This document shows, piece after piece, positions 1 to 64,000 of a stretch of DNA of 64,000 nucleotides; the first letter of the stretch is position 1, and every line of letters begins with the position of its first letter. The notes under the pieces were generated by a model. The model worked only from the letters and a program-made list of their open reading frames with translations. It was not told the origin of the DNA and searched no databases. Source of the stretch: Verrucomicrobiota bacterium (GTDB lineage Bacteria > Verrucomicrobiota > Verrucomicrobiia > Limisphaerales > J093); contig JAOSKK010000038.1 of the NCBI GenBank assembly GCA_027493615.1, positions 907,333-971,332 of the forward strand. The letters run 5' to 3'. The translations under genes and the position numbers were made by a program.

Positions 1-299
1 CCGCCGTGAAGGCTTCGCGGGCGTAATCCAGGTCTGCGTGGACGGTCAGGAACACGATGCCCGGGGGCAGGGGCGAGCGCGAGGTCGCGGGCCAGTTCAA
101 TGCCGCTGCGCCCCGGCAACGTGATGTCCAGGACCACGAGATCCGGGCGGTGCCCCGCCACCGTCTGGAGCAGGTCCCGGCCATCCGGCAGGGTGCCCAC
201 CACCTCGAATTCCCCGGCAAGCAACCGGGTGACCTGCCGCAGCAGGGCGGGATGGTCATCGACAAGGAGCACGCGCGCGCAGGGTGTTGACGAAGTCAC
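1..299 (-). CDS. Response regulator, CheY-like receiver domain (5' part; gene runs off the window start)
   Basis: Minus-strand translation from GTG at 299 gives VTSSTPCARVLLVDDHPALLRQVTRLLAGEFEVVGTLPDGRDLLQTVAGHRPDLVVLDITLPGRSGIELARDL, then after a 1-nt shift at the G5 run 63-67 it gives GIVFLTVHADLDYAREAFTA. The N-terminus parallels the neighbouring regulator at 443..1117. It is absent from the ORF track because there is no stop in the window. Confidence 0.75.
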   Translation of the reverse strand, partial: MTSSTPCARVLLVDDHPALLRQVTRLLAGEFEVVGTLPDGRDLLQTVAGHRPDLVVLDITLPGRSGIELARDLALAPAPGHRVPDRPRRPGLRPRSLHG

Positions 300-442
300 A
301 ACTTCTGTGCCCAACAGCCTGCGGCCCGGCGCCCGCGCGGACCACTGTCAGTGTTGACAGGTCGGGGCCGAGCCGGCTGAAAGCGGCTTGCCAGGAGCGC
401 CGGGGGTGGAGCCGCGACAGGAAGCGAAGCGGGACGCGGCGG

Positions 443-1117
443 TTACCCGAGCTCCGGCGACTCCCGCGGATTGACGAGGCCCAGCTTCACCGCGTGTTGC
501 ACGAGCTCCGCACTGGTCCGGAATCCGAGCTGCTCCATCATGGTGTACTTGTGAAAGGCAATGGTGCGCGGGGAAAGGCCCAGCACGTCCGCGGCTTCCT
601 TCATGGCCCGCCCCTCGGCCAGCAACTGGAGCACTTCGCGCTGGCGGCGCGTCAACGGATGGCGGGCGCGACTGCGCAGGGCCCGCGCCACAAAGACCGC
701 CACCGGTTCCGACGAGATCTGCGGGGCCACGTAGTACTTGCCTTCGAGGACGCGTGCGAGGGCCGTGAAGAGTTCGGCGGCCGCGGCCTTCTTGAGGAGG
801 TAACCGGCCGCCCCGCGACGAAGGGCCTCCGCGGCGACATCCGGATCCTCGTTCACGGTGAGAAACACGAGCCGGGTGTCGGGGAGTTCCTGCATCAACG
901 CCTCACAGGCGTCCAAACCGTTCAAGCGCGGCATCGAGATGTCGGCCACGATGACGTCCGGTTTGAGCCGAAGCGCCGCCGCCACCAGTTCGCGGCCGTC
1001 GGTCACGGCCCCGACCACCGTGTAGGCCGGCTCGAGCAGGCGCTGGAAGGCGTCCAGGAGCAGGGCGTGGTCATCGGCCAGCAACACACGCGGCGCGGAC
1101 GTGGGGGGAGTGTTCAT
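443..1117 (-). CDS. NarL/FixJ-family response regulator (receiver + LuxR-type HTH)
   Basis: Intact 224-aa ORF. Receiver motifs are VLLADDH, VIVADISMP and GYLLK. The C-terminal LuxR HTH reads LTRRQREVLQLLAEGRAMKEAADVLGLSPRTIAFHK. Confidence 0.95.
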   Translation of the reverse strand: MNTPPTSAPRVLLADDHALLLDAFQRLLEPAYTVVGAVTDGRELVAAALRLKPDVIVADISMPRLNGLDACEALMQELPDTRLVFLTVNEDPDVAAEALRRGAAGYLLKKAAAAELFTALARVLEGKYYVAPQISSEPVAVFVARALRSRARHPLTRRQREVLQLLAEGRAMKEAADVLGLSPRTIAFHKYTMMEQLGFRTSAELVQHAVKLGLVNPRESPELG

Positions 1118-1205
1118 GAGCCGTTGTTCGTGGTGCGCACACTACTCGAGGAGGAGCCTGCCGCCAACTCGGGATCCAGGCCTCGCCTCGCCCGCACCCA
1201 CCCCG

Positions 1206-4200
1206 TCACGCGCCGGACTCGCGCCGGACCCACGGGACGCTGACCTCGATCCGCGTGCCCTGGCCCGGGGCGGACGTGACCGCCAGCGTGCCGTGGAGGA
1301 GGCGAACGCGTTCCTGCATGCTCGACAGGCCCAAGCCTCCCTCGCGCCGGGCCCGTTCGACATCGAAACCACTGCCCGTGTCGGAGACGGTCAGGAGAAT
1401 GCGATCGGGCTCGGCGCGGAGCTCGACCACGGCTTCCGCGGCGCCACTGTGCCGGATCGTGTTCTGCAGGGCCTCCTGCAGAATCCGGTACAGGCCCAGC
1501 GCCACCTCGGACGGGAGCTCCCGGGGACGGTGCCCGGCTCGAATCCGACGCGCACGCCGGACTGCTGGGACAACTCGCGGGCAAACGCCCGGGCTGCCGC
1601 CACCAGACCCAGTTGGTCGAGTTTGGCGGGATGCAGTTCGTAGGCCATCCGATGCACCTCGCTCGAGAGGTCCCGCACGTGGGTGGCCATCTCCCCAGGC
1701 GGCCGGGGCCGGAACTGGGCGCGTCCGGTGGGGCCGAGGCGAGCAAATCGAGCTCGACGGACAGCAGGGCCAGGCGCTGGCTGAAATCATCGTGCAGCTC
1801 TCGCGCGATGCGTCGGCGTTCGTCCTCCTGCGCGTTGATGAGCCGGCCCGCCAGATTGCGCATCTCGTGGGCAAACCGTTCCCGCTCGGCGGCGCGGCGA
1901 ACGTGAGTTCGCGACCTCACCCAGACCACGCCGCCGCCCAGCCCGACCAGGAAGAGGGCCACGCCCGACCGAAACCAACCGGTTTGCCAGTAGTACGGCT
2001 GGACGGTGAAGGCCAGGCTCGCGCCGGTCTCGTTCCAGACGCCGTCCGGGTTGGCTGCCCGCACGCGGAACACGTACGCGCCGGGGGCCAGCTCATGGAA
2101 CGTCGCCACGCGCTGCCGCGTCGGCTCATGCCAATCCCGATCCCGCCCTTCCAGCTTCACCCGGAACCGGACCCGTTCGGGGACGGCGTAACTCAGGCCG
2201 GCATAGCGAATCTCGATCCGTTCGCTCCCGGGCGGCAGCAGGACCGGCCCCGCCCCCGGGGCGTCCAGGAACTCCGGAATCCCTCCGGCGGCGTTCCCTC
2301 CGTTCGCCTCCTCGGCTCCCGAGGCGGGCCGGTAGAAAGCGACGCTTTCCACGTGCACCGACGGGGGGTTGCGTTCAGCCGCAAGCCGGCAGGATCGATC
2401 ATGGCCACCCCTTTGATCGTGGCGAACCACAGACGTCCCGCCGTGTCCCGTGCGCAGGTGGGTTGTCGGCCCCGGGTGAACTCCGCCCGCGGCAGACCAT
2501 CGTTGTGGTCGAACTCCTGGACGGTCACCCGCGCCAGCGAACCGTCTGCCACCGCCCGGAGATCACTGGCCCGGACCCGCACGAGCGTGTGGCCCGAGGT
2601 GATCCAGAACCAGCCGTCAAGATCCTCGATGAGGCCCCGCACGTTCCGCACGGAATAACCCACCCTCGCGTCGAGCAGGCTCAGCCGGCCCTCCTTCCAC
2701 CGCCAGAGTCCCTCGTCCGTCGATGCCAGCCACATCGCGCCGTCCGGGTCCTTCTGCAAAGAGGTGATCTGGCCCAAGCTGGCCCCATCGGCCCGCTTCA
2801 CTTCAATAAACGGCCGGTCCCGTTCGCGGCGGAACACGGCGTGGCCGTCCGACACCCAAAGGGCCCCGCTCTTGTCTTCGGCCAGACTCGTGACCCCGGA
2901 GACGCTCAGTCCTTCCGCGGGCCCGAAGATGCGGAACGCCTGGCCGTCAAACCGGGCGATGCGCTCGCCGCCGCCGCTGACCCAGATCCCCCCTTCCGAA
3001 TCCTCGAACAGCGCCACCACGTTCCCGCCACCCGTTTCATCCATGGGCAGCAAACGCCAGCCGCTGCTGTCCCGCAGCCTCAGTCCCCCGCCCAGCGTCC
3101 CTGCCCAGACCCGGCCCGCCCGATCCGCCCACACGCTTTGCAGGACGCGCGCGCCGTCCGGGAGCTCAGGGAGCGGCACGTTCGTCTGGCCGGGCGCCCC
3201 CAACCGGAACAGCCCCCGCCCGTAGGTGGCCGCCCAGATGCCGCCGCCGGGATCGGGCGACACCGACTGGACGACCAACGACTTCTGGTCGCCTCGCAGA
3301 TCGAAGTGCTGGAACCGCCTGCGCGTGAGGCAAAGCAGCCCGTCGCCACTGGTCCCGAGCCAGAGGTTCTGCTCGCGGTCCTCGAACACACACCGGCCGT
3401 TGTCCGAGATGCCCTGCGCCGCATCCCACCGGCGCATCGTGCCGTCGGGTGCCAGTTGGCAGAACCCCCGGTTGTGCGTGGCAATCCACAGGTTGCCCTG
3501 GCTGTCCTCGCTCAGGCTCCACACCCCTCCTGGCGCCTCCGGCAACGTGCGCCGGGCCACCTCGCGATCGCCCCGCATGTGGTGGAGTTCGCGCCCGAGC
3601 AAGACCCACAGCCCGCCTCCGCGTGCAGGGCCACAACCGACGGCCTCGGTCGGCAGCCCCGGGGACGACGTCAGCCTCGACTCCCAACGGCCGTCCGCCC
3701 AGCGGCCGACAAACCGGCTCTGGACCACCCACCAAACTCCGTCGACGTCGGCCCCGCCGAAATACCCCTGACCCGCCTCGCCGGGCGGGGCGGGCAGCTC
3801 TACGAGCCCTTGGCCGGAGGACTCGAAGACCCGGCCGTTGAAGGATGTGATCAGCACCTCGCCCGACTCGCGCTCTGCGAAGGTCCGCACGAAATCGCCC
3901 TCCCAACCGCTCCCGGCGGCGAGCGATCGCCACCGTTCCGCTTCCCGCACGACCAGGCCGCCGTAGGTGCTGACCCACAGGCGGTCGCGCCGGTCCAGGT
4001 GCAGATTGACGATGCCGGCACTCGGCAATCCCGGGGTTGTGCCGGGAGTGACCACGCGGAAGTGGGTGCCGTTGAAGCGCACCAGACCGTTGAACGTGCC
4101 CAACCACACGTAGCCATCGGGCGTCTGCGCGATGGCCGTGGCGGAGTTCTCGGGCAACCCATCAGCCGTCTCCCAGCTTCGAACGAGCCATTCGCTTCCC

Positions 4201-4469
4201 AGCGCGGCGGGCGCCGGAGTCACGGCGGCAGGCGCCGGCGCCTCGACGCCGAGACCGGCTGGTGCCACCACCAGGACCAGAAGGCCGGCCGCCACGCCGC
4301 GAAGGGCACCCTCTGCCAGGGAACGGCCGCGCTCACGCGGCGTGACCTCGGACGCCGTGCGCGGGATTGCCCATTCCGGTTGCACGGCTGGATTGGGGGC
4401 AAGCCCGTCGCGCACGCAATGCTGAACCCTGGCATCGCTTCGGGTTTTTCGTGGCTGCAGCGTCGCCAT
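1206..4469 (-). CDS. Sensor histidine kinase (periplasmic beta-propeller repeats, Y_Y_Y-like domain, TM, HisKA_3, HATPase_c); frame broken at least 3 times
   Basis: Four ORF-track pieces are consecutive parts of one kinase in different frames. Piece 2193..4718 carries propeller repeats such as WLGTFNGLVRF and LWVSTYGGLVV. Piece 1114..2430 carries YVFRVRAANPDGVWN, a TM segment and RRRIARELHDDFSQRL. Piece 1391..1690 carries YELHPAKLDQLGL. Piece 1206..1874 carries LYRILQEALQNTIRHSGA and DTGSGF. The shifts lie at the G6 run 2363-2368, near 1720 and near 1525. The likely ATG is at 4469. Confidence 0.85.
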
Positions 4470-4490
4470 CCTGGATACCTTCGGCGGATC

Positions 4491-4838
4491 ATGAAACCGG
4501 CAAACGCGAAAGCCCGCGCCTTGCTCGGCAAACTCGAACGTCTGGCGGACCCCGCCAACGGGGGGACGCCCGACGAGATCGCCGCCGCCCGTCGCAAGGT
4601 GCAACGGCTGCGAAACCGCTTCGACTTCTCGGAGCCGGACCCCGACGAGCTCGAGCAACTGGACATTTTCGCCGGCATCCACCCCCGGCGACCCGCCCGG
4701 CGCACCGTCCACGTGCACACCTTCGAGCCCGCCGACTTCGACATCGCCAACTCGGTCAAGTGGGCTATTGAACAGGCGACCGGGATCGCCTGCACCTTTC
4801 GCGGCGACGAGTTGTCCGCGGCCTGTACGACGGGATGA
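4491..4838 (+). CDS. Hypothetical protein, DUF2786-like N-terminus
   Basis: ATG at 4491, divergent from the kinase start at 4469. The sequence MKPANAKARALLGKLERLADPANGGTPDEIAAARRKVQRLRNRF resembles the helical DUF2786 motif. It is the only non-antisense part of track ORF 2463..4838. ORF 4768..5091 may be a frameshifted continuation. Confidence 0.5.
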   Translation: MKPANAKARALLGKLERLADPANGGTPDEIAAARRKVQRLRNRFDFSEPDPDELEQLDIFAGIHPRRPARRTVHVHTFEPADFDIANSVKWAIEQATGIACTFRGDELSAACTTG

Positions 4839-5103
4839 TGGACGACCCTCGGGGCGTTGGAGAACGGCTTCCGGGGAACGCCTTCCCTCCTGGAAAGCGC
4901 AGGCGGAGCACGCGGAGCCTGTCCGGGTGTTCGCCGCGGCCGCCCCAACTCGCGTACATCCCTACACGATCGCCCTCGCGTTGGGCCGGCAAATACGGTT
5001 CGCCGCCCCGCTGGAAGCCATCGCGGCCGAGCTCGATCGAGCCACGCAGCCGGCCCTGGGACCCGGCGCATCCGGGCCGGCCGAGGGATGAGAGCACGCC
5101 AGG

Positions 5104-5151
5104 GGTCAGTCCGGGCTGTTGGCAATAGAATACCAACAGCCCGGACTGACC
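5104..5151. terminator. Perfect 19-bp inverted repeat stem-loop (terminator-like, no U-tract)
   Basis: Left arm ggtcagtccgggctgttgg (5104-5122), loop caatagaata, right arm ccaacagcccggactgacc (5133-5151). It lies between the 4.5-5.1 kb plus-strand ORFs and vapB. Confidence 0.5.
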
Positions 5152-5198
5152 TTGGACGCGCCTCTTGACATCCTTTATGCAGGCATCATGATGTCTGC

Positions 5199-5444
5199 GT
5201 GAGAACCACCTTGACACTCGATCCGGATGTGGCGACCAAGGCGCGCCAAGGCGCCGCCAGGCTCGGCAGGCCCTTCAAGGAAGTGGTGAACCTGGCGCTG
5301 CGGGCCGGGTTGGACGTCGTCCTCGCCCCGCCCCCTTCCAAGCCCTACCGCACCCAACCACGCCCCCTCGGTCTGAGGGAAGGCTTCAGCTACGACAGTA
5401 TCGCCGACCTGCTCGCCCGCGCCGAGGGGGAGGATCACCCATGA
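5199..5444 (+). CDS. vapB: Type II antitoxin, VapB family
   Basis: 81 aa with a GTG start. MRTTLTLDPDVATKARQGAARLGRPFKEVVNLALRAGL is typical of VapB/DUF2191 antitoxins. There is a 4-nt ATGA overlap with the downstream PIN gene. Confidence 0.8.
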   Translation: MRTTLTLDPDVATKARQGAARLGRPFKEVVNLALRAGLDVVLAPPPSKPYRTQPRPLGLREGFSYDSIADLLARAEGEDHP

Positions 5445-5872
5445 TCCTCGTGGACGCCAATCTGCTCCTCTACGCCGAGGACAGCCTTTCGGCGCACCAC
5501 GAGGCGGCGCGGGAATGGTGGGACGCCCAGTTGAGCGGAACGGAGCCCGTCGGCCTGTGCTGGCCGGTGCTGAGCGCCTTCATCCGCATCGGCACCAATG
5601 CGCGGTTGCACCGCCGGCCCCTGATCCTCCGGGAAGCGGTCGAGCGCGTGCAAAGCTGGCTCGATCAGCCGTGTGTGCGGGTGCTGACGCCGACCGACGC
5701 GCACTGGAGGCTGTTTCAGCAGATGCTGCGGGCCGGCAACGCCACCGCCAACCTCGTTTCCGATGCGCATCTGGCCGCTCTGGCGCTGGAGCACAACGGT
5801 GTCCTGCACTCGACCGACACGGACTTCGCCCGGTTCCGTGGCCTGAAATGGCGCAACCCCATCGCCGCGTGA
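5441..5872 (+). CDS. vapC: Type II toxin, PIN-domain ribonuclease VapC family
   Basis: 143 aa. PIN acidic signature: MILVDANLLLYA, then NLVSDAHLAALALEH, then LHSTDTDFARF. Translationally coupled to vapB. Confidence 0.9.
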   Translation: MILVDANLLLYAEDSLSAHHEAAREWWDAQLSGTEPVGLCWPVLSAFIRIGTNARLHRRPLILREAVERVQSWLDQPCVRVLTPTDAHWRLFQQMLRAGNATANLVSDAHLAALALEHNGVLHSTDTDFARFRGLKWRNPIAA

Positions 5873-5981
5873 GGTGCTCATTGGGGTCGTGTCTTAACAT
5901 TGAACATTTGGCCGGCCACAAGCTGCCCCCAAACCCACCGCCTCCGTCGGGGGAATCGGCGACGGGGGACCAGGCGGCACC

Positions 5982-6482
5982 TCATTCGACGGGCTTGGTG
6001 GAGGGAACCAGGGGGATGGTACCAGCGAGCTGGAGGCGCAGGGCCAGGTCCAGACGCTGTTCGAGCTGCGCCCAGCGGAGCGCCTTGGCGGGGGGGATGA
6101 TCTTGGCGGCGCGCCGGACATGGGTGGCGCGGGTCTTGGCCAGCTTCTCCTCGAGGCTGGTGTAGTCGGCGAGGAGCTTCCGGGCGCGGCTGTCGGTGAC
6201 GACCGGATAGGCATCCGCGTATTCGAGGACCACCTTGACGAGGCTGTCACCCAGCTTGTCCACCTCGAGGCGATACTCCCGGTAGAACGGCCAGAAGGCG
6301 GCGCTTTCCGGTTGGGACAGCTCGAGGTTGCTGGCCAGGAACGTCTGGCGGTCGGCGCCGTAGGTGGCCCGGAGGGCGGCCAGGGCGGCGTTGAGGTCCT
6401 CGCCGGTTTCGGCGTGGGTAGGGATGGACAGGAACGCGAGGAGCGCGGCCAGCCCGGCGGTCGACAGGAAACGAGGTTTCAT
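5982..6482 (-). CDS. Secreted hypothetical protein
   Basis: Intact 166-aa ORF with a signal peptide (MKPRFLSTAGLAALLAFLSIPTHA). The mature part is helical and charged. No family recognised. Confidence 0.6.
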   Translation of the reverse strand: MKPRFLSTAGLAALLAFLSIPTHAETGEDLNAALAALRATYGADRQTFLASNLELSQPESAAFWPFYREYRLEVDKLGDSLVKVVLEYADAYPVVTDSRARKLLADYTSLEEKLAKTRATHVRRAAKIIPPAKALRWAQLEQRLDLALRLQLAGTIPLVPSTKPVE

Positions 6483-6537
6483 GGGGAGGATGAGCGGTGA
6501 GGGATGAGGGAACGGGGAGGTGCGTTGCCGGGCGGGG

Positions 6538-7329
6538 TCAAGGCGCGGGCGTCAGAGTCACGGGTTGCTGCAGCCGAAACTCGAGCAGCGTGCCGGGGCT
6601 GACGGAAACGCTCTCCCCCTTCTTGAGGCCGGAGGCCACCGCCCCGATCGCGGCCCCTTTGCCGGCGCCCTGGTCATCCTCGACGATCGCGCCGATCGCG
6701 GCCCCGGCGGCCGCACTCTTTGGCGGTCTTGCCCACGGAGCGCGCGCCGGCGTCCGTGTAGCCGCTGCTGACGATCGGCACGAGGTTGGGGCCGAGCGCC
6801 AGCTCGGTCAGCCGCAGGTCCAGCTTGCTCTGGCCGGTGAAGCGGCGGGCCTGCTCGGCGCTCTGCACGCGCCCGTAGGCCTTGGTGCCGGCCTTGGCCG
6901 CCACGATGCCGTTGACGGTCAGGTCGGTCTCCAGCGTGGTGGTGAACCGTTTCCCCGCAGCGTCGCGGGACGAGACGGCGTCCACCAGGCGCACCAGGAC
7001 GGTCGTGCCGGCGGGGAGGGTGACGGAACGGGAGGCCGGCGCGGGAGCCGCCGCAGGCGATGCCGCCGTCGGGGGGCAGCCGCAGGTGGTGCGGCCGCAG
7101 GGGGCGCCGCCGTGGAGCTGGCGCCCGCGCCGGTGAAGGTGAGAGCGAGAATCTGGGAGGTCTCAGGGACCTGGACCCCTTCGCTGGTTTCGAAGCGGAC
7201 GGTCGAGGCAGTGCCGCCGGCGTACTTGCCGTTGAGGGTCTTGCCGTCCTTGAGCTCCAGCACGTCGGCAAAGGCGTGCGGGGTTTCCCACAGCGTGAGG
7301 AGGCTCAGTGCGAGCAGAGGTGCTTTCAT
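6538..7329 (-). CDS. Secreted hypothetical protein with glycine-zipper-like C-terminus; frame broken about twice
   Basis: ATG at 7329 gives the signal peptide MKAPLLALSLLTLWETPHAFA (in ORF 6919..7419). The protein continues in frame 6674..6994 (DAVSSRDAAGKRFTTTLETDLTVNG). It then continues in a third frame as GAAIGAIVEDDQGAGKGAAIGAVASGLKKGESVSVSPGTLLEFRLQQPVTLTPAP, with the stop at 6538. Confidence 0.55.
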
Positions 7330-7352
7330 GGTCTTGGGTTTCTCGTTTCTGG

Positions 7353-9113
7353 CTACGTTTCGCGAGGCGCAGGGTGTGCGGGGTTGGTCAGGGTGGGCTC
7401 GGCTTCCGTGCGGGTCCAACGGTCGATCACGTCGGCCACGCTCGTGGCGCGGTCGATGCCGCCGAGCCGCTGGTCCAGGCCTGCGTGGCGGAGTCGATCG
7501 CGCACCGACGCGTGGGCCTCAACGGCCTGGAACCGGATGCCCCGAGCCGTCAGGTCGTCGGCCAGTCCGCCCAGCGCGTGGCTGCTCTGCAGGTCCACCT
7601 GCGGCGCGGCGGACAGATCGAGGACGACCAGCTTCGGGGGCGTCGCTTCCGATCGCACCCGGTCGAGGATCGTTTCGCAGACGTGATCCACGTTGAAGTA
7701 GAGCAGGCCGGTCTCGGGCCGGAAGATGTGGACGCCGGGAATGAGCTCGTTGTCCGGATGGCGTGCGCGATCCGAAAACCGGCGCGTGCCCGGGATACGT
7801 CCCAGGAAGGCGACGTGGGGACGGGCGGCGCGCCGCAGCAACTGGATGAGCGAGAGGGCCGCCCCGATCATCACGCCCCGCAGCAGGCCGGAACCCAGCA
7901 CACCAAGGAGGGCGGCCATGGCCACCGCGAATTCCGGACGGTCGCCACGCCAGAGTTGTCGGAGCACGGAGAGCTTGAACAACCCCGCCACCGCCACGAG
8001 GACGATCGCCGCCAGCACCGGCTGGGGCAGCGCGCTAAGGAGATGGGAGAAGCACAGGACGACGACGAGGATGATCCCCGCCGCGCAGGCACCGGACAAT
8101 GGCGTGTGCGCCCCACCGCCTTCATTGACGAGGGACTGCGACATGCCGCCGCTGACGGGAAAGCCGCGCCCCAGCCCGGCCGCGATATTCGCCACCGCCA
8201 GGGCGAGGAACTCCTGGTTCGCATCCAGGCGCCCGCCATGCTTGGCCGTGAACATGCGACCGATGGCCGCCGTCTCCACCGCGCCCAGCAAGAAGCAGGC
8301 GACGGCCAGCGGGAGGAGCGCATTGAGGTCCGCCCATTGGATCGCGGGTAGCCCCACGGGTGGCAGTCCCTGGGGCACTTCGCCCAGCAGCTTCACCCCA
8401 CGCGCTTCGAGGCCGAGCCAGGCGGAGGCCAGGATGCCGCTGATGACCACCACCAGCGCCACCGGTTTGTGCTTGAGATAGATCTTACCGAACACGAGGA
8501 CAGCCAGCGCGACTCCGCCGATGGTGAGCGAGGCCGGGTTGGTCTCGTTCAGGTGCTGGAGAAAGTGCCCGCTGTTCTCCCAGAAATCGCCGTGGGCTCC
8601 GTGAAAGCCGAACAGCTTCGGCAGTTGTGTGCTCGCCAGAAACAGGGCCACCCCGCACTTGAAACCGGTCATCACGCTTTCCGAGATGAAGTTCACGATG
8701 ACCCCCGCCTTCACCAGCCAGGCGAGGAAGGCCAGCAGCGCGACCAGCAGCGCCGTGGCCGCCGCCAGCGCGCCGAACCGGGTCGTGTCACCTCCGGCAA
8801 TCTCCCCGAGCGACGCCCCGATCAGGAGCGAGATGGCGGAGGTGACCGTGACCGAGGTGTGCCGGGAACTGCAGAACAGCCAGAAGACCAGGCCGCCGAA
8901 CAGGCAGGCGTACAGGCCCGCTTGCGGCGGCAGATTGGCCAGCGAGGCATCGCCCAGGGCGGCGGGCAAGAGGTAGGCGGCGAGGGTGATGCTGGCGAGC
9001 ACATCGCCGCGCAGCCAGCCCAGCTGGTAGGACCGGAGCCATGCCAGCGCCGGGATCCAGCGCGCCCAACCGGTGGCGGACGGGAGAGCGGTGGGGTGAC
9101 TCATGTCAAGCAT
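7353..9113 (-). CDS. SulP-family anion transporter with C-terminal STAS domain
   Basis: Intact 586-aa ORF. It has about 11 hydrophobic segments, the SulP-type N-terminus (WLRGDVLASITLAAYLLPAALGDASLANLPPQAGLY) and a STAS-like tail (VVLDLSAAPQVDLQSSHALGGLADDL). Confidence 0.95.
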   Translation of the reverse strand: MLDMSHPTALPSATGWARWIPALAWLRSYQLGWLRGDVLASITLAAYLLPAALGDASLANLPPQAGLYACLFGGLVFWLFCSSRHTSVTVTSAISLLIGASLGEIAGGDTTRFGALAAATALLVALLAFLAWLVKAGVIVNFISESVMTGFKCGVALFLASTQLPKLFGFHGAHGDFWENSGHFLQHLNETNPASLTIGGVALAVLVFGKIYLKHKPVALVVVISGILASAWLGLEARGVKLLGEVPQGLPPVGLPAIQWADLNALLPLAVACFLLGAVETAAIGRMFTAKHGGRLDANQEFLALAVANIAAGLGRGFPVSGGMSQSLVNEGGGAHTPLSGACAAGIILVVVLCFSHLLSALPQPVLAAIVLVAVAGLFKLSVLRQLWRGDRPEFAVAMAALLGVLGSGLLRGVMIGAALSLIQLLRRAARPHVAFLGRIPGTRRFSDRARHPDNELIPGVHIFRPETGLLYFNVDHVCETILDRVRSEATPPKLVVLDLSAAPQVDLQSSHALGGLADDLTARGIRFQAVEAHASVRDRLRHAGLDQRLGGIDRATSVADVIDRWTRTEAEPTLTNPAHPAPRET

Positions 9114-9140
9114 GGATGGGCGGGCAGCGTCACGGGAGGC

Positions 9141-10103
9141 TCAATCCCGCGAGATCCGCCAGCCCGAACCCGGATCGTAGGCGGTCATTCGCCGGACGAT
9201 GTCGGCGGTCTTCGCGCCAAGGTCCTTTTCGTACACCCGACCCTGTTGGTTCACGATGAAGGTCATGACCCCGGAGTTCCCGTATTCGACCGGCCAGGCG
9301 ACGAGGCCGAAGCCGGCGATCATGTTGCCGTTGATGACGTACCCGTGCTTGCCACCAGGGGCGTGTGCGCCCTGGGCCTTGAGGATCCTGAAGAGGTAGC
9401 CATGGAACGGTTGCGGCTCCTGGTCGGCCTTGCCGGCCAGGCGCCGGTAACCTTCGCTTTGCGCCGCGGCCATCAGCGGCCCCAGCGGGCTGATTTCACC
9501 GTTCACTTCCGGCGACCAGAACAGGCCGTCCGTCTGGCCCGGAGAACTGGCGATCCTCTGCGCGAACTCGAGCACCTCGTCGCCGTCGCGATCGCGGCTC
9601 GCATACTCGCGTTGGGCCTCGACGTACGCCCGCACGATGCGCAACACACTCAGTTCGTTCCGGCCGATGCGGCGGTTGAGGATTTCGTCGGCCCCGGCCA
9701 CGGTGTCAAACTGCCAACCCGCCGCAGACTTCACCAGCGGGATGGGAAACGGCCAGTGGCCAGTGCCCACCTCGAGCGTGCGCCGCGTGTCTGACTCGAC
9801 GACCAGCCGGTTGGCCGTCTGAAACGCAGCGGCGAACTCGGCCAGCTCCGCAGCGCCCTGGACCGTGTCCGGGTTGACCAGCCGTTCCGCGGCGTCGCCG
9901 AACAGGACCGCGAACTCGGTCCGGTTGGTCGTGCGAACGGCACCGGCCAGGGCCTGCACCGCCTCTTCCGGCGTCGCGAACACTTTGCCGGCTTCGGCGG
10001 CGCGAGCGGGCGCTGGTGCGGCGAGGAGTGCCACCACCAGAGAGACGGCGGCGAATCGGCGGGTTCGTGGACCAGCCCCATGGACGTTGATTGAGGAACT
10101 CAT
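9141..10103 (-). CDS. DUF2950 family secreted protein
   Basis: ATG at 10103 (MSSSINVHG...) followed by a signal peptide. Characteristic DUF2950 stretches include FATPEEAVQAL, WPFPIPLVK, RRIGRNELSVLRIVRAYVEAQREY and FHGYLFRILKAQG. Confidence 0.85.
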   Translation of the reverse strand: MSSSINVHGAGPRTRRFAAVSLVVALLAAPAPARAAEAGKVFATPEEAVQALAGAVRTTNRTEFAVLFGDAAERLVNPDTVQGAAELAEFAAAFQTANRLVVESDTRRTLEVGTGHWPFPIPLVKSAAGWQFDTVAGADEILNRRIGRNELSVLRIVRAYVEAQREYASRDRDGDEVLEFAQRIASSPGQTDGLFWSPEVNGEISPLGPLMAAAQSEGYRRLAGKADQEPQPFHGYLFRILKAQGAHAPGGKHGYVINGNMIAGFGLVAWPVEYGNSGVMTFIVNQQGRVYEKDLGAKTADIVRRMTAYDPGSGWRISRD

Positions 10104-10122
10104 GATGGATGCGGGTTGAGGC

Positions 10123-11491
10123 TCACCGTCGGCCGCCGCCGCGCATGCCGCCACCACCCGCCCGCATGCCGCCGGCGCTTCCACGGCTGACCGCGCCGCG
10201 GTTGCTCGACACGCGGGCGTTGCTGCCACTGTTGACGCCGCTGAAAGCCGTCGAGGCCTGCGGACTGGGGCGGTTCATCGCCGGTGCCTGTGCCGGGCGC
10301 GGGGCGCTGCTCGGCCGTGCGGCGGGCTGCTGTGCGGAAGTCGCCGGCCGGGAGACCCCGGACGAGGGCGTGGCGGGGCGTTGCCCGGGTTGCTGGGTGG
10401 GAACGGCCGGACGGTTCGCGCCTGGGCTGGGCATTTGCGAAGGTCGCGCGTCGGAAGCGCCCGACGCGGGGACGGCGACGGTCGTGCCATCGGCTGAGTT
10501 CCCCCGCCACTCCAACCGCGCGCCTCGCGGGTCTGGGTCGGAGCCGGTGCGCCCGAGCTGCGCAAGCGGTTTTGATCTGGCTGCCATTTCTGCTGGGTGG
10601 TCCGGGTGCTCGTGTTGGCGGCGCGGTTGCCTGCCTGGGCGTTGATCTGGTTGCCGCGATTGATGTTCACGTTGTCGATGTCGATATCCACGTCCCCGTG
10701 GTATCCACCCCCACCCACCCAGACCGCCCCGCCGCCGCCGACCCACACGGCCCCGCCGTGCCAGTCGCAGTTGTTGGCGATGATGGCGCCGACGGCCATG
10801 CCGACGCCGAAGGTGACCAGCGGGGCCAGCGGGTCGTAGACGTAGGCGGGGGGAGGGTAGTAGACAGTGGGCGGATACGTCGGTACGTAGACCACCTGCG
10901 GATTGGCGGGCTGCACCTGCACCACCTGGTTGGTCACTGTCACGACCTGGGTGACGTTGGTCTGGATCACCACCATGTTCGTCACGGTAACCACTTGCTG
11001 GGCGGTGGTCTGGAGCGTGCCCGCCGTGTGGGCCTTCGCCCGGAGCGACTGGATGGTGTCCATCAACTGCTTGGGTTGCTCGAGGAACGCGTTTCCCAGC
11101 TCGACCGTCCAGCTCAGGTTCGCATCCATTTGGGCGATCAACTCGGGGATCCTGGCCACGGCCTTCACATTCGCGTCCCAGGTTCGTTCATCGAGTTTGG
11201 CGAGGTTGTTGGTGTCCTTCACGAACCGCGCGGCCTGGACAATCTCGAGCGGGTAAACCGACGCGGGCAGGAGGATTGCGATGAGCGGATCGGGATGGAG
11301 CGCGATTGGCATGGCCAGCTTCTCGAGCTCGGCGGCGCTGCGTTGGGCCGGCGCCGAGGGGGCGGCGCGGGCACGGTGGGCGTGGCGGCCGGTGGCTCTT
11401 GCGCCGTCACGCAAGCTACAGCGGCGAACAGGCCGGCCGCCACCCCACGAAATGCGCGTAGGACGGGGTTGATCGAAATCATCGTGTTCAT
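10123..11491 (-). CDS. DUF3300 family protein; frame broken about twice
   Basis: The N-terminal signal peptide MNTMISINPVLRAFRGVAAGLFAAVA lies in frame 11219..11695. The core DUF3300 part lies in 10275..11414 (LEKLAMPIALHPDPLIAILLPASVYPLEIVQAARF). The Gly/Arg-rich tail lies in 10123..10746. It forms the usual DUF3300-DUF2950 pair with the adjacent gene. Confidence 0.8.
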
Positions 11492-12579
11492 GTCGAGGGG
11501 CGCGGAGCCAGCACCCCTGCGAGGTTCGTGGAGGTCAGATTCCGGGCGGAGGCCCATTCCTGGACAATGCGGTGGCCGACCGCGAGCAGCGTGGGGCCAA
11601 TGAAAACTCCGATGAAGCCGAAGGTGACGGCGCCGCCCAGCACCCCAAGGAAGATCAGCAGAAACGGCAGCTCGCTGCCCTGGCTGATGAGCCACGGGCG
11701 AACCACGTTATCGATCGTGCTCACACCCAACCCCCAGATCAGCAGGAACACGCCCCAACTGGTCGCGCCTTGATGAAACAGCCACAGCGCGGCCGGGAGC
11801 ATCACCAGAAACGGCCCGGCCGGAACGACCGAGAACAGGAACACCAGCAGGCCCAGCAGGCTCGGGCCCGGCACGCCCGCCAGGGCCAACCCGACCGCCG
11901 CCATCAGCGCCTGCGCCAACGCCGCGCCCAGCACGCCATACACCACCCCGCGCACCGTGCTGCCGGCCACGGTCAACAGGTACCGGCCGCGTTCCCCGGC
12001 GATGCGCTCGACCGCCGCCGACAGCCGCCCGGCCAGCGCCGGTCCGTTGCGAAGGAAGAAGAAGGTCATGACAACGCTCAGCGTGAGCTGGAAGAGTCCG
12101 CTGCCGACGATCAGGCTCATCTTGAGCAACCACGCCCCGATGCGATCCACCAGCCATTTCGCCTCGCCCACCCATCCGGCCCCTTGGGCCTGGAGTCGCG
12201 CCCAGCCGTCCACCAGTCGCTGACCGATCAAGGGCACCTTCGCGAGCCCTGCCGGGGGCGCGGGCAAGCCGTCGTCCAACCAGCGCTGGGTGGCGGTCGT
12301 CAGTTGCGTGATGTGATCCCCCAGCGTGACGCCCACGATGACCACCGGCAGCAGCATCACCCCGACCATCGCCAGCGCCAGCACGAGGGCGGTCAGCGTC
12401 CGCCGGCCCCCGAGGAACCGCAGCACCCGGCCGTACAGCGGCCAGAGGGAGAAGCTCAGGATGGTCGCCCACAGCAGCGCGGAGAGAAACGGGCGCAGCA
12501 CGAGGAGACACCCCCCCAGCAACAGGGCCAGGACCATCCAGCCCAACCCCTGTTCCAGCCTGTTGCGCTCCGGGTTCAT
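11488..12579 (-). CDS. AI-2E (PerM/YhhT) family transporter
   Basis: C-terminal 364 aa of ORF 11488..13080, from the ATG at 12579 (MNPERNRLEQGLGWMVLALLL). It is a multi-TM protein with the family-typical STIDNVVRPWLISQGSELPFLLIFLGVLGG. Confidence 0.9.
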   Translation of the reverse strand: MNPERNRLEQGLGWMVLALLLGGCLLVLRPFLSALLWATILSFSLWPLYGRVLRFLGGRRTLTALVLALAMVGVMLLPVVIVGVTLGDHITQLTTATQRWLDDGLPAPPAGLAKVPLIGQRLVDGWARLQAQGAGWVGEAKWLVDRIGAWLLKMSLIVGSGLFQLTLSVVMTFFFLRNGPALAGRLSAAVERIAGERGRYLLTVAGSTVRGVVYGVLGAALAQALMAAVGLALAGVPGPSLLGLLVFLFSVVPAGPFLVMLPAALWLFHQGATSWGVFLLIWGLGVSTIDNVVRPWLISQGSELPFLLIFLGVLGGAVTFGFIGVFIGPTLLAVGHRIVQEWASARNLTSTNLAGVLAPRPST

Positions 12580-12582
12580 GCC

Positions 12583-13044
12583 GGGGAAGCACCGCTCCTC
12601 AACGCCCCCGTGGCATGGGGCGGGGTCCCATCGGAATGGAAGGCATCGGCGTGGGCCGCGGCCCCGCCATGGGGGCGTGGCAATGGGATGGCTGGGGCGC
12701 ACGGGGGCGGATGGCGGAGTCACAATGACATCCGGGCTATCGTAGTAGTCGCCGCCGTAGAACCACGGATCGTAGAAGCCGGCGCCGTAGTAACCCGCCG
12801 CGCTCGAGCCGCCGTCCCCGGTGCTCTCGCAGCCGGTGAACAGGGGGGTCAGCAGCGCGAGCGCCGCCGCGGCCGTGAACGCACGCCACCAACGAAAAGC
12901 GCCGCTGGAAGACGGCGCACTCCACACGCACTGCGCCTGCTGAACGGCGGGCGAGGTCGCGGAACGTTTGGAGTGCGCGCGGTTGACCGCCGCTTTGCGT
13001 TGGGCGGCTGAACCAGAAGCGCCGCTGAGAACCCTCATGCTCAT
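12583..13044 (-). CDS. Putative small lipoprotein, currently in frame with the AI-2E gene (no stop between them)
   Basis: MSMRVLSG...ALALLTPLFTGCESTG carries a lipobox (LFTGC), followed by a Tyr/Gly/Asp-rich segment. There is no in-frame stop before 12579, so this is either a lost stop or indel, or a genuine N-terminal extension. Confidence 0.35.
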
Positions 13045-13957
13045 GGTTGCCTCCCTCCTTGCAGCAGGTCCTCGCTCCACTCAAGCAGGCCGATCGCGGC
13101 CCCCGTCGGGTCGGCCACGACCGCCACCCGCCCGTCGAGGTACTCGGATCGCGGTTCGAACAGGATCGTGCCGCCCAACTCGCGCGTCCGGACCACGGCG
13201 TCCGGGACCTTCGCCACCCGGACGAACGGCAGCCAGGTGGGTTGCACCTTCGCCCCCGCTTCGGGAAGGGACCGGATGGTCGCCCGAGCGTACCCTTTGC
13301 TGGTCAACACAAAGTCGTTGATCCGGTCGCCGCGGGTGTTCTCGACGATTTCATAGCCGGCCACGGCGCGATAGAACTCGGCCGCGTTCCGGGCGTCGTG
13401 GCTCAGCAACTGCATCCAGATCCAGTCGCCCGGCGAGGCGAGGAAATCCTCGGGATCCCCGAGCTGGACTTGATCAGGCCGAACAAGGCGCCCTCCGGGT
13501 CCCGACAAACGGCCTGCTCGCCACGCTTGGGGAACTTGGCGGGCGGGGACACGACCTTGCCGCCCGCCTGACCGACGGCGCGTTCGGCGCGGTCGATGTT
13601 GGCCACGGAGATGTAGCCGAACCAACGGGGCTTGGCTTCGGGACGGTCGGCGGGGCGCGGGCGCTGGAACATCCCGCAGAGGGGCCGTTCATCGTTGGCC
13701 GCGATGACGTACGGGCCGACCGCGTAGAACGTCCAGCCGAACAGCGCGCCGTAGAACTTGCTGGCCGCGGGGACGTCATCCGTGACCAGGTCGGCCCAGA
13801 CGAACTTGCCGGGCAGCCGGGGATTACCGGAGACGGTGGTCAGCGGGGGCAGCGGCGGTGGATTTCCGGCGAGGCCGGGAAACGCCGAGGCCCAGAGCAC
13901 CGCCGCAGTGAGCCAGAGGCCCGTCTGCCTGCGGAGGAATGTGGGGGGAGGTTTCAT
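13041..13957 (-). CDS. Two-domain VOC (glyoxalase/bleomycin-resistance fold) protein with signal peptide; one frame break near 13450
   Basis: ORF 13403..13957 carries FVWADLVTDDVPAASKFYGALFGWTF and RDPEGALFGLI. ORF 13041..13625 carries WIWMQLLSHDARNAAEFYRAVAGYEI and ADPTGAAIGLLEW. These form two tandem VOC modules. Confidence 0.8.
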
Positions 13958-14131
13958 GCGGAGGGGCGAGAAAGCTCAAAGTTCAAAGGTCAAAGCTCAA
14001 GGGAAGTTCCAGGATTCCAATGGGGACAATCCGGCCCGACCACGGCCCGCCTGCCAGGTGGGACGGGAGTCGGGGCGGGGGACGGGGAGCGCAGCATAGG
14101 GAGTGGGGTGTGGGAGGAACAACGCCTGGGG

Positions 14132-14686
14132 TCAGGGTGCGAGGCGCAAGTCCCGGAGGATCTTGTCGACGGCTTCCTGCACGGTGGTGGCCTGGGCGTC
14201 GGGGGGCAGGTTGCGGAGACGCGGGCCGGTCGCGTGACCGCGCTTGAGCAGCTTGTTGGTCTTCGTGTCAATGACGTCGATAACCAGGGTGCCCGCCTCG
14301 AAGTAATTCGGCGTCTTGGCTTGGGTGTAGGCCTGCTGGGCCTTCTCGCTCAGCGCTGCGGCATCGCGACCGTAGCCGAAGTAATCACTGACGGCGGCGG
14401 TCGAGGCGTTGTTCCCAACGATCATCAGGTAAGCCACGGTGACGTCGCCGCCGGCGGGCGTCCGGGTGACACCCCGGCTGGCGAGGTTGCGGGTGATGGC
14501 CTCCTGGACGAGTTGATGGACGTGTTCCCGGTTGTCGCCGAAGGCAGGCGCGGGACGGTTGCCGGGGTTGACGAAGCTGAAGGTCTTGGCCGCGATCGCG
14601 CCGTGGTCGACCTGGGTGGGGGTGGAGGAACAGCCGACGAAGACGAGGGCGACGGCGAGGGTGCAGAGGGAGAGATACGGTTTCAT
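14132..14686 (-). CDS. DUF4136-like lipoprotein
   Basis: Intact 184 aa with the lipobox LVFVGC. The architecture and the motif GTLVIDVIDTKTNKLLKRGHA resemble DUF4136. Confidence 0.75.
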   Translation of the reverse strand: MKPYLSLCTLAVALVFVGCSSTPTQVDHGAIAAKTFSFVNPGNRPAPAFGDNREHVHQLVQEAITRNLASRGVTRTPAGGDVTVAYLMIVGNNASTAAVSDYFGYGRDAAALSEKAQQAYTQAKTPNYFEAGTLVIDVIDTKTNKLLKRGHATGPRLRNLPPDAQATTVQEAVDKILRDLRLAP

Positions 14687-14720
14687 GGAGTGCGGGTGGA
14701 GGCTGTGCGGGAGCGATGCG

Positions 14721-14951
14721 TTACTCGGTGTACTTCTTGATGAGGCGCTTCTTGGTGTCTTCGTATTGCTTCTTGGTGATGATGCCTTTGTCGTAGCTCT
14801 CCTGGAGGTCCTGGAGCTCCCGACCCAGGGTGGTGTTGCTCGATGACTGGTAGGTGCCGCTGCCGCTGCTGCAACCGGACAGGAATGGCAGGGTGCCGAG
14901 GAGCGTGACAGCCACGGTGACGGCGCGGAGGGGATGGAGGATTCGATTCAT
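14721..14951 (-). CDS. Small lipoprotein with SHOCT-like C-terminal motif
   Basis: Likely ATG at 14951 (MNRILHPLRAVTVAVTLLGTLPFLSGC). The C-terminus LQDLQESYDKGIITKKQYEDTKKRLIKKY fits a SHOCT-type short domain. Confidence 0.65.
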   Translation of the reverse strand: MNRILHPLRAVTVAVTLLGTLPFLSGCSSGSGTYQSSSNTTLGRELQDLQESYDKGIITKKQYEDTKKRLIKKYTE

Positions 14952-15049
14952 GGATTGGATTTTCACGGATCGGAGGCTTGCGGATGACATGGTAGGTCGT
15001 TGGCGCAAAGGGTCGGGTCGTCTCCCGGAGGGTCGGTCGTGGGATGAAC

Positions 15050-15865
15050 TCAGTATTTCTCCGGCACGAAATGGCGGCCTTTGAGGGAGGCCTGGTCGTC
15101 GTAGGCGTGCTTCATCGAACGCGGGGGCAGTTTCACCTTCTCGCGCGGCAGCTTCTTGTATGGGATGAGCTTGAGAATGTGCCGGATGCAGTTCAGGCGG
15201 GCACGCTTCTTGTCATCGGAGCGGAGGATGTACCACGGCGCCCACTTGGTGTCGGTAGCCTTGAGCATCTGGTCGCGCGCCCGCGAATAGTCGAACCACT
15301 TGCTGCGCGAGGGCAGGTCCATCGGGCTGAGCTTCCACTGGCGGACGGGGTCGGTGATGCGCGCCTCGAAGCGACGCTTCTGCTCCTTGTCGCTCACCTC
15401 GAGCCAGAGTTTGATCAGGAGGAAGCCTCCCTCGACCAGGTACTTCTCAATCTCGGGACAACGTTCCAGGAAGGCCTGGTGCTGTTCCTTCGTGCAGAAA
15501 CCCATGACGTGCTCAACGCCCGCGCGGTTGTACCAACTGCGGTCGAAGATGACGACCTCGCCGGCGGCCGGGAAGTGTGCCATGTACCGCTGCATGTACA
15601 TCTGCGTCTTCTCGCGGTCGGAGGGTGCGGGCAGGGCCACCACACGGAAGACGCGCGGCGAAACGCGTTCTGTGAGTGCGCGGATGGTGCCCCCCTTGCC
15701 GGCGCCGTCGCGACCCTCGAACACGAGGATCACCCGCAGGCCCTTGTGTTTGATCCAGTCCTGGAGGGCGCAGAGCTCGGCCTGCAGCTTGCGCAGCTCT
15801 TTGGCGTAGATCTTGGTCTTCATCTTGTCGGGTTCGCCGCGGGTGGTCTTATCCTTCTTGTGCAT
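15050..15865 (-). CDS. ppk2: Polyphosphate kinase 2 (PPK2 family)
   Basis: Intact 271 aa with the Walker-A-like FEGRDGAGKGGTI, plus DRSWYNRAGVEHVMGF and WKLSPMD, which are hallmark PPK2 motifs. Confidence 0.95.
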   Translation of the reverse strand: MHKKDKTTRGEPDKMKTKIYAKELRKLQAELCALQDWIKHKGLRVILVFEGRDGAGKGGTIRALTERVSPRVFRVVALPAPSDREKTQMYMQRYMAHFPAAGEVVIFDRSWYNRAGVEHVMGFCTKEQHQAFLERCPEIEKYLVEGGFLLIKLWLEVSDKEQKRRFEARITDPVRQWKLSPMDLPSRSKWFDYSRARDQMLKATDTKWAPWYILRSDDKKRARLNCIRHILKLIPYKKLPREKVKLPPRSMKHAYDDQASLKGRHFVPEKY

Positions 15866-16637
15866 GGTTTATCAGGAGTTCACGGAGGCTCCCGGCTATC
15901 TGCTGCTGGAAACGGCGCCAGCCTCGCGTGCCGACCAGCGCCTGGTTGATCTCGAGTTCGACGCCCAGGTAGCGCGTCGCGGGATGGCGCCGTCGCAGCC
16001 AGGTGGTCAGACCGTCGGCGGCACCGCGGTAGGGATAGTTGTAGCGCAGGCGCAGCGCGGGGTTCCGTGAGTTCAAGAGGGCGGCCCAATGCCGGCAGAG
16101 CTCGGCCTCCCGTGGGCGGCGGCTGTCGTACAGGAAGGTGACGTCGGCATTACGCACCTCCCCATCAAGCTCGGGCGTGAAGCTATGCACCGCCACATGC
16201 ACCACGCGATGCCCTTGGGCGAGGGCCGCGGCTACGGCATCCTCGACCGCCTGCCGGTGGGGGCGCCACCAGCGCTCGAGGATGTGCTGGCGCTCGTCCC
16301 GGGGGAGGCTCCGGGTGAAGCGCGACCAGATGCGCGGGTTGGTGGGGGAGCGGTTGGCTTCGACGAAGAGGCGGCTCCAGGTCACTGCGAGCAGCGGCCG
16401 GTTGAGCCGGCGCGCGAGGGTGCGCGCGAGCGTCAAGGCTCCGGGGTCCCAGCCGCGATGCGTGGCCAACAGCTCGGAGGCGCCGCGGAACAGAGGCGCG
16501 TAGGGTGGCGGGATGCGGTTGCCGCCGTGTTCGCACGTCAGCAGCAGGAAACCGCGGGCCGGGGAAGCATCCTGTTCCTTTCGGACCTGCTCGGAGGCCG
16601 TGAATCCAAAAGCGCCGGTAAACCGGACGCACTCCAT
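15849..16637 (-). CDS. N-formylglutamate amidohydrolase family protein
   Basis: From the ATG at 16637 (MECVRF). LLLTCEHGGNRIP, VEANRSP and HVAVHSFTP fit the FGase family fold. It overlaps the ppk2 start by 17 nt. Confidence 0.75.
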   Translation of the reverse strand: MECVRFTGAFGFTASEQVRKEQDASPARGFLLLTCEHGGNRIPPPYAPLFRGASELLATHRGWDPGALTLARTLARRLNRPLLAVTWSRLFVEANRSPTNPRIWSRFTRSLPRDERQHILERWWRPHRQAVEDAVAAALAQGHRVVHVAVHSFTPELDGEVRNADVTFLYDSRRPREAELCRHWAALLNSRNPALRLRYNYPYRGAADGLTTWLRRRHPATRYLGVELEINQALVGTRGWRRFQQQIAGSLRELLINHAQEG

Positions 16638-16735
16638 ACGCTCCGCGCGGGACGCACGAACCCCGACCGGCGCGAAGTGTTTGGAGTGCGGGGGTTCACC
16701 CCCGCTTTTCGTGCTCGTTTGATGGCGAGTGAGCG

Positions 16736-17479
16736 TCATGCGCTGGCTACGCTGGAGGGTGGGTTCCAGCCCTTCGGGCGGATGAGCAGGAGGTTGCCGT
16801 CGTCGGAGCCGACGCCCAGGAAGATGGCTCCGAGCAGGCGGTACACGCTGGCACGATAGTACTTGGTGCCGTGAGCCGGGTTGTCCAGCAAGGGATCGGC
16901 GATCGCGACCGATTGATCGGTGGAGCGGTAGCCGCAGAGCACCACAAAATGCCCGAAGGCCTCGCCGCGCACGTCGTCGGGACCGGCGTCGGTTTCGCGG
17001 GCGCACTGGTAGAGGTACGTTCCGTTGGTGCCGGTCAACAGCGGGGTGCCCTGGGCGAGCCGGCGGCCAATGAGCTCGGGTGTCAGATCGCCCCACACGA
17101 ATTGGCCGCCGAGCTGGATGTACTGCTCGACGGCGCTCAGGGCGGGCCCGTAGCGCGGATCGTTGCCCTGGTTCTTCGCCTCCACCCGGGCCTTCAACTT
17201 GCCCAGAATGTCAGTCGGCTGCTGGAACCAGGTCGGGTCCATGTGGCGAACACTGCAGAGCCAGGTGTCCACCTGGTAGCCCCGCAACAAGGCATGCACG
17301 GCGAGATGCACGCCGAGCGTACCTCCGCCCGGCAGTTTCGGCGTCTCGCGGATCACCGTCTTGAGATCGATCGGATCGTCGTAGTAACGGTAGATGGCAT
17401 GCAACGCCGTCGGACCGCACGTCGTGTAGTCGGGCTGGCGCTCGATGCGGACGGGGAGATCGATATCGAGGGCACTCAT
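16736..17479 (-). CDS. Papain-fold (peptidase C39-like) cysteine peptidase family protein
   Basis: Intact 247 aa. It has the Q-x5-C-G motif (RQPDYTTCGPTALHAI) and a downstream GHFVVLCGY His motif, typical of C39-like domains. Confidence 0.6.
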   Translation of the reverse strand: MSALDIDLPVRIERQPDYTTCGPTALHAIYRYYDDPIDLKTVIRETPKLPGGGTLGVHLAVHALLRGYQVDTWLCSVRHMDPTWFQQPTDILGKLKARVEAKNQGNDPRYGPALSAVEQYIQLGGQFVWGDLTPELIGRRLAQGTPLLTGTNGTYLYQCARETDAGPDDVRGEAFGHFVVLCGYRSTDQSVAIADPLLDNPAHGTKYYRASVYRLLGAIFLGVGSDDGNLLLIRPKGWNPPSSVASA

Positions 17480-17497
17480 GACGGGTGATTCGACGAC

Positions 17498-18991
17498 TTA
17501 GCCTTCCTGGCCTGGGGTCGGTGGGTCATAGGCGTGGGTTGCCGTTGACGTGTCCGGAGCCGCCGAGGGACGTGTCTGCCAGCCACCGCCGAGGGCGCGG
17601 TAGAGGGTGACGACGCTCAAGAGCTCGTTCAGCCGGGCGCGGGCCAGGTTCAGCTCGGCGGTGAACAGCTCCTGCTCGTTGTAGAGGACCTCGAGATAGC
17701 TGGTGACGCCGCCTTGGTAGCGAACGTTCGCCAGTTCGGCAGCGTTGCGATTGGCCTGGGTACTTTCCTCCTGGCGCGCGCGGAATTCCCGGGTGCGCTG
17801 GTAGGCGATGAGGCTGTCGGAGACCTCGCGGAACGAGTTCTGCACGATCTTCCGGTACTGCGCCACGGCCTCGTCGAAGCGGGCCTGGGCCAGCTTCAGG
17901 TTGCCGCGCAAAGCACCCCCGGTGAACAGCGGCATGGAAACCGCCGGGCCGAACTGCCAGGTGCGAGACCCTCCGGTGAAGAGATCCGAGAGCGCCACGG
18001 ACTGGAATCCGTAGAAGCCCGTCAGGGTCACCTTCGGGAAGAACGCGGCTTTGGCCTGGCCAATGTCCGCGTTGGCGGCGACGAGTTGTTGCTCCGCCGT
18101 GCGAAGGTCCGGCCGGCGCTCGAGCAGATCGGACGGGAGGCCAGGCGGCACGGTGACATCGAGGTTCTGCTGCAGAAACGCCGCGCCGCGCTGGGGCGAG
18201 CCGGGATTGCGCCCGAGCAGAAGGTTCAGCTCGTTCTCCTGCTGCTCGATGCGACGGTGCGTGTCGGCGATGGACGCCTCGGCGGAGGCGACGAGGATCT
18301 GGGCCTGATGCACGTCCTGCATGGAGGCCACCCCGCCCTCCTGGCGGGCGGTCGTCAGGGCCAGCGAGTCGGTCCGGACGGCGTAGGTGCGCTGGGCGAT
18401 TTCCAGTTCGTGATCGAGTTCGAGCAGGAAGAGATAGGCGATGGCCACCTGGGCGACCAGGGTTTGTCGGACGGTCTGCTGGGCCGCCTCGGTGGCGAGC
18501 AATTGGGCGCGGGCGGCTTCGTTGGCGCGACGGATGCGGCCCCAGAGATCCACCTCGTACGCGGCCATCGTCCCGTAGACGCTGCCGTACTCCTTCTGGG
18601 GATCGATCCCCGGCGGGATGGTGGAAGGGCCGTTCTCGGAGGCCCGCGTGGTGGACCAGTCGGCCCCCGCACCGACGGTGGGGAAGAACTGGGAGCGGGT
18701 CACCCGGGCCGCCGCCTCGGCCTGGAGGACGCGGGCGGCGGCGATCTGGATGTCCCAACTGTTGGTGAGCGCTTCGGCGATGTAGGCCTGGAGCTGCGGA
18801 TCCGGCATCACCTGCCACCAGCCAAGGCTGGCCAGCGAGGTCGGGTCGGAGAAATCCCGCGTGTCCGAGGCAGCCGGGCGGAAGGCTGATGGCGTGGTGA
18901 GGGTTGGGCGCTGGTAATCCGGGCCGACGGTACAGCCGGCCAGCCCCGCGAGGAATGCCGCGACCCAATAAAGCCGCGCGGTGACTGCCAT
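17498..18991 (-). CDS. Efflux outer-membrane factor lipoprotein (NodT/OprM family)
   Basis: ATG at 18991 gives [29 protein letters not shown], which is the lipobox plus the canonical NodT start. Two TolC-like repeats follow, and the protein ends at the stop of track ORF 17498..23548. Confidence 0.9.
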
Positions 18992-21900
18992 CCAGCGGCC
19001 GTTGCGGGAGAGGCCCGAGGGCATCGGCTTGGGGAGGGCGGATTTCGCGAGTGTTCCGCTCCTTTCTGGGAGGCCGCACCAGCGGCCGCGGGCGGGACGG
19101 CCAGGGGCTTGGGCTTGCGGCCGCGTTCGACGATGCGCTGCACGAACACGTAGCAGACCGGGATGATGAACAGGCCGGTGGCGGTGGCGATGGTCATGCC
19201 GAAGACGACGCCGGTGCCCATCGTGCTGCGGGAAGCGGCGCCGGAACCGCTGGCCAGCATGAGCGGCACGCAACCGAGGATGAAGGCGAAGGAGGTCATG
19301 AGGATCGGCCGCAGGCGCAGCCGCGAGCCCTCGACCGCCGCGTCGAGAATCTCGGTGCCCTCCTCCCGTTTCATCTTGGCGAACTCGACGATGAGGATGG
19401 CGTTCTTGGCGGCGAGGCCGATGAGCATGACCAGGCCGATCTGGGCGTACACGTTCAGGTCGAAGCTCCGCACCCACATGCCCACCATCGTACCGAGGAT
19501 GACCGTCGGCGTGGCCAGCAGCACGGCGAAGGGCAGCCCCCAGCTCTCGTATTGCGCGGCCAGCAGCAGGAAGACGAACAGCACGGCCATCCCGAAGATG
19601 ACCGGAGCCTGGCCTTCGGACTTCTTCTCCTGCAACGTCAGGCCGGACCACTCCATGCCCGCCTCGTTCGGCATCGTCTGCATGATCTGCTCGATGGCGC
19701 GCATCGCCTGCCCCGAGCTGTAGCCGGGCGCGGGGGCGCCGATGATCTCCGCGGCGTTGTACAGGTTGAAGCGGGTGACCACGTTCGGGCCGGACATCTT
19801 GCTGACCGTCACGAGCGTGCTCAGCGGCACCATCTGCTCCGTGCTGTTCCGGACATAAAACTGGCCGATGTCGTCGGGCTTGTTGGTGAACTCCGGCTCG
19901 GCCTGGAGGAACACCCTGTACACCCGGCCGAACCGGACGAAGTCGTTCACGTAAAGCCCGCTCAGGTACGCCTGCAACGTCGCGAAGACGCTGTCCACCG
20001 TGACGCCCAGGGTGCGCGCCTTCTCGCGGTCCAGCTCGACCTTCACCTGCGGGGTGGCGGGATTGAACGTGGTGCTCACTCGACCGATCTCGGGCCGCTT
20101 GGCCGCCGCCGCGGTGAACTGCTGCACAAAGCTCGCCAGCTGCTCGATGGTGCCGCCGGAACGGTCCTGCAACTGCAGAGTGAAGCCGGAGACGTTGCCG
20201 TAGCCCGGCAGCGGCGGGGGCCCGAACGCAAAGGCCCGCGCGGCCGGAATGGCCTGGAACTTCCGGGTCCACTCCCGCGCGATGGCGGCGGCGTGCAGCG
20301 CCGGGTTCTTCCGGTGCTCCCATTCCTCCAGGCCCACAAACATGAGGGCGGCGTTGGGGACATTCAACGAATTGAGGATGTTCATCCCCACCACCCCGAC
20401 GGCCGAACGCACGCCCGGGGTGTGGTTGACGATCGCCTCGATGTCCTTCAGCACGGCATCCGAGCGCTGCAGCGACGCGCCTTCCGGCAGTTCGACGGCG
20501 ACGAACAGATAGCCCTTGTCCTCGTCCGGGATGAACCCGCCAGGCACAAACTTGCCGATCACCCAGATGCCCGCCACGACCGCTACCAGCAGCAGCATCG
20601 AGCGGGTGGCCTTGCGCACCAGTCCGCCGACGACGTTGCCGTAGCTCGTGCTCATCCAGTCGAAGAAGCGGTTGAACTGCCGGAAGAACGCCGCGATGGG
20701 CCCGCGTCCCGGGGTGGGTTTCTTGAGGAGCAGGGCGGACAGGGCCGGGCTGAGCGTCAGCGCGTTGATCACCGAGAACACCACGGCCACGGCAATGGTG
20801 AGCGCGAACTGGCTGTAGAGCTGGCCGGTCACCCCCCATGCTGGCCACCGGCACAAACACGGCGCACAGCACCAGACCGATGGCGACCACCGGCCCCGAC
20901 ACCTCCTTCATCGCCAGTTGGGTCGCCTCCACCGGCTCTTTGCCGTGCTCGAGGTGATGCTGCACGGCCTCGACCACCACGATGGCGTCGTCCACCACGA
21001 TGCCGATGGCCAGCACCAGGCCGAACATGGTCAGCACGTTGATGCTGAACCCCATGACCGGGAAAAGGATGAAGGCGCCCAGCAGCGAGACGGGCACCGT
21101 GCACATGGGAATGATCGTCGCCCGGAAACTCTGGAGGAAGATGTAGACCACGAGCAGCACGAGGATCACTGCCTCGAACAGCGTGTGCTCGATCTCCTTC
21201 ATGGACGCCTCGATCGGCAGCGTGGAATCGAGGGTGATGTCGTAGGCCATGTCCGGCGGGAACTTCGCCTTCGCCTCCTCGAGGATCTTCTTCACGTTCT
21301 TGGCCGTCTCGATGGCGTTGGCGCCGGGGGCCAGGTAGACGCCAAAGGCCCCGGCGGGCGAACCGTTCAGGCGCGCCCGCAGGTCGTAGGTCTGGGCGCC
21401 GAGCTCCACACGCGCCACGTCCTTGACCTTCACCTGCGACCCGTCGGTGCCGGACCGGATGATGATCTCCTCGAACTCCGCGGGGTCTTTCAGCAGACCG
21501 AGGGCGCGGACGTTGAACTGGCTTTCCTGGCCGGGGGGGGCGGGTTCGGCCCCGATGCGGCCGGCCGGCGACTGAGCGTTCTGCTCCTTGATCGCGTTCG
21601 AGATGTCCTGGGGGGTGATGCCGAGGGAGGCGAGCTTGTCTGGCCGCAGCCAGATGCGCATGGTGTAGTCCTGCGCGGTGAAGTTCTTGACGTCGCCGAC
21701 GCCCTTCACTCGTTTGATGGCATCGACCAGGTTGATGTCGCAATAGTTGCCGAGGAAGATGGCGTCGTAGGTGTTGCTGGGCGAGTTGAGCGCCACCACC
21801 ATGAGGATGTCCGGGCTGGAGCGGTTCACCACGACGCCCTCCCGCTTGACGGCGTCGGGCAACTGCGCCTCGGCCTGGCCCACGCGGTTCTGCGTGTTGA

Positions 21901-22213
21901 CCTGCATGATGTCCACGTCCGTGCCCACGTCGAAGTAGACGTTCAGCGTCATCTTGCCGTCGTTGGCGTTGAACGACTGGAGGTAGAGCAACTTGTCGAC
22001 GCCGTTGACCTTCGACTCGATGGGGGTGGCGACGGATTCCATGACGGCCTCGGCGGCGGCGCCGCGGTACGTCGTGGTCACCTGGATCATCGTGGGACTG
22101 ACCGGCGGGTACTCGGAGATGGGCAGTCGCTTGAGGCTGATCGCGCCCACGATCACCGTCAGGATGGCAATGACCATCGCGACGATGGGGCGTCGGATGA
22201 AGAAGTCGGCCAT
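18808..22213 (-). CDS. RND (HAE1, AcrB-like) efflux permease; frame break at C6 run 20832-20837; 3' end uncertain
   Basis: ATG at 22213 ([18 protein letters not shown]). The first about 460 aa lie in the frame of ORF 17498..23548 and the rest in ORF 18808..20856 ([20 protein letters not shown] ... [12 protein letters not shown]). As read, the open frame overlaps the OMF gene by about 180 nt. The real stop is probably near 19.0-19.1 kb. Confidence 0.9.
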
Positions 22214-22218
22214 ACGGG

Positions 22219-23548
22219 TTACTCCTTCCCGTGCGGGGCCGGGCTGCCGGCCGCGCCGGCCGCCTGTGCCTGCTGGGCCGCCGCCGCCATCTCCCGCGGC
22301 GGTGCTGGGGAGGACCTCCGCGCCGTGACGCGCCTTCTGCAGGCCCTCGAGCACAATGCGCTCACCGGCCTTCAAACCCTCCGAGAGCAGGAGGTTCGTG
22401 CCGATCTGCCGGTCCACGGTCACCGGGCGCTGCTCGGCCTTGTTGTCGGGCCCGATCACCATGACAAAGTTCTTGCCCTGCAGCTCGAACACCGCCCGTT
22501 CCGGCACCAGAATGCTGTTCTCGCGCGTGCCGAGGTCGAGCCGGATGCGGCCGAACATCCCGGGACGGAGGATCCGGTCCAGTCCCCCGCCCGCCCGGGC
22601 CGCGAAGCTGTTCGTCGGGCCCGGCAGCGGCCGCTCCGGATTGGGGAACTCGGCGCGCAGGCGCAGGGTGCCGGTCTGCACGTCCACGGCCCGGTCCAGG
22701 AAGACAAACCGGCCCTTCTCCGGGTGTTCGGAGCCGTCGGGCCGGAACAGGGTGATGGGGGCGTCGGCGGCGCGCCGCCCCGTGCGTCGCGCCTGGGCGT
22801 CGGCCCGAAGCAGGTCCGATTCGCTCACGTTGCAGTGGAACCACATCGGGTCGAGCGTCGAGATCGTCGCGAGCAACGTCGGCTGCCCTTTGCCCACCAG
22901 TTCCCCGATGGACACCTGTTTGGCGCCGATCAACCCGCTGATGGGCGCGCGGACATCGCAATACGAGAGGTCGAGCACCGCCGAATCGACCCGCGCCTGG
23001 GCGGAGGCGACGCTCGCCCGGCCCATGTCCACGGCGGCCACGGCGTTGTCGAGGTCCTGCTGCGGCACCGCCCGTTTCTCGGCGAGCGGTCGGAGGCGGG
23101 CCACGTCGGCCTCGTATTTTTTGAGTGAAGCCTCGGCCTCCGCCAGCGCCCCCTTGGCCGCGGCGAGCTGCTCCTGATACGGACGGTCGTCGAGCTTGAA
23201 CAGGGGATCGCCTTCCTTCACCTCCGTGCCTTCGACAAACAACACCTTCTCGACAAACGCCTCGACGCGCGCCCGGACCTCGACGTTCTGGGGCGAGTCG
23301 AGCTGGCCGATGAACTCGGCCGAAAGCGTGGCGTTGGTGGGGACGATCTCCAGCACCAGCACGCGCGGCGGCGGCACCGCCGGCGGCGCAGCCGGCTTGC
23401 ACCCTCCCACCATCCATAGCGCAGCCGCGGCCGCTAACACCGCGGCCACCCGTGCGGGGGACGGCACCGCGCGTGGCGGTGGCAGGTCGCCGCAGGTTTC
23501 ACGAAGACCTTGAGGAGTCTCAGGTGCAGGTCTCTTGGGTTGCTTCAT
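22219..23548 (-). CDS. RND efflux membrane fusion protein (periplasmic adaptor)
   Basis: N-terminal part of ORF 17498..23548. It shows lipoyl, hairpin and barrel motifs (VEVRARVEAFVEKVLFVEGTEVKEGDPLFKLD, YCDVRAPISGLIG). A 1-nt shift near 22300 restores the tail ...AAAAQQAQAAGAAGSPAPHGKE with a stop at 22219 and a GGAG Shine-Dalgarno for the RND gene. Confidence 0.9.
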
Positions 23549-23587
23549 GTCGTATTTTAGGCAGCGAGACAGCCGTTTTTGTCAATC

Positions 23588-23760
23588 TCACGAACCCCGT
23601 TCCTGCGGGACGTACCCGGCGACGCCGGCGGAAATGTGATGTCCTCCGGCCAACACCGCATCCACAGCGGGCAGCAGTTCCGTCGCCAGGAGGCGCTTGA
23701 CGATGAAGCCGTCGGGGCGCGCGATGGAAAGGTCGACCACCGCCGGGGTCGGCTGGAGGC
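23588..23760 (-). pseudogene. Remnant of a response-regulator receiver domain (C-terminal about 50 codons only)
   Basis: The minus-strand frame reads ...AVVDLSIARPDGFIVKRLLATELLPAVDAVLAGGHHISAGVAGYVPQERGS with a stop at 23588. It matches the GA-x-G-F/Y-hydrophobic-x-K ... AV-x-AG end of receiver domains. There is no upstream receiver part because the SYLF gene ends at 23815. Confidence 0.35.
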
Positions 23761-23814
23761 AGCGGGTACTTGACGCTCGCGGGGCTCACGGTCGGGCGAA
23801 AGGAAAGCCGGAGA

Positions 23815-24522
23815 TTACTTGGCCTCGGGCTTGGCGTACTGCTCGATCTTCTGGGCGAGCAGGGTGGCGGCCTCGGTGGGCTGAACTTTGCCACCGACCA
23901 GAATCTCGCTCATGGTGTATTCCTCGCCGTAGTAACTCTTGTTGTCCCCGCCGTCCGGGAAAAGTCCGCCCGTCTCGAGCGCCGCACCGCCGAAGACGCC
24001 GCGCGTGTCGCTGTAGATCAGGACAGGGGTATTGTCGGTCTTGAAATTGGCCTGATCGCCGGCGCTCTTGGGCCCCACGGTGGCACGCACGTCGACGCCC
24101 AGTTTCAGGTTGGGGTCCGTCAGCAGCTTGATCCCGTCGCTGTTCATGAGCACCAAGATGACGTCGCTCCGCTGGCCACCCGCCTGGAACCCGAAACTGC
24201 CTTCGCCACCCTTCACGAACCCGACGGGGCCCCATTTGCCGGTCTGCTTGTTGCGGACGATGGCCACGCCGCCGCCGCCGGCCACCCCGACCACGAAGCC
24301 CGCCTTGTAGGTGCGCATGATGACCAGGCCCTCCGCCTTGCGCAGCACTTCGGCCGGGACGGCCTTGCCGGCATCCTTCTGCACGGCTTCGAAATAGTCG
24401 GTCAGATCCCGGACGCGGGCATCCAGTTTGTTCCTGGACTCGGCCCAGGCCGAGCAGACCAGCCCGGTGACCAACAGGGCCAGGGTCAACAGACGTGATT
24501 TGAGATTCAAGGCAGCCTTCAT
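23815..24522 (-). CDS. SYLF (DUF500/Ysc84-like) lipid-binding domain protein, secreted
   Basis: Intact 235 aa with a signal peptide. The SYLF core includes GLVIMRTYKAGFVVGVAGGGGVAIV and GSFGFQAGGQRSDVILVLM. Confidence 0.9.
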   Translation of the reverse strand: MKAALNLKSRLLTLALLVTGLVCSAWAESRNKLDARVRDLTDYFEAVQKDAGKAVPAEVLRKAEGLVIMRTYKAGFVVGVAGGGGVAIVRNKQTGKWGPVGFVKGGEGSFGFQAGGQRSDVILVLMNSDGIKLLTDPNLKLGVDVRATVGPKSAGDQANFKTDNTPVLIYSDTRGVFGGAALETGGLFPDGGDNKSYYGEEYTMSEILVGGKVQPTEAATLLAQKIEQYAKPEAK

Positions 24523-24588
24523 GGTTTCAGTCGGGGTTCACTGCGTTTTGAGCGAGGCAAGACCGCACGCCGCACGGCGAGACACCGG

Positions 24589-27554
24589 GTGTCTACAACG
24601 CCGGCAACCCTGCCGACGGCCGGAGGCGCAGTCGGGTTGACGCGAATCACGGGCCGCATTCTGGACGCCGAATCTCGCGCTGTGACCTCGCAAAACTACG
24701 AGGACGCCGTTCCTGCCCCATCCAAATACTCGCAACTCGCGATCCGAACGGCTAATCTCCCGGTCGGATTTGTGACGAGATTGCCGCCCATATCATGGTG
24801 GGGCTGGGCGTGTCTGGGAACGCTCCTGCTGACCCTGGCCGCGCCCGGCGCCTCCGCCGCGTCTCCCCAGCGCGTCCTGCTCATTCATTCGTTTGGGCGC
24901 GACTTTGCACCCTACAATCATTTTTCGGGAGTCCTTCGCACCGAGCTGGTGAGCGAAGCGTCGGGGTCGGTGGACGTCGTGGAGGTGTCTCTCGATACCG
25001 CGCGCGTCGCCGACACGGCGCCGGAAGGGCCGTTGGTGGATTACCTGGCCGCCCTGTCTGCCAGTCGGCCTCCGGACCTTGTGATCCCCGTTGGCGGGCC
25101 GGCGGTCCGGTTTGCCCAACGCCACCGGCAAGGGCTCTTTCCCCACACTCCGTTGTTGATCGGCGGCACCGATGAACGTCACATACAACGGGCCACGCTC
25201 ACGACGAACGACGCCGTGGTGGCGGGACGGATTCAACTGCCCCGGGTGGCGCAGACCATCCTGCAGGTACTGCCTCAAACCACGAATGTGGTGGTGGTGG
25301 TCGGTGCCAGCCCGCTTGAGACCTTCTGGCTCACGGAGATCCGCGACGCCTGGCAGCCCTTCACCAATCGTGTGAGCCTCCAACCGCTCAACGAGCTCGC
25401 TTTCGCGGAAATGCTCAAACGCTGCGCTGCCCTTCCACCGAGGTCCGCGATCTTCTACGCGCTCATGATCATGGATGTCGAGGGCATCCCGCAATGGGAG
25501 GAAGGCGCCTGACTCGACTGCACGGCGTCGCCAATGCGCCCCTCTTCGGCGTCTTCGAAACCCAACTGGGGCGGGGGATCGTGGGTGGGCCGCTGGTGGA
25601 CATGCAGGAGATGGGGCGCAACACGGCGAAGGTCGCCGCTCGCATCCTCCGTGGAGAGGCGCCGGCCGATCTTGGGGTCGCGCCGCAGGAGATGGGCGCC
25701 CCGCAATTCGACTGGCGGGAGCTGCAGCGCTGGGGCATCAGCGAAGCGCGGCTGCCTGCCGGCAGCATCATCCGCTTCCGGCAGCCCGGCCTCTGGGAAC
25801 GTTACTGGTGGCTGGTGTGTGGGGGAGTGTTGGTCGGCGCCGTCGAAGCCGCCCTGATCGTCGGTTTGCTGGTTCACCGGGCCAGACGTCGCCACGGGGA
25901 GGCCGCGGCGAAGCTGATCGCGGATCTGTCCTCGAGGTTCATCAACCTTCCCGCCGATCAAGTGGATCCCGAGATTGAGGTAGCGCAGCGCCGAATCTGC
26001 GAAGGCATGCGGCTGGATTTGAGCGCGCTTTGGCAGTGGACAGACGGCTCGCCGCGCGGTTTCAAGATGACCCATCTCTATCGTGCGCTGGCGGGTCCCC
26101 GGTCCCCGAACGATTTGACGCGCAGGAAGTGTTCCCCTGGTGCCTGAAGCAGTTGCTGGCGGGAAAGGCCATTCCGGTTTCCTCGCTGGACGCGCTACCT
26201 CCGGAGGCGGGCCGCGACCGGGAGTCGTGGCTGCATTTCGGCATCAAGTCGAACCTGACCTTTCCCCTGTTGACCGCGGGCGGGCAACTCCTTGGGGGCG
26301 TGAGCTTCAACACCGTGCGGAAGGCGCGCTCCTGGCCCGAGGAATTCGTAACACGGCTGGAATTGGTCGCGCAGATCTTTGCCAATGCGCTCGCGCGGCA
26401 GCGTGCGGACCAGGAGTTGTGCGAAAGCGAAGCCCGGCTCACCCTGGCGGCGGATGCCGCCGCCGCGGGTTTGTGGAGACTGGACCTTGCCACCCAGTGC
26501 TTTTGGATCACGAACAAGGCGCGGGAGCTGTTTGCGTTTGGCGCCGACGAAGTCGTGACCTTCGACCGGTTCTTGAGCCTGGTCCATCCTGACGATAGGG
26601 AAATGGTGCGCCAGAAAGTGCAGCAGGTGGTGCAGTGCAAAGGGGAAATCCAGGTTGAATACCGAATCCTGCGGCCTGACGGGCGCCTGCGCTGGATGAA
26701 GTCGCAGGGCCGCGTCCATGCCGGTTCATCTGGGCAGCCCGATTACCTGATGGGGGTAACGGTGGACATCACGGAGCAGCGGTTGGCGGAGTTGGAGGGC
26801 CAGCGCCTGCGTGACAATCTGGCGCATCTGACGCGCGTGAACACGCTGGGCGCCTTGTCGGGCTCATTGGCCCATGAGCTGAACCAGCCGCTCGGCATCA
26901 TCCTCAGCAACGCGCAGGCGGCGCAGGAGATGCTCTCTCAGGAACCGCCGGATACGGCCGAAGTGCAGGCCATCCTCACGGACATCGTGAAGGCCGATCG
27001 CCGGGCGGGCGAGGTCATCGAACGGCTCCGCGCTTTGTTCAAAGGCGGGCAGGCGTCGCTGCAGAGGCTCTCACTCAACGCCGTCATTGAGGAAGTGCTC
27101 CGCCTCATCCACGCCGAGCTCCTCAGTCGCGGGATCACCGTCCTTCGCGAGCTGGCTTCGGACTTGCCGCCGGTCCTCGGGGATCGCGTGCAACTCCAGC
27201 AGCTCGCGCTCAACCTCATCCTCAACGCGGCTGAGGCCATGTCCGCCAATGCGCCCGGAACGCGTCGGCTTCACCTGCGGACGATGCTACACTTGAACCA
27301 GGTCCGCGCCTCCGTGCGGGATGAGGGCGAAGGTTTGCCCGCCGATGTGGAGCGCCTTTTCCAGCCGCTCTATACCACCAAGCCGCAGGGCCTGGGCATG
27401 GGCCTGGTGATCTGCCGATCCGTGGTGGGCGCCCACGGTGGCCGCCTATGGGCGGAAACCCATCCCGAGGGGCGGCGCCGTGTTCCACTTTGAGTTGCCG
27501 GTGGCAGGGGGGCGAGTGACGGGTAATCCGTCATCCGGGATGGGGGATCGGTGA
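24589..27554 (+). CDS. Sensor histidine kinase with periplasmic solute-binding-protein-like domain, TM, GAF-like, PAS, HisKA, HATPase_c; frame broken about 3 times
   Basis: ORF 24589..25512 gives RVLLIHSFGRDFAPYNHFS..., an ABC-substrate-binding-like fold. ORF 25494..26147 gives a TM segment (YWWLVCGGVLVGAVEAALIVGLLV). ORF 26030..27493 gives the PAS part (EYRILRPDGRLRWM), the H-box (SLAHELNQPL) and the N and G boxes. A final 1-nt shift near 27470 restores GGAVFHFELPVAGG with a stop at 27552-27554. An alternative start is the GTG at 24772. Confidence 0.85.
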
Positions 27555-27739
27555 TCATTGAATGGAACACGCCGCGCGGAGCGGAGCATGATGACCTGCG
27601 ATGCCAGGTTTGCGGCGCGCCTGATTCCGCGCTCCACGAATCGCCGGTTAGGTACTTCATTTCGCCGGATGGAAGTACGGCCGATGACTGGACAGAGACC
27701 CCTGTTCACCGATCACTGATTGCCGATCACTGATCACCA

Positions 27740-28399
27740 ATGACTTCTCACCCCTCCCCAACGCCTCCCTCGCCGCCAGGCATGGTTTATCTCCTCGATG
27801 ACGAGCCGGACCTGGTCAAGGCGCTGACGCGCTTGCTGCGGGCCAAACGCTTCGAGGTGCGGGCGTTTACCTCGGTACGCGCGTTCTTGGAAGCCTATCG
27901 CCCGGAGGACACGGCTTGTCTCGTGTTGGACGTGGCCATGCCAGAACTGGACGGCTTGGAGTTGCAGCGGCGTCTCACCCAGCAGGAAAGTCCGCTCCCC
28001 ATCATCTTCCTGACCGGTCACGGTGACATCCCCATGAGCGTGCGCGCCATCAAGGCCGGGGCGGCGGATTTTCTGACCAAGCCCGTGGACGCCGCCGCCT
28101 TGGTCGCGGCGGTCCGCGCGGCTCTTCAACTGGGAGAAACCCGGCACGCCACCTTCGCGGAAACCCGAACCTGGAAGGCCCGGCTGGCCCGCCTCACGCC
28201 CCGCGAACGTGAAGTCATGGAGCACGTCGTCGCCGGTCGGCTCAACAAGCAGATTGCGGCGGATCTGGGCACCGGGGAACAGAACATCAAGCTGCACCGC
28301 GCGCACGTCATGGAGAAGATGGGCGTCGAGTCCCTCGCCGATCTCGTCCGCGTTGCCGGGCGGTTGGGCGTGGGCAGATCGACGAACAATGAAGCGTGA
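27740..28399 (+). CDS. FixJ/LuxR-family response regulator
   Basis: Intact 219 aa. Receiver motifs are VYLLDDEPD, LVLDVAMPELDG and DFLTKP. The LuxR HTH reads LTPREREVMEHVVAGRLNKQIAADLGTGEQNIKLHR. Confidence 0.95.
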   Translation: MTSHPSPTPPSPPGMVYLLDDEPDLVKALTRLLRAKRFEVRAFTSVRAFLEAYRPEDTACLVLDVAMPELDGLELQRRLTQQESPLPIIFLTGHGDIPMSVRAIKAGAADFLTKPVDAAALVAAVRAALQLGETRHATFAETRTWKARLARLTPREREVMEHVVAGRLNKQIAADLGTGEQNIKLHRAHVMEKMGVESLADLVRVAGRLGVGRSTNNEA

Positions 28400-28520
28400 A
28401 CCGTCATCCGTGATCAGTCAGGAGTCCTCCGACGCACCCCGTCCCTGATCACCGATCACCCCCCACTTAACCAAGGTCTAGTAGCGCCCGATCGCTGACT
28501 GGCGCCATCCTCCCGCTCCG

Positions 28521-28911
28521 ATGCCCGTGGCACGACCAACGGTCGGAGTCTTGGATGACGAACCGGAGATGCGCAAAGCGCTGCGCCGGTTGCTCAATTG
28601 CCGGGGCTTCCAGGTGCTCGAGTATGAGCGGGGGAGCGGATCTCCTCGACGCCTTGGGTTCACACCCGTTGGACTGTCTGCTGCTGGACCTGCAGATGGA
28701 GGGTGTCAACGGATTTGAGGTGCTGGAGGTCCTTCTGGCCCTCCAGCACCCCGTCCCGGTCATCGTCATCACCGCTCACGATGAACCCGGCACGGCGGGG
28801 CACGTGCGCGATCTGGGCGCGGTTGCTTACCTGAAGAAGCCCGTGGACCGGGACGCCTTGTTCGCCTCCCTCTCAGCCGCCCTTACTCACCGCGAAATCC
28901 CATCGCCCTAA
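28521..28911 (+). CDS. Stand-alone receiver-domain response regulator; one frame break near 28630
   Basis: ORF 28521..28718 (VGVLDDEPEMRKALRRLLNCRGFQVLEY) joins ORF 28555..28911 (LLLDLQMEGVNGFEVL...VIVITAHDEP...AYLKKP). Confidence 0.8.
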
Positions 28912-28946
28912 TTCAAGACGACGCAACTGCAGTTTCCAAGACGGAG

Positions 28947-31494
28947 ATGAATACTACAACGATTGCACCAAGCGAAGGAACGACCACCACCGCCGCCAGG
29001 ACCCGGGTGCTCTCCACCCAGGAACAGGCCATTGCCGAGAACAAGAAGGTATTGACCGGGACCGCCTCCGACCGGGTTCTCAGAATGTTTGAAGCCATCC
29101 GTGCCTCCGGTCCGCCCCGCGTCGCTCTGGAACGGGCGGTGTATTTCACGGAGTCCTTCAAAACCACCGAGGGTCAGCCGCTGGTCCTGCGCTGGGCCCA
29201 CGCCCTGAAGAACATCGCGGAGAAGATGTCCGTCGCCATCTTCGACGATGAGCTGATCGTGGGCCGCCCGTGTACCTGGTTCGGAAAGTACTCCCTGGTG
29301 TACCCGGAGCTTGACGGCACCATCATCCAGGAGGGAGCCAAGGCTTTCATTGAGGCTAAGAAGGCCGGAGCCCCGGATGCCGTGACCGTGACGGATGAAG
29401 ACAAGCAGATCATTGATGAGGTCCTTTTCCCCTATTGGAAGGGCAAGGACTTTACCCCGAATTTCATCAAGGCCCTGCCCCTGAGACCCGACACTTGTTC
29501 TGGGGTTCTGATCCCGAGAATGTGGGGACCAAGTTTTCGTTCGTGATCATTTCTACTTCCACCATGCGGCATTCCCAGAATTGGGTCCCCGATTTTGAGA
29601 AGATGCTAAAGCGGGGCTGCAAAGGTTTGCGCGACGAAGCCCAGGCAAAGTTGGCCGCGCTGGAAGATCCGCGCGACCTGGCGTTCAAGAGGCCCTTCTA
29701 CGAAGCGGCCATCATCACCTGCGACGCCTTGAGCCTCCTGGCCAAACGATACTCGGACTTGGCCGCAGGGATGGCAGCCAAGATGAAAGATGCCCAGCGC
29801 AAGAAGGAACTGGAGGAGATCGCGGCCATCTGCGCCTGGGTTCCAGAAAACCCGGCGCGCACCTTCCGGGAAGCGATCCAAGCGCAGTGGTTCACCCAGC
29901 TCTTCTCGCGTCTGGAGGAGATGGTCGGGGGACAAGTCAATCAGGGCCGGATGGATCAATATCTCTATCCCACCTACAAGAAGGACACCGAGACGGGGCG
30001 CCTCACGCCGGAGAGCGCGCAGGAGCTGTTCCAGTGCCTTTGGCTGCACATCATGCAGAGCATCGAGTCGCAAATGTCACCCTCCGCAGCCAAGGGCCGC
30101 GAGGGATTTTCCCACCACGAGACCGTGACCATCGGCGGCCAGACCACCGACGGTTTCGACGCCACGAACGAGCTCTCTTACCTGATCCTGCAATCGACCC
30201 GGCCGCTCAAGTGCAGCTACCCGGAGCTGGGGGTCCGGATCCACGCCAATACCCCCGACAAGTTCCTGCATGCTGTGGCCGAGACCATCAAGGACGGCAA
30301 GGGGGTCGCCCAAACTGATCAACGACGAGTTCGAGGTACCGTGGTTCATGAGCAACGGCATCGTAAAGCGGGAAGCCCTGGATTACGCCATGTCGGGATG
30401 CTCGGAATCGCGCCTGCCCAACCGCGAGACCCACAAGACCGGCAATGGCGGCATCAATTACGGCGTGGTCATGGAGATGACGCTCCGCGACGGCAAGGTC
30501 AAAATCTACAAGGACGAGCAGTTCGGCCTGAAGACTGGTAATCCGCGGACCTTCAAGACCTACGACGACGTGTGGGATGCGTTCACGATGCAGCTCAAGA
30601 ACGTCGTCAAGCACATCATGATCCAGAACTACGTGGCGGCCGGGATGAAGTCCAAGTACATCGCGGCTCCGCTGGCCTCCACGCTGCATGACCTGTGCAT
30701 GGAGCATGGCCGGGACCTCCACTCACACGCAGATTACATCCCCGGGGCCCTGGATGCTTCCTGCATTGACGGGCTTGGCGGGTTCGCGACCTGCATCGAT
30801 TCACTGGCAGCCATCAAGCACCTAATCTATGACACGAAAAAGCTGACCTGGGACCAGCTCCTGGAGGCCCTGGAGAACAACTGGGAGGGCAAGGAGGCCA
30901 TCCGCCAGATGTGCCTCAATGCACCCAAGTACGGCAATGGCATCGAGTGGGTGGATACCATCGGCTACCACATCCAGCGCACCGTGATGGAGTATGCCCA
31001 CAACCATCCCAGGCCGCACGGCCAGAGCGCCAACTATGCGCATCATCCCCATCACCTTCCACAACCCATGCGGCAAGGTGACCATGGCGACGCCGAACGG
31101 CCGGCCGGCCGGGGAGTACCTTTCTGACGGGATCGTTCCCTCGCACGGCTGCGATACCAAGGGGCCAACCGTTACCCTCCAGTCCATCGCCCGGGCGACC
31201 TGCCAAATCTACAAGACGCATCGCGAAGACCTGCTCAACATGAAGATGGCGCCTGCGAACGTGGCTGGCGAGGAGGGGACGCGCCGGCTCATGCAGCTCA
31301 TCCGCGCCTGGAGCAGCCAGAAGCACGCGCACATCCAGTTCAATATCCTCAATCGACAATCCCTGCTGGAGGCGCAGAAGAACCCGGAGAAGTACCGGGA
31401 TCTCGTCGTGCGGGTTGCCGGCTATTGCGCGTACTTCACCGACCTTTCGCCCTCACAGCAGGCGGAAATCATCGCGCGAACAGAAGAGCAATGA
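28947..31494 (+). CDS. Glycyl radical enzyme, PFL2/glycerol-dehydratase-like (1,2-eliminase type); frame broken 3 times
   Basis: Four consecutive pieces: 28947..29546, 29435..30541, 30270..31127 and 30994..31494. The shifts lie at the C4 run 29478-29481, the G5 run 30301-30305 and near 31020. The N-terminus LERAVYFTESFKTTEGQPLVLRWAHAL is typical of the PFL2 family. The Cys loop MSGCSES has its Cys codon at 30399-30401. The C-terminal glycyl radical motif is VVRVAGYCAYF (31411-31425). Total length is about 848 aa. Confidence 0.9.
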
Positions 31495-31574
31495 TCTGGG
31501 CCGTGGCATTAGAGCGACAGTGCAAACCATCTGACTCTTTGAGGGCCTCCGGTGTAGCAGGTGCGATCGCCGGA

Positions 31575-31589
31575 CAACAACAACAACAA
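31575..31589 (+). repeat. (CAA)5 / (AAC)n trinucleotide run in the GRE-AcnX intergenic spacer
   Basis: ggacaacaacaacaacaacgg is read directly at 31572-31592. It stands out in an otherwise GC-rich context and lies about 57 nt upstream of the ATG at 31647. Confidence 0.9.
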
Positions 31590-31646
31590 CGGTGCCGTCT
31601 TTCCGGCCCTGCAAGCGAGCGCCAAACATCACGGATAAGGAAGATT

Positions 31647-32081
31647 ATGGCACAGACAATTGTCCTGACCGGTATAGCCCGGTCAAAAGGGAAAGTGAAA
31701 GCCGAAGCGATGGTAAATCGCCAACGGATTGGATGGGCGTTCAACCACGTCGGCAACGAGGACGGCATGGTTATGGCGCCAGGCGCCGACACCAAAGGCA
31801 AAATCGTGACCGGCAAGATTTTTGTCTACCCCACGACGGCCGGCTCCACCAGCGGTGCCTTCAGTCTGTACTACAAGTGCAAGGTCTCGAACCACGGTCC
31901 CGCAGGCCTCATCTGTCAGGAGGTCCACTGGATCGACATCAGCGGCGCCATCGCCGGGGAAATTCCGGCCGTGGACAAGTTGGACCAGGATCCAATCACG
32001 ACCATTAAGGACGGCGACATGGTTGAGATCGACGCGCCCGAGGTTGGCGAGAAGGCCACCGTCACGATTACCCGCACGTAG
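31647..32081 (+). CDS. Aconitase X swivel-domain protein (DUF126; AcnX small subunit)
   Basis: The ATG at 31647 is preceded by aaggaag. The 144-aa product is MAQTIVLTGIARSKGKVKAEAMV...GKIFVYPTTAGSTSGAFSLYY...GPAGLICQE...AIAGEIPAVD, which fits the DUF126 pattern. Confidence 0.85.
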   Translation: MAQTIVLTGIARSKGKVKAEAMVNRQRIGWAFNHVGNEDGMVMAPGADTKGKIVTGKIFVYPTTAGSTSGAFSLYYKCKVSNHGPAGLICQEVHWIDISGAIAGEIPAVDKLDQDPITTIKDGDMVEIDAPEVGEKATVTITRT

Positions 32082-32123
32082 CCAGCAGCCCACGTCACCC
32101 CCACTAACCAAAGCCATATCAAT

Positions 32124-33608
32124 ATGAAAATGAAGCTGACCCGGTACCAGCAGGAAATGCTCGACGGCAAGCACGGCGAAGCCAAGCAATTCTGCATGGA
32201 CAAACTCATGGACTTCGGCAAAGCGGTCGAAGCCACGGAAATGGTGGACCTCGTCCTCACGCTGAACTGCTGTCCCATTTACGTGAAGGATCGGCTGGAG
32301 CCGAAGCGACTCGAGAAGCTCAATGCTTACGACCTGGGCCACAGCCCGCTCTACGATCCAATCTTTGCCATGAAGGACGCGCACGTCCACGACGAATCCG
32401 GCACCGAGTGCGGGAACGACCCCTATATGTGCCAGTTGGACAAGGCCAAAGAGATCAAGGGACCGCCGAATGGCAAACCCTGGAACTTCGAGATTCCCGG
32501 CAAAGGCACCTTCAAGCTGGACGAGGAAATGGTCGGCGGCTTCCAGGCGGGTTACGACAAGCTGATGGAACATGGCTGGCTCCCCTGGCTCTCGTGTAAC
32601 CCCTATTTCAACACGCGCATCCCCAAGATGGGCGAGTACGCCGCCAGCTCCGAGTCCAGCGCCGCGTGCTACATCAACACCATCCTTGGCGCCCGAACCA
32701 ACCGGGAATCTGCCGTCAACACTGTTTACTGCGCCTACACCGGGTGCCTGCCCAAATACGGCACTCACCTCGACGAATTCCGCGCGGCCAAGTGCATCGT
32801 CGAGCTGACGGACGAGGTTCGTGACAACATCAAGGGAATGGCTGATTGGGGCGCCCTGGGTGCCGCCATTGCCGAGAAAGCGCAAAACCGGATCATGGCG
32901 GTGCTCAATCTGCCCAAGAAGATGGGTCCGGGCGCGACCAAGAATCTGATATCCTGCGCCTCGCCCGGCATGAACGACCCCATGATGCATCTGATGGGCT
33001 ACACGCCGGAGTCCCCGACGCTGGAGGCCGCCTTCAAAGGCAAGATGCCCAAGAACCCGGAACGGTACACAGTCACGATGGAGGACGTCGTCGAGATGTA
33101 CCGCCATCTCAACGCCATCGCCCCGGCGCCCGGTCCGGAAAGGGCGAAGCCCGTGGACATCGTCTTTTTCGGTTGTCCGCACGCGACCTGGGATGAGGTC
33201 CGCGAGGTCGCGCGCCTGGTCAAGGGGAAGAAGGTCAAGGAGGGAGTGAAGCTGTGGGTGCAGACCGACACGCCCACGTACTTCATGGCCCAGCACTACG
33301 GCGATACCAAGACCATCGAGGATGCGGGCGGCCACATCTTCCACCAGACCTGCATCGCCATGTCCCCGATCCGGCACTACCCGAAGGGAACAGTCATCGC
33401 GACCGACAGCTTCAAGTACGTGAAGCTGGGCGGCGGCTTCGGACCGAAATGGATCTATGGCAATCCGGAAGCCCTCGTCAACGCGGCCGTCACCGGGGTG
33501 TTCACGCCGACCGCGCGCTGGGAGTACTGGAGCAAACCGCGCAAGGACCGGCTCGACAGCGAAAGGGAACGCCCTCTCTATCAGGGGGAAAGGCCAATGG
33601 TCGACTAA
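32124..33608 (+). CDS. Aconitase X catalytic-domain protein (DUF521; AcnX large subunit)
   Basis: Intact 494 aa. The sequence MKLTRYQQEMLDGKHGEAKQFCMDKLMDFGKAVEATEMVDL... has the typical DUF521 start, and the size fits. It is paired with the DUF126 gene 43 nt upstream. Confidence 0.85.
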   Translation: MKMKLTRYQQEMLDGKHGEAKQFCMDKLMDFGKAVEATEMVDLVLTLNCCPIYVKDRLEPKRLEKLNAYDLGHSPLYDPIFAMKDAHVHDESGTECGNDPYMCQLDKAKEIKGPPNGKPWNFEIPGKGTFKLDEEMVGGFQAGYDKLMEHGWLPWLSCNPYFNTRIPKMGEYAASSESSAACYINTILGARTNRESAVNTVYCAYTGCLPKYGTHLDEFRAAKCIVELTDEVRDNIKGMADWGALGAAIAEKAQNRIMAVLNLPKKMGPGATKNLISCASPGMNDPMMHLMGYTPESPTLEAAFKGKMPKNPERYTVTMEDVVEMYRHLNAIAPAPGPERAKPVDIVFFGCPHATWDEVREVARLVKGKKVKEGVKLWVQTDTPTYFMAQHYGDTKTIEDAGGHIFHQTCIAMSPIRHYPKGTVIATDSFKYVKLGGGFGPKWIYGNPEALVNAAVTGVFTPTARWEYWSKPRKDRLDSERERPLYQGERPMVD

Positions 33609-33634
33609 CAGCGAGCTGCCGTCTGAAGATGCGG

Positions 33635-33663
33635 CGAGCACCCCGGTTCGCCGGGGGTGCTCG
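33635..33663. terminator. GC-rich hairpin with UUCG loop after the AcnX large-subunit gene
   Basis: Left arm cgagcaccccgg, loop ttcg, right arm ccgggggtgctcg, giving 12 bp with one bulged G. It lies 27 nt after the stop at 33608. There is no U-tract. Confidence 0.45.
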
Positions 33664-33751
33664 AACCCCCAGCGGATGGCGCCGCCCGTCTCTTGCCATA
33701 TCACATGAGCCATCCACGAAACGTCGAGCGAAGCCCAAAGATGATCCAGCC

Positions 33752-34365
33752 ATGAAGGCGCACACGACGCTTCCCTTTGTTGACACCAACATTATCCCTG
33801 ACAGGAATGCCGGGATCGGGAGCCTTCTGTGGGATCTCCAGAATCCTCACGATCCCGACCGGGATGGACCGCCCCTGTTAGACCCTGAGTTCGCGCTCCT
33901 TGATGTCGGCGTATCCCGTGCCAAGGTGGCGACCGCTCTCAAAACGCTCCTGGTAAGGGACCTCGCAATGGACGTCGATTATGTGGCCACGGAGCGCGTT
34001 GAGGCGGTGCCCTATGCGAACGTCACTCTCGCGGGAGCGAGGGCGGAGAAGATCCGTCGGTGCTTGTCCGCGATCTTTTCTTCCAAGGGGGCGAACTGCG
34101 AGGTCAAGGACTGGCATTTTGTGGTTAATTGTAAAGGCAAGGTCTCTTCCGTCGCCTACTTGTACCGTCGGCATGGGAATGAGGTCTGTGAGTCGTACTT
34201 CCTGGGCCGGACGTTCATGTACTCCGGTGAACCCGTTGAGTTTTCCGACCCACGGCTTAATGAGATGCTGGCCTTTGATGTGCCGAAGATCGAAGCACGC
34301 ATTGAGCTGGAGAAAAGGCGGGATAGCGATCCAGCCAGCCAGCCCCTTCCTGGGCTGGCTACAGG
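33752..34365 (+). CDS. Hypothetical protein (orphan), possibly the N-terminal part of a single 33752..35013 gene
   Basis: ATG at 33752 in the frame of track ORF 33254..34558 (MKAHTTLPFVDTNIIPDRNAGIGSLLWDL...). Past about 34360 that frame turns into low-quality sequence, while ORF 34366..35013 starts there in another frame. No family recognised. Local GC is low. Confidence 0.45.
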
Positions 34366-35013
34366 ATGGAAAGAAATCCTCTGGAGACCGGTCTCGCGGA
34401 ACTCGGGATCACCTTGCAGAAGACCGATGTTCCTCAACGGATCAAGAACAGGCAGAACGTTCTGTTTCTTGGAAATGTCCTCAATCATTATCCGCAAAGT
34501 GAACAGCCCGATGCACTCGAGCGGGTCGCCGTCAGCTTGGAATCCGGGGATCTTGTGATCGTTCAGACGGATGACGTCGAGACTCCCTGCATCGAGGTTT
34601 TCCGTGTCAAAGGGCAGGGCTTTCGAAAAACGCGTGAGCGTGTGAGGTGGATCGATACCAAACAGCTAGAGGTCCGGAAGCCTGACCGCGCCTCGGGATC
34701 ATGGCGGCAGATCCGCTTGAAGCCGGAAGTCGAACGGCTGGCCAGCCGTTTGATTGAGTATCTCGAGAGGAAGGCGAGCCTCCCGGGGTGGAGTCAAAGA
34801 GATAATCAGGCCTTTGTCCATCAACATGTACGTTGCGTATTTCGAACCTTCTTCAGGGCTTTGCCTGCTGAAGAGACTATTCGTATCGCGATCCGAGAGG
34901 CCCTGCGGAGACTGGCATCCGAGGGAGGCCTGAATGGGATTGCTATCTTCAACGATGATGCGGAAGTTGCCTGTGGAGGCGCGTTGGGGGTAGACCCGAG
35001 TCACATCGCGTGA
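34366..35013 (+). CDS. Hypothetical protein (orphan)
   Basis: 215-aa ORF in the least GC-rich part of the window (my hand count gives 40% G+C at 34441-34500). NVLFLGNVLNHYP...SLESGDLVIV is faintly methyltransferase-like, but I cannot support a family call. Confidence 0.5.
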   Translation: MERNPLETGLAELGITLQKTDVPQRIKNRQNVLFLGNVLNHYPQSEQPDALERVAVSLESGDLVIVQTDDVETPCIEVFRVKGQGFRKTRERVRWIDTKQLEVRKPDRASGSWRQIRLKPEVERLASRLIEYLERKASLPGWSQRDNQAFVHQHVRCVFRTFFRALPAEETIRIAIREALRRLASEGGLNGIAIFNDDAEVACGGALGVDPSHIA

Positions 35014-35119
35014 GATGCCGATGTGAACACACTTGACGCCAGAAGCCGCCAGGCGGAGACACCGCTGAGAGAGTTGGCGGGCAAATGAAGCGGAACAGCC
35101 CACAGAAGAGAGTCGAGCA

Positions 35120-35992
35120 ATGAATGAATTCCTTCAGCGCGGGTTGAACCCGGTTATTCTGATCTATGTGGTCAGCGCCATGCTGGCCTTGGGGTTAGGT
35201 CAGACCGTGAGCCACATTCTTGGACCGCTTCGCAGTGTCCGCCTAACGCTCTCTGCGGTGGTGGCGAGCTACCTCATTCTCCCTCTGCTGGCTGCCTTGA
35301 CCGCGAGGCTTTTCGCACTTGAACCAGGGCTGCGATATGGTCTGGTGCTGATGGCCATGTCAGCAGGAGCCGAGGTCGGCCCGCTCTTAACCACTACCTC
35401 CAATGCCAACGTCAGGCTTTCCGCTGGCATTCTGGTCCTGTCCTTGGGCATTACGATCCTCTACTTGCCTCTGATGCTGGGAGTGCTTCTCCCGGATGTG
35501 CATTTTGACGTGAAACATCTGCTGCTGAAGTTGTTCCTAACCATCGTGGCACCGTTGCTTCTCGGTCTGCTTATCAGATCCCGATGGGAGAAGGTCGCCC
35601 ACGCCGCTGAAAAGCCTCTGCATCAAATTTCCCGTGTATTCGTCATCTTGCTCACTGTCATTGTCCTCCTGCTGTATTACAGGCGCATCATGGGGATGTT
35701 CGGCACCTACGCAATCTTGGCCGCCATCATCAGTGTCGTCGGCGGCTTTGGGATCGGCTACTTGCTGGGGTGGCCGGAACGGGGCACAAGGCTGGCCATG
35801 GGATACATGCATGGTGCGCGCAGCGCCAGCATTGCAGTGATGGTGGCCGCCGATGTGTTTCGGGATCAGCCAAACGCGATGCTGATGATCGCGACCGTGA
35901 CGCTGTTTATTCTGGGGTTGCTCATACCCGCCTCCTTTTTGTTCAGAATCAAGCACGAGCCCGGAGAAGAACAACCTCAATCCATCAGTTGA
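35120..35992 (+). CDS. Bile acid:Na+ symporter (BASS/SBF-like) family transporter
   Basis: Intact 290 aa with about 9 hydrophobic segments. The layout and motifs (LVLMAMSAGAEVGP, MHGARSASIAVMVA) resemble the SBF-like/BASS family. Confidence 0.7.
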   Translation: MNEFLQRGLNPVILIYVVSAMLALGLGQTVSHILGPLRSVRLTLSAVVASYLILPLLAALTARLFALEPGLRYGLVLMAMSAGAEVGPLLTTTSNANVRLSAGILVLSLGITILYLPLMLGVLLPDVHFDVKHLLLKLFLTIVAPLLLGLLIRSRWEKVAHAAEKPLHQISRVFVILLTVIVLLLYYRRIMGMFGTYAILAAIISVVGGFGIGYLLGWPERGTRLAMGYMHGARSASIAVMVAADVFRDQPNAMLMIATVTLFILGLLIPASFLFRIKHEPGEEQPQSIS

Positions 35993-35998
35993 CGCACC

Positions 35999-37159
35999 AT
36001 GAAACGCCCATCCAAACGCATCGGAATCAATCTCGGCGGCGGCTATGTCGCCGGGATCAATGCGGTGATTGCCGGCACGGTTCTTGCGGGGCAGGAGTTG
36101 GGTTGGGAGGTCATGGGCGTCCGCGACGGCTTTGATGGGCTGCTTTTTCCGGAACGCTACCCCGAGGGCGGACTAGTCCAACTCACGCCACAACTACTCG
36201 AGAACCTCTCGGGTAGCGCCAGGCCCATTTTGGGCAACGCCACCCGGACGGACCCTTTCCGCATCCGGCAGGTGAACGCCGAGAACATGGTCGAGGAGTT
36301 GGACTGCTCCAGCGACCTGATCGCTAAGGTCAACGTCGAGAAGTTGGACGCGGTCATTTCCGTCGTCGGCCCGCAAGCGCTGAGCATTCTCTTCCGGCTC
36401 CATCGTCATGGACTCAAGACGGTCTGCGTGCCGACTTCCGTGGAAAACGACGTGGCCGTGACGCAACTCTCGTTCGGATTCAACAGCGCACTGAGCTTTG
36501 CGGTGGACATGCTTGACCGCGTGCGGCAGGCGGGGCAAACGGCGCGGAAGATCGGGGTGGTCGAGGTCCTGGGCGAGCACGCCGGCTGGCTGGCCCTGCA
36601 AGCCGCCGTCGCCGTGTGCGCTGATGCGGTGCTGATCCCGGAGATTCGCTACGACCTCCAGAAGGTGGCCGCGAATCTCAGGGAAAGACTCCAGACGGGA
36701 CGCGCCTCCGGTCTCGTGGTGGTCGCCGAGGGCGCCCGGCCGCGCGACGGACAGCAAACTGGCGCAGGGGCAGCGACGCCGGACTCTCTCAAAGCCTCGC
36801 TTTCTCCGGGGGCGACCGGGGAGGGAGGCTCGCACGTTATCGAATCGTCCGGTCGAACGGCCCAGTCTGTGGCGCTCCGACTTCAACGGTTGACCGACCG
36901 GGCGACCTACCCGCTCGCCTTGGGCCCGTTGGTCAAAGGCGGGGCGCCCACGGCCGTGGATCGGCAGCTTGGGCTTGCTTACGGCGCCGCCGCCGTGCGC
37001 GCGCTCCATGAGAATCAAACCGGCGTGATGGTGGCCTTCCAACCGCCGGACTTGAGATTCGTGCCGCTGGCGGACGCCATCAACAAAGTCCGCACCGTGC
37101 CTGCTGACAGTGTCTTCGTTCAGACCGCTCGGTCGCTGGGCATCGCGTTGGGAGATTGA
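35999..37159 (+). CDS. Phosphofructokinase-fold protein with degenerate catalytic motifs
   Basis: Intact 386 aa that aligns by eye to PfkA. IGINLGGGYVAGINAVI sits where PfkA has GGDAPGMNAAI. AVISVVGPQAL sits where PfkA has VVIGGDGS. CVPTSVENDV sits where PfkA has PGTIDND. VVEVLGEHAGWLAL sits where PfkA has VVEVMGRYCGDL. PLVKGG sits where PfkA has HIQRGG. Confidence 0.8.
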   Translation: MKRPSKRIGINLGGGYVAGINAVIAGTVLAGQELGWEVMGVRDGFDGLLFPERYPEGGLVQLTPQLLENLSGSARPILGNATRTDPFRIRQVNAENMVEELDCSSDLIAKVNVEKLDAVISVVGPQALSILFRLHRHGLKTVCVPTSVENDVAVTQLSFGFNSALSFAVDMLDRVRQAGQTARKIGVVEVLGEHAGWLALQAAVAVCADAVLIPEIRYDLQKVAANLRERLQTGRASGLVVVAEGARPRDGQQTGAGAATPDSLKASLSPGATGEGGSHVIESSGRTAQSVALRLQRLTDRATYPLALGPLVKGGAPTAVDRQLGLAYGAAAVRALHENQTGVMVAFQPPDLRFVPLADAINKVRTVPADSVFVQTARSLGIALGD

Positions 37160-37167
37160 GGTGACTT

Positions 37168-38147
37168 ATGGCGAGTGACGATCGGCAAGGGGCAGGCGGC
37201 AAGGGGCAAGGGGCGAGGGGCATCGTCCTGAACATCCAGCATTTCTCGACGCACGACGGGCCGGGGATGCGCACGACCGTGTTTCTCAAGGGCTGCACGC
37301 TGCGCTGCAAATGGTGCAGCAATCCCGAGAGCATCCATCCCAAATCCGAATTGGGTTACAACCTCAACAAGTGCATCGGCAAGGACCAGTGCGGATTCTG
37401 CCTCAAAGAATGTCCGGAGTCGGCCATCTTCAACGTGGATTCCGACCCGAAGGTTCGCATCAACTGGGACCTCTGCACCAACTGCGGCAAGTGCGTGCCC
37501 GTCTGTCCGCCCCAGGCGCTCTACCTATTCGGCAAGGAAATGACGGTGGATGAGGTGCTCGATGAGGTGGAGCAGGACAGCAGCTTCTATCGGGAATCGG
37601 GCGGTGGCATGACGCTCAGCGGTGGTGAGTGCCAGCTTCAAGCGGATTTCGCTGCGGCGTTGTTGGCTGGTGCGCACCAGCGCGGCATCAACACGGCCAT
37701 TGAGACCGCGTTCAACGTCCCCTGGCCGCACGTCGAAAAGGTCCTGCCCCACGTGGACCTCGTGCTCCATGATCACAAGCTGACCCTTTCCGAACGGCAC
37801 AGGAAATGGACGGGCGTGGACAACCAGCGGATCCTGGAGAACATGAAGCGGGCCTACGAGACCTGGCCGGAGAAGACGTTTGTGGCGAGGACCCCCTGAT
37901 CCCCGGCGTCAACGACGACGAGGAACACATCCGCGCCGTGCTGGCTTTCATCAAGCCCTACAAGAACGTGGTGGGCTACGAACTGCTGCCCTATATGCGG
38001 TTTGGCGAAAGCAAGTACGGGTTCCTGGGCAAGGTTTATGAAATGCAGGATTTCGAACCCCCTTCGGCTGAAACGCTTGCCCGCCTGCGCGCCATCATTG
38101 ACGAGGCATTGGGCCGGGGTGGCGACCGCTCACTTACAGCAAAATGA
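37168..38147 (+). CDS. Glycyl radical enzyme activating enzyme (radical SAM, with two ferredoxin-like clusters); frame break at C5 run 37892-37896
   Basis: GMRTTVFLKGCTLRCKWCSNPE carries the CX3CX2C motif. CIGKDQCGFCLKECP and CTNCGKCVPVCP are the auxiliary 4Fe-4S motifs. SGGE is present. The tail continues in ORF 37806..38147 (LIPGVNDDEEHIRAVLAFIK). Confidence 0.9.
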
Positions 38148-38148
38148 C

Positions 38149-38439
38149 ATGCAACCCCTGACATCATCCACTCCCTCCCGCCGCCAATTCCTGAACCTGC
38201 TGCCAACTCTGGCTGCTGCCATGGCCGGCCCCGCGCTCGTCCGCGCGCAGGAAGGAACCCCGGGGATGAAGCACCGCCAGGATCGCCGTGATGACCGGGG
38301 CGAGCGGCTGCAGCAGCGCGATGACCAGTTCGTCGAACGGCGCGACGACCCGATCGGCGTCCGCGGTCCCCAACGACGCGAGGATCGCCGAGTGGTGCGG
38401 GATGACCGCCGGGTGGATCGCCGCGAGCGAGTCTACTGA
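38149..38439 (+). CDS. Small Tat-signal protein with Arg/Asp-rich mature region
   Basis: ATG at 38149, 2 nt after the activase stop. The twin-arginine signal is MQPLTSSTPSRRQFLNLLPTLAAAMAGPALVRAQ. The mature part is a DRR/RDD-rich region of about 63 aa. Confidence 0.5.
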   Translation: MQPLTSSTPSRRQFLNLLPTLAAAMAGPALVRAQEGTPGMKHRQDRRDDRGERLQQRDDQFVERRDDPIGVRGPQRREDRRVVRDDRRVDRRERVY

Positions 38440-38458
38440 CGACGAGAAAGGACGATCC

Positions 38459-39229
38459 ATGAGAAAAGGCATTTCGACCCTGGCCCTCCTCACGATCTCC
38501 ATGCTGGCAGTCGTCAGGATGGCTCTCGCGCAGGACCCATCCATTGCCCGTCTGGTCCATTTCAGCGCCCCGCCGGCCTCTCGCGTCCAGATCGAGGATG
38601 CCATCAAGAAGCAGATGGACTGGCGTCGCGAGCAGGGGGATTCCTGGCGGTGGCTCACCTGGGAGTACGCGAGCGGCGAGGTGCCCCGGTATTGTGTCGC
38701 GACGTTTGGCCATGACTGGGCGGACTTTGATGCGATGCCGCTGGCTGGCCGCGCGGAGGAAGCGGGAGGAGGGCTGGCATCCACGTTGTCTGCGCTGCCG
38801 CCGGTGGTGCAGTATTTCGAGCACCTCGCAGAGGTGAGCGATTACGGGAGCCCGACGAACACGCCGACCGTGGCCGAGATTTCGCTCTACCAGTTGCACT
38901 ATGGCAAGCAGGCCCAATTCTACGCGGCGCTGCGCGAGTTTCACGCTGCTCTGAGCCGGGTCGGCGGGGTGAATCGCTACGAGTGGTTCGAGCTGCGCAG
39001 CGGCGGTGAAACCCCTCAGTTCCTGCTCCTGTTGCCGCGAGCCAACTGGGCGGCCTTCGACGTGCGCACCGACGCGCTACGCGACGCCCTGGAGCAGGCG
39101 CTGGGAAAACGGAAAGCCGCCCGAGTATTCGAACAGTTCACTGCCGCTGTGAGGCTGCACGTGCGGTGCGCGGTGCGATTGCGCCCCGACCTTTCCTTGC
39201 TGCCCGCGGCGGGTGATTCGAGACCGTGA
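38459..39229 (+). CDS. Secreted hypothetical protein
   Basis: ATG at 38459 gives MRKGISTLALLTISMLAVVRMALAQ, a signal peptide. It is the remainder of ORF 38288..39229. No family recognised. Confidence 0.55.
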   Translation: MRKGISTLALLTISMLAVVRMALAQDPSIARLVHFSAPPASRVQIEDAIKKQMDWRREQGDSWRWLTWEYASGEVPRYCVATFGHDWADFDAMPLAGRAEEAGGGLASTLSALPPVVQYFEHLAEVSDYGSPTNTPTVAEISLYQLHYGKQAQFYAALREFHAALSRVGGVNRYEWFELRSGGETPQFLLLLPRANWAAFDVRTDALRDALEQALGKRKAARVFEQFTAAVRLHVRCAVRLRPDLSLLPAAGDSRP

Positions 39230-39295
39230 GGCGGCTCCTCATCAATCACAGGGATCCTCAGACGCGGATGTGACAAGGCAGGTTCATACGGAACC

Positions 39296-40215
39296 ATGGA
39301 CTACGACATGGAACTGAGGCACACAACCCCCATCTGCAAGGCACTCTTCGTGGCCGCAATCGGCTTCGCCGGCATCGTGCTGTCCGCCTGCGCTCAGGAC
39401 TCCGATGACTTCGACCGCACCCTCACCCTCGCGCCCGCCGACGCTACGTCCTCGGGCGGTGGCGGCTCGAGCGTAGGAGACGAGCCGTCCCAAGCCGCCG
39501 ATCTCGCCAAGCAGCTCGCCAACCCGGTCGCGGCTTTGATGAGCATCCCGATCCAAAACAACTTCGACTGGGGCGCCGGACCGAACGGCGACGGCTTCCA
39601 ATACAAGGTCAACATCCAGCCGGTTGTTCCGATCACTCTCAGCGAGAACTGGAACGTCATCTCGCGCACCATCCTCCCGGTCGTCTACCAGGAGAACATC
39701 ATTGGCACCTCCAGCCAGTCCGGGCTCTCGGACACGTTGCAGAGCCTCTTCTTCTCCCCCAAGGCGCCGACGGGAGGCGGCTGGATTTGGGGCGCCGGTC
39801 CGGCGTTCCTCCTACCCACCGCTACTGATGATCTGCTCGGCGCGGAGCAATGGGGGCTGGTCCGACCGCGGTGGTGCTCAAGCAGCAGAAGGGCTGGACC
39901 TACGGGATGCTGGCCAACCACATCTGGTCGTTTGCCGGGGAGAGCGGTCGCCAAGACGTGAACGCCACGTTCCTCCAGCCGTTTCTTACCTACACGACCA
40001 GGAAGCAGACCACGTTCAAGTTCAACACCGAGACCATCTACGACTGGGGCAACGAACAGTGGATCGTGCCCCTCAACCTGATGGTTGCGCAGCTCGTGAA
40101 GATCGGCAGGACGCCCGTCCAGTTTGAGATGGGCGGCCGCCGTTACGCCGAGCACGCCAACGATGGTCCGGAGTGGGGGCTGCGGTTTTCAGTGACCTTC
40201 TTGTTCCCCAAGTGA
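39296..40215 (+). CDS. Putative outer-membrane beta-barrel protein (paralog 1); one frame break near 39850
   Basis: It has a signal peptide and the conserved LAKQLANPVAALMSIPIQNNFDWG. Alternating beta-strand-like segments follow, and the protein ends ...WGLRFSVTFLFPK. Pieces are 39296..39961 and 39850..40215. It is a paralog of 44231..45089. Confidence 0.65.
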
Positions 40216-40467
40216 CCCGGCACCAAGGCATGGCTGATCGAGACTCTCGACCGTTGGAAGGCCTGGGACGGAAGATCCCTCGCGAGGCGATGCCTCAGAC
40301 CTGCAACGTGTGCCATCGTGGATCACGCCCTTCGGAGTCGCAGCTCGCTGTTCCTCGCCTCGCTACACCTGGAATCCTCGTCGACTGGGGCAGGCATGAA
40401 ACCTGACTCAATCACACCGGATTCTCCCGGACGAGGATACCAGCGCTAGCCGAGAGACCAGATCGTC

Positions 40468-42272
40468 ATGTTCCCTCAACTCTGGAAGAGCCGATGGCCG
40501 CTGCTCGCGGTCGCGCTGTCATTCCAGATGCTCGAGAACCTCCTGTTCGCTCCTTCCATGGGCGTGATCGGCGGGGTCATGGTCGGTCGGCCGGTCGTGG
40601 ACAGCACTGCGCTGGTTGAGTTCCTCCTGTCGCCCCGAGGTTTCGCCGTGTTCTTTCTTGCGGCGACCGTGTCCCTGACGATCCGACTCACCGAACACGC
40701 TGGATTGTCCGCCATGGTGTTGGGCGCACTGGAGGGGAAACGACCTCGCGCGACGGCGACCTTCCGTTGGCTGGTCGCGGAACTGCCCAGGCTTGCGGCG
40801 ATAGGCGCCCGGGTTGTCGGCTGGGGCGTGCTGCTGGTGACCCCTCCCTTGGCCGTGGCGGGAGTGCTCGTCCCGCGCCTGTTGAAGCAACACGACATCA
40901 ACTACTATCTCGCGAGTCGCCCACCGGAGTTCATCAACACTGCGGCCGCGATCGCGGCGGTCGCGGCGGCGACGCTCAGCGTGGGGGTGTGTCTGCTGGT
41001 CCGCTGGCGGCTGGTGGTGCAGGTCTGCATATTCGACCGCCGGAACGGCAAGGCGGCGTTTCAGGAGGCTGCGGTGCTCAGTCGCGGCGTCTGGGGAAAA
41101 CTGGCCGGGCGCTGCTTCGCGGTGATGGGGCTGCTCTTGGTGCTGCTGGTTGCCGCGGCGGGCTCGGAGCAAATCGGCGTCTGGCTGGTGCTGGGCCTCG
41201 CGGATTCCGGGGAGCTTTCCTTGTCGGTCTCATTCGGACTGATCCTCTTGCTCCGTACGCTGATTGGCGCCAGCGTGACCGCGCTGGGTGCTGGCGTGGA
41301 TGCCGCGTTGTTCACGGCATTCTACCGCCAGCGTCGGCGCCAACTGGGAGGTGCACCGCCATCGCTGGTCGTCGAACAGGAGAGCACTTCCCGCCAGTCG
41401 TTGCCCACTTGGGCGAAGGGCTTCGCCGGGTCGCTGGTGCTCGGCCTCCTGGCAGCAGCGGGAATGAGCGTGGTCCTGGCCGCGGACGCGCTCCGACACG
41501 AGGGCCGATTACCGTCACGGCCCATCGAGGGGATCACCGACGCGCCCCCGAGAACACTGCCGCCGCGGTCCGCGAGGCCATCACCGTGGGGGCCGATTAC
41601 GCGGAGATTGATGTCCAGATCTCAAAGGACGGCGTCTTGGTGGTGACGCATGATAGTGATTTCTCCCGGATGGCGGGTGTGGCAAAGAAGGTCTGGGAGT
41701 TGACGTACGAGGAGATTCGTACGATTCCGCTTGGCGCGAAGGCGGCGCCGGAGTTCCGCGACGAACGTGTACCGACATTCGATGGAGTCCTGGTGGCCGC
41801 GAGCAACCGCCTACGGTTGAACATCGAGTTGAAGTATTACGGCGATCACCAACCTCGGCTGGCGGAGCGCGTGGTGGAGACCGTTCGGGCCCGGCACATG
41901 ACCCACCAGGTCATCATCCAGTGCCTCGAACACGAGCCGTTGACGGAGGTCCGCCGGCTCGCCCCGGAGATCTCCGTCGGCTACCTGATGTCCGTGAACG
42001 CCGCCCGTCCAGGACGGCTGAAGGTGGACTTCCTCAGCGCCGAACGGGCCCGCATTACTGGCGCGTTCGTGCAGGCCGCGCACCGGCGCGGTCAGCGGGT
42101 GCATGTCTGGACGGTGGATAAGCCGGAGGACATGGAGCGAATGATTGATCTCGGCGTGGACGACCTGATCACGAACGAACCGGCGGAGGCCTTGCGCCGG
42201 GTGCGCGCCTACGAAGCGCTCCCCGAACCCGAACGCCGCCTGCGCCGGATTCATGCCTGGCTGGCTGGTTGA
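40468..42272 (+). CDS. Membrane-anchored glycerophosphodiester phosphodiesterase (GDPD) family protein; one frame break near 41500
   Basis: The N-terminal multi-TM domain lies in ORF 40468..41646. The GDPD catalytic domain lies in the frame of ORF 40767..42272 (ITVTAHRGDHRRAPENT, AEIDVQISKDGVLVVTHD, VHVWTVD). Confidence 0.85.
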
Positions 42273-42366
42273 ACGCTCCCGCGTATGAAACGACTGAGCG
42301 AACCTCGAGCTAGGGCGCCAGCTGTTGAACCAACTGCCGGAACGATTCGAGTTCACCAATGAACCC

Positions 42367-42741
42367 ATGATCACGACCGCCGTTTTCGACACCAAACCGT
42401 ACGACCGTGAGCCGCTGCAGCACGCGGCGGCCAAGAGCAGCATCGAGTGGCGCTTCCTCGACTTTCGCCTCACGAACGAAACTGCGCCGCTTGCCAAAGA
42501 CGCCCAAGCCGTCTGCGTCGTTGTCAACGACCAGGTGGATCGGCCCTGCCTTGAGGCGTTGGCTCCCCAGGGCGTCAAGCTCGTGATCCTGCGCTGCACG
42601 GGCTTCAACAACGTGGATATCGCCGCCGCCAAAGCGCTGAAACTGGCCGTCTCGCGCGTCCCGGTCTATTCGCCTGACTCGGTGGCCGAGTATACCGTCG
42701 CGTTGCTGCTGGCGCTTAACCGCAAGATTCATCGCGCCTAA
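42367..42741 (+). pseudogene. Truncated D-isomer 2-hydroxyacid (D-lactate) dehydrogenase, N-terminal about 125 codons only
   Basis: MITTAVFDTKPYD...AVCVVVNDQVDRPCLEALAPQGVKLVILRCTGFNNVDIAAAKALKLAVSRVPVYSPDSVAEYTVALLLALNRKIHRA followed by a stop. It is colinear with E. coli LdhA residues 1 to about 125, which continue YQRTRD... The NAD-binding domain is missing. Confidence 0.75.
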
Positions 42742-42743
42742 CC

Positions 42744-42983
42744 GTGCTCGCGAGCAGCTTCACCGCAGCGGGTCTGGTGGCCATCACCGTCGCCGTGCAT
42801 GCCGCGGGGTTTGCCCTGGTGCTGCGGTCCTTCATGAGATCGCACGCTACACCGCCCACACAATTCTGGCCGATCGAGGGATTGACCGGCATCCTCATGT
42901 GTGGACTTTCGGCCGGTTTCTTGTTCGCGTTGGTCACGCGCATCTACTCGTCACGGCGGTCTCCCAAACCCAATCCAGCATGA
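42744..42983 (+). CDS. Short 2-TM ORF of uncertain status (small membrane protein or gene remnant)
   Basis: 79 aa with two hydrophobic segments (AAGLVAITVAVHAAGFALVL and LTGILMCGLSAGFLFALV). It resembles the N-terminus of 2-TM ion channels but lacks a pore region. It is squeezed between the ldhA remnant and the antiporter start. Confidence 0.25.
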   Translation: MLASSFTAAGLVAITVAVHAAGFALVLRSFMRSHATPPTQFWPIEGLTGILMCGLSAGFLFALVTRIYSSRRSPKPNPA

Positions 42984-44125
42984 AACACTTGCTCGACGAT
43001 GTCCGACACAATCCGCTGCTCTGGCTGCTGGCCCTCGTTCCCGTCGTGCTGGTGGCGGAGAGGTTCTGGCACGAGTCGCCCACGCTGCTCTTCGTGTTGT
43101 CTGTCCTGGCCATCGTGCCCTTGGCGGCGTTGCTCAGTCACGCCACCGAATCCGTGGCGGCCAAAACCGGCGATGCGGTGGGGGGGCTGCTCAACGCCAC
43201 GTTGGGGAATCTGACCGAACTGATCATCGCGCTCGCAGCGCTGCGTGCCGGAGAGTACATGCTGGTGAAAGCCTCCATTGCGGGCGCCATTGTCGCCAAC
43301 ACGTTATTCATGCTGGGGGCGTCTTTTCTTCTCGGCGGCCTCAAGCACCACGTGCAGGAATACAACCGCGTCGGCGCCCGCATGCAGGCAGGTCTGCTCT
43401 TCCTGGCCACCATCGCGCTGTTGATACCTTCGGCGGTCTCCCAGGCCGATTCCGCGACGGCGGCCGCCTTCACCCGGAAGTTGAGCCTGGGGCTGGCGGT
43501 GCTGCTCATCGTGGCCTACGGGCTGGGCATGCTCTTCTCGCTCAAGACGCACCGCGAGTTGTTTGCGGGCGCGGAATCCGGTGAGGCCGGTGAGGCGCCG
43601 TGGCCGATCAACGTGGCCCTGGCCACCCTCGCCGGGGTGACCGTGCTGGTCGCCCTGGTGAGCGAAGTTTTTGTTGAGTCGGTTCAGAAGGCGGCGGAGA
43701 CGTTCGGGATGACCCCAGCGTTCGTTGGATTCATCGTGGTGGCGCTTGTGGGCGGCGCGGCGGAAATGGCCTCGGCGTTTTCCGGGGCGCGCAAGGACCG
43801 GCTGGACCTGAGCGTAGGCATCGCCTTGGGCAGCGCGTCCCAGATCGCGCTCTTTGTCGCGCCGGTGCTGGTCATCGTGAGCTACTTCATCGGCCCATCG
43901 CCGATGGACCTTCAATTCTGGCCGGGCGCGGTGGTGATGATGCTCATTGCTGCCATTACGGCCGCGTTCGTGACCAACAGTGGGCGTTCGACATGGTTCG
44001 TTGGGGCGTTGGTGCTGATGGTGTATCTGATTTTTGGCATGACACTCTACTTGTTGCCGCCACGCGCACATTTGAATGTTCGTTCCACCAGGAACTGCTT
44101 CCAGCTCAGCTCACGACGCCTATGA
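42980..44125 (+). CDS. Ca2+/H+ antiporter (CaCA/CAX family)
   Basis: ATG at 42980 (MKHLLDDVRHNPLLWLL). The two alpha-repeat signatures are GLLNATLGNLTELIIA and ALVGGAAEMASAF. It has about 11 TM segments. Confidence 0.9.
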   Translation: MKHLLDDVRHNPLLWLLALVPVVLVAERFWHESPTLLFVLSVLAIVPLAALLSHATESVAAKTGDAVGGLLNATLGNLTELIIALAALRAGEYMLVKASIAGAIVANTLFMLGASFLLGGLKHHVQEYNRVGARMQAGLLFLATIALLIPSAVSQADSATAAAFTRKLSLGLAVLLIVAYGLGMLFSLKTHRELFAGAESGEAGEAPWPINVALATLAGVTVLVALVSEVFVESVQKAAETFGMTPAFVGFIVVALVGGAAEMASAFSGARKDRLDLSVGIALGSASQIALFVAPVLVIVSYFIGPSPMDLQFWPGAVVMMLIAAITAAFVTNSGRSTWFVGALVLMVYLIFGMTLYLLPPRAHLNVRSTRNCFQLSSRRL

Positions 44126-44230
44126 CCCACGAATGCATTACATTCTCCGAGCGCGCGATCGAACCTGACGAGCCCGTCGCAGGCACGGTGTCTGGCCTGG
44201 GCGACATCCGCAGCTTGGTGCCCCCTGCTC

Positions 44231-45089
44231 TTGACCGCGCTGGGCCTCGCCGGCAACGCGTTGCCCGCCTGGGCTCAAGACACAGGAAGCGTCTACCGCC
44301 CGCTCCCCCTGGCGCCCGCCGACACGACTTCCTCAGGCGGTGCTGCCTCGGGGGCTGAGGACGAGAAGGCCAAAGCGGCCGAACTGGCCAAGCAGACCCT
44401 GAACCCGATTGCCAGCCTGATCAGTGTGCCCTTCCAGAACAACTGGGACTTTGGGATCGGCCCCTCCGACGCCATGAGATACACGCTGAATTTTCACCGG
44501 TCGTCCCGGTCTCGCTTGGCCAGGAGTGGAACCTGATCAGCCGGACGATCCTGCCTTCCATCTATCTTGAATCCACCGCGCCCGGCATCGCCTCGAAACT
44601 CGGTCTGGGCGACACCCTGCAGAGCTTCTGGTTGTCGCCCAAGCGACCCCCGGCGGCTGGATCATGGGGGCGGGGCCGGCCTTGCTCCTACCAACGGCCA
44701 CAGACGGCGCCCTCGGCCAGGGCCAGTGGGGGGCGGGTCCGACGGCCGTCGTCTTGCGGCAGGACAAGGGCTTCACCTATGGCATGCTGGGCAACCACAT
44801 CTGGTCCTATGAAGGATGGGGTGAACCAGCCGTCAACGCCACGTATCTGCAACCGTTCCTGGGCTACACCACCAAGACCCTGACCAGTTTCTTCGTAAAC
44901 ACGGAATCCACTTACGACTGGCAAGGCGAACAGTGGACGGTGCCGGTGAATTTCATGGTCAACCAGATGGTTAAGGTGGGCAAGCAGCCGATCAGCCTCC
45001 AACTGGGCTATCGCTCTTATGCGGAAGGGCCGGCCGGGGCACCCGACTGGGGACTTCGTCTGACGGTCACTTTCCTGTTCCCGAAATAG
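44231..45089 (+). CDS. Putative outer-membrane beta-barrel protein (paralog 2); frame broken about twice; start uncertain
   Basis: LAKQTLNPIASLISVPFQNNWDFG lies in ORF 44231..44536. The middle lies in another frame (QPVVPVSLGQEWNLISRTILPSIY). The C-terminus lies in ORF 44664..45089 and ends ...WGLRLTVTFLFPK. By eye the C-terminal half is about 60% identical to 39296..40215. Confidence 0.65.
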
Positions 45090-45174
45090 GCCGCCCACGG
45101 GATGGCTGGCCGGGCCCAAGACGCCGCCGCGCTGAACCGCGCTACGAAGCTCCCGGCGAGCTTCACGCGAGGCG

Positions 45175-47966
45175 TCAGTCGTCGTCGTCCGGGACCAGCG
45201 TGACCGCCCATTGCGGATAGGGGGCGTCGCTGCCCTTCATGGCGTGCCAGAGGATCCGATTCAGCACGTCCTCCGGACAGGCATCCACACGCCGGAAGTT
45301 GAGACGGCCGGACACCACGGCGTTGCGGCGCAGCAGGGGATCGCGGATGGCTTTCGGGTCCGGGTTCATCTCGTCCAACGGCACCTGGTTGGGAACCGCC
45401 ACAAAGGGCGTGAGGTCGGGCGTGTCGGTGAAGCAGTCGAACATGGGGGTGGCGCTGGCGTCGAACTGGTTCATGGGCGGCAGGCCGAGGATTTGCCCGA
45501 TGGTGCGCAGCACGCTGGTGGTGTTGTACTGGGTGCTGACGCGGACGCCGCGCCGTGCATACGGGCTGGCCACGTAGGCTGTGGTGCGGTAGCCGCTGAC
45601 GTGGTCGAAGCCGTTCTGCGGGTCGTCTTCGATGCCCAGGATGACCATGTCCTTCCAGAACCGGCTGTGGCTGAGCCCCTCGACGATGCGACCGAAGGCG
45701 AGGTCGTTGTCGGCCACGGTGGCGGCCGGAGTCGGGCAGTTGCGGCTCGTGCCGCTGGTGTGGTCGTTCGGCAGGCAGATGATCACCAACTGCGGAAACT
45801 CCCCCTTCGCCTCGAATTCCTTGAGCTCCCGCAGGATGAAATCGGCGCGGTAGCCGTCCGGAACGGACATCTCCCAGCCCACGTAGTTCGTGGGGGAGAA
45901 GGGGCGGATGGACTCGATCATGGGGGTAGCTCTCGAAGATCACCTCGTTGGACTCGCCCCGCCAGGTGCGATAGCAGGCCAGGAAATCCGGCGTGCCTTT
46001 GCGGCCGTCCCGCCAGCGGACGTTCGGCGCCATGAACTCGCCGTAATTGCGGAGGCTGACGCCGTGCTGGACCGCCTTGTCCCAGAGGAAGCCCGCCGGC
46101 GAATAGGCGAGCGCGTCGTCCTCGTCCTCGCCCATGCCGTCCGGGTAGCTGCGCGGCCAGCCCGCGAAGGAACGCTCGAGGTAATCGGTGCCGAAGGCGC
46201 TGGTGCTCCACTGGTGGCCGTCGGCGCTGAGGATGCCGGCGCAATAGGTGTTGTCGAGGACCACGAACTGGCGGACGAGCTTGTGCTGGTTCGGAGTGAC
46301 GCGTTCGCCAAAGATGCAAAGGCGCGGGTCGCCCCGGCCCTCGGCCAGCGCGCCGAAGATCTGGTCGTAGGTCCGGTTCTCCTTGATGACGTAGACGACG
46401 TGCTTGATGAGGCTCGGCTCGCCGATGCGCTCGGGGATGGCGCGGGGGGCTGGTGGGGTCGGGCGGGCAAGAGGGCCTCGGCGATGCGCGCGCGGCGGAG
46501 GTTGTCGTAGACCGTCTGGGATAGCGTGGGGAGGTCGCGCGTCGCAGGCCGGGGCACGAGCGAGACCGACCCATGGTAATGGTGGGTGTTGAAGCCCTCA
46601 GCTCCCGGCGCGGCTCCCGCGGTCGTGTAGGGCTTCGGGTTCACCGGGTGCCCCTTGATGTTGGCGACGGCCAGTTGACGGCGGGCCGGGTCGAAGGCGA
46701 GCGCGCCGGGGTACCAGCCCACAGGGATGAGGCCCAGCAGGCGCGAACGCTTCCGGGCAGGCCGGAATTCGATCACGCCCACGGCGTTCTGCGTGCCGTT
46801 GGCCACGTAAAGGGTGCGACCGTCGGGGTGAACACGAGCGCGTTGGGCGAGGCGCCCAGCAGATCGCTCGGCTTGGCCTTGGCCCAAATGGTTTCGACGA
46901 CGGTGTCGCTGCGGGTATCGATGACGCTGAGGTTGTCCGACCCGGCGTTGGCACAGACGAGCCAGCGACGGTTCGGCGAAAGCGCGAGGGCGGACGCATG
47001 GAGGCCGGTGAGGATCTCTGCCGCCGGCGGCTCAACCCCCGGCGACGCCCCCTCCCCTTCCGACTTCGAACTTCGGCTCTCGCCCTTCGAGCTTCGCCCT
47101 GCGCCCTTCGCGCCCAATTCGACGACCGTGACCGAGCCTTCGCTGGCGATGTGGCGGACGGGGTCCACGCGCACCACGGTGCCGCGCCCGGCGGGGCCGG
47201 TGAGGTCGCCTTCCCCCGGCCGGCGACCGCCCCAGTTGCTGACGTAGGCCTTGTCCCCGAGCAGCACCACATCGAACGGTGCCACGCCGACCGCGAAGAC
47301 CCGCCGGACGCGGCCGGTGGCGACCTCGATTTCCAGCAGCGTGTTGGAAAGGTTGCCGCAGACGTACAGCCGTGCGCCGTCGGGGCTGATCGCCAACCCG
47401 GCGGGGATTTCCTCCTTGCGACGCGGGACATCAGCGGGCGGCAGAGCGATCGAATGCGAGCCCGTCACCTGTCCGTCCGGGCCGACCTGGAAGACCTTGA
47501 CGGAGCCGTTGACGTTGCTGAGGAAGATCCGGCGGCCGTCCGGCGAGAAGATCAGACCCGTATAGCTGAGCTGCCCTTTCGTGTCGGGCTGGAGGATGTT
47601 TGACGAAGGCTGCTCGGGCTGGGGTTCGTTCTGCTTCTCGGAGGGGAGGGGCACGCGCTGGCGGATCTCCCCGCTGACCGGGTCCAGCACGAGCAGTTCG
47701 CTGGTCTTGCCGGCGGTCACGAGCAGCGAACGGTCCGGCGACAACGCGATGGCTTGGGGACGGAGCCCGGGCAGCTCCACCTGCCGTCCGACAGGGGTGA
47801 GCACCTGGTTGACCGGCAAGACCGTCCGCTGGCCATCGGCCTGGCGTCCCACCCATTCGGTGTCCGGCGGGGCCGTCGGACTCGCGGTTGCAGCGGCGGG
47901 GAGGTTCGCTGGAGACAGGCTGGCGAGGACGAGCAGGGCGGGAAGAACGAAGCGCGAGGTAGTCAT
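45175..47966 (-). CDS. Bifunctional YncE-like beta-propeller / phosphoesterase (PLC-AcpA family) protein; frame broken about 3 times
   Basis: ORF 46773..47966 carries the signal peptide and the propeller repeats (LSPDRSLLVTAG, FSPDGRRIFLSN, ISPDGARLYVCG). The frame of 45940..46887 carries HPDGRTLYVANGTQNAVGVIEF. The frame of 45017..46264 carries VVLDNTYCAGILSADGHQWSTSA. ORF 45175..45921 carries LVIICLPNDHTSG and ILGIEDDPQNGFDHV. Confidence 0.85.
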
Positions 47967-47994
47967 GGGTTCACTTGGTTAAGCACGACGCCGC

Positions 47995-48502
47995 TCAGAA
48001 GCCGGCACGGGCGAGTTCGCGTTCCAGGGCGATCTGGAACTCCTGCATGTCCTGCGCCGGCGGACGGTAGCCGGGTTCGGACGGGGCCACGCTCAGGCGG
48101 CCCAGTTCGTCCACCAACCACTTGCCGGTCTTGCCGTCGCTGAAGGTGACGCCGCCGCTGACCATGGCACCGGGCTGGGTCAACTGGTCCACGGTGATGG
48201 CCACCCGGCCCCGGGCGGACGGGGGGCCGCCGGCGGGAGGTGGCGGGGGGACGACGGCCCCGCCGGGCCCGGGGACGCCCTGAAGCGCCCGGAGACGGCG
48301 GAGCGCCGAGGGTGGGCGTGGGCTCGACCGGTTCCCGATCCTTGGGCACGAGATTCAGATCGCTGATCAGGAGTTTGAGCTCGAGATAGGTCAGCGACAC
48401 ACCTTGCTCCCGGTTCAGGCGGTTCTGGATCTCGGCCAGTTGCAGGCCCTCACGCAGCCAGGCGCGCACCTGGTCCTTCTGGGCGTCGGTCAACGTCGTC
48501 AT
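47995..48502 (-). CDS. Hypothetical protein; one frame break in a low-complexity linker
   Basis: The N-terminal part is from ORF 47963..48502 (MTTLTDAQKDQVRAWLREGLQLAEIQNRLNREQGVSLTYLELKLLISDLNL). The C-terminal part is from ORF 47995..48204 (ITVDQLTQPGAMVSGGVTFSDGKTGKWLVDELGRLSV...). Confidence 0.45.
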
Positions 48503-48610
48503 CGTGGAGGGCTATTCGGCGCGAAGGGCGGGCGGGCTTCAACTGTTTTCTGCCGCCGGTTGCCGACTTCAGCCCGGGGATTTCATGCCCGGCGTGAAAG
48601 CGCGACCGAC

Positions 48611-48708
48611 TGTAGGCGCCGACGTGAGGAGGCATGGTGGTAGGCGCCGACGTGAGGAGGCGAGGGGGCCAGGGGGTAATACCCTCCGCCTCCTCACGTC
48701 GGCGCCTA
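48611..48708. repeat. REP-like element: two direct copies and one inverted copy of a 22-nt motif GTAGGCGCCGACGTGAGGAGGC
   Basis: Copies lie at 48611-48632 and 48639-48660 (direct) and at 48687-48708 (reverse complement). The last two can form a hairpin of at least 22 bp. The element is intergenic, between the divergent genes 47995..48502 (-) and 48821..50194 (+). Confidence 0.85.
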
Positions 48709-48820
48709 CGGCGGTGTGGACCTCCCGCCAGCGTGTGGAGGTGTGGAGAAGGCGTGCGGTTCGGGCTCGCCAAGTTCGGGAGGCTGTCTACAGTGCGCCC
48801 CGTCCACCATTCAACGAGTC

Positions 48821-50194
48821 ATGAAGAACACTGAACCCACTCCTGTTTCTGTCTTGCACGAAGGCACCACGCGTCGCGAGTTCCTGGCCCGCACCGGGCA
48901 AGCGGCGGCGGTTTCGGCCCTGGCGGGTGTGAGCCTGCCGTGGGTGCACGCGGCCGAGGACAACACCATCCGGCTGGCACTGATCGGCTGCGGCGGCCGG
49001 GGAACCGGCGCGGCGGCGAACGCGCTGGAGGCGCCGGGGGTCCGACCAAGCTGGTGGCCATGGCGGACTTGTTCGAAGACCGGCTGAACCGTTCCTACCA
49101 GAATCTACGCGAGAAGTACGGCGAACGCGTCGAGGCACCGGCGGACCGCCGGTTTGTGGGGTTCGACGCTTACCGGAAGGCAATCGACTGCCTGCGCCCG
49201 GGTGACGTGGCGCTCTGCACCACGCACGCGGCGTTTCGGCCGCGGCACGTCGAGTATGCCATCGAGAAAGGCGTGCACGTGTTCATGGAGAAGACGTTTG
49301 CGCCCGACCCGGGCGGGATCAAACGGATCCTGCGGGCGGGGGAAGCGGCGGAGAAGAAGGGGCTCAAGATCGGCGCGGGGGTGATGTGCCGTCACTCGAC
49401 CGCGCGGCAGGCATTGATCCAGCAGATCCGGGACGGGGCGATGGGCGACATCCAGTTGATCCGGGCGTACCGGATGGATTCCGGCTATCGGATGGGGCGG
49501 CTCAACCCGCAGCCGAGCGAGCTGCTCGCCCAGATCCGTATCCCGTATCAGTTTTTCTGGGCCTCCTCCGGCATCTTCATCGAGCTGATGATTCACCAGA
49601 TCGACGAGTGTTGCTGGATTAAGGACGGCTGGCCGGTCAGCGCCCACGGCGTGGGCGGTCGCGGCCCGGACAGCACGGACTGCGCCCAGAACTTCGACAC
49701 GTACTCGATCGAATACACGTTTGCGGACGGCACCAAGGCGCTGGTCACCGGCCGGTACATTCCGAAATGCCACAACGATTTCGCGACCTTCGTGCACGGG
49801 ACCAAGTGTGCCGCCCAGTTCTCCGGGGACATCCATGCTCCGACGGTGCAACGCTACAAGGACCAGCGGATCGAGCGGTCGAACATCGCGTGGCGGCCCG
49901 AGCGGGAGACGGTCGATCCGTGGCAGGCCGAGTGGAACGTGCTGCTGGATGCCATCCGGAACAACAAACCCCACAACGAAGCCAAGCGGGCGGCCTACTC
50001 CGAATCTGGCAGCGATCATGGGGCGGGCCGCGGTGCACTCGGGTCAGATCATCACCTGGGAAGAGGCGGTGGCCTCCGACTTCATGTTTTGTCCGGACGT
50101 GGACCGGCTGAACGAATCCAGCCCCGCACCCGTGACCGCCGATGCCAACGGCCGTTACCCGGCGCCGGTGCCGGGGGTGTGGCGGGAGATCTGA
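48821..50194 (+). CDS. Gfo/Idh/MocA-family oxidoreductase with Tat signal; frame broken about twice
   Basis: The start is MKNTEPTPVSVLHEGTTRREFLARTGQAAAVSALAG, then IRLALIGCGGRGTGAA (Rossmann motif). It continues in ORF 48940..50271 (VAMADLFEDRLN...EKGVHVFMEKTFA) and in the tail frame of ORF 49721..50194 (GRAAVHSGQIITWEEA...). Confidence 0.85.
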
Positions 50195-50267
50195 GGCGGC
50201 GGCGAGTCACCGTCACCTCCCCGCCACGGCGCTGGCGACGGGAAGGGTACGCTGCTAAGCTGGGCCG

Positions 50268-50531
50268 GTGAAGGCGAAGTCCAGGAACCAGCCGCGGGCA
50301 CCCGCGGGAACCACACCGGTTCCCGCGTGCCTGCGGGCGTTCGCCTGGAATCTCGGGGACCGGGTGGGCGAGACGGGCCGCCGCCAGATCGCCCTGAACG
50401 TGATCGAGCGGGGCCGCGCCTGGCACTGGAGCCGGCTGCCTAAGGGCTGGTTTGACCTCGAGTACTGCCTTCGCCACGGGCAACGCCGCACGCGCGCCGC
50501 GCTGAGAAGTCTATTCGGAGCGGAGCCATGA
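50268..50531 (+). CDS. Hypothetical protein, positional candidate for the cognate antitoxin/partner of the downstream nucleotidyltransferase
   Basis: 87-aa ORF whose stop overlaps the next ATG (ATGA at 50528-50531). No family recognised. Confidence 0.4.
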   Translation: MKAKSRNQPRAPAGTTPVPACLRAFAWNLGDRVGETGRRQIALNVIERGRAWHWSRLPKGWFDLEYCLRHGQRRTRAALRSLFGAEP

Positions 50532-51281
50532 AGCGGCCGGCGGACCTTGAGGCGATCGTGCGGGTTTTTGCCGAGGTGCCCGCGCTGGCTGCGGCCGGCG
50601 CGCTGGGGAGCCACGGCGTTGCATCATGAACACCTCGAAAACCAGCTCGGCCGATTCAGCTTCGACATTGACCTTCAAACCAGGACTGAGGAGCTCGAAA
50701 CGGTGCACCGCCGTCTCGAAGCGGCGTCCCCCAAGCTGCGCCTCCTCAGTCGACTCAACGAGGGCCTCTACCAGTACGAAGCCCGGGCGGGTCGACGAGT
50801 TGTCCGGGTGGAACTCGCAAGGCCCTACCTCCGCCACCGCCGCCGCTACGAGCCCAGCCGCCACGTGCCGGGGCTGGAAGTGGTCGCGCTGGCCGACCTG
50901 CTGTTTGCCAAGGTGTCGGCATTTTCGACGCGAGGCTTTCCCCGCGATTTTATTGATCTTTTTGCGGCCAGCACGGAGAAGCGAATCGACTGGGACAAAC
51001 TCCTTGCCGCCGCGGCACGTGCCGAGGACAACGACTACAATCCGGCGGAGTTCGCGACGCGGATCAGTGAACAGCTCAGGGCAATTCGCGATGGCGGCTT
51101 CTTCGAGGATCTGCCGGTGCGGCGATCGCCTTCGGTGGGGGAACTCGAGGCCTTCGCGGGGCAGCTCGCCAGGGCCAACGGGCGCGTGGCCGAAGCGCTG
51201 TTGGGACAGAGCCACCTCGCGCCACCGGCTTCGTGGAGCGTGCGCAGACCCCGAGCGACCGCAGATGGGGAAAGAGAGTGA
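50528..51281 (+). CDS. Nucleotidyltransferase AbiEii/AbiGii toxin family (DUF1814-like) protein; one frame break near 50600
   Basis: The ATG at 50528 gives MKRPADLEAIVRVFAEVPALAAAGALGS. After a shift the sequence reads GATALHHEHLENQLGRFSFDIDLQT (GGTAL ... R-x-S-x-DID pattern). Later comes DLLFAKVSAFSTRGFPRDFIDLF (RD-x-x-D pattern). The 3' end runs into the first unit of the tandem array. Confidence 0.6.
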
Positions 51282-52700
51282 GCTGTTCCGGGGGCGGGTT
51301 CGAGGGAGATTCCGTTGGCGGGGGCTCTGAATCGGCGGGAGGAGGATTCGGGGAGTGGTCCCGCAGATTCAAAGCGACCGCAGATTGGGCAGGATGGTGG
51401 ACTGTTCCGGGGACGGGTTCGAGGGAGGTTCCATCGGCGGGGGCTCTGAATCGGCGGGGTGAAGGTACGGGGAATGGCCCCGCAGATTCAAAGCGACCGC
51501 AGATCGAGCAGGATGGTGGACTGTTCCGGGGACGGGTTCGAGGGAGATTCCATCGGCGGGGGCTCTGAATCGGTGGGAGGAAGATTCGGGGAGTGGCCCC
51601 GCAGATTCAAAGCGACCGCAGATCGAGCAGGGTGGTGGACTGTTCCGGGGACGGGTTCGGGGGAGATTCCATCGGCGGGGGCTCTGAATCGGCGGGGTGA
51701 AGGTACGGGGAATGGCCCCGCAGATTCAAAGCGACCGCAGATCGAGCAGGATGGTGGACTGTTCCGGGGACGGGTTCGAGGGAGATTCCATCGGCGGGGG
51801 CTCTGAATCGGTGGGAGGAAGATTCGGGGAGTGGCCCCGCAGATTCAAAGCGACCGCAGATCGAGCAGGGTGGTGGACTGTTCCGGGGACGGGTTCGGGG
51901 AGATTCCATCGGCGGGGGCTCTGAATCGGCGGGGTGAAGGTACGGGGAATGGCCCCGCAGATTCAAAGCGACCGCAGATCGAGCAGGATGGTGGACTGTT
52001 CCGGGGACGGGTTCGGGGGAGATTCCGTTGGCGGGGGCTGTGAATCGGTGGGAGGAAGATTCGGGGAGTGGTCCCGCAGATTCAAAGCGACCGCAGATTG
52101 GGCAGGAGGGTGGACTGTTCCGGGGACGGGTTCGAGGGAGATTCCGTTGGCGGGGGCTCTGAATCGGTGGGATGAAAGGTCCGGGGAATGGCCCCGCAGA
52201 TTCAAAGCGACCGCAGATGCGGCGAGAGGGTGGACTGTTCCGGGGACGGGTTCGAGTCAGGTTCCATCGGCGGGGGCTCTGAATCGGCGGGAGGAGAATT
52301 CGGGGAGTGGCCCCGCAGATTCAAAGCGACCGCAGATTGGGCAGGAGGGTGGGCTGTTACGGGGACGGGTTCGAGGGAGATTCCATCGGCGGGGGCTCTG
52401 AATCGGTGGGAGGAGGATTCGGGGAGTGGCACCGCAGATTCAAAGCGACCGCAGATTGGGGAGGAGAGTGGACTGTTCCGGGGACGGGTTCGAGGGAGGT
52501 TCCATCGGCGGGGGCTCTGAATCGGTGGGGAGGAGGATTCGGGGAGTGGCCCCGCAGATTCAAAGCGACCGCAGATTGGGCAGGAGGGTGGACTGTTCCG
52601 GGGACGGGCCCGAGGGAGATTCCATCGGCGGGGGCTCTGAATCGGTGGGAGGAAGATTCGGGGAGTGGCCCCCGCAGATTCAAAGCGACCGCAGATGGGT
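51243..52700. repeat. Tandem array, about 12.2 copies of a 118-120-bp unit with two alternating subtypes
   Basis: The unit-start motif cgcagattcaaagcgaccgcagat occurs at 51362, 51481, 51600, 51719, 51838, 51956, 52075, 52195, 52314, 52433, 52553 and 52673. A degenerate first unit starts at 51243. Unit tails alternate between ggcggggtgaaggtacggggaatggcc and ggtgggaggaagattcggggagtggcc in the central copies. Confidence 0.95.
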
Positions 52701-52835
52701 GGCCCACCAAGGCGAGGTGCGCCCAGACCCCGCCGAGCCTGTGCGTTCCCAGTCGTCCAAGCCAAGAATGGGAGCCGCTGGGGGAGCGGGCTTCCGCGTT
52801 GCGCCGGGGCGGGAGGCCCTTATCCTTTCCGCCCT

Positions 52836-54104
52836 ATGAAACCTCTTACCTGCTTCGGGTCCGTCCTCTTGCTCGGCTGTCTCGCGCCGGCCCTCGCCCA
52901 ACCATGGAACGTCCGCGATTTCGGCGCGGTGGGCGACGGGACGACGGATGACACGGCCGCGTTCCAGAAGGCCCTGGACGCGGCGGCGGCGGCGGGCGGG
53001 GGCACCGTGCTGGCGCCGCGGGGCAACTACCTCTTCGCCGGTTCGCTTAACGTCCCGCCCGCCGTCACCCTGCGCGGCGTGTGGGAGTCGGTGCCGGCGC
53101 ACAACGGGATCCGGGACGCCGGCTTGCCGAAACCGACGGATGACGGCACGACGTTCCTGGTGACCGGCGGGGCCGGCAGCGAGGAAGGCCCGCCGTTTCT
53201 CACGCTCACCCACAACAGCACGCTCAAGGGCGTGGTGCTGTACTATCCGAACCAAAAGGTGGACGACGTGCCCGAGGCCTATCCCTGGGCCATCGCCATG
53301 CGGGGCAAGAACCCCGCCGTGCTCGCCGTCGAGCTCCTCAACCCCTACAACGGCATCAACACCACCGGGAGCGAACGGCACCTGATCCGCGACGTGCACG
53401 GCCAACCGCTGCGCCGCGGGGTGTATGTGGATCAGATCTACGACATCGGCCGGATCGAGAACGTCCATTTCAACCCGTGGTGGAGCATGAAGCCCAAGCT
53501 GTTCCAATGGCAGATGGCCAACGGCGAGGCCTTCATCTTCGGGCGCACCGACTGGCAGTACGTGTTCAACACCTTCTGCTTCGGGTACAACGTGGGGTAC
53601 AAATTCATCAAGACCCGCGCGCGGGCTTCTGCAACGGCAATTTCCCTCGGGCTCGGCGCGGATGACTGCCAGACGGCGCTGGTCGTCGAAGACTCGGCCC
53701 CCTACGGGCTCCTGATCACCAACGGCGAGTTTGTCAGCTTCCACGGTCCGGACCCGACGATGATCGACGTGCGCGCCTCGAACACCGGCAGCGTGCGGTT
53801 TGTGAACTGCGCCTTCTGGGGTCCGTGCCACCAAATCGCGAAGGTGGCGGGCCGGGGGACGGTGGGATTCAGCGATTGCACGTTTGTGCAATGGGACGCG
53901 AAGAAGGAAGGGCGGCACGCGATCCAGGCCAGCGGCGGGACGGTCCTGGTACGCGGCTGCGAGTTCCGCGAGGCCAAGGCGCACATCGAACTGGGGGAAG
54001 GCGTGCGGCGGGCGGTGATCACCGACAACATCTTCACGGGCCCGGCGCGGGTGACCAACCGGAGCGAGGGCCGGATCCAGGTGGCGAACAACGTGGGCGA
54101 GTAA
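52836..54104 (+). CDS. Secreted right-handed beta-helix protein (pectate-lyase-superfamily / GH28-GH55-related)
   Basis: ATG at 52836, then a signal peptide. WNVRDFGAVGDGTTDDTAAFQKALDAAAAAGGGTVLAPRGNY is the canonical Pectate_lyase_3-type N-terminus. Confidence 0.8.
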   Translation: MKPLTCFGSVLLLGCLAPALAQPWNVRDFGAVGDGTTDDTAAFQKALDAAAAAGGGTVLAPRGNYLFAGSLNVPPAVTLRGVWESVPAHNGIRDAGLPKPTDDGTTFLVTGGAGSEEGPPFLTLTHNSTLKGVVLYYPNQKVDDVPEAYPWAIAMRGKNPAVLAVELLNPYNGINTTGSERHLIRDVHGQPLRRGVYVDQIYDIGRIENVHFNPWWSMKPKLFQWQMANGEAFIFGRTDWQYVFNTFCFGYNVGYKFIKTRARASATAISLGLGADDCQTALVVEDSAPYGLLITNGEFVSFHGPDPTMIDVRASNTGSVRFVNCAFWGPCHQIAKVAGRGTVGFSDCTFVQWDAKKEGRHAIQASGGTVLVRGCEFREAKAHIELGEGVRRAVITDNIFTGPARVTNRSEGRIQVANNVGE

Positions 54105-54110
54105 AGCGAA

Positions 54111-54143
54111 GCGGCCACCGACGCGAAACGCGCCGGTGGCCGC
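54111..54143. terminator. Hairpin between convergent genes (bidirectional terminator candidate)
   Basis: Left arm gcggccaccg (54111-54120), 13-nt loop, right arm cggtggccgc (54134-54143). It lies between the stop at 54104 (+) and the hppA 3' end. Confidence 0.5.
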
Positions 54144-54191
54144 GGAGTCCCACCGCCGGCCCGGGGGAGGCGCAGCGGTAAGGGTCGGGCG

Positions 54192-56795
<2,604 letters not shown>

Positions 56796-56804
56796 AGGTT
56801 CGGT

Positions 56805-57587
56805 TCAGTTGGTTCCATTACACGTGCCAAATGCCGGTCCCATGGACCGGCAAACATCTTGTGGAGGTATTTGAACCGCTGCACTCCAGTCAAGCCAGTT
56901 CCCAAAACAGACTAATTGCGGCTGCACCAGCCGCGTCAGCCGGCGCGGGCAGTGCAGCGTGACGGTGCTGCCCCGGACCGACAGGAGGTTCTGGGCACGA
57001 AGTTTGGCCACCGTCCGCGACAGCGTCTCGCTCACCGTGCCCAGCTCGGCAGCGAGCACGCGCTTGGTCGAGGGCAGGCGGATGTGAATCGGGCGCCGGC
57101 TCCGGGGGTCCGGGCATTGCTGCAGCAACCAGTGGGCGAGCCGGGTCTTGACGTCCTTCAGGGTCAGGTCGTCGAGCAGGCTGACCAGAATCCGGAGGTG
57201 CCGGCTCATCGCGCGCAACAGCCCGAGGGCCAGCTCGGGTTCGCGGTGGAGCAGTTCGAGCACGCCCGCCTTGCGAACCAACAACACCTCAGAGGGTTCG
57301 GTGGCGCAAGCGCCGGTGTCGTGGCCCCGCTCGGCGAGCAGCGCCTCCTCGGCGAAAGAGTCCGGCGCCCGGTACATATGGAGCACCTGCTCGCGGCCCA
57401 GCGCGTTGACACGGTGCACCTTGATCGCACCGTCCACCACGACGTACATGCCCTGCACCGGCGAGCCCTCGTGGAACAGGAATTCGCCCGGGCCCAGCCG
57501 CCGGGGCGTCGTCACCGCCGCAATCTCGCGGAGCAGGGCCGGCCGGCAGGTCGCAAACAGCGGGCACCGCCGGAGCGGACGGGCCAT
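56805..57587 (-). CDS. Crp/Fnr-family transcriptional regulator
   Basis: From the ATG at 57587 (MARPLRRCPLFA). The cNMP-binding-like domain includes FLFHEGSPVQGMYVVVDGAIKVHR. The C-terminal HTH reads STKRVLAAELGTVSETLSRTVAKLR. Confidence 0.85.
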   Translation of the reverse strand: MARPLRRCPLFATCRPALLREIAAVTTPRRLGPGEFLFHEGSPVQGMYVVVDGAIKVHRVNALGREQVLHMYRAPDSFAEEALLAERGHDTGACATEPSEVLLVRKAGVLELLHREPELALGLLRAMSRHLRILVSLLDDLTLKDVKTRLAHWLLQQCPDPRSRRPIHIRLPSTKRVLAAELGTVSETLSRTVAKLRAQNLLSVRGSTVTLHCPRRLTRLVQPQLVCFGNWLDWSAAVQIPPQDVCRSMGPAFGTCNGTN

Positions 57588-57737
57588 CGTGACGGGGCGC
57601 CGGGACTGGGGAGGCGCAGCCATGGAACCGCCAGTCTAGGCGGATGCCAGGCCGCCGCTCAGCGTTTCTTGACATTCTGTGCCCGTATTTTGTCCCGGAC
57701 CGCACAGCCCCGACGCCACCGGGAGCCGCGCGGGACC

Positions 57738-57759
57738 GCAGGCGCCGACGTGAGGAGGC
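57738..57759. repeat. Solitary copy of the 22-nt REP-like motif
   Basis: gcaggcgccgacgtgaggaggc differs from the motif at 48611 by 1 nt. It lies in the spacer between the crp-like start and the 3' end of the hydrolase-NamZ gene. Confidence 0.6.
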
Positions 57760-57791
57760 GAACCGCGCTGCTTGGACGGACCTGAGAAGCC

Positions 57792-60167
57792 TCAATAGAG
57801 AAGCACCGCCGCGCGGCGTTGTTTGAAAGGCGGCGAGTTCCGCGCTCCAACCCCGGCGGATGTCCGCCAGCGGCTTCCCAGCCTCGATGGCCGTGAGAGT
57901 GGCCGCGTCGGTCAGCAAGGGGCGGAGTTTGCCCAGGGCGAACTGGTCCGGATAGAGCCGTCGCAAGGTGAGCGCGAGGGTGAGTCCGAGGTCCACGGCG
58001 TCGAGGGCGTCGCGGTTGGTGAGGACCAGCAACACGCCGCCGCAGGGCTGATCCTTGAAGGTGCTGGCACGCGGGGTGAACCGGATGGGCACATACCGCA
58101 CACCCGGCACGCCGGCACGGGCGAGTTCCTCGGCGAAGCGGACGTCATCAACATACGGCGCGCCGACGATCTCGAACGGGGTGTCGGTGCCGCGCCCGAC
58201 GGACACCGCGCTCTCGAGCAGGCCGACTCCCGGGTAGAGGATGGCGGCCGTGAGGCGGCGCATGTTCGGGGAGGGATTGGTCCAGGGCAACCCGGTCTGG
58301 TCCAGCCAGTGCGCCCGGGACCAGCCCTCGACCGGGATCACGGTCAGGTCGGCCTGCCACCCGCGCTCGCGGTTGAAGAGCCGCGCCAGTTCGCCCACCG
58401 TCATGCCGTGCCGGAGGGGGAGGCGATGGAACGCGACGAAGCTCGAGGGGCCGGTGTGCACGGGGCCCTCGACGCTGAGGCCGTTGATGGGATTGACGCG
58501 GTCGAGCACGAAGAACTTCTTGCCGGCCTGGGCGGCGGCTTCGAGGCAGAGCCCCAGAGTCGAGATGTAGGTGTAGAAGCGACAGCCGATGTCCTGGACG
58601 TCGAACACCAGCGCATCGAGCGGGGCGAGTTGGGCGGGGCGGGGCGCACGGGTCTCGCCGTAGAGGCTGTACACGGGCAGCCCCGACGGCTCGTCCACGG
58701 TGTCGCCCACGGCCTCGTCCAGGCTCCCGCGGAGGCCGTGTTCGGGGCTGAACAGCGCGACGAGCCGGACGTCCGGCGCGCTGCGTAGCAGATCGATGGT
58801 GGGGCGGCGAGCGCGGTCGTGACCGGTCTGGTTGGTGATCAGGCCGACGCGGAGGCCGCGCAGCGGGGCGAACTTACGTTTCACCAGCACGTCGATGCCG
58901 TTGAGGACGGGGGCCGGCGGTTCGGCGGTGGTCGTGGCGGCCGCGGGCGAGCGCGAACCGGGCTCCGGCGGCAGCGCGCCCGGCACATAACTGAAATTGA
59001 AACCAACCACGGCCTGAGCGGCCAGCGTGCCGATGGCGCGGCGGAGGGCGATGACGTTGCCGGCCTCGGTCGGGTGGTTCCGGTTCGAGAGGAAGATCAC
59101 GAAGGTGCGGGAGAAGGGATCGATCCAGATCGAGGTGCCGGTCCAGCCGGTGTGGCCGTACGAACCCAGGGGAAAGAGCTCGCCGCGCGGGCCGGCATAC
59201 GGCGAATCGATGTCCCAGCCCAGGCCGCGGCGCGGGAGGCCGGGCGGGGTCTGGACACTGGTCATCAGGCGGACGGTCTCGGGCTGAAAGAGGCGGACGC
59301 CGTCGAGTTCGCCGCCCGCGAGCAGAAGGCGGGCGAAGCGGGCGAGGTCGGCGGCGGTGGTGAACAGGCCGGCGTGTCCGGCCACACCGCCGAGGCGACG
59401 GGCGCGCGGGTCATGGACGACGCCGCGGAGGGGCTGGCCGTTTTCGACCTCGGTGGGCGCGATGCGGGCCCGTTTTGCGGCCGGGGGATTGAAGCCGGTG
59501 TCGTGCATCTGCAGGGGCCGGTAGACCTCGGCCTCGAGGAAGGCATCGAGGGGTGACCGGTGACGCGGCGCACGATTTCGCCCAGGAGAATCGGGCCGGT
59601 GTCGCTGTAGATCACCCGTGTGCCGGGAGGAGCCGTCAGGGTCTCTGCCCAGCACAGCTTGAGGGCGGCGTCGAGGCCGGACCAGGCGGGGGTGAGACTG
59701 ATGTCAGGGCGCAGCCCGGAGGTGTGGGTGAGGAGGTGGCGCACAGTGACCAGCTCCCGGCCGCCGCCGGTGAACTCGGGCAGGTAGTCGGAGACCGGGG
59801 CGTCGAGGCGCACCCGGCCGCGTTCGACCAGCAGCATCACGGCGGGGGTGCAGGCAACCACCTTGGTGAGCGACGCGGCGTCGAAGAGGGTGTCCTCGGT
59901 CATGAGTTCGGGCTCCGGCAGGACCGCCCGCTGTCCGTAGGCCCGGTGGTAGGCGACGCCGTCGCGTTCGAGCCAGAGGACACCGCCGGGGCATTGGTTC
60001 TGGGCGATGGCGTTCGTGATGGCGGCGTCGAGTTCGGCGAGCTTGGCCGGGTGGAAGACGGCTTCGAGGTTCCGTGGCGGGGGGGCGGGTTCCGGCGAGC
60101 GGCAGCCGGGTAGCAGTCCGGCGAGGAGCAACGTCCCCGCGAAGGGCAGAACCGACGAGAGTCTCAT
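57792..60167 (-). CDS. Fusion of serine hydrolase (beta-lactamase/PBP4-like, SxxK) and DUF1343 (NamZ-like exo-beta-N-acetylmuramidase) domains; frame broken about twice
   Basis: ATG at 60167 with a lipobox (LLAGLLPGC). FDAASLTKVV is the SxxK motif (ORF 59265..60191). The protein continues in ORF 57289..59655, first through the rest of the hydrolase domain (HTGWTGTSIWIDP). The DUF1343 part then follows (LRVGLITNQTGHD, ALFSPEHG, VFDVQDIGCRFYTYIST). A shift near 57815 restores the family-typical ...KQRRAAVLLY end with a stop at 57792. Confidence 0.85.
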
Positions 60168-60216
60168 GGCGAGGCAGCGTAACGAGGTCACCCCGGTGAG
60201 GCAATGCCTGCCCCCT

Positions 60217-60285
60217 GTAGGCGCCGACGTCAGGAGGCGTTGGGGTCAGAGACAACGCCCTCTGCCTCCTCACGTCGGCGCCTGC
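60217..60285. repeat. REP-like palindrome built from the same 22-nt motif
   Basis: gtaggcgccgacgtcaggaggc (60217-60238) and gcctcctcacgtcggcgcctgc (60264-60285) form an inverted pair. The 25-nt spacer itself contains ggcgttg...caacgcc. It lies in the divergent spacer between 57792..60167 (-) and 60394..61770 (+). Confidence 0.85.
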
Positions 60286-60393
60286 GGACGGTCGCGGTTC
60301 CACGTCGGATGTCCGGGCGAGGAACGCCACCCTCGGGGGTCGAGGTGGACGCTTTCCACGCGGCGGGTGACGTGGGAAGCTGGGGGCCGGTTT

Positions 60394-61770
60394 ATGGAGT
60401 CCAAGCCGATGCTGTTGATCGTGGATGATGAGCGCCCGACGCGGGAGGGACTGCGGGCGGCGCTCGAAGACCGTTACGACGTTTACCTGGCCGAGGACGC
60501 CGCCACGGCGATGGAGCTGCTCGAACGCGAGCGGTTCGACGTGGTGCTGACGGATTTCCGGCTGCCGAAGGAGGACGGCATGCAGCTCATCGCGCGGGCG
60601 AAATCGCTGAGCCGTCCGCCGGTGTGCATTCTCATGACCGCGTATGGCTCGGAAGATCTCGCGGTCGAGGCCATGAAGCGGGGCGCGGACGATTACCTGG
60701 CGAAGGGCCGGCTGCAAATCGACGAGCTGGAGCTGCGGATCGCCAAGGCGCTGCGCACCCAGCAGCTCGAGACCGAGAACCAGAACCTGCACCGACAACT
60801 CGACGACCGGTTCGGCCTGGAGCAGATCGTGGGCAAGTCCCCCGCCATGGCCGAGGTGTTCGAGATCGTGCGTCAGGTGGCTCCGACGCCGGCGACGGTG
60901 CTGATCCAGGGCGAGAGCGGGACGGGCAAGGAACTGATCGCGAAAGCCGTGCACCAGCTCAGCCCGCGGGCGCGCCAGCCGCTGGTCACGGTGCATTGCG
61001 CGGCGTTGCCGGCGGCGTTGCTCGAGAGCGAGCTGTTCGGGCATGAGAAGGGGGCGTTCACGGGCGCGCACGAACGGCGCATCGGGCGCTTCGAGCAGGC
61101 CAACGGCGGGTCGTTGTTCCTGGACGAGATCGGGGAGATCGACGCGAGCACGCAGGTGAAGCTGCTGCGGGTGCTGGGCGAGCGCACCTTCGAGCGGGTG
61201 GGTTCGGGCAAGACCATCGCGGTGGACGTGCGGTTGATCGCCGCGACGAACCGGAACCTGGTCGAGCTGGTCAAGGCGGGGCAGTTCCGGGAGGACCTCT
61301 ACTTCCGGTTGCGCGTGGTGGAATTGTGGCTGCCCCCGCTGCGGGAGCGTCCGGGCGATGTGCCGTTGCTGGCGCTGCATTTCCTCAAGGAAATTGCCGC
61401 CGCCTACGGCAAACCGGTCCGGGAGTTCACCCCGGACGCCCTGCAGGCACTGCTGAGCTACTCGTGGCCCGCGAACGTGCGCGAGCTGCGCAATGCCGTC
61501 GAAGGCGCGGTGGCCCTGGCGCGGGGCGACAAGATCACGCGACGCGAGTTGCCGCCGGCCGTCCGTGGCCTCGGAGGAGGGCTGTCCACGGCCGGGGCGC
61601 GGGCTCCCGCGGACGCCGCACCCCAAACGGTGCAGGAGGCCGAGAAGCAGCTCATCATTCGCGCCTTGCAGGAAACGAAGGGCAATCGCACCCTCGCTGC
61701 GAAAAAGATCGGCGTCGGCCGCCGCACGCTCTACCGCAAGCTCCACGAGTATCACTTGGACGGGCTTTGA
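60394..61770 (+). CDS. Sigma-54-dependent response regulator (NtrC family: receiver + AAA+ + Fis-type HTH)
   Basis: ATG at 60394 ([16 protein letters not shown]). The Walker A is GESGTGKE. The GAFTGA loop is HEKGAFTGA. Also present are [23 protein letters not shown] and the C-terminal [24 protein letters not shown]. Confidence 0.95.
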
Positions 61771-61822
61771 ACACGGGGCGAGCGATCGGGGATCGCCCCC
61801 GGATCCGGAGGCCCGCCACTCC

Positions 61823-63604
61823 ATGCGCATACGACCCGCTCAAGAGGTGGTTCACTGGCTCGAAGTCGGCCGCGGGGCCGGCGTGATCCGCCTGTTGGTG
61901 GCGGCGTTGGTGCTGCTCGCGCTCACCTGGTGGTATGACCTCTCCCAGGCGCGGAATTTCGCGGCCCCGGAGGCGATGGAGGCCGCGCAGTTGGCGCGGC
62001 ACCTGGCGCGCGGCGAGGGGTTCACGACCCAGGTGGTCCGGCCCCTGACGCTGCAATGGGTGCAGGACCGTCAAGGCGTGCAGGCTGGGCTGGGGCGCCG
62101 GCCGCATCCGGACCTGTTCAATCCTCCCCTTTACCCGCTGGTGCTGGCGGGTTGGATGAAGCTGCTGCCGTTCCAGTATCCGATCGGGGAACGGTTCTGG
62201 CGGTACCAGCCCGAGTTCCTGATCACGATCCTGAACCAGCTTCTGTTCTTCGCGTCGGTGGCGCTGGCGGCGCGGTTGGCCGGGCGGTTGATGGGGCGCG
62301 AGGCGGGCTGGTTGCTGGCGTTGCTGCTCTTGGCGTCGGAGCTCCTGTGGCGATTCAGCGCGTCGGGGTTGTCCACGATGCTGGCGCTGCTGCTCACGGT
62401 CGGACTGCTCGATGTGCTCGTGCGGTTGGAGGCGGCCGCTCGGGAGGATTCGCGGCGCGGCGCGGTCTGGTTTCTGGGGTGGGGCGCCGGCGCCGGGCTG
62501 CTGCTGGGACTCCTTGGGCTGACGCGCTACAGCGGACTGGTGCTGGTGCTGCCCGTGACGGCGTTCATCGTGCTGTACCTGCGGCGGCGGGCGTTGCCGG
62601 TCCTGCTGATGACGTGGGTGGTGGGCGCGGCAGTGATGGTGCCCTGGCTCATGCGCAACGCGCGGGTCAGCGGCACCTGGTTCGGTGTCCCCCGGCCAGG
62701 CCGTTTACGCCGAGACGGCACGGTTTCCTGGGGACCGGCTGGAGCGTTCGTTTCAACCGGACCTCTCGCTGGTCGAGACCGGCGATGTGATCCAGAAGGG
62801 GGTCGAGGGTATGCGGGACCTGCTGCGGGACGACCTGCTGCGGTTGGGCGGCGGGTGGTTCGGCGCGTTCTTCCTGGTGGGGTTGATCGGCCAATACCGC
62901 GAGCCGGGGGTGCGTCGCCTGCGGCTGTTCCTGCTGCTGAGCCTGGCGACCCTGGCCGTGGCCCAGGCGATGGGACGGACGCATCTGAGCACGACGACGC
63001 CGACGGTGAACACGGAGAACCTGCTGGTGCTCCTGGTGCCGGGGCTGTTTCTGCTCGGCGTGGCGTTTTACCAGGGCTTGCTGGAGCGGTTCGAGCTGCC
63101 GTTCCCCGAGTTCCGGCATTTCCTGAGTGCGATGCTCGTGGCCGGCACGGCGGCGCCGCTCTTGCTCGGCGTGTTCGCACGCAGTCCGGGACCGGTGGTT
63201 TACCCGCCGTATTACCCCCCCATCTCCAGCAACCGGTCAGCCTCCTCAAGTCGTCGGAGGTCCTCATGAGCGACATGCCCTGGGCCACGGCGTGGTACGG
63301 GGATCGCACCTCGGTGTGGACGACGCTGGACGCCCAGGATGGGTTCTACCAGGTCAACGACCAGCATCACCACCTCACCGCCCTCCTGCTCACCCCGCTC
63401 ACGATGGACGCCCCCGTTCCGGCGCGACATCCTGCAGGGCCGGAGCCACGACTGGGCCCGCCTGACGGTCGAGGTCTTGCTCCGGACGAATGTGCCCACC
63501 GGCTTCCCGCTGCGCTATGCGTGGAGTCCCGGCATCCCCGATCACCTCTTCCTCGCGGACCTCCTGCTGGCCGAACGCGAGGGCTGGCTTCAACCCGCAT
63601 CCCC

Positions 63605-63608
<4 letters not shown>
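61823..63608 (+). CDS. Polytopic membrane protein, GT-C (ArnT/PMT, GT39/GT83-like) glycosyltransferase candidate; frame broken about 3 times
   Basis: ATG at 61823. The first about 290 codons are missing from the ORF track because that frame stays open to the window end. The protein continues in ORF 62685..63269, then in a short stretch of the first frame ([18 protein letters not shown]), then in ORF 63339..63608. The shifts lie at the C5 run 62689-62693, the C7 run 63225-63231 and the C5 run 63411-63415. [17 protein letters not shown] and about 10 TM segments fit ArnT-like proteins. Confidence 0.55.

Positions 63609-64000
<392 letters not shown>

Follow-up and report, generated by a model that had tools for sequence, protein, structure and literature searches.

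Seven co-directional genes occupy positions 28947-38147 of the window, by which we mean the whole 64,000-nucleotide stretch of DNA that was analysed. They encode a glycyl radical enzyme (GRE), the small and large subunits of an aconitase-X (AcnX) dehydratase, an orphan protein, a BASS symporter, a protein with a phosphofructokinase (PFK) fold and a GRE activase. Three co-directional regulator genes, for a sensor kinase and two response regulators, are found 5' of this island. The genes are listed below with the basis of each assignment. L045 is a separate assembly of this strain, made from short reads, which served as the reference for the indel map.

24640..27519 (start approximate), + strand: sensor histidine kinase, 961 aa in the intact copy (Pfam; intact gene in L045)
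27782..28399, + strand: LuxR/NarL-type response regulator, REC + GerE (Pfam; L045 annotation)
28521..28911, + strand: single-domain response regulator, REC only (Pfam; L045; indel map)
28947..31494, + strand: GRE, 848 aa when intact, with G825, C485-S-E487, R208 and R698 (Pfam PFL-like and Gly_radical)
31647..32081, + strand: AcnX small (swivel) subunit, 144 aa (Pfam AcnX_swivel_put; homologues)
32124..33608, + strand: AcnX large subunit, 494 aa (Pfam AcnX, 1.8e-88; alignment to 7cnr)
33752..35013, + strand: orphan protein of the "hyp387/420" family, 420 aa (conserved gene; intact in L045)
35120..35992, + strand: BASS/SBF-family anion:Na+ symporter, 290 aa (Pfam SBF and SBF_like)
35999..37159, + strand: PFK-fold protein without kinase residues, 386 aa (Pfam PFK)
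37168..38147, + strand: GRE-activating radical-SAM enzyme, 326 aa (Pfam radical-SAM/Fer4)

An earlier note on this DNA had counted eight co-directional genes. Their common direction is right, but the island has seven genes, because a 1-nt deletion splits a single gene into the two "orphan ORFs". The term orphan stands and the plural does not, as there is one conserved 420-aa gene at 33752-35013. The gaps of 35 nt (to the upstream regulator), 6 nt (BASS to PFK-like) and 8 nt (PFK-like to activase) are exact on recount. A scan of selected ORFs from about 14 to 60 kb of the window found no BMC shell domain, integrase or transposase, and the precomputed Pfam annotation lists none for this locus in L045. 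This agrees with the earlier statements that BMC shell genes and a flanking transposase or integrase are absent.

The reading frames of the island are broken at window positions 29478, 30301, 31035, 34333 and 37892. The first three breaks leave the GRE in four ORF pieces, the 1-nt deletion at 34333 leaves the orphan gene in two, and the break at 37892 leaves the activase in two. If these frameshifts were real, the locus would be a decaying pseudogene island, a possibility that had been raised before. However, all five are single-base indels relative to L045, where every island gene is full length. Over 21 kb the window and L045 show 0 mismatches and 20 single-base indels, most of which fall in G/C runs or homopolymers, and three independent short-read assemblies carry intact genes on the same DNA. 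The same kind of break splits other genes elsewhere in the window, housekeeping genes among them (H+-PPase, AcrB, 2-hydroxyacid dehydrogenase). The sensor kinase gene is likewise broken by indels at 26097, 27469 and 27507, and the REC-only regulator gene by an extra G at 28630. Because L045 differs only by indels and its genes are intact, the frameshifts are artefacts. Thus, all five island frame breaks are assembly errors and the cluster is intact; we give next to no credence to decay.

The GC content of the island is 0.599, against 0.675 upstream and 0.667 downstream. The lower-GC island reported earlier is therefore a real compositional feature, and the hand counts behind it are reproduced exactly (0.483, 0.400, 0.517 and 0.733). 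We recovered 39 genome loci and mapped them gene by gene. The cluster is found in more than 12 phyla; GRE identities are 72-95% and nucleotide identities between phyla 82-91%. Its hosts are mostly soil and sediment lineages, including aerobes. GRE GC across the loci is 0.53-0.67, against 0.37-0.70 in the host flanks, and integrases or resolvases lie beside some copies. Since the GC content of the cluster is about 60% whatever that of the host, its composition indicates recent horizontal transfer, by which the operon would have been acquired by its present host, a Verrucomicrobia MAG. The recurrent set consists of GRE, PFK-like protein and activase with either both AcnX subunits or an SDR. The orphan protein, BASS, an AAE transporter, beta-carbonic anhydrase, MetK and NfuA are variable members. 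In clade-A loci with enough contig, the PFK-like gene is present in 23 of 24 and AcnX in 18-19. The earlier note had proposed a comparison of homologous loci, and across those mapped here AcnX, PFK-like and BASS genes are kept beside the GREs.

The GRE carries the RVAGY glycyl site (G825) and the Cys485-Ser-Glu487 loop, so that its earlier description as an eliminase-type GRE is upheld. Its closest solved structures are IseG, HpsG and IslA (745-785 bits), followed by CutC (477 bits). We compared its pocket with IslA, using the residue roles described for the C-S lyases (PMC8473560, PMC13450708). IslA R189, R678 and C468/E470 are kept, and the changes are I192 to Q, Q193 to N, T312 to G, W374 to H, V680 to I and F682 to I. 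This signature is invariant across all orthologues of at least 68% identity. Alignment shows that the GRE retains all catalytic elements of a 1,2-eliminase and the two arginines that anchor the anion in C-S lyases, within a pocket that is distinct and strictly conserved.

A sulfonate C-S lyase locus of the ordinary isethionate/DHPS sulfite-lyase type, i.e., a known function in a new host, would account for these best PDB matches and for nearest characterised relatives that all bind sulfonates through the two arginines kept here. It would also fit the 987 bits of the GRE on the HpsG-type NCBIfam equivalog NF048011, 13 below the cut-off of 1000, and the 378 bits of the activase (cut-off 430). 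However, the triad Gln has become Asn, the Trp that IslA homologues conserve is His, and five further pocket changes are present, all of them family-invariant. In addition, true IseG-type loci from the same scan (L029-L033) have neither a PFK-like gene nor AcnX, and genes for sulfite reductase, exporter and dehydrogenase are not recurrent near the cluster. We consider this explanation unlikely. The earlier note had left open a place in a characterised iso-functional cluster; this is not supported, since the GRE scores below the cut-off and lacks the Gln and Trp that C-S lyases conserve. By its sequence, it is a new clade adjoining the sulfonate C-S lyases IslA, IseG and HpsG.

In the AcnX large subunit, alignment to 7cnr finds conservation of the three Cys that ligate the cluster and of the Glu-Ser-Ser and Lys residues for substrate binding (roles from PMC8184944). 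The enzyme is thus shown to retain the residues expected to ligate the Fe-S cluster and to bind carboxylate and hydroxyl groups. It had been called a "split" AcnX. Two subunits are indeed present, but nothing is unusual in this, since they are the normal type-II architecture (PMC8184944). AcnX probably belongs to one of the type IIc-f subclasses, which are uncharacterised. Members that act on hydroxyproline have been characterised in both enzyme families (PMC5144071; PMC13450708), which would make this compound a candidate substrate of the system. Yet AcnX reaches only 144 bits on the C3LHyp dehydratase NCBIfam equivalog (cut-off 700) and the GRE 486 bits on the HypD equivalog (cut-off 1100). 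The GRE pocket is IslA-like and not HypD-like, and proline-pathway genes are absent from the annotated loci and from the Pfam survey of neighbouring ORFs. Hydroxyproline is therefore extremely improbable. AcnX adjoining a GRE is not reported in the searchable literature or in a 2026 GRE review, which bears out the earlier claim that such a partner is without precedent in GRE pathways.

The PFK-like protein is 100% identical to a protein of a Verrucomicrobia MAG that is named 6-phosphofructokinase, and it matches the whole PFK Pfam domain (1e-58). It had been described as degenerate, and yet phospho-activation of the imported substrate ahead of the Fe-S and radical steps had been proposed for it. 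Arg72, Asn128, Asp129, Gly170, Glu222 and Arg/Lys252 are retained. Of these, Arg72 and Glu222 would suit a working kinase, as would the domain match and the acidic residue at the base position, where catalytic Asp127 is Glu. However, the GGDGS motif, with its Mg-ATP Asp, is missing from all 20 members, which have V-G-(P/G/S)-(R/Q/H)-A instead. Of the fructose-6-phosphate residues, Arg171 is Arg in none of the 20 and Glu in 15, Arg243 is lost in all, and His249 is found in only two. The effector-site arginines 21, 25 and 54 are also lost, and the protein reaches the cut-off of no NCBIfam PFK model. The kinase residues are thus lost across the family. The AF2 model of the protein is poor (pLDDT 65).

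The gene is also tied to the activase. It lies directly 5' of the activase gene in seven annotated loci and in 63 of 63 metagenome loci, the gaps being -4 to +19 nt. The pair is found as well beside a GRE family about 30% identical to the present GRE. In clade D, identity is 74% for the PFK-like protein and 87% for the activase, against 62% for the GRE. The PFK-like protein therefore tracks the activase, not the GRE clade or the AcnX/SDR module. Because the activase follows directly in all 63 metagenomic loci, even with an unrelated GRE family, we suggest that the PFK-like protein is part of the activation module and does not phosphorylate the substrate; a working kinase is very unlikely. From gene order and co-conservation, we infer a functional or physical link between the two proteins. 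In clades B and C, some GRE loci lack the PFK-like gene although an activase is present, so that the PFK-like gene is not universally required. The activase itself has CX3CX2C from C43 and a ferredoxin-like two-cluster insert.

Among 1.8 billion representative proteins, the orphan protein is essentially without relatives. The BASS protein matches the NCBIfam bass subfamily under its cut-off, and its gene recurs in the cluster. The sensor kinase has periplasmic ABC_sub_bind-like, GAF, PAS, HisKA and HATPase domains. A homologous kinase is encoded 5' of the GRE in 15 loci, and the LuxR/NarL-type regulator is also recurrent 5' of the cluster.

Clues to the substrate come from the genomic context. 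AcnX and SDR alternate as neighbours of the GRE, and clade B GREs are adjoined by BKACE, CMD and acetoacetate/acetone genes. Recurrent transport genes near the cluster are BASS, AAE, SulP and the DcaP dicarboxylate porin; beta-carbonic anhydrase also recurs, and an MGH1-like GH63 protein is found in 11 loci. Because of this context, we tentatively favour a small hydroxy-carboxylate resembling glycerate, tartrate or dihydroxybutanoate. The main alternative is a new sulfonate such as 3-sulfolactate, which the GRE would cleave into pyruvate and sulfite while AcnX or SDR interconverts sulfolactate isomers or precursors. The GRE is a sister clade of the C-S lyases with the anion anchor kept, the extra polar residues H209, Q211, N212, Q330 and H391 could bind the added carboxylate, and TauD and rhodanese are encoded close to one clade-B locus. 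However, sulfite-handling genes are not recurrent in about 30 neighbourhoods, and of the 105 Pfam families in 137 neighbouring ORFs, none of the 25 commonest is a sulfite-handling family. Moreover, AcnX chemistry requires a hydroxyl beta to the carboxylate, which sulfolactate does not have, and the beta-carbonic anhydrase, BKACE, acetoacetate and GH63 contexts would be left unexplained. We thus regard a new sulfonate as possible but doubtful.

On balance, we lean towards an intact, horizontally acquired operon that encodes a type of anaerobic radical catabolic system not described before. The combination of this oxygen-sensitive GRE with AcnX, the orphan protein and the dead PFK-like protein is not found in the searchable literature. 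In such a system, the two-component system would sense an extracellular solute and switch the operon on, and BASS would import an anionic hydroxy compound. AcnX may act as a beta-hydroxy-acid/enoate (de)hydratase that supplies or interconverts the hydroxy acid, and in other lineages the SDR could do an equivalent job as a beta-keto/beta-hydroxy oxidoreductase. The GRE would abstract H from the carbinol carbon, with Glu487 deprotonating the hydroxyl, and loss of a vicinal leaving group (OH or sulfite) would give a keto or aldehyde acid. The PFK-fold protein, non-catalytic or re-purposed, would work with the activase in an activation/maintenance module, sometimes with MetK and NfuA.

Among known systems, IslA (7KQ3), IseG (5YMR) and HpsG (6LON) share with the GRE the fold, glycyl loop, thiyl Cys and Cys-x-Glu. 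The anion-binding arginines, R189 and R678 of IslA, are common to both, and their activases are also of the ferredoxin-insert type. However, the glycyl loop reads AGYC here and AGYS in the sulfonate C-S lyases, and IseG-type GREs from the same scan are only 42-45% identical. The partners also differ, being AcnX, the orphan protein and the PFK-like protein here, as do the hosts, here largely lineages of soil and sediment with aerobes among them. GRM loci likewise have a GRE eliminase and activase in a catabolic operon, but BMC shell genes are absent from the scanned window ORFs and from all annotated homologous loci. The AcnX of 7CNR has the same two-subunit architecture, three Cys ligands, and Glu-Ser-Ser and Lys for binding carboxylate and beta-hydroxyl, though the large subunit matches it at only 115 bits and has about 50 extra N-terminal residues. 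PfkA-type ATP- or PPi-dependent 6-phosphofructokinases (PF00365) share the full-length domain with the PFK-like protein, which differs in an insertion of about 45 aa and in the coupling of its gene to a GRE activase in operon order. The HPAD gamma subunit, the BSS beta/gamma subunits and the GrcA spare part are known GRE accessory proteins (PMC13450708). Like the PFK-like protein, they are extra proteins genetically locked to a GRE system, but they are small, being Fe-S or glycyl-domain proteins, and bind to the GRE itself. The PFK-like protein, in contrast, has a 386-aa PFK fold, is linked to the activase and accompanies at least two unrelated GRE families.

The island comprises seven genes rather than the eight counted in the earlier note, because its two "orphan ORFs" are a single gene. 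ORF listing and Pfam scans otherwise agree with the gene content and the forward-strand orientation read there.

Genes of the island (window coordinates, strand, product, source)
28947-31494, +, glycyl radical enzyme (GRE; PFL-like and Gly_radical), four overlapping ORF pieces; ORF listing and Pfam
31647-32081, +, aconitase X (AcnX) swivel (small) subunit; Pfam
32124-33608, +, AcnX large subunit; Pfam
33254-35013, +, two overlapping ORFs without family, together the one orphan gene; ORF listing and Pfam
35120-35992, +, SBF/BASS transporter; Pfam
35999-37159, +, PFK-domain protein (PFK-like); Pfam
37168-38147, +, radical-SAM/ferredoxin activase, two pieces; Pfam

Recounting confirmed that reading exactly, both in the gaps (35, 6 and 8 nt) and in its four hand counts of GC. 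The GC content of the island is 0.599, against 0.675 upstream and 0.667 downstream. Upstream and co-directional with it lie genes for a PAS/GAF histidine kinase, a LuxR-type response regulator and a single-domain receiver. The transporter matches PF01758 (the SBF domain) with 56 bits at a 24-bit cut-off. As had been claimed from the sequence, BMC-H/BMC-P shell genes are absent beside the GRE, both among the scanned window ORFs and in 10 annotated homologous loci, and the cluster does not belong to the GRM microcompartment loci. A search of the window with Rfam gave neither riboswitches nor other RNAs, and a promoter/terminator scan of it stayed at chance level.

Downstream of the activase, at 38160-40220 (12224-14219 of L045, a short-read assembly of the same strain), three small genes (72, 256 and 302 aa) run in the same direction. 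They have no Pfam match and do not recur in the clustered neighbour ORFs of homologous loci; they are probably strain-specific and outside the conserved cluster. Several genes related to phosphorus also lie around the island.

Phosphorus-related genes near the island (window coordinates, strand, product)
15053-15868, -, PPK2
40468-42272, +, GDPD glycerophosphodiesterase, 601 aa
45178-47978, -, phosphoesterase/beta-propeller protein, 930 aa
54037-56804, -, H+-pyrophosphatase (H+-PPase), split by indels

The GDPD gene is absent beside the cluster in every other locus examined. A phosphate-ester substrate was set aside, its support from context being limited to this strain-specific gene downstream.

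The broken reading frames are assembly artefacts, and the cluster is not decayed. Over window 26002-47156, L045 shows no mismatch; it differs by 20 single-base indels, about 1 per kb, most of them in runs of G or C. Indels hit the GRE (29478, 30301 and 31035), the orphan gene (34333) and the activase (37892), and three of the four GRE and activase breaks examined by eye fall within homopolymers of C or G. A locus with all genes intact is present in three independent short-read (Logan) assemblies, giving a GRE of 848 aa, AcnX subunits of 144 and 494 aa, an orphan protein of 420 aa, an SBF transporter of 290 aa, a PFK-like protein of 386 aa and an activase of 326 aa. A database protein from a Verrucomicrobia MAG is 100% identical to the PFK-like protein. 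The same kind of split affects genes beyond the island, namely those for H+-PPase, AcrB (about 17501-23581, reverse strand) and a 2-hydroxyacid dehydrogenase (42298-42738). Because intact short-read copies exist, the differences are indels only and splits also occur outside the island, the window is an error-prone assembly, probably of long-read origin, and the same indel rate likely affects its whole length. The decay that the earlier note had held open is thus not borne out.

The RVAGY site and the Cys-x-Glu loop recognised earlier in the GRE are both present. The C-terminal motif carries G825, in agreement with RVxG(Y/F), and Pfam Gly_radical matches at 3e-26. The Cys loop reads G-C485-S-E487, which is invariant among orthologues and corresponds to the motif that defines eliminase-class GREs (PMC13450708). 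The activase has a CX3CX2C motif and scores 340 bits with TIGR02494 (cut-off 174 bits). The closest solved structures to the GRE are the sulfonate C-S lyases IseG (5YMR), HpsG (6LON) and IslA (7KQ3), at 745-785 bits, followed by CutC at 477 bits. We mapped the functional positions of IslA onto the window enzyme as follows.

Active-site positions of IslA and their equivalents in the window GRE (positions from the IslA structure paper, PMC8473560, and a 2026 review, PMC13450708; L045 numbering)
IslA Gly805, window GRE Gly825, kept
IslA Cys468 / Glu470, window GRE Cys485 / Glu487, kept
IslA Arg189, window GRE Arg208, kept
IslA Arg678, window GRE Arg698, kept
IslA Gln193, window GRE Asn212, changed
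IslA Ile192, window GRE Gln211, changed
IslA Ser190, window GRE His209, changed
IslA Thr312 / Thr313, window GRE Gly329 / Gln330, changed
IslA Trp374, window GRE His391, changed
IslA Val680, window GRE Ile, changed
IslA Phe682, window GRE Ile, changed

In C-S lyases an Arg/Gln/Arg triad anchors the sulfonate (PMC13450708), whereas the window GRE has Arg208/Asn212/Arg698, the Gln being replaced in all orthologues. Similarly, the Trp that is conserved among IslA homologues (W374; PMC8473560) aligns in IslA, IseG and HpsG, but is His391 in all orthologues of the window family. An IseG-type control from the same scan has the canonical IseG residues, including this Trp. The pocket signature is invariant in every orthologue of at least 68% identity, whether the neighbour is AcnX or a short-chain dehydrogenase/reductase (SDR). 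The beta-1 motif R-(H/S)-S-Q-N-W occurs in all 120 best database matches, which form at least four sub-clades (A-D), the window GRE being in clade A. Since the catalytic residues and both arginines are kept, we predict a GRE of the eliminase type that is complete in its catalytic apparatus and able to anchor an anion. The Gln and the Trp that mark the C-S lyases are replaced in it, and its pocket would be more polar and roomier than theirs. The repaired GRE (with one extra residue) scores 986.9 bits against the HpsG-type NCBIfam equivalog NF048011, a near miss of the cut-off of 1000. Its kinship to these enzymes favours isethionate or DHPS as substrate; with the triad Gln and the Trp lost and the equivalog score below its cut-off, the GRE does not fall in a characterised iso-functional cluster, and we regard these two compounds as very improbable.

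The PFK-like protein appears to belong with the activase rather than to be a substrate kinase. This is because the kinase residues are lost and because the gene is linked to the activase across two GRE families. The fold is clear: PF00365 matches with 199 bits over profile positions 1-277 of 277, and PFKs in the PDB match at 1e-27 to 1e-32. We aligned 20 family members with E. coli PfkA and inspected the residues expected of a 6-phosphofructokinase, i.e., the GGDGS Mg-ATP motif, catalytic Asp127, and F6P-binding Arg162, Arg171, Arg243 and His249; the family does not retain this set. GGDGS is absent and Asp127 is Glu in all 20 members. Arg171 is Arg in none, being Glu in most and otherwise Gln, Ala or Tyr, and Arg243 is replaced by Tyr, Leu, Ser or Glu. 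His249 is kept in two of the 20 and is Gln or Pro in 17. At the effector site Arg21, Arg25 and Arg54 are lost and Arg154 is retained. Within the family, strong conservation extends to the motifs GWLALQ, SFGFNSALS and VDRQLGLxYGA and to an insertion of about 45 aa, and all NCBIfam PFK models score below their cut-offs. Thus, the degenerate PFK fold seen earlier is real, and the phospho-activation suggested for it is not supported. The identical database protein is named "6-phosphofructokinase" in GenBank, as are several relatives in GenBank or IMG; the name is probably wrong, because the catalytic residues are lost.

The linkage to the activase is tight. In seven annotated loci the spacing from the end of the PFK-like gene to the start of the activase runs from a 4-nt overlap to a 19-nt gap. 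The activase lies directly downstream in 63 of 63 metagenome loci, sampled from the PFK-like side with at least 300 nt downstream; in four of them its HSP begins 36-50 nt past the PFK-like HSP. The larger metagenome loci also show which GRE goes with the pair: in some it belongs to the superclade with the RHSQNW beta-1 motif, in others to a very dissimilar family. Conservation in clade D, measured against the window, is 62% for the GRE but higher for the PFK-like protein (74%) and the activase (87%). Some loci of both GRE families add MetK and NfuA to the PFK-like/activase module. The protein may act as a scaffold or a gate, or bind an adenosyl ligand; its AF2 model, with a pLDDT of 65, is too poor for a fold search.

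The second GRE family also precedes the PFK-like and activase pair, sometimes with a second PFK-like gene. It is carried by L017 (6-2522) and at least 34 metagenome loci among L054-L133 (e.g., L082, L083, L093 and L113). These enzymes are about 30% identical to the window GRE, with the Cys loop GACVGSYIP, which has no Glu, and the glycyl loop RVAGFSAFF. Their best PDB match is HypD at 400 bits and all NCBIfam equivalogs score far below their cut-offs, and the family appears to be without a characterised relative. In L017, genes for a Fer4 protein and an FNR-like oxidoreductase lie downstream of this set.

AcnX in the island has the type II architecture, with separate large and small subunits (AcnX 297 bits, AcnX_swivel 63 bits in Pfam). 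Alignment to TkAcnX (7CNR) shows that the large subunit keeps the three cluster-ligand Cys and the Glu-Ser-Ser and Lys that bind the substrate carboxylate and beta-hydroxyl there (PMC8184944). The first 130 residues, the region of the TkAcnX Gly48-Ser50 phosphate-binding loop, Asn53 and Asn79 that mark the mevalonate-5-phosphate dehydratases (type IIb), give no reliable alignment to 7CNR. Only two AcnX functions, mevalonate-5-phosphate dehydratase and cis-3-hydroxy-L-proline (C3LHyp) dehydratase, are characterised in the searchable literature, where types IIc-f are stated to be uncharacterised. The island protein is far from both: it scores 115 bits to 7CNR, and the C3LHyp dehydratase identity was rejected at 144 bits against NF051439 (cut-off 700).

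The orphan protein has only 146 close database relatives, none annotated, and neither Pfam nor NCBIfam recognises it. When 1.84 billion representative proteins were searched with a profile, the matches were the family's own members and one weak hit, a 666-aa protein without a Pfam domain. Its AF2 model (pLDDT 86.7, pTM 0.87) has two alpha/beta domains, and Foldseek against the PDB gave no match at E <= 0.001. A weak, local resemblance of the model to class-I methyltransferases is a hint, not a finding.

The cluster is widely distributed. Database relatives of the repaired GRE, at 85-89% identity, include those of cultured Luteitalea sp. TBR-22 and Sphingomonas limnosediminicola. The gene order in Luteitalea is GRE, AcnX small, AcnX large, orphan, NfuA, MetK, SBF, PFK-like, activase, beta-carbonic anhydrase and AAE; the Sphingomonas cluster is a shortened form of it. 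Scanning one genome per species gave orthologues of 72-95% identity in Desulfobacterota, Nitrospira, Verrucomicrobia, Planctomycetes, Bacteroidales, Binatia, Anaerolineales, Ignavibacteria, Cyanobacteria, NC10, Mycobacterium, Acidobacteria and Alphaproteobacteria. Gene-by-gene mapping places the PFK-like gene in 23 of 24 independent loci with enough contig, and an activase wherever the contig extends beyond it. Both AcnX subunits are present in 18-19 of the same 24, and an SDR occupies the AcnX position in four loci (L017, L021, L023 and L026). The neighbours are thus conserved beside homologous GREs. The orphan gene occurs solely with the AcnX variant closest to that of the window, and GREs of 50% identity or less (IslA/IseG type) have the activase as sole partner.

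The lower-GC island in its 67% GC host appears to be a horizontally acquired block. We infer this because the GC content of the GRE is near constant (0.53-0.67) against host flanks of 0.37-0.70, nucleotide identity of the GRE between phyla is 82-91%, and some copies are flanked by integrase or resolvase genes.

Two loci deserve separate mention. L024, from a Leptolyngbyaceae MAG, is the only clade-A locus with 10 kb downstream that has no PFK-like and activase genes near the GRE, which is also frame-broken there. This copy may truly have decayed, or the two genes may be elsewhere in the genome. Inside the cluster of L035, from an NC10 MAG, two short stretches (16334-16471 and 20606-20776) are similar to the GRE solely in its C-terminal glycyl-radical domain, with 63-68% identity over 46-57 aa in a locus itself full of frameshifts. 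They may be GrcA-like "spare part" genes.

Neighbouring genes across clades point to hydroxy-acid/keto-acid chemistry rather than sulfonate respiration. AcnX, which converts a beta-hydroxy acid to an enoate, alternates with SDR at one position beside GREs with essentially the same pocket. Clade-B GREs (61-64% identity; L049, L050 and L051) adjoin a recurring SDR-CMD-BKACE-MFS module, and in a Rubrivivax sp. MAG (L049:91-9656, 16147-20464) acetone carboxylase subunits, an AMP-forming acyl-CoA ligase and a thiolase are encoded beside the clade-B GRE. These neighbours hint at an acetoacetate or beta-keto-acid product. Transporters recurring near the cluster are BASS, AAE (Asp-Al_Ex) and SulP, with the dicarboxylate porin DcaP in addition in Verrucomicrobia; beta-carbonic anhydrase also recurs. 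A GH63 protein of about 920 aa, MGH1-like and without an NCBIfam match, has its gene close to the GRE in clades A, C and D (11 loci in all) and is 54-77% identical across phyla.

Loci with the GH63 protein
L048:16764-19526
L026:18931-21678
L015:403-3084
L053:21404-22543
L036:14683-15024
further loci: L056, L063, L066, L078, L079, L091

Its family is that of the mannosyl- and glucosyl-glycerate hydrolases, and it may release the acid substrate from a glycoside, e.g., glucosyl- or mannosyl-glycerate. A hydroxy-carboxylate of the glycerate, tartrate or dihydroxybutanoate type is our leading candidate for the substrate class, at rather less than even odds. A new sulfonate such as 3-sulfolactate would suit an enzyme that retains both anchoring arginines; sulfite-handling families are absent from the 25 most frequent of the 105 Pfam families in 137 neighbouring ORFs, and we consider this unlikely. 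A substrate of some other kind is somewhat doubtful. Three further candidates were rejected: hydroxyproline, for which equivalog scores are far below their cut-offs; carnitine/choline-type C-N cleavage, since the anchor is one for anions and both BCCT and TMA genes are absent; and C-C "formate-lyase" cleavage of 3-hydroxy acids or malate, with free energies of about +20 to +27 kJ/mol by a back-of-envelope estimate.

In our working model, the two-component system would sense a solute and induce the operon, and BASS would import an anionic hydroxy compound. AcnX, or SDR in other lineages, would turn a precursor into, or a product out of, a hydroxy acid. Arg208 and Arg698 would hold the acid group while the GRE performs a radical 1,2-elimination on a vicinal HO-C-C-X unit. 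The pseudo-kinase would serve the radical-SAM activase, for example by stabilising, gating or servicing it, or would handle the adenosyl cofactor or its products.

To our knowledge, GREs do some of the hardest anaerobic chemistry, and about two dozen of their reactions are known. With rather less than even confidence, we propose that a distinct lineage of GRE activation systems has the PFK-fold pseudo-kinase as its obligate third member. This lineage would have spread horizontally, together with two or more GRE families that are uncharacterised, to many phyla of soils and sediments, nominal aerobes among them, and here would power a new radical reaction on a small hydroxy-carboxylate together with AcnX and a protein family without relatives. 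A re-purposed glycolytic fold locked to a GRE activase would be a new GRE-activation component, and it accounts for the "6-phosphofructokinase" naming of database records. The GREs concerned form a large, well-defined clade with a distinctive pocket, the beta-1 motif being its hallmark, and the orphan family is confined to the operon. That the cluster has crossed phyla and reached lineages considered aerobic suggests that soils and sediments host an anoxic metabolism not yet recognised. Since cultured carriers exist, among them also Roseomonas rosulenta OP-27, the system is directly testable.

Nothing in the searchable literature, including the comprehensive 2026 GRE review, matches a cluster in which AcnX is joined by an orphan family and by a dead PFK fold linked to the activase. 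The GRE-AcnX pairing, called unprecedented in the earlier note, is the first that we could find, and may assign a function to an uncharacterised AcnX type-II subclass. In its predicted working the system would resemble known GRE eliminase operons; its GRE stands nearest to the C-S lyases and lacks two of their defining residues, the triad Gln and the Trp.

What the first reader, a model, noticed from the sequence alone, without database searches (positions are those of the whole stretch)
51243..52700. About 12 tandem copies of a 119-bp unit with alternating subtypes, apparently non-coding
Unit starts are spaced 118-120 bp apart (listed in the feature entry). In the central copies, two tail variants alternate, giving a higher-order period of about 238 bp. 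The outer copies are more diverged. The period is not a multiple of 3. Each unit also carries a stop in one frame on each strand: TGA in gctctgaatc on plus, and TGA in gctttgaatc on minus. No long ORF can therefore span the array. The track ORFs here of up to 214 aa are frame-rotating artefacts.

I see only weak intra-unit pairing, namely the gattc/gaatc 5-mers. The array starts inside the 3' end of the AbiEii-like gene and ends about 135 nt before the beta-helix hydrolase gene. Tandem arrays of this unit size are rare in bacterial chromosomes. Possible roles are a protein-binding array, a phase or copy-number-variable spacer, a processed RNA array, or a satellite derived from a MITE-like element.
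Basis: seen in the sequence. Interest (0 to 1): 0.65.

Follow-up and report, generated by a model that had tools for sequence, protein, structure and literature searches.

The report
Tandemly amplified palindromic repeat element
The 1.4-kb array is real and non-coding: it is twelve head-to-tail copies of a small inverted-repeat element from a repeat family scattered through Verrucomicrobiota genomes, much like the REP/BIME clusters of proteobacteria, so it is a fairly ordinary kind of bacterial "satellite" from a family that appears not to have been described.

Summary
Window 51254-52696 contains 12.1 copies of a 119-bp unit at 91% identity. The central copies alternate in a 238-bp pattern, every frame has stops, and no frame shows a coding GC3 signature.

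Each unit holds two inverted, diverged copies of a 26-27-nt module: A, CCCGCAGATTCAAAGCGACCGCAGAT, and B, CCCRCCGATTCAGAGCCCCCGCCGAT on the other strand. They match at 18-21 of 26 positions and lie 46-47 nt apart, with 20 nt from B to the next A.

The module is dispersed. It occurs in three Verrucomicrobiota MAGs and in more than 120 metagenome contigs. It appears as single copies, as inverted pairs that form hairpins, in-frame inside a kinase gene, and in tandem arrays with periods of 125-318 bp. One contig (L123) carries a single copy of the whole window unit just after a stop codon. At one orthologous locus, one genome has one hairpin where another has three.

I read the array as a local amplification of a MITE/REPIN-like element. 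The closest known cases are REP/BIME clusters. The module fails REP-defining tests: it has no GTAG or CGTC tag and is not itself a stem-loop. No transposase is linked to it. Any function is inferred, not shown. Interest is modest.

The parts
51254..52696 (.). Whole tandem array: 12.1 copies of a 119-bp unit. The G-rich strand is +.
   Evidence: TRF; unit list; composition.
51241..51266 (+). Degenerate leading A module TGCGCAGACCCCGAGCGACCGCAGAT (20/26 to the A consensus). It marks the left edge and lies inside the 3' end of ORF 50547-51281.
51360..51385 (+). A module 1 (CCCGCAGATTCAAAGCGACCGCAGAT, which contains the direct repeat CCGCAGAT-N9-CCGCAGAT).
51479..51504 (+). A module 2
51598..51623 (+). 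A module 3
51717..51742 (+). A module 4
51836..51861 (+). A module 5
51954..51979 (+). A module 6
52073..52098 (+). A module 7
52193..52218 (+). A module 8
52312..52337 (+). A module 9
52431..52456 (+). A module 10 (1 mismatch)
52551..52576 (+). A module 11
52671..52696 (+). A module 12, the right edge of the array
51314..51339 (-). B module 1 (the - strand reads CCCGCCGATTCAGAGCCCCCGCCAAC), the inverted, diverged partner of the preceding A module
51433..51458 (-). B module 2 (CCCGCCGATTCAGAGCCCCCGCCGAT). 21/26 Watson-Crick with A at 51360, 47 nt apart.
51552..51577 (-). B module 3 (CCCACCGAT... variant)
51671..51696 (-). B module 4
51790..51815 (-). B module 5
51908..51933 (-). B module 6
52027..52052 (-). 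B module 7
52146..52171 (-). B module 8
52266..52291 (-). B module 9
52385..52410 (-). B module 10
52504..52529 (-). B module 11
52624..52649 (-). B module 12
51492..51966 (.). Most recent duplication: units 3-4 and 5-6 form a 238-bp dimer repeated twice (u3=u5; u4 and u6 differ by one indel).
50547..51281 (+). Upstream ORF with weak AbiEii-like similarity. It is probably frameshifted near 50600. Its last 9 codons lie in unit 1.
52836..54104 (+). Downstream gene for a pectate-lyase-like beta-helix protein, starting 139 nt after the array. It is context, not part of the element.

Best explanation
The array is a non-coding satellite. It was made by local tandem amplification of one small inverted-repeat element that belongs to a dispersed repeat family of Pedosphaerales/Limisphaerales-type Verrucomicrobiota.

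The family's building block is a 26-28-nt module, yyCCCGCAGATTCARRGCGACCRCAGAT, which itself contains the direct repeat CCGCAGAT-N9-CCGCAGAT. Two modules in inverted orientation form a MITE/REPIN-like element of about 60-130 bp.

In the window, one such element consists of an A module, a 46-47-nt interior and a diverged B module. It sat just downstream of the AbiEii-like ORF. Together with a 20-nt linker it was then multiplied to 12 copies by replication slippage or unequal recombination. The latest step was the duplication of a 238-bp dimer.

Shown: the anatomy, the family membership, the single-copy homologue elsewhere, and growth of arrays from single hairpins at an orthologous locus. Inferred: the amplification mechanism, and the idea that the array has no dedicated function beyond what REP/BIME-type clusters do. 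If it is transcribed from the upstream gene, each unit can fold into an imperfect hairpin of about 25 bp. That could impede exonucleases or polymerase between the two genes.
For: 1. Unit anatomy. There are 13 A modules and 12 inverted B modules. A and B match at 18-21 of 26 positions, are spaced 46-47 nt apart, and 20 nt separate B from the next A.
2. Family. The junction 20-mer is found in three Verrucomicrobiota MAGs. The conserved positions extend beyond the searched core.
3. Arrangements. Modules occur as singles, as head-to-head hairpins, as tail-to-tail pairs and as tandem arrays with periods of 125, 137, 151, 176, 233 and 318 bp.
4. L123 carries one copy of the whole window unit, including the interior (nhmmer E 3e-17). 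It starts 9 nt after a stop codon.
5. L001 and L043 share an orthologous gene. It is flanked by one hairpin on each side in L043 and by three tandem hairpins on each side in L001.
6. In L004 and L006 the element lies in-frame inside the activation loop of a Ser/Thr kinase. In a canonical kinase this segment is short, so I take the element to be an insertion.
7. Modules sit mostly outside long open frames. They avoid divergent intergenic regions: 3 divergent, 16 convergent and 27 tandem by my crude gene calls.
8. The 150 genes next to modules are unrelated housekeeping genes, with no family found more than twice.
9. The array is non-coding and has no Rfam family, tRNA or promoter signal.
10. 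Published precedent exists. REPIN doublets are reiterated in tandem together with their flanks, and SBW25 has 12-copy arrays of two alternating REP types (PMC3116915; PMC3733652).
Against: 1. No autonomous element or transposase with these ends was found, no target-site duplication exceeds chance, and no empty-site pair was found. Mobility is therefore inferred only from the dispersed distribution and the intragenic copy.
2. In the 62.5 kb of the window outside the array there is no other copy, so abundance in this particular genome is unknown.
3. About half of full modules have no inverted partner within 160 nt (62 of 111). Variant modules change both half-sites together. This fits recognition by a sequence-specific protein at least as well as selfish spread.
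4. The invariance of the A and B modules across the 12 units, while the interior and linker vary, could reflect selection rather than recent origin.
5. The copy number rests on a single assembly that shows signs of indel errors.
Confidence: 0.7

Rival explanations
1. Protein-binding array. The A and B modules are recognition sites for a sequence-specific DNA-binding protein such as a transposase-like, partition or nucleoid protein. The 12-unit array is then a high-avidity landing pad, comparable to iteron or centromere-like arrays such as the 12 x 43-bp sopC of plasmid F (from my own knowledge).
For: The module is bipartite, an 8-mer repeated at a 17-nt period. Variants change both half-sites in concert: CCACCGAT x2, CCGCCGAT x2, CCACGAAT x2. 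Single modules without a partner are as well conserved as paired ones. Arms vary independently rather than by compensation. Modules are invariant within the array while spacers vary.
Against: No candidate protein is linked. The same module occurs inside a kinase ORF and right after stop codons in unrelated contexts. Arrays at other loci have unrelated spacers and periods, as expected from accidental amplification.
Confidence: 0.15
2. RNA-level element. The array is transcribed and each unit acts as a structured RNA, either a small-RNA gene, a processing unit, or a multi-hairpin terminator, stabiliser or insulator between the two genes.
For: In L002 the same hairpin (-55 kcal/mol, z -10.8) is followed by U7 and repeated five times directly after a gene, so it looks like an intrinsic terminator. 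Window units fold into the predicted long imperfect hairpin (-44 to -54 kcal/mol on +, z down to -3.2; - strand z down to -4.6). The array lies between two co-directional genes.
Against: The window units have no U-tract, and no promoter- or terminator-like site exceeds chance. No Rfam family matches, even at E<=10. Across 36 distinct hairpins, mismatched combinations outnumber compensated ones at the variable positions, and mismatches do not favour one strand. Half of the modules are unpaired.
Confidence: 0.08
3. Assembly artefact. The copy number, or the array itself, was produced by mis-assembly of a repeat.
For: The assembly shows frameshift-like breaks in at least three neighbouring genes. 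The 118/120-bp variants lie in homopolymers. In another genome the assembler broke contigs at such an array: the end of L003 matches the start of L005.
Against: Units differ by ordered substitutions that give a nested higher-order pattern, which collapsing or expansion artefacts do not create. Comparable arrays occur in independent assemblies. The contig is 1.08 Mb long, which suggests a long-read assembly that can span 1.4 kb.
Confidence: 0.05
4. Degenerate or mis-called protein-coding repeat. The true period would be 120 bp, encoding a 40-aa repeat protein that systematic indel errors have broken.
For: Two of the three + frames are stop-free within a unit. The assembly has indel errors. The same module is translated inside a kinase in L004 and L006.
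Against: No frame has coding-type codon-position GC. The maximum GC3 is 0.73 against 0.87-0.91 in real genes, and the minimum is 0.58 against a GC2 of 0.44-0.48. Nine of the 12 units are exactly 119 bp. The G5 run is also present in L123, which comes from an independent metagenome assembly. The family is predominantly intergenic.
Confidence: 0.02

Closest known systems
REP/REPIN clusters and tandem REP arrays of Pseudomonas fluorescens SBW25 (Bertels & Rainey 2011, PMC3116915)
   Same: Both involve short dispersed extragenic repeats that occur as singlets, as inverted doublets forming hairpins, and as ordered clusters in which nearly identical doublets are repeated in tandem together with flanking sequence. 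SBW25 has arrays of 12 copies of two alternating REP types with two alternating spacings (112 and 72 bp). That parallels the 12 A/B pairs here, with spacings of 46-47 and 20 nt.
   Different: A REP is itself a short palindrome and is associated with a RAYT transposase gene flanked by REPs. The module here is not self-complementary, carries an internal direct repeat instead, and no RAYT or other transposase was found next to it. The phylum is also different.
BIMEs (bacterial interspersed mosaic elements) of E. coli and GTAG/CGTC-tagged REP super-families (Di Nocera et al. 2013, PMC3733652)
   Same: Both are mosaics of repeats in alternating orientation with conserved or variable linkers. [quoted passage not shown] Both prefer gene 3' ends, and intragenic copies are known in both.
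   Different: The module has no GTAG or CGTC tag. A separate repeat that does start with GTAG exists in the same window (48612-48709, 57738, 60217-60285) and is unrelated in sequence.
Bacterial MITEs such as Neisseria Correia elements, and Rickettsia palindromic elements (RPE) (from my own knowledge)
   Same: The shared features are terminal inverted repeats of about 26-27 bp, a total length of 60-130 bp, dispersion through the genome and hairpin-forming transcripts. As with RPEs, copies are tolerated in-frame inside a protein-coding gene: the kinase activation loop in L004 and L006.
   Different: No target-site duplication was detected and no parent IS is known. About half of the modules are solitary. 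Long tandem arrays are not typical of those families.
Intrinsic (Rho-independent) terminators
   Same: In L002 the family hairpin is followed by a U7 tract directly after a gene.
   Different: The window units have a 46-47-nt interior, 5-8 mismatches per 26-bp stem and no U tract.

Membership tests
REP / REPIN-RAYT (including BIME) | Short repeat dispersed at many extragenic sites | tested here: met
   The module is found in more than 120 metagenome contigs and 3 MAGs. It is depleted from long open frames and lies next to unrelated housekeeping genes. The per-genome copy number could not be measured, and the window holds no copy outside the array.
REP / REPIN-RAYT (including BIME) | Each REP is itself an imperfect palindrome (stem-loop) | tested here: not met
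   Single modules fold no better than shuffles (about -1.8 kcal/mol, z +0.5 to +0.75). The module contains a direct repeat, not an inverted one.
REP / REPIN-RAYT (including BIME) | GTAG or CGTC tetranucleotide tag at one end (PMC3733652) | tested here: not met
   The consensus yyCCCGCAGATTCARRGCGACCRCAGAT carries neither tag nor its complement.
REP / REPIN-RAYT (including BIME) | Inverted doublets forming hairpins are the predominant unit | tested here: inconclusive
   Of 111 full modules, 49 have an inverted partner within 160 nt and 62 have none. Diverged partners such as the window's B module can escape detection.
REP / REPIN-RAYT (including BIME) | Cognate RAYT (Y1 transposase) gene flanked by the repeats | tested here: inconclusive
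   No Y1_Tnp or other transposase family is among the 25 most frequent Pfam families in the 150 genes next to modules, and no family occurs more than twice. A single-copy RAYT elsewhere in these genomes could not be searched.
REP / REPIN-RAYT (including BIME) | Ordered tandem clusters of doublets including flanks | tested here: met
   The window array and the arrays in L001, L002, L005, L021 and L050. The L001/L043 comparison shows growth from one hairpin to three.
MITE | Terminal inverted repeats bounding a short non-coding element | tested here: met
   36 distinct head-to-head pairs have arms of about 26 nt. The window A/B pairs match at 18-21 of 26 positions.
MITE | Target-site duplication | tested here: not met
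   Direct-repeat lengths at the flanks match those of shuffled flank pairs. The element boundaries are uncertain by a few nt.
MITE | Autonomous IS with the same ends | tested here: inconclusive
   No inverted module pair encloses a transposase in the 738 kb of loci; the L098 pair encloses an ordinary secreted protein. IS databases were not available.
CRISPR array | Short repeats separated by unique spacers of similar length | tested here: not met
   The sequence between modules is itself repeated at about 91% identity. There are no unique spacers.
Integron attC array | R''/R' core sites (RYYYAAC ... GTTRRRY) at the ends of the imperfect hairpin | tested here: not met
   The hairpin ends are CCCGCAG...CTGCGGG, with no GTTRRRY core. 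The feature definition is from my own knowledge.
Intrinsic terminator | GC-rich hairpin immediately followed by a U tract | tested here: not met
   There are no terminator-like sites inside the array. The feature is met by the relatives in L002.
Any Rfam RNA family | Covariance-model match | tested here: not met
   There are no hits at the gathering threshold in the window or in 14 related loci, apart from one tRNA elsewhere. At E<=10 only three chance-level hits appear.
Protein-coding tandem repeat | Open frame with coding codon-position bias | tested here: not met
   Stops occur every 3 units or fewer, and no frame has a GC3/GC2 contrast.

The most novel reading that the evidence does not exclude
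The 26-28-nt bipartite module (CCGCAGAT-N9-CCGCAGAT) would define an undescribed REP/BIME-like repeat system of Verrucomicrobiota that works differently from RAYT-REP systems. Its modules are not palindromes. Subfamilies change both half-sites in concert. Paired arms are typically of different subtypes (A/B), with recurrent mismatches at equivalent half-site positions. On this reading an unidentified sequence-specific protein recognises the module, and arrays such as this one are its amplification hot spots or high-avidity binding platforms.
Probability: 0.25. Interest if true: 0.5.

Novelty: new member of a known kind. Interest (0 to 1): 0.3.

Why it matters
Mainly for annotation and assembly. 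The array and its relatives generate spurious ORFs, such as the 'PADSKRPQ...' and 'ICGRFESAG' peptides. They break contigs, as at the L003/L005 junction, and they can be mistaken for genes or CRISPR-like loci in Verrucomicrobiota MAGs.

Biologically, the finding extends the REP/BIME-type pattern of singlets, inverted doublets and tandem clusters to a poorly studied phylum. The module lacks the hallmarks of RAYT-associated REPs, which hints at a different recognition protein. The in-frame copy inside a kinase activation loop, and the growth from one hairpin to three at an orthologous site, give concrete material for studying how such elements spread and amplify.

Tried and rejected
1. Known RNA families: Rfam at the gathering threshold and at E<=10, plus a tRNA scan, found nothing.
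2. Literature: a search for the module sequence returned no papers.
3. Phage origin: the module is absent from viral contigs.
4. Synteny: I tried to show the array as an insertion through the conserved beta-helix gene. Its homologues (80-87% identity) have entirely different neighbours, so this was uninformative. The window's own protein could not be looked up.
5. Start-codon or leader hypothesis: the module often ends in CAGATG, but ORFs from that ATG are mostly short, so I rejected it.
6. IS-end hypothesis: the inverted pair 1.1 kb apart in L098 encloses an ordinary secreted protein.
7. Association with the GxxExxY-like nuclease gene flanked by hairpins: it is seen only in the orthologous pair L001/L043.
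8. Recurrent neighbouring protein family: there is none. One apparent cluster was produced by translating the repeat itself.
9. Target-site duplications: not above chance.
10. Compensatory covariation between arms: not supported.
11. Strand assignment from G-U versus A-C asymmetry: inconsistent between loci.
12. G-quadruplex or R-loop reading of the G-rich strand: I considered it only from the sequence. The G-runs need loops of 10-13 nt, and I did not test it.
Full report
**1. Observation**

Tandem Repeats Finder reports one array at 51254-52696 with period 119, 12.1 copies, 91% matches and no indels in the consensus alignment. It is the only substantial tandem repeat in the window. Anchoring on the invariant junction gives unit starts 119 bp apart, with one 118-bp and three 120-bp spacings. 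The junction 26-mer occurs 12 times against 0 expected.

A difference matrix shows u3 identical to u5, u4 and u6 differing by a single indel, u2 close to u4, and the outer units most diverged.

ORFs over the array are capped at about three units, because a 119-bp period rotates the frame into the TGA of GCTCTGAATC on + or GCTTTGAATC on -. As an independent check, real genes here have GC3 of 0.87-0.91 and GC2 of 0.44-0.48, whereas no frame of the array exceeds 0.73 or drops below 0.575 at any codon position. The array is non-coding even if some indels are mis-called.

That caveat matters. The length variants all lie in G or C runs. The neighbouring Gfo/Idh/MocA, AbiEii-like and H+-pyrophosphatase genes are broken into overlapping frames. 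The contig is 1.08 Mb. I infer that it is a long-read assembly with residual indel errors.

The + strand is strongly G-rich (630 G, 298 C; skew about +0.35).

**2.

Each unit contains two copies of one 26-nt module in opposite orientation.
- The A module, CCCGCAGATTCAAAGCGACCGCAGAT, spans the unit junction on the + strand. There are 12 perfect or near-perfect copies plus a degenerate one at 51241 that forms the left edge.
- The B module reads CCCRCCGATTCAGAGCCCCCGCCGAT on the - strand.
- A and B match at 18-21 of 26 Watson-Crick positions. They are separated by 46-47 nt, and 20 nt separate B from the next A.
- Each module is itself bipartite: an 8-mer (CCGCAGAT in A, CCRCCGAT in B) repeated at a 17-nt period.

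Exact-seed inverted-repeat search misses the pair because the arms are diverged. Folding recovers it as a long imperfect hairpin: -44 to -54 kcal/mol on the + strand with z of -1.0 to -3.2, and z of -1.9 to -4.6 on the - strand.

Within the array, the A and B modules and part of the interior are invariant. Substitutions concentrate just after A and in the B-to-A linker.

**3. The module is a dispersed family**

The junction 20-mer occurs in six contigs of three Verrucomicrobiota MAGs: an LBMAG Verrucomicrobiota bin, a Pedosphaera sp. and a Limisphaerales bacterium. It hits no viral contigs.

Positions outside the searched core are also conserved, which gives the consensus yyCCCGCAGATTCARRGCGACCRCAGAT(G).

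A profile scan of the 738 kb of loci shows four arrangements:
- single modules (62 of 111 full modules have no inverted partner within 160 nt);
- head-to-head pairs with gaps of 2-65 nt;
- tail-to-tail pairs;
- tandem arrays.

The arrays have unrelated spacers and different periods: about 125 and 137 bp in L001, 151 bp in L002, 233 bp in L005, 318 bp in L021 and 176 bp in L050.

Modules are depleted from long open frames. The median spanning open frame is 538 nt, against 1116 nt at random positions. With a crude GC3-based gene call, they lie in 16 convergent, 27 tandem and only 3 divergent intergenic regions. This is the pattern of elements that sit at gene 3' ends and avoid promoters.

The 150 genes nearest to modules belong to 148 different Pfam families, none seen more than twice. 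They include RecA, PhoH and DHDPS, and there is no transposase among the most frequent families.

**4. Direct links to the window array**

L123 (a metagenome contig) carries a single copy of the whole window unit: A module, homologous interior and B module (nhmmer E 3e-17). It starts 9 nt after a stop codon. The unit therefore exists elsewhere as a solitary element at a gene end.

L001 and L043 share an orthologous gene (73% amino-acid identity). It is flanked on each side by one hairpin in L043 and by three tandem hairpins in L001. Arrays do grow from resident single elements.

In L004 and L006 the element lies in-frame between the DFG and APE motifs of a Ser/Thr kinase: DFGIAKMLGDG-PADSKRPQMGGEEIGGRLESAG-ISSP...GTPQYMAPE. 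This segment is much shorter in canonical kinases (my own knowledge; compare the L003 kinase). I take it as an insertion tolerated in a loop, as with Rickettsia palindromic elements.

**5. How it most likely works**

The evidence favours a selfish or neutral origin. One MITE/REPIN-like element sat downstream of the AbiEii-like ORF. It was amplified by slippage or unequal recombination, most recently as a dimer.

What recognises or moves the module is unknown.
- Against an RNA-helix constraint: across 36 distinct hairpins, the variable positions show more mismatched than compensated combinations (for example 9-12 mismatched against 6 doubly changed at positions 13-14). Mismatches at the third base of each half-site are the rule (26 of 36 at position 21). 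They do not consistently favour one strand.
- For sequence-specific recognition: solitary modules are conserved, and subfamilies change both half-sites in concert.

For this reason I keep a protein-binding reading as the main rival.

At the RNA level the family hairpin can act as a terminator. In L002 it has -55 kcal/mol, z -10.8 and a U7 tract, and it is repeated five times right after a gene. The window units lack a U tract, and no promoter- or terminator-like signal exceeds chance. Any effect on the flanking genes is inference.

**6. Comparison with known systems**

The closest described kind is the REP/REPIN/BIME world.
[quoted passage not shown] They also describe arrays of 12 copies of two alternating REP types at 112/72-bp spacings (PMC3116915).

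The window array works like these. It is not a member of the REP family as defined. The module is not a stem-loop, has no GTAG or CGTC tag, and no RAYT was found (not exhaustive).

As a MITE it has inverted terminal modules, but no detectable target-site duplication and no known parent IS. CRISPR, attC, Rfam families and coding repeats are excluded by tests listed in the membership table.

No paper in the searchable library contains the module sequence. Searches for repeat elements in Verrucomicrobia returned only the general REP surveys.

**7. Verdict**

The feature is real and correctly described. It is a new member of a known kind, a tandem cluster of a dispersed inverted-repeat element, from a family that appears not to have been described.

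Interest is modest (0.3). The more novel possibility is that the bipartite module defines a mechanistically distinct repeat system with its own recognition protein. I rate it at about 0.25 probability.

Noticed in passing
window 48612-48709; 57738-57759; 60217-60285: A second, unrelated dispersed repeat: the GTAG-tagged 22-mer GTAGGCGCCGACGTGAGGAGGC. There are six copies with at most 1 mismatch at three sites. The first site has two direct copies plus one inverted copy, forming a 28-bp hairpin upstream of the Gfo/Idh/MocA gene. It looks like a classical GTAG-REP family and is absent from all fetched loci.
   Followed up: partly
window 48716-50271; about 50529-50640; 54034-56795: Frameshift-like breaks in three genes near the array. 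The Gfo/Idh/MocA oxidoreductase is split over three frames, the N-terminus of the AbiEii-like ORF is in another frame, and the H+-pyrophosphatase is split into 626-aa and 294-aa ORFs. These are either pseudogenes or, more likely, residual indel errors of a long-read assembly.
   Followed up: partly
L006 4900-4973 and L004 4712-4800: The palindromic element lies in-frame inside the activation loop of a Ser/Thr protein kinase (between DFG and APE). It adds about 25 residues (PADSKRPQMG...IGGRLESAG) and is present in two genera, so the insertion is old and tolerated.
   Followed up: partly
L001 4014-4340 and 5185-5528, compared with L043 7812-7900 and 6929-7013: An orthologous PD-(D/E)XK (GxxExxY-like) gene is flanked by one hairpin on each side in one genome and by three tandem hairpins on each side in the other. 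The two L001 arrays share a similar 45-55-nt linker.
   Followed up: yes
L002 7123-7807: Five tandem 151-bp units directly after a stop codon. Each ends in a near-perfect 27-bp hairpin plus U7 (-55 kcal/mol), giving an array of terminator-like structures.
   Followed up: partly
L080 3300-3660 (also L010, L030, L091, L096, L106, L115, L118, L122): A conserved composite sits in nine different contexts: a tail-to-tail module pair followed by AGCAACCTGAACGCAGATTTCGTGAACCATGCAAC..GGTTCGAC. In L080 it is followed by a region of about 250 nt with long-range complementarity (CCAATGGCGTGGACTTAAG ... CTTAAGTCCACGCCATTGG). No Rfam family matches.
   Followed up: partly
L003 end (7581-7614) and L005 start (1-150): Two contigs of the same MAG share the identical flank and module, so the assembler broke the contig at the 233-bp array.
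   Followed up: no
L098 3936-4075 and 5050-5130; L026, L027, L041, L093, L100, L121 flanks: Other short repeated modules often accompany the CCGCAGAT module in soil contigs. Examples are GGGCTCGGCGGGAGCCTCGCCCCACC-type hairpins and TTTCCCGATTTCGCGCTTTTCGCTTTG-type stretches. This suggests mosaic intergenic repeats.
   Followed up: no
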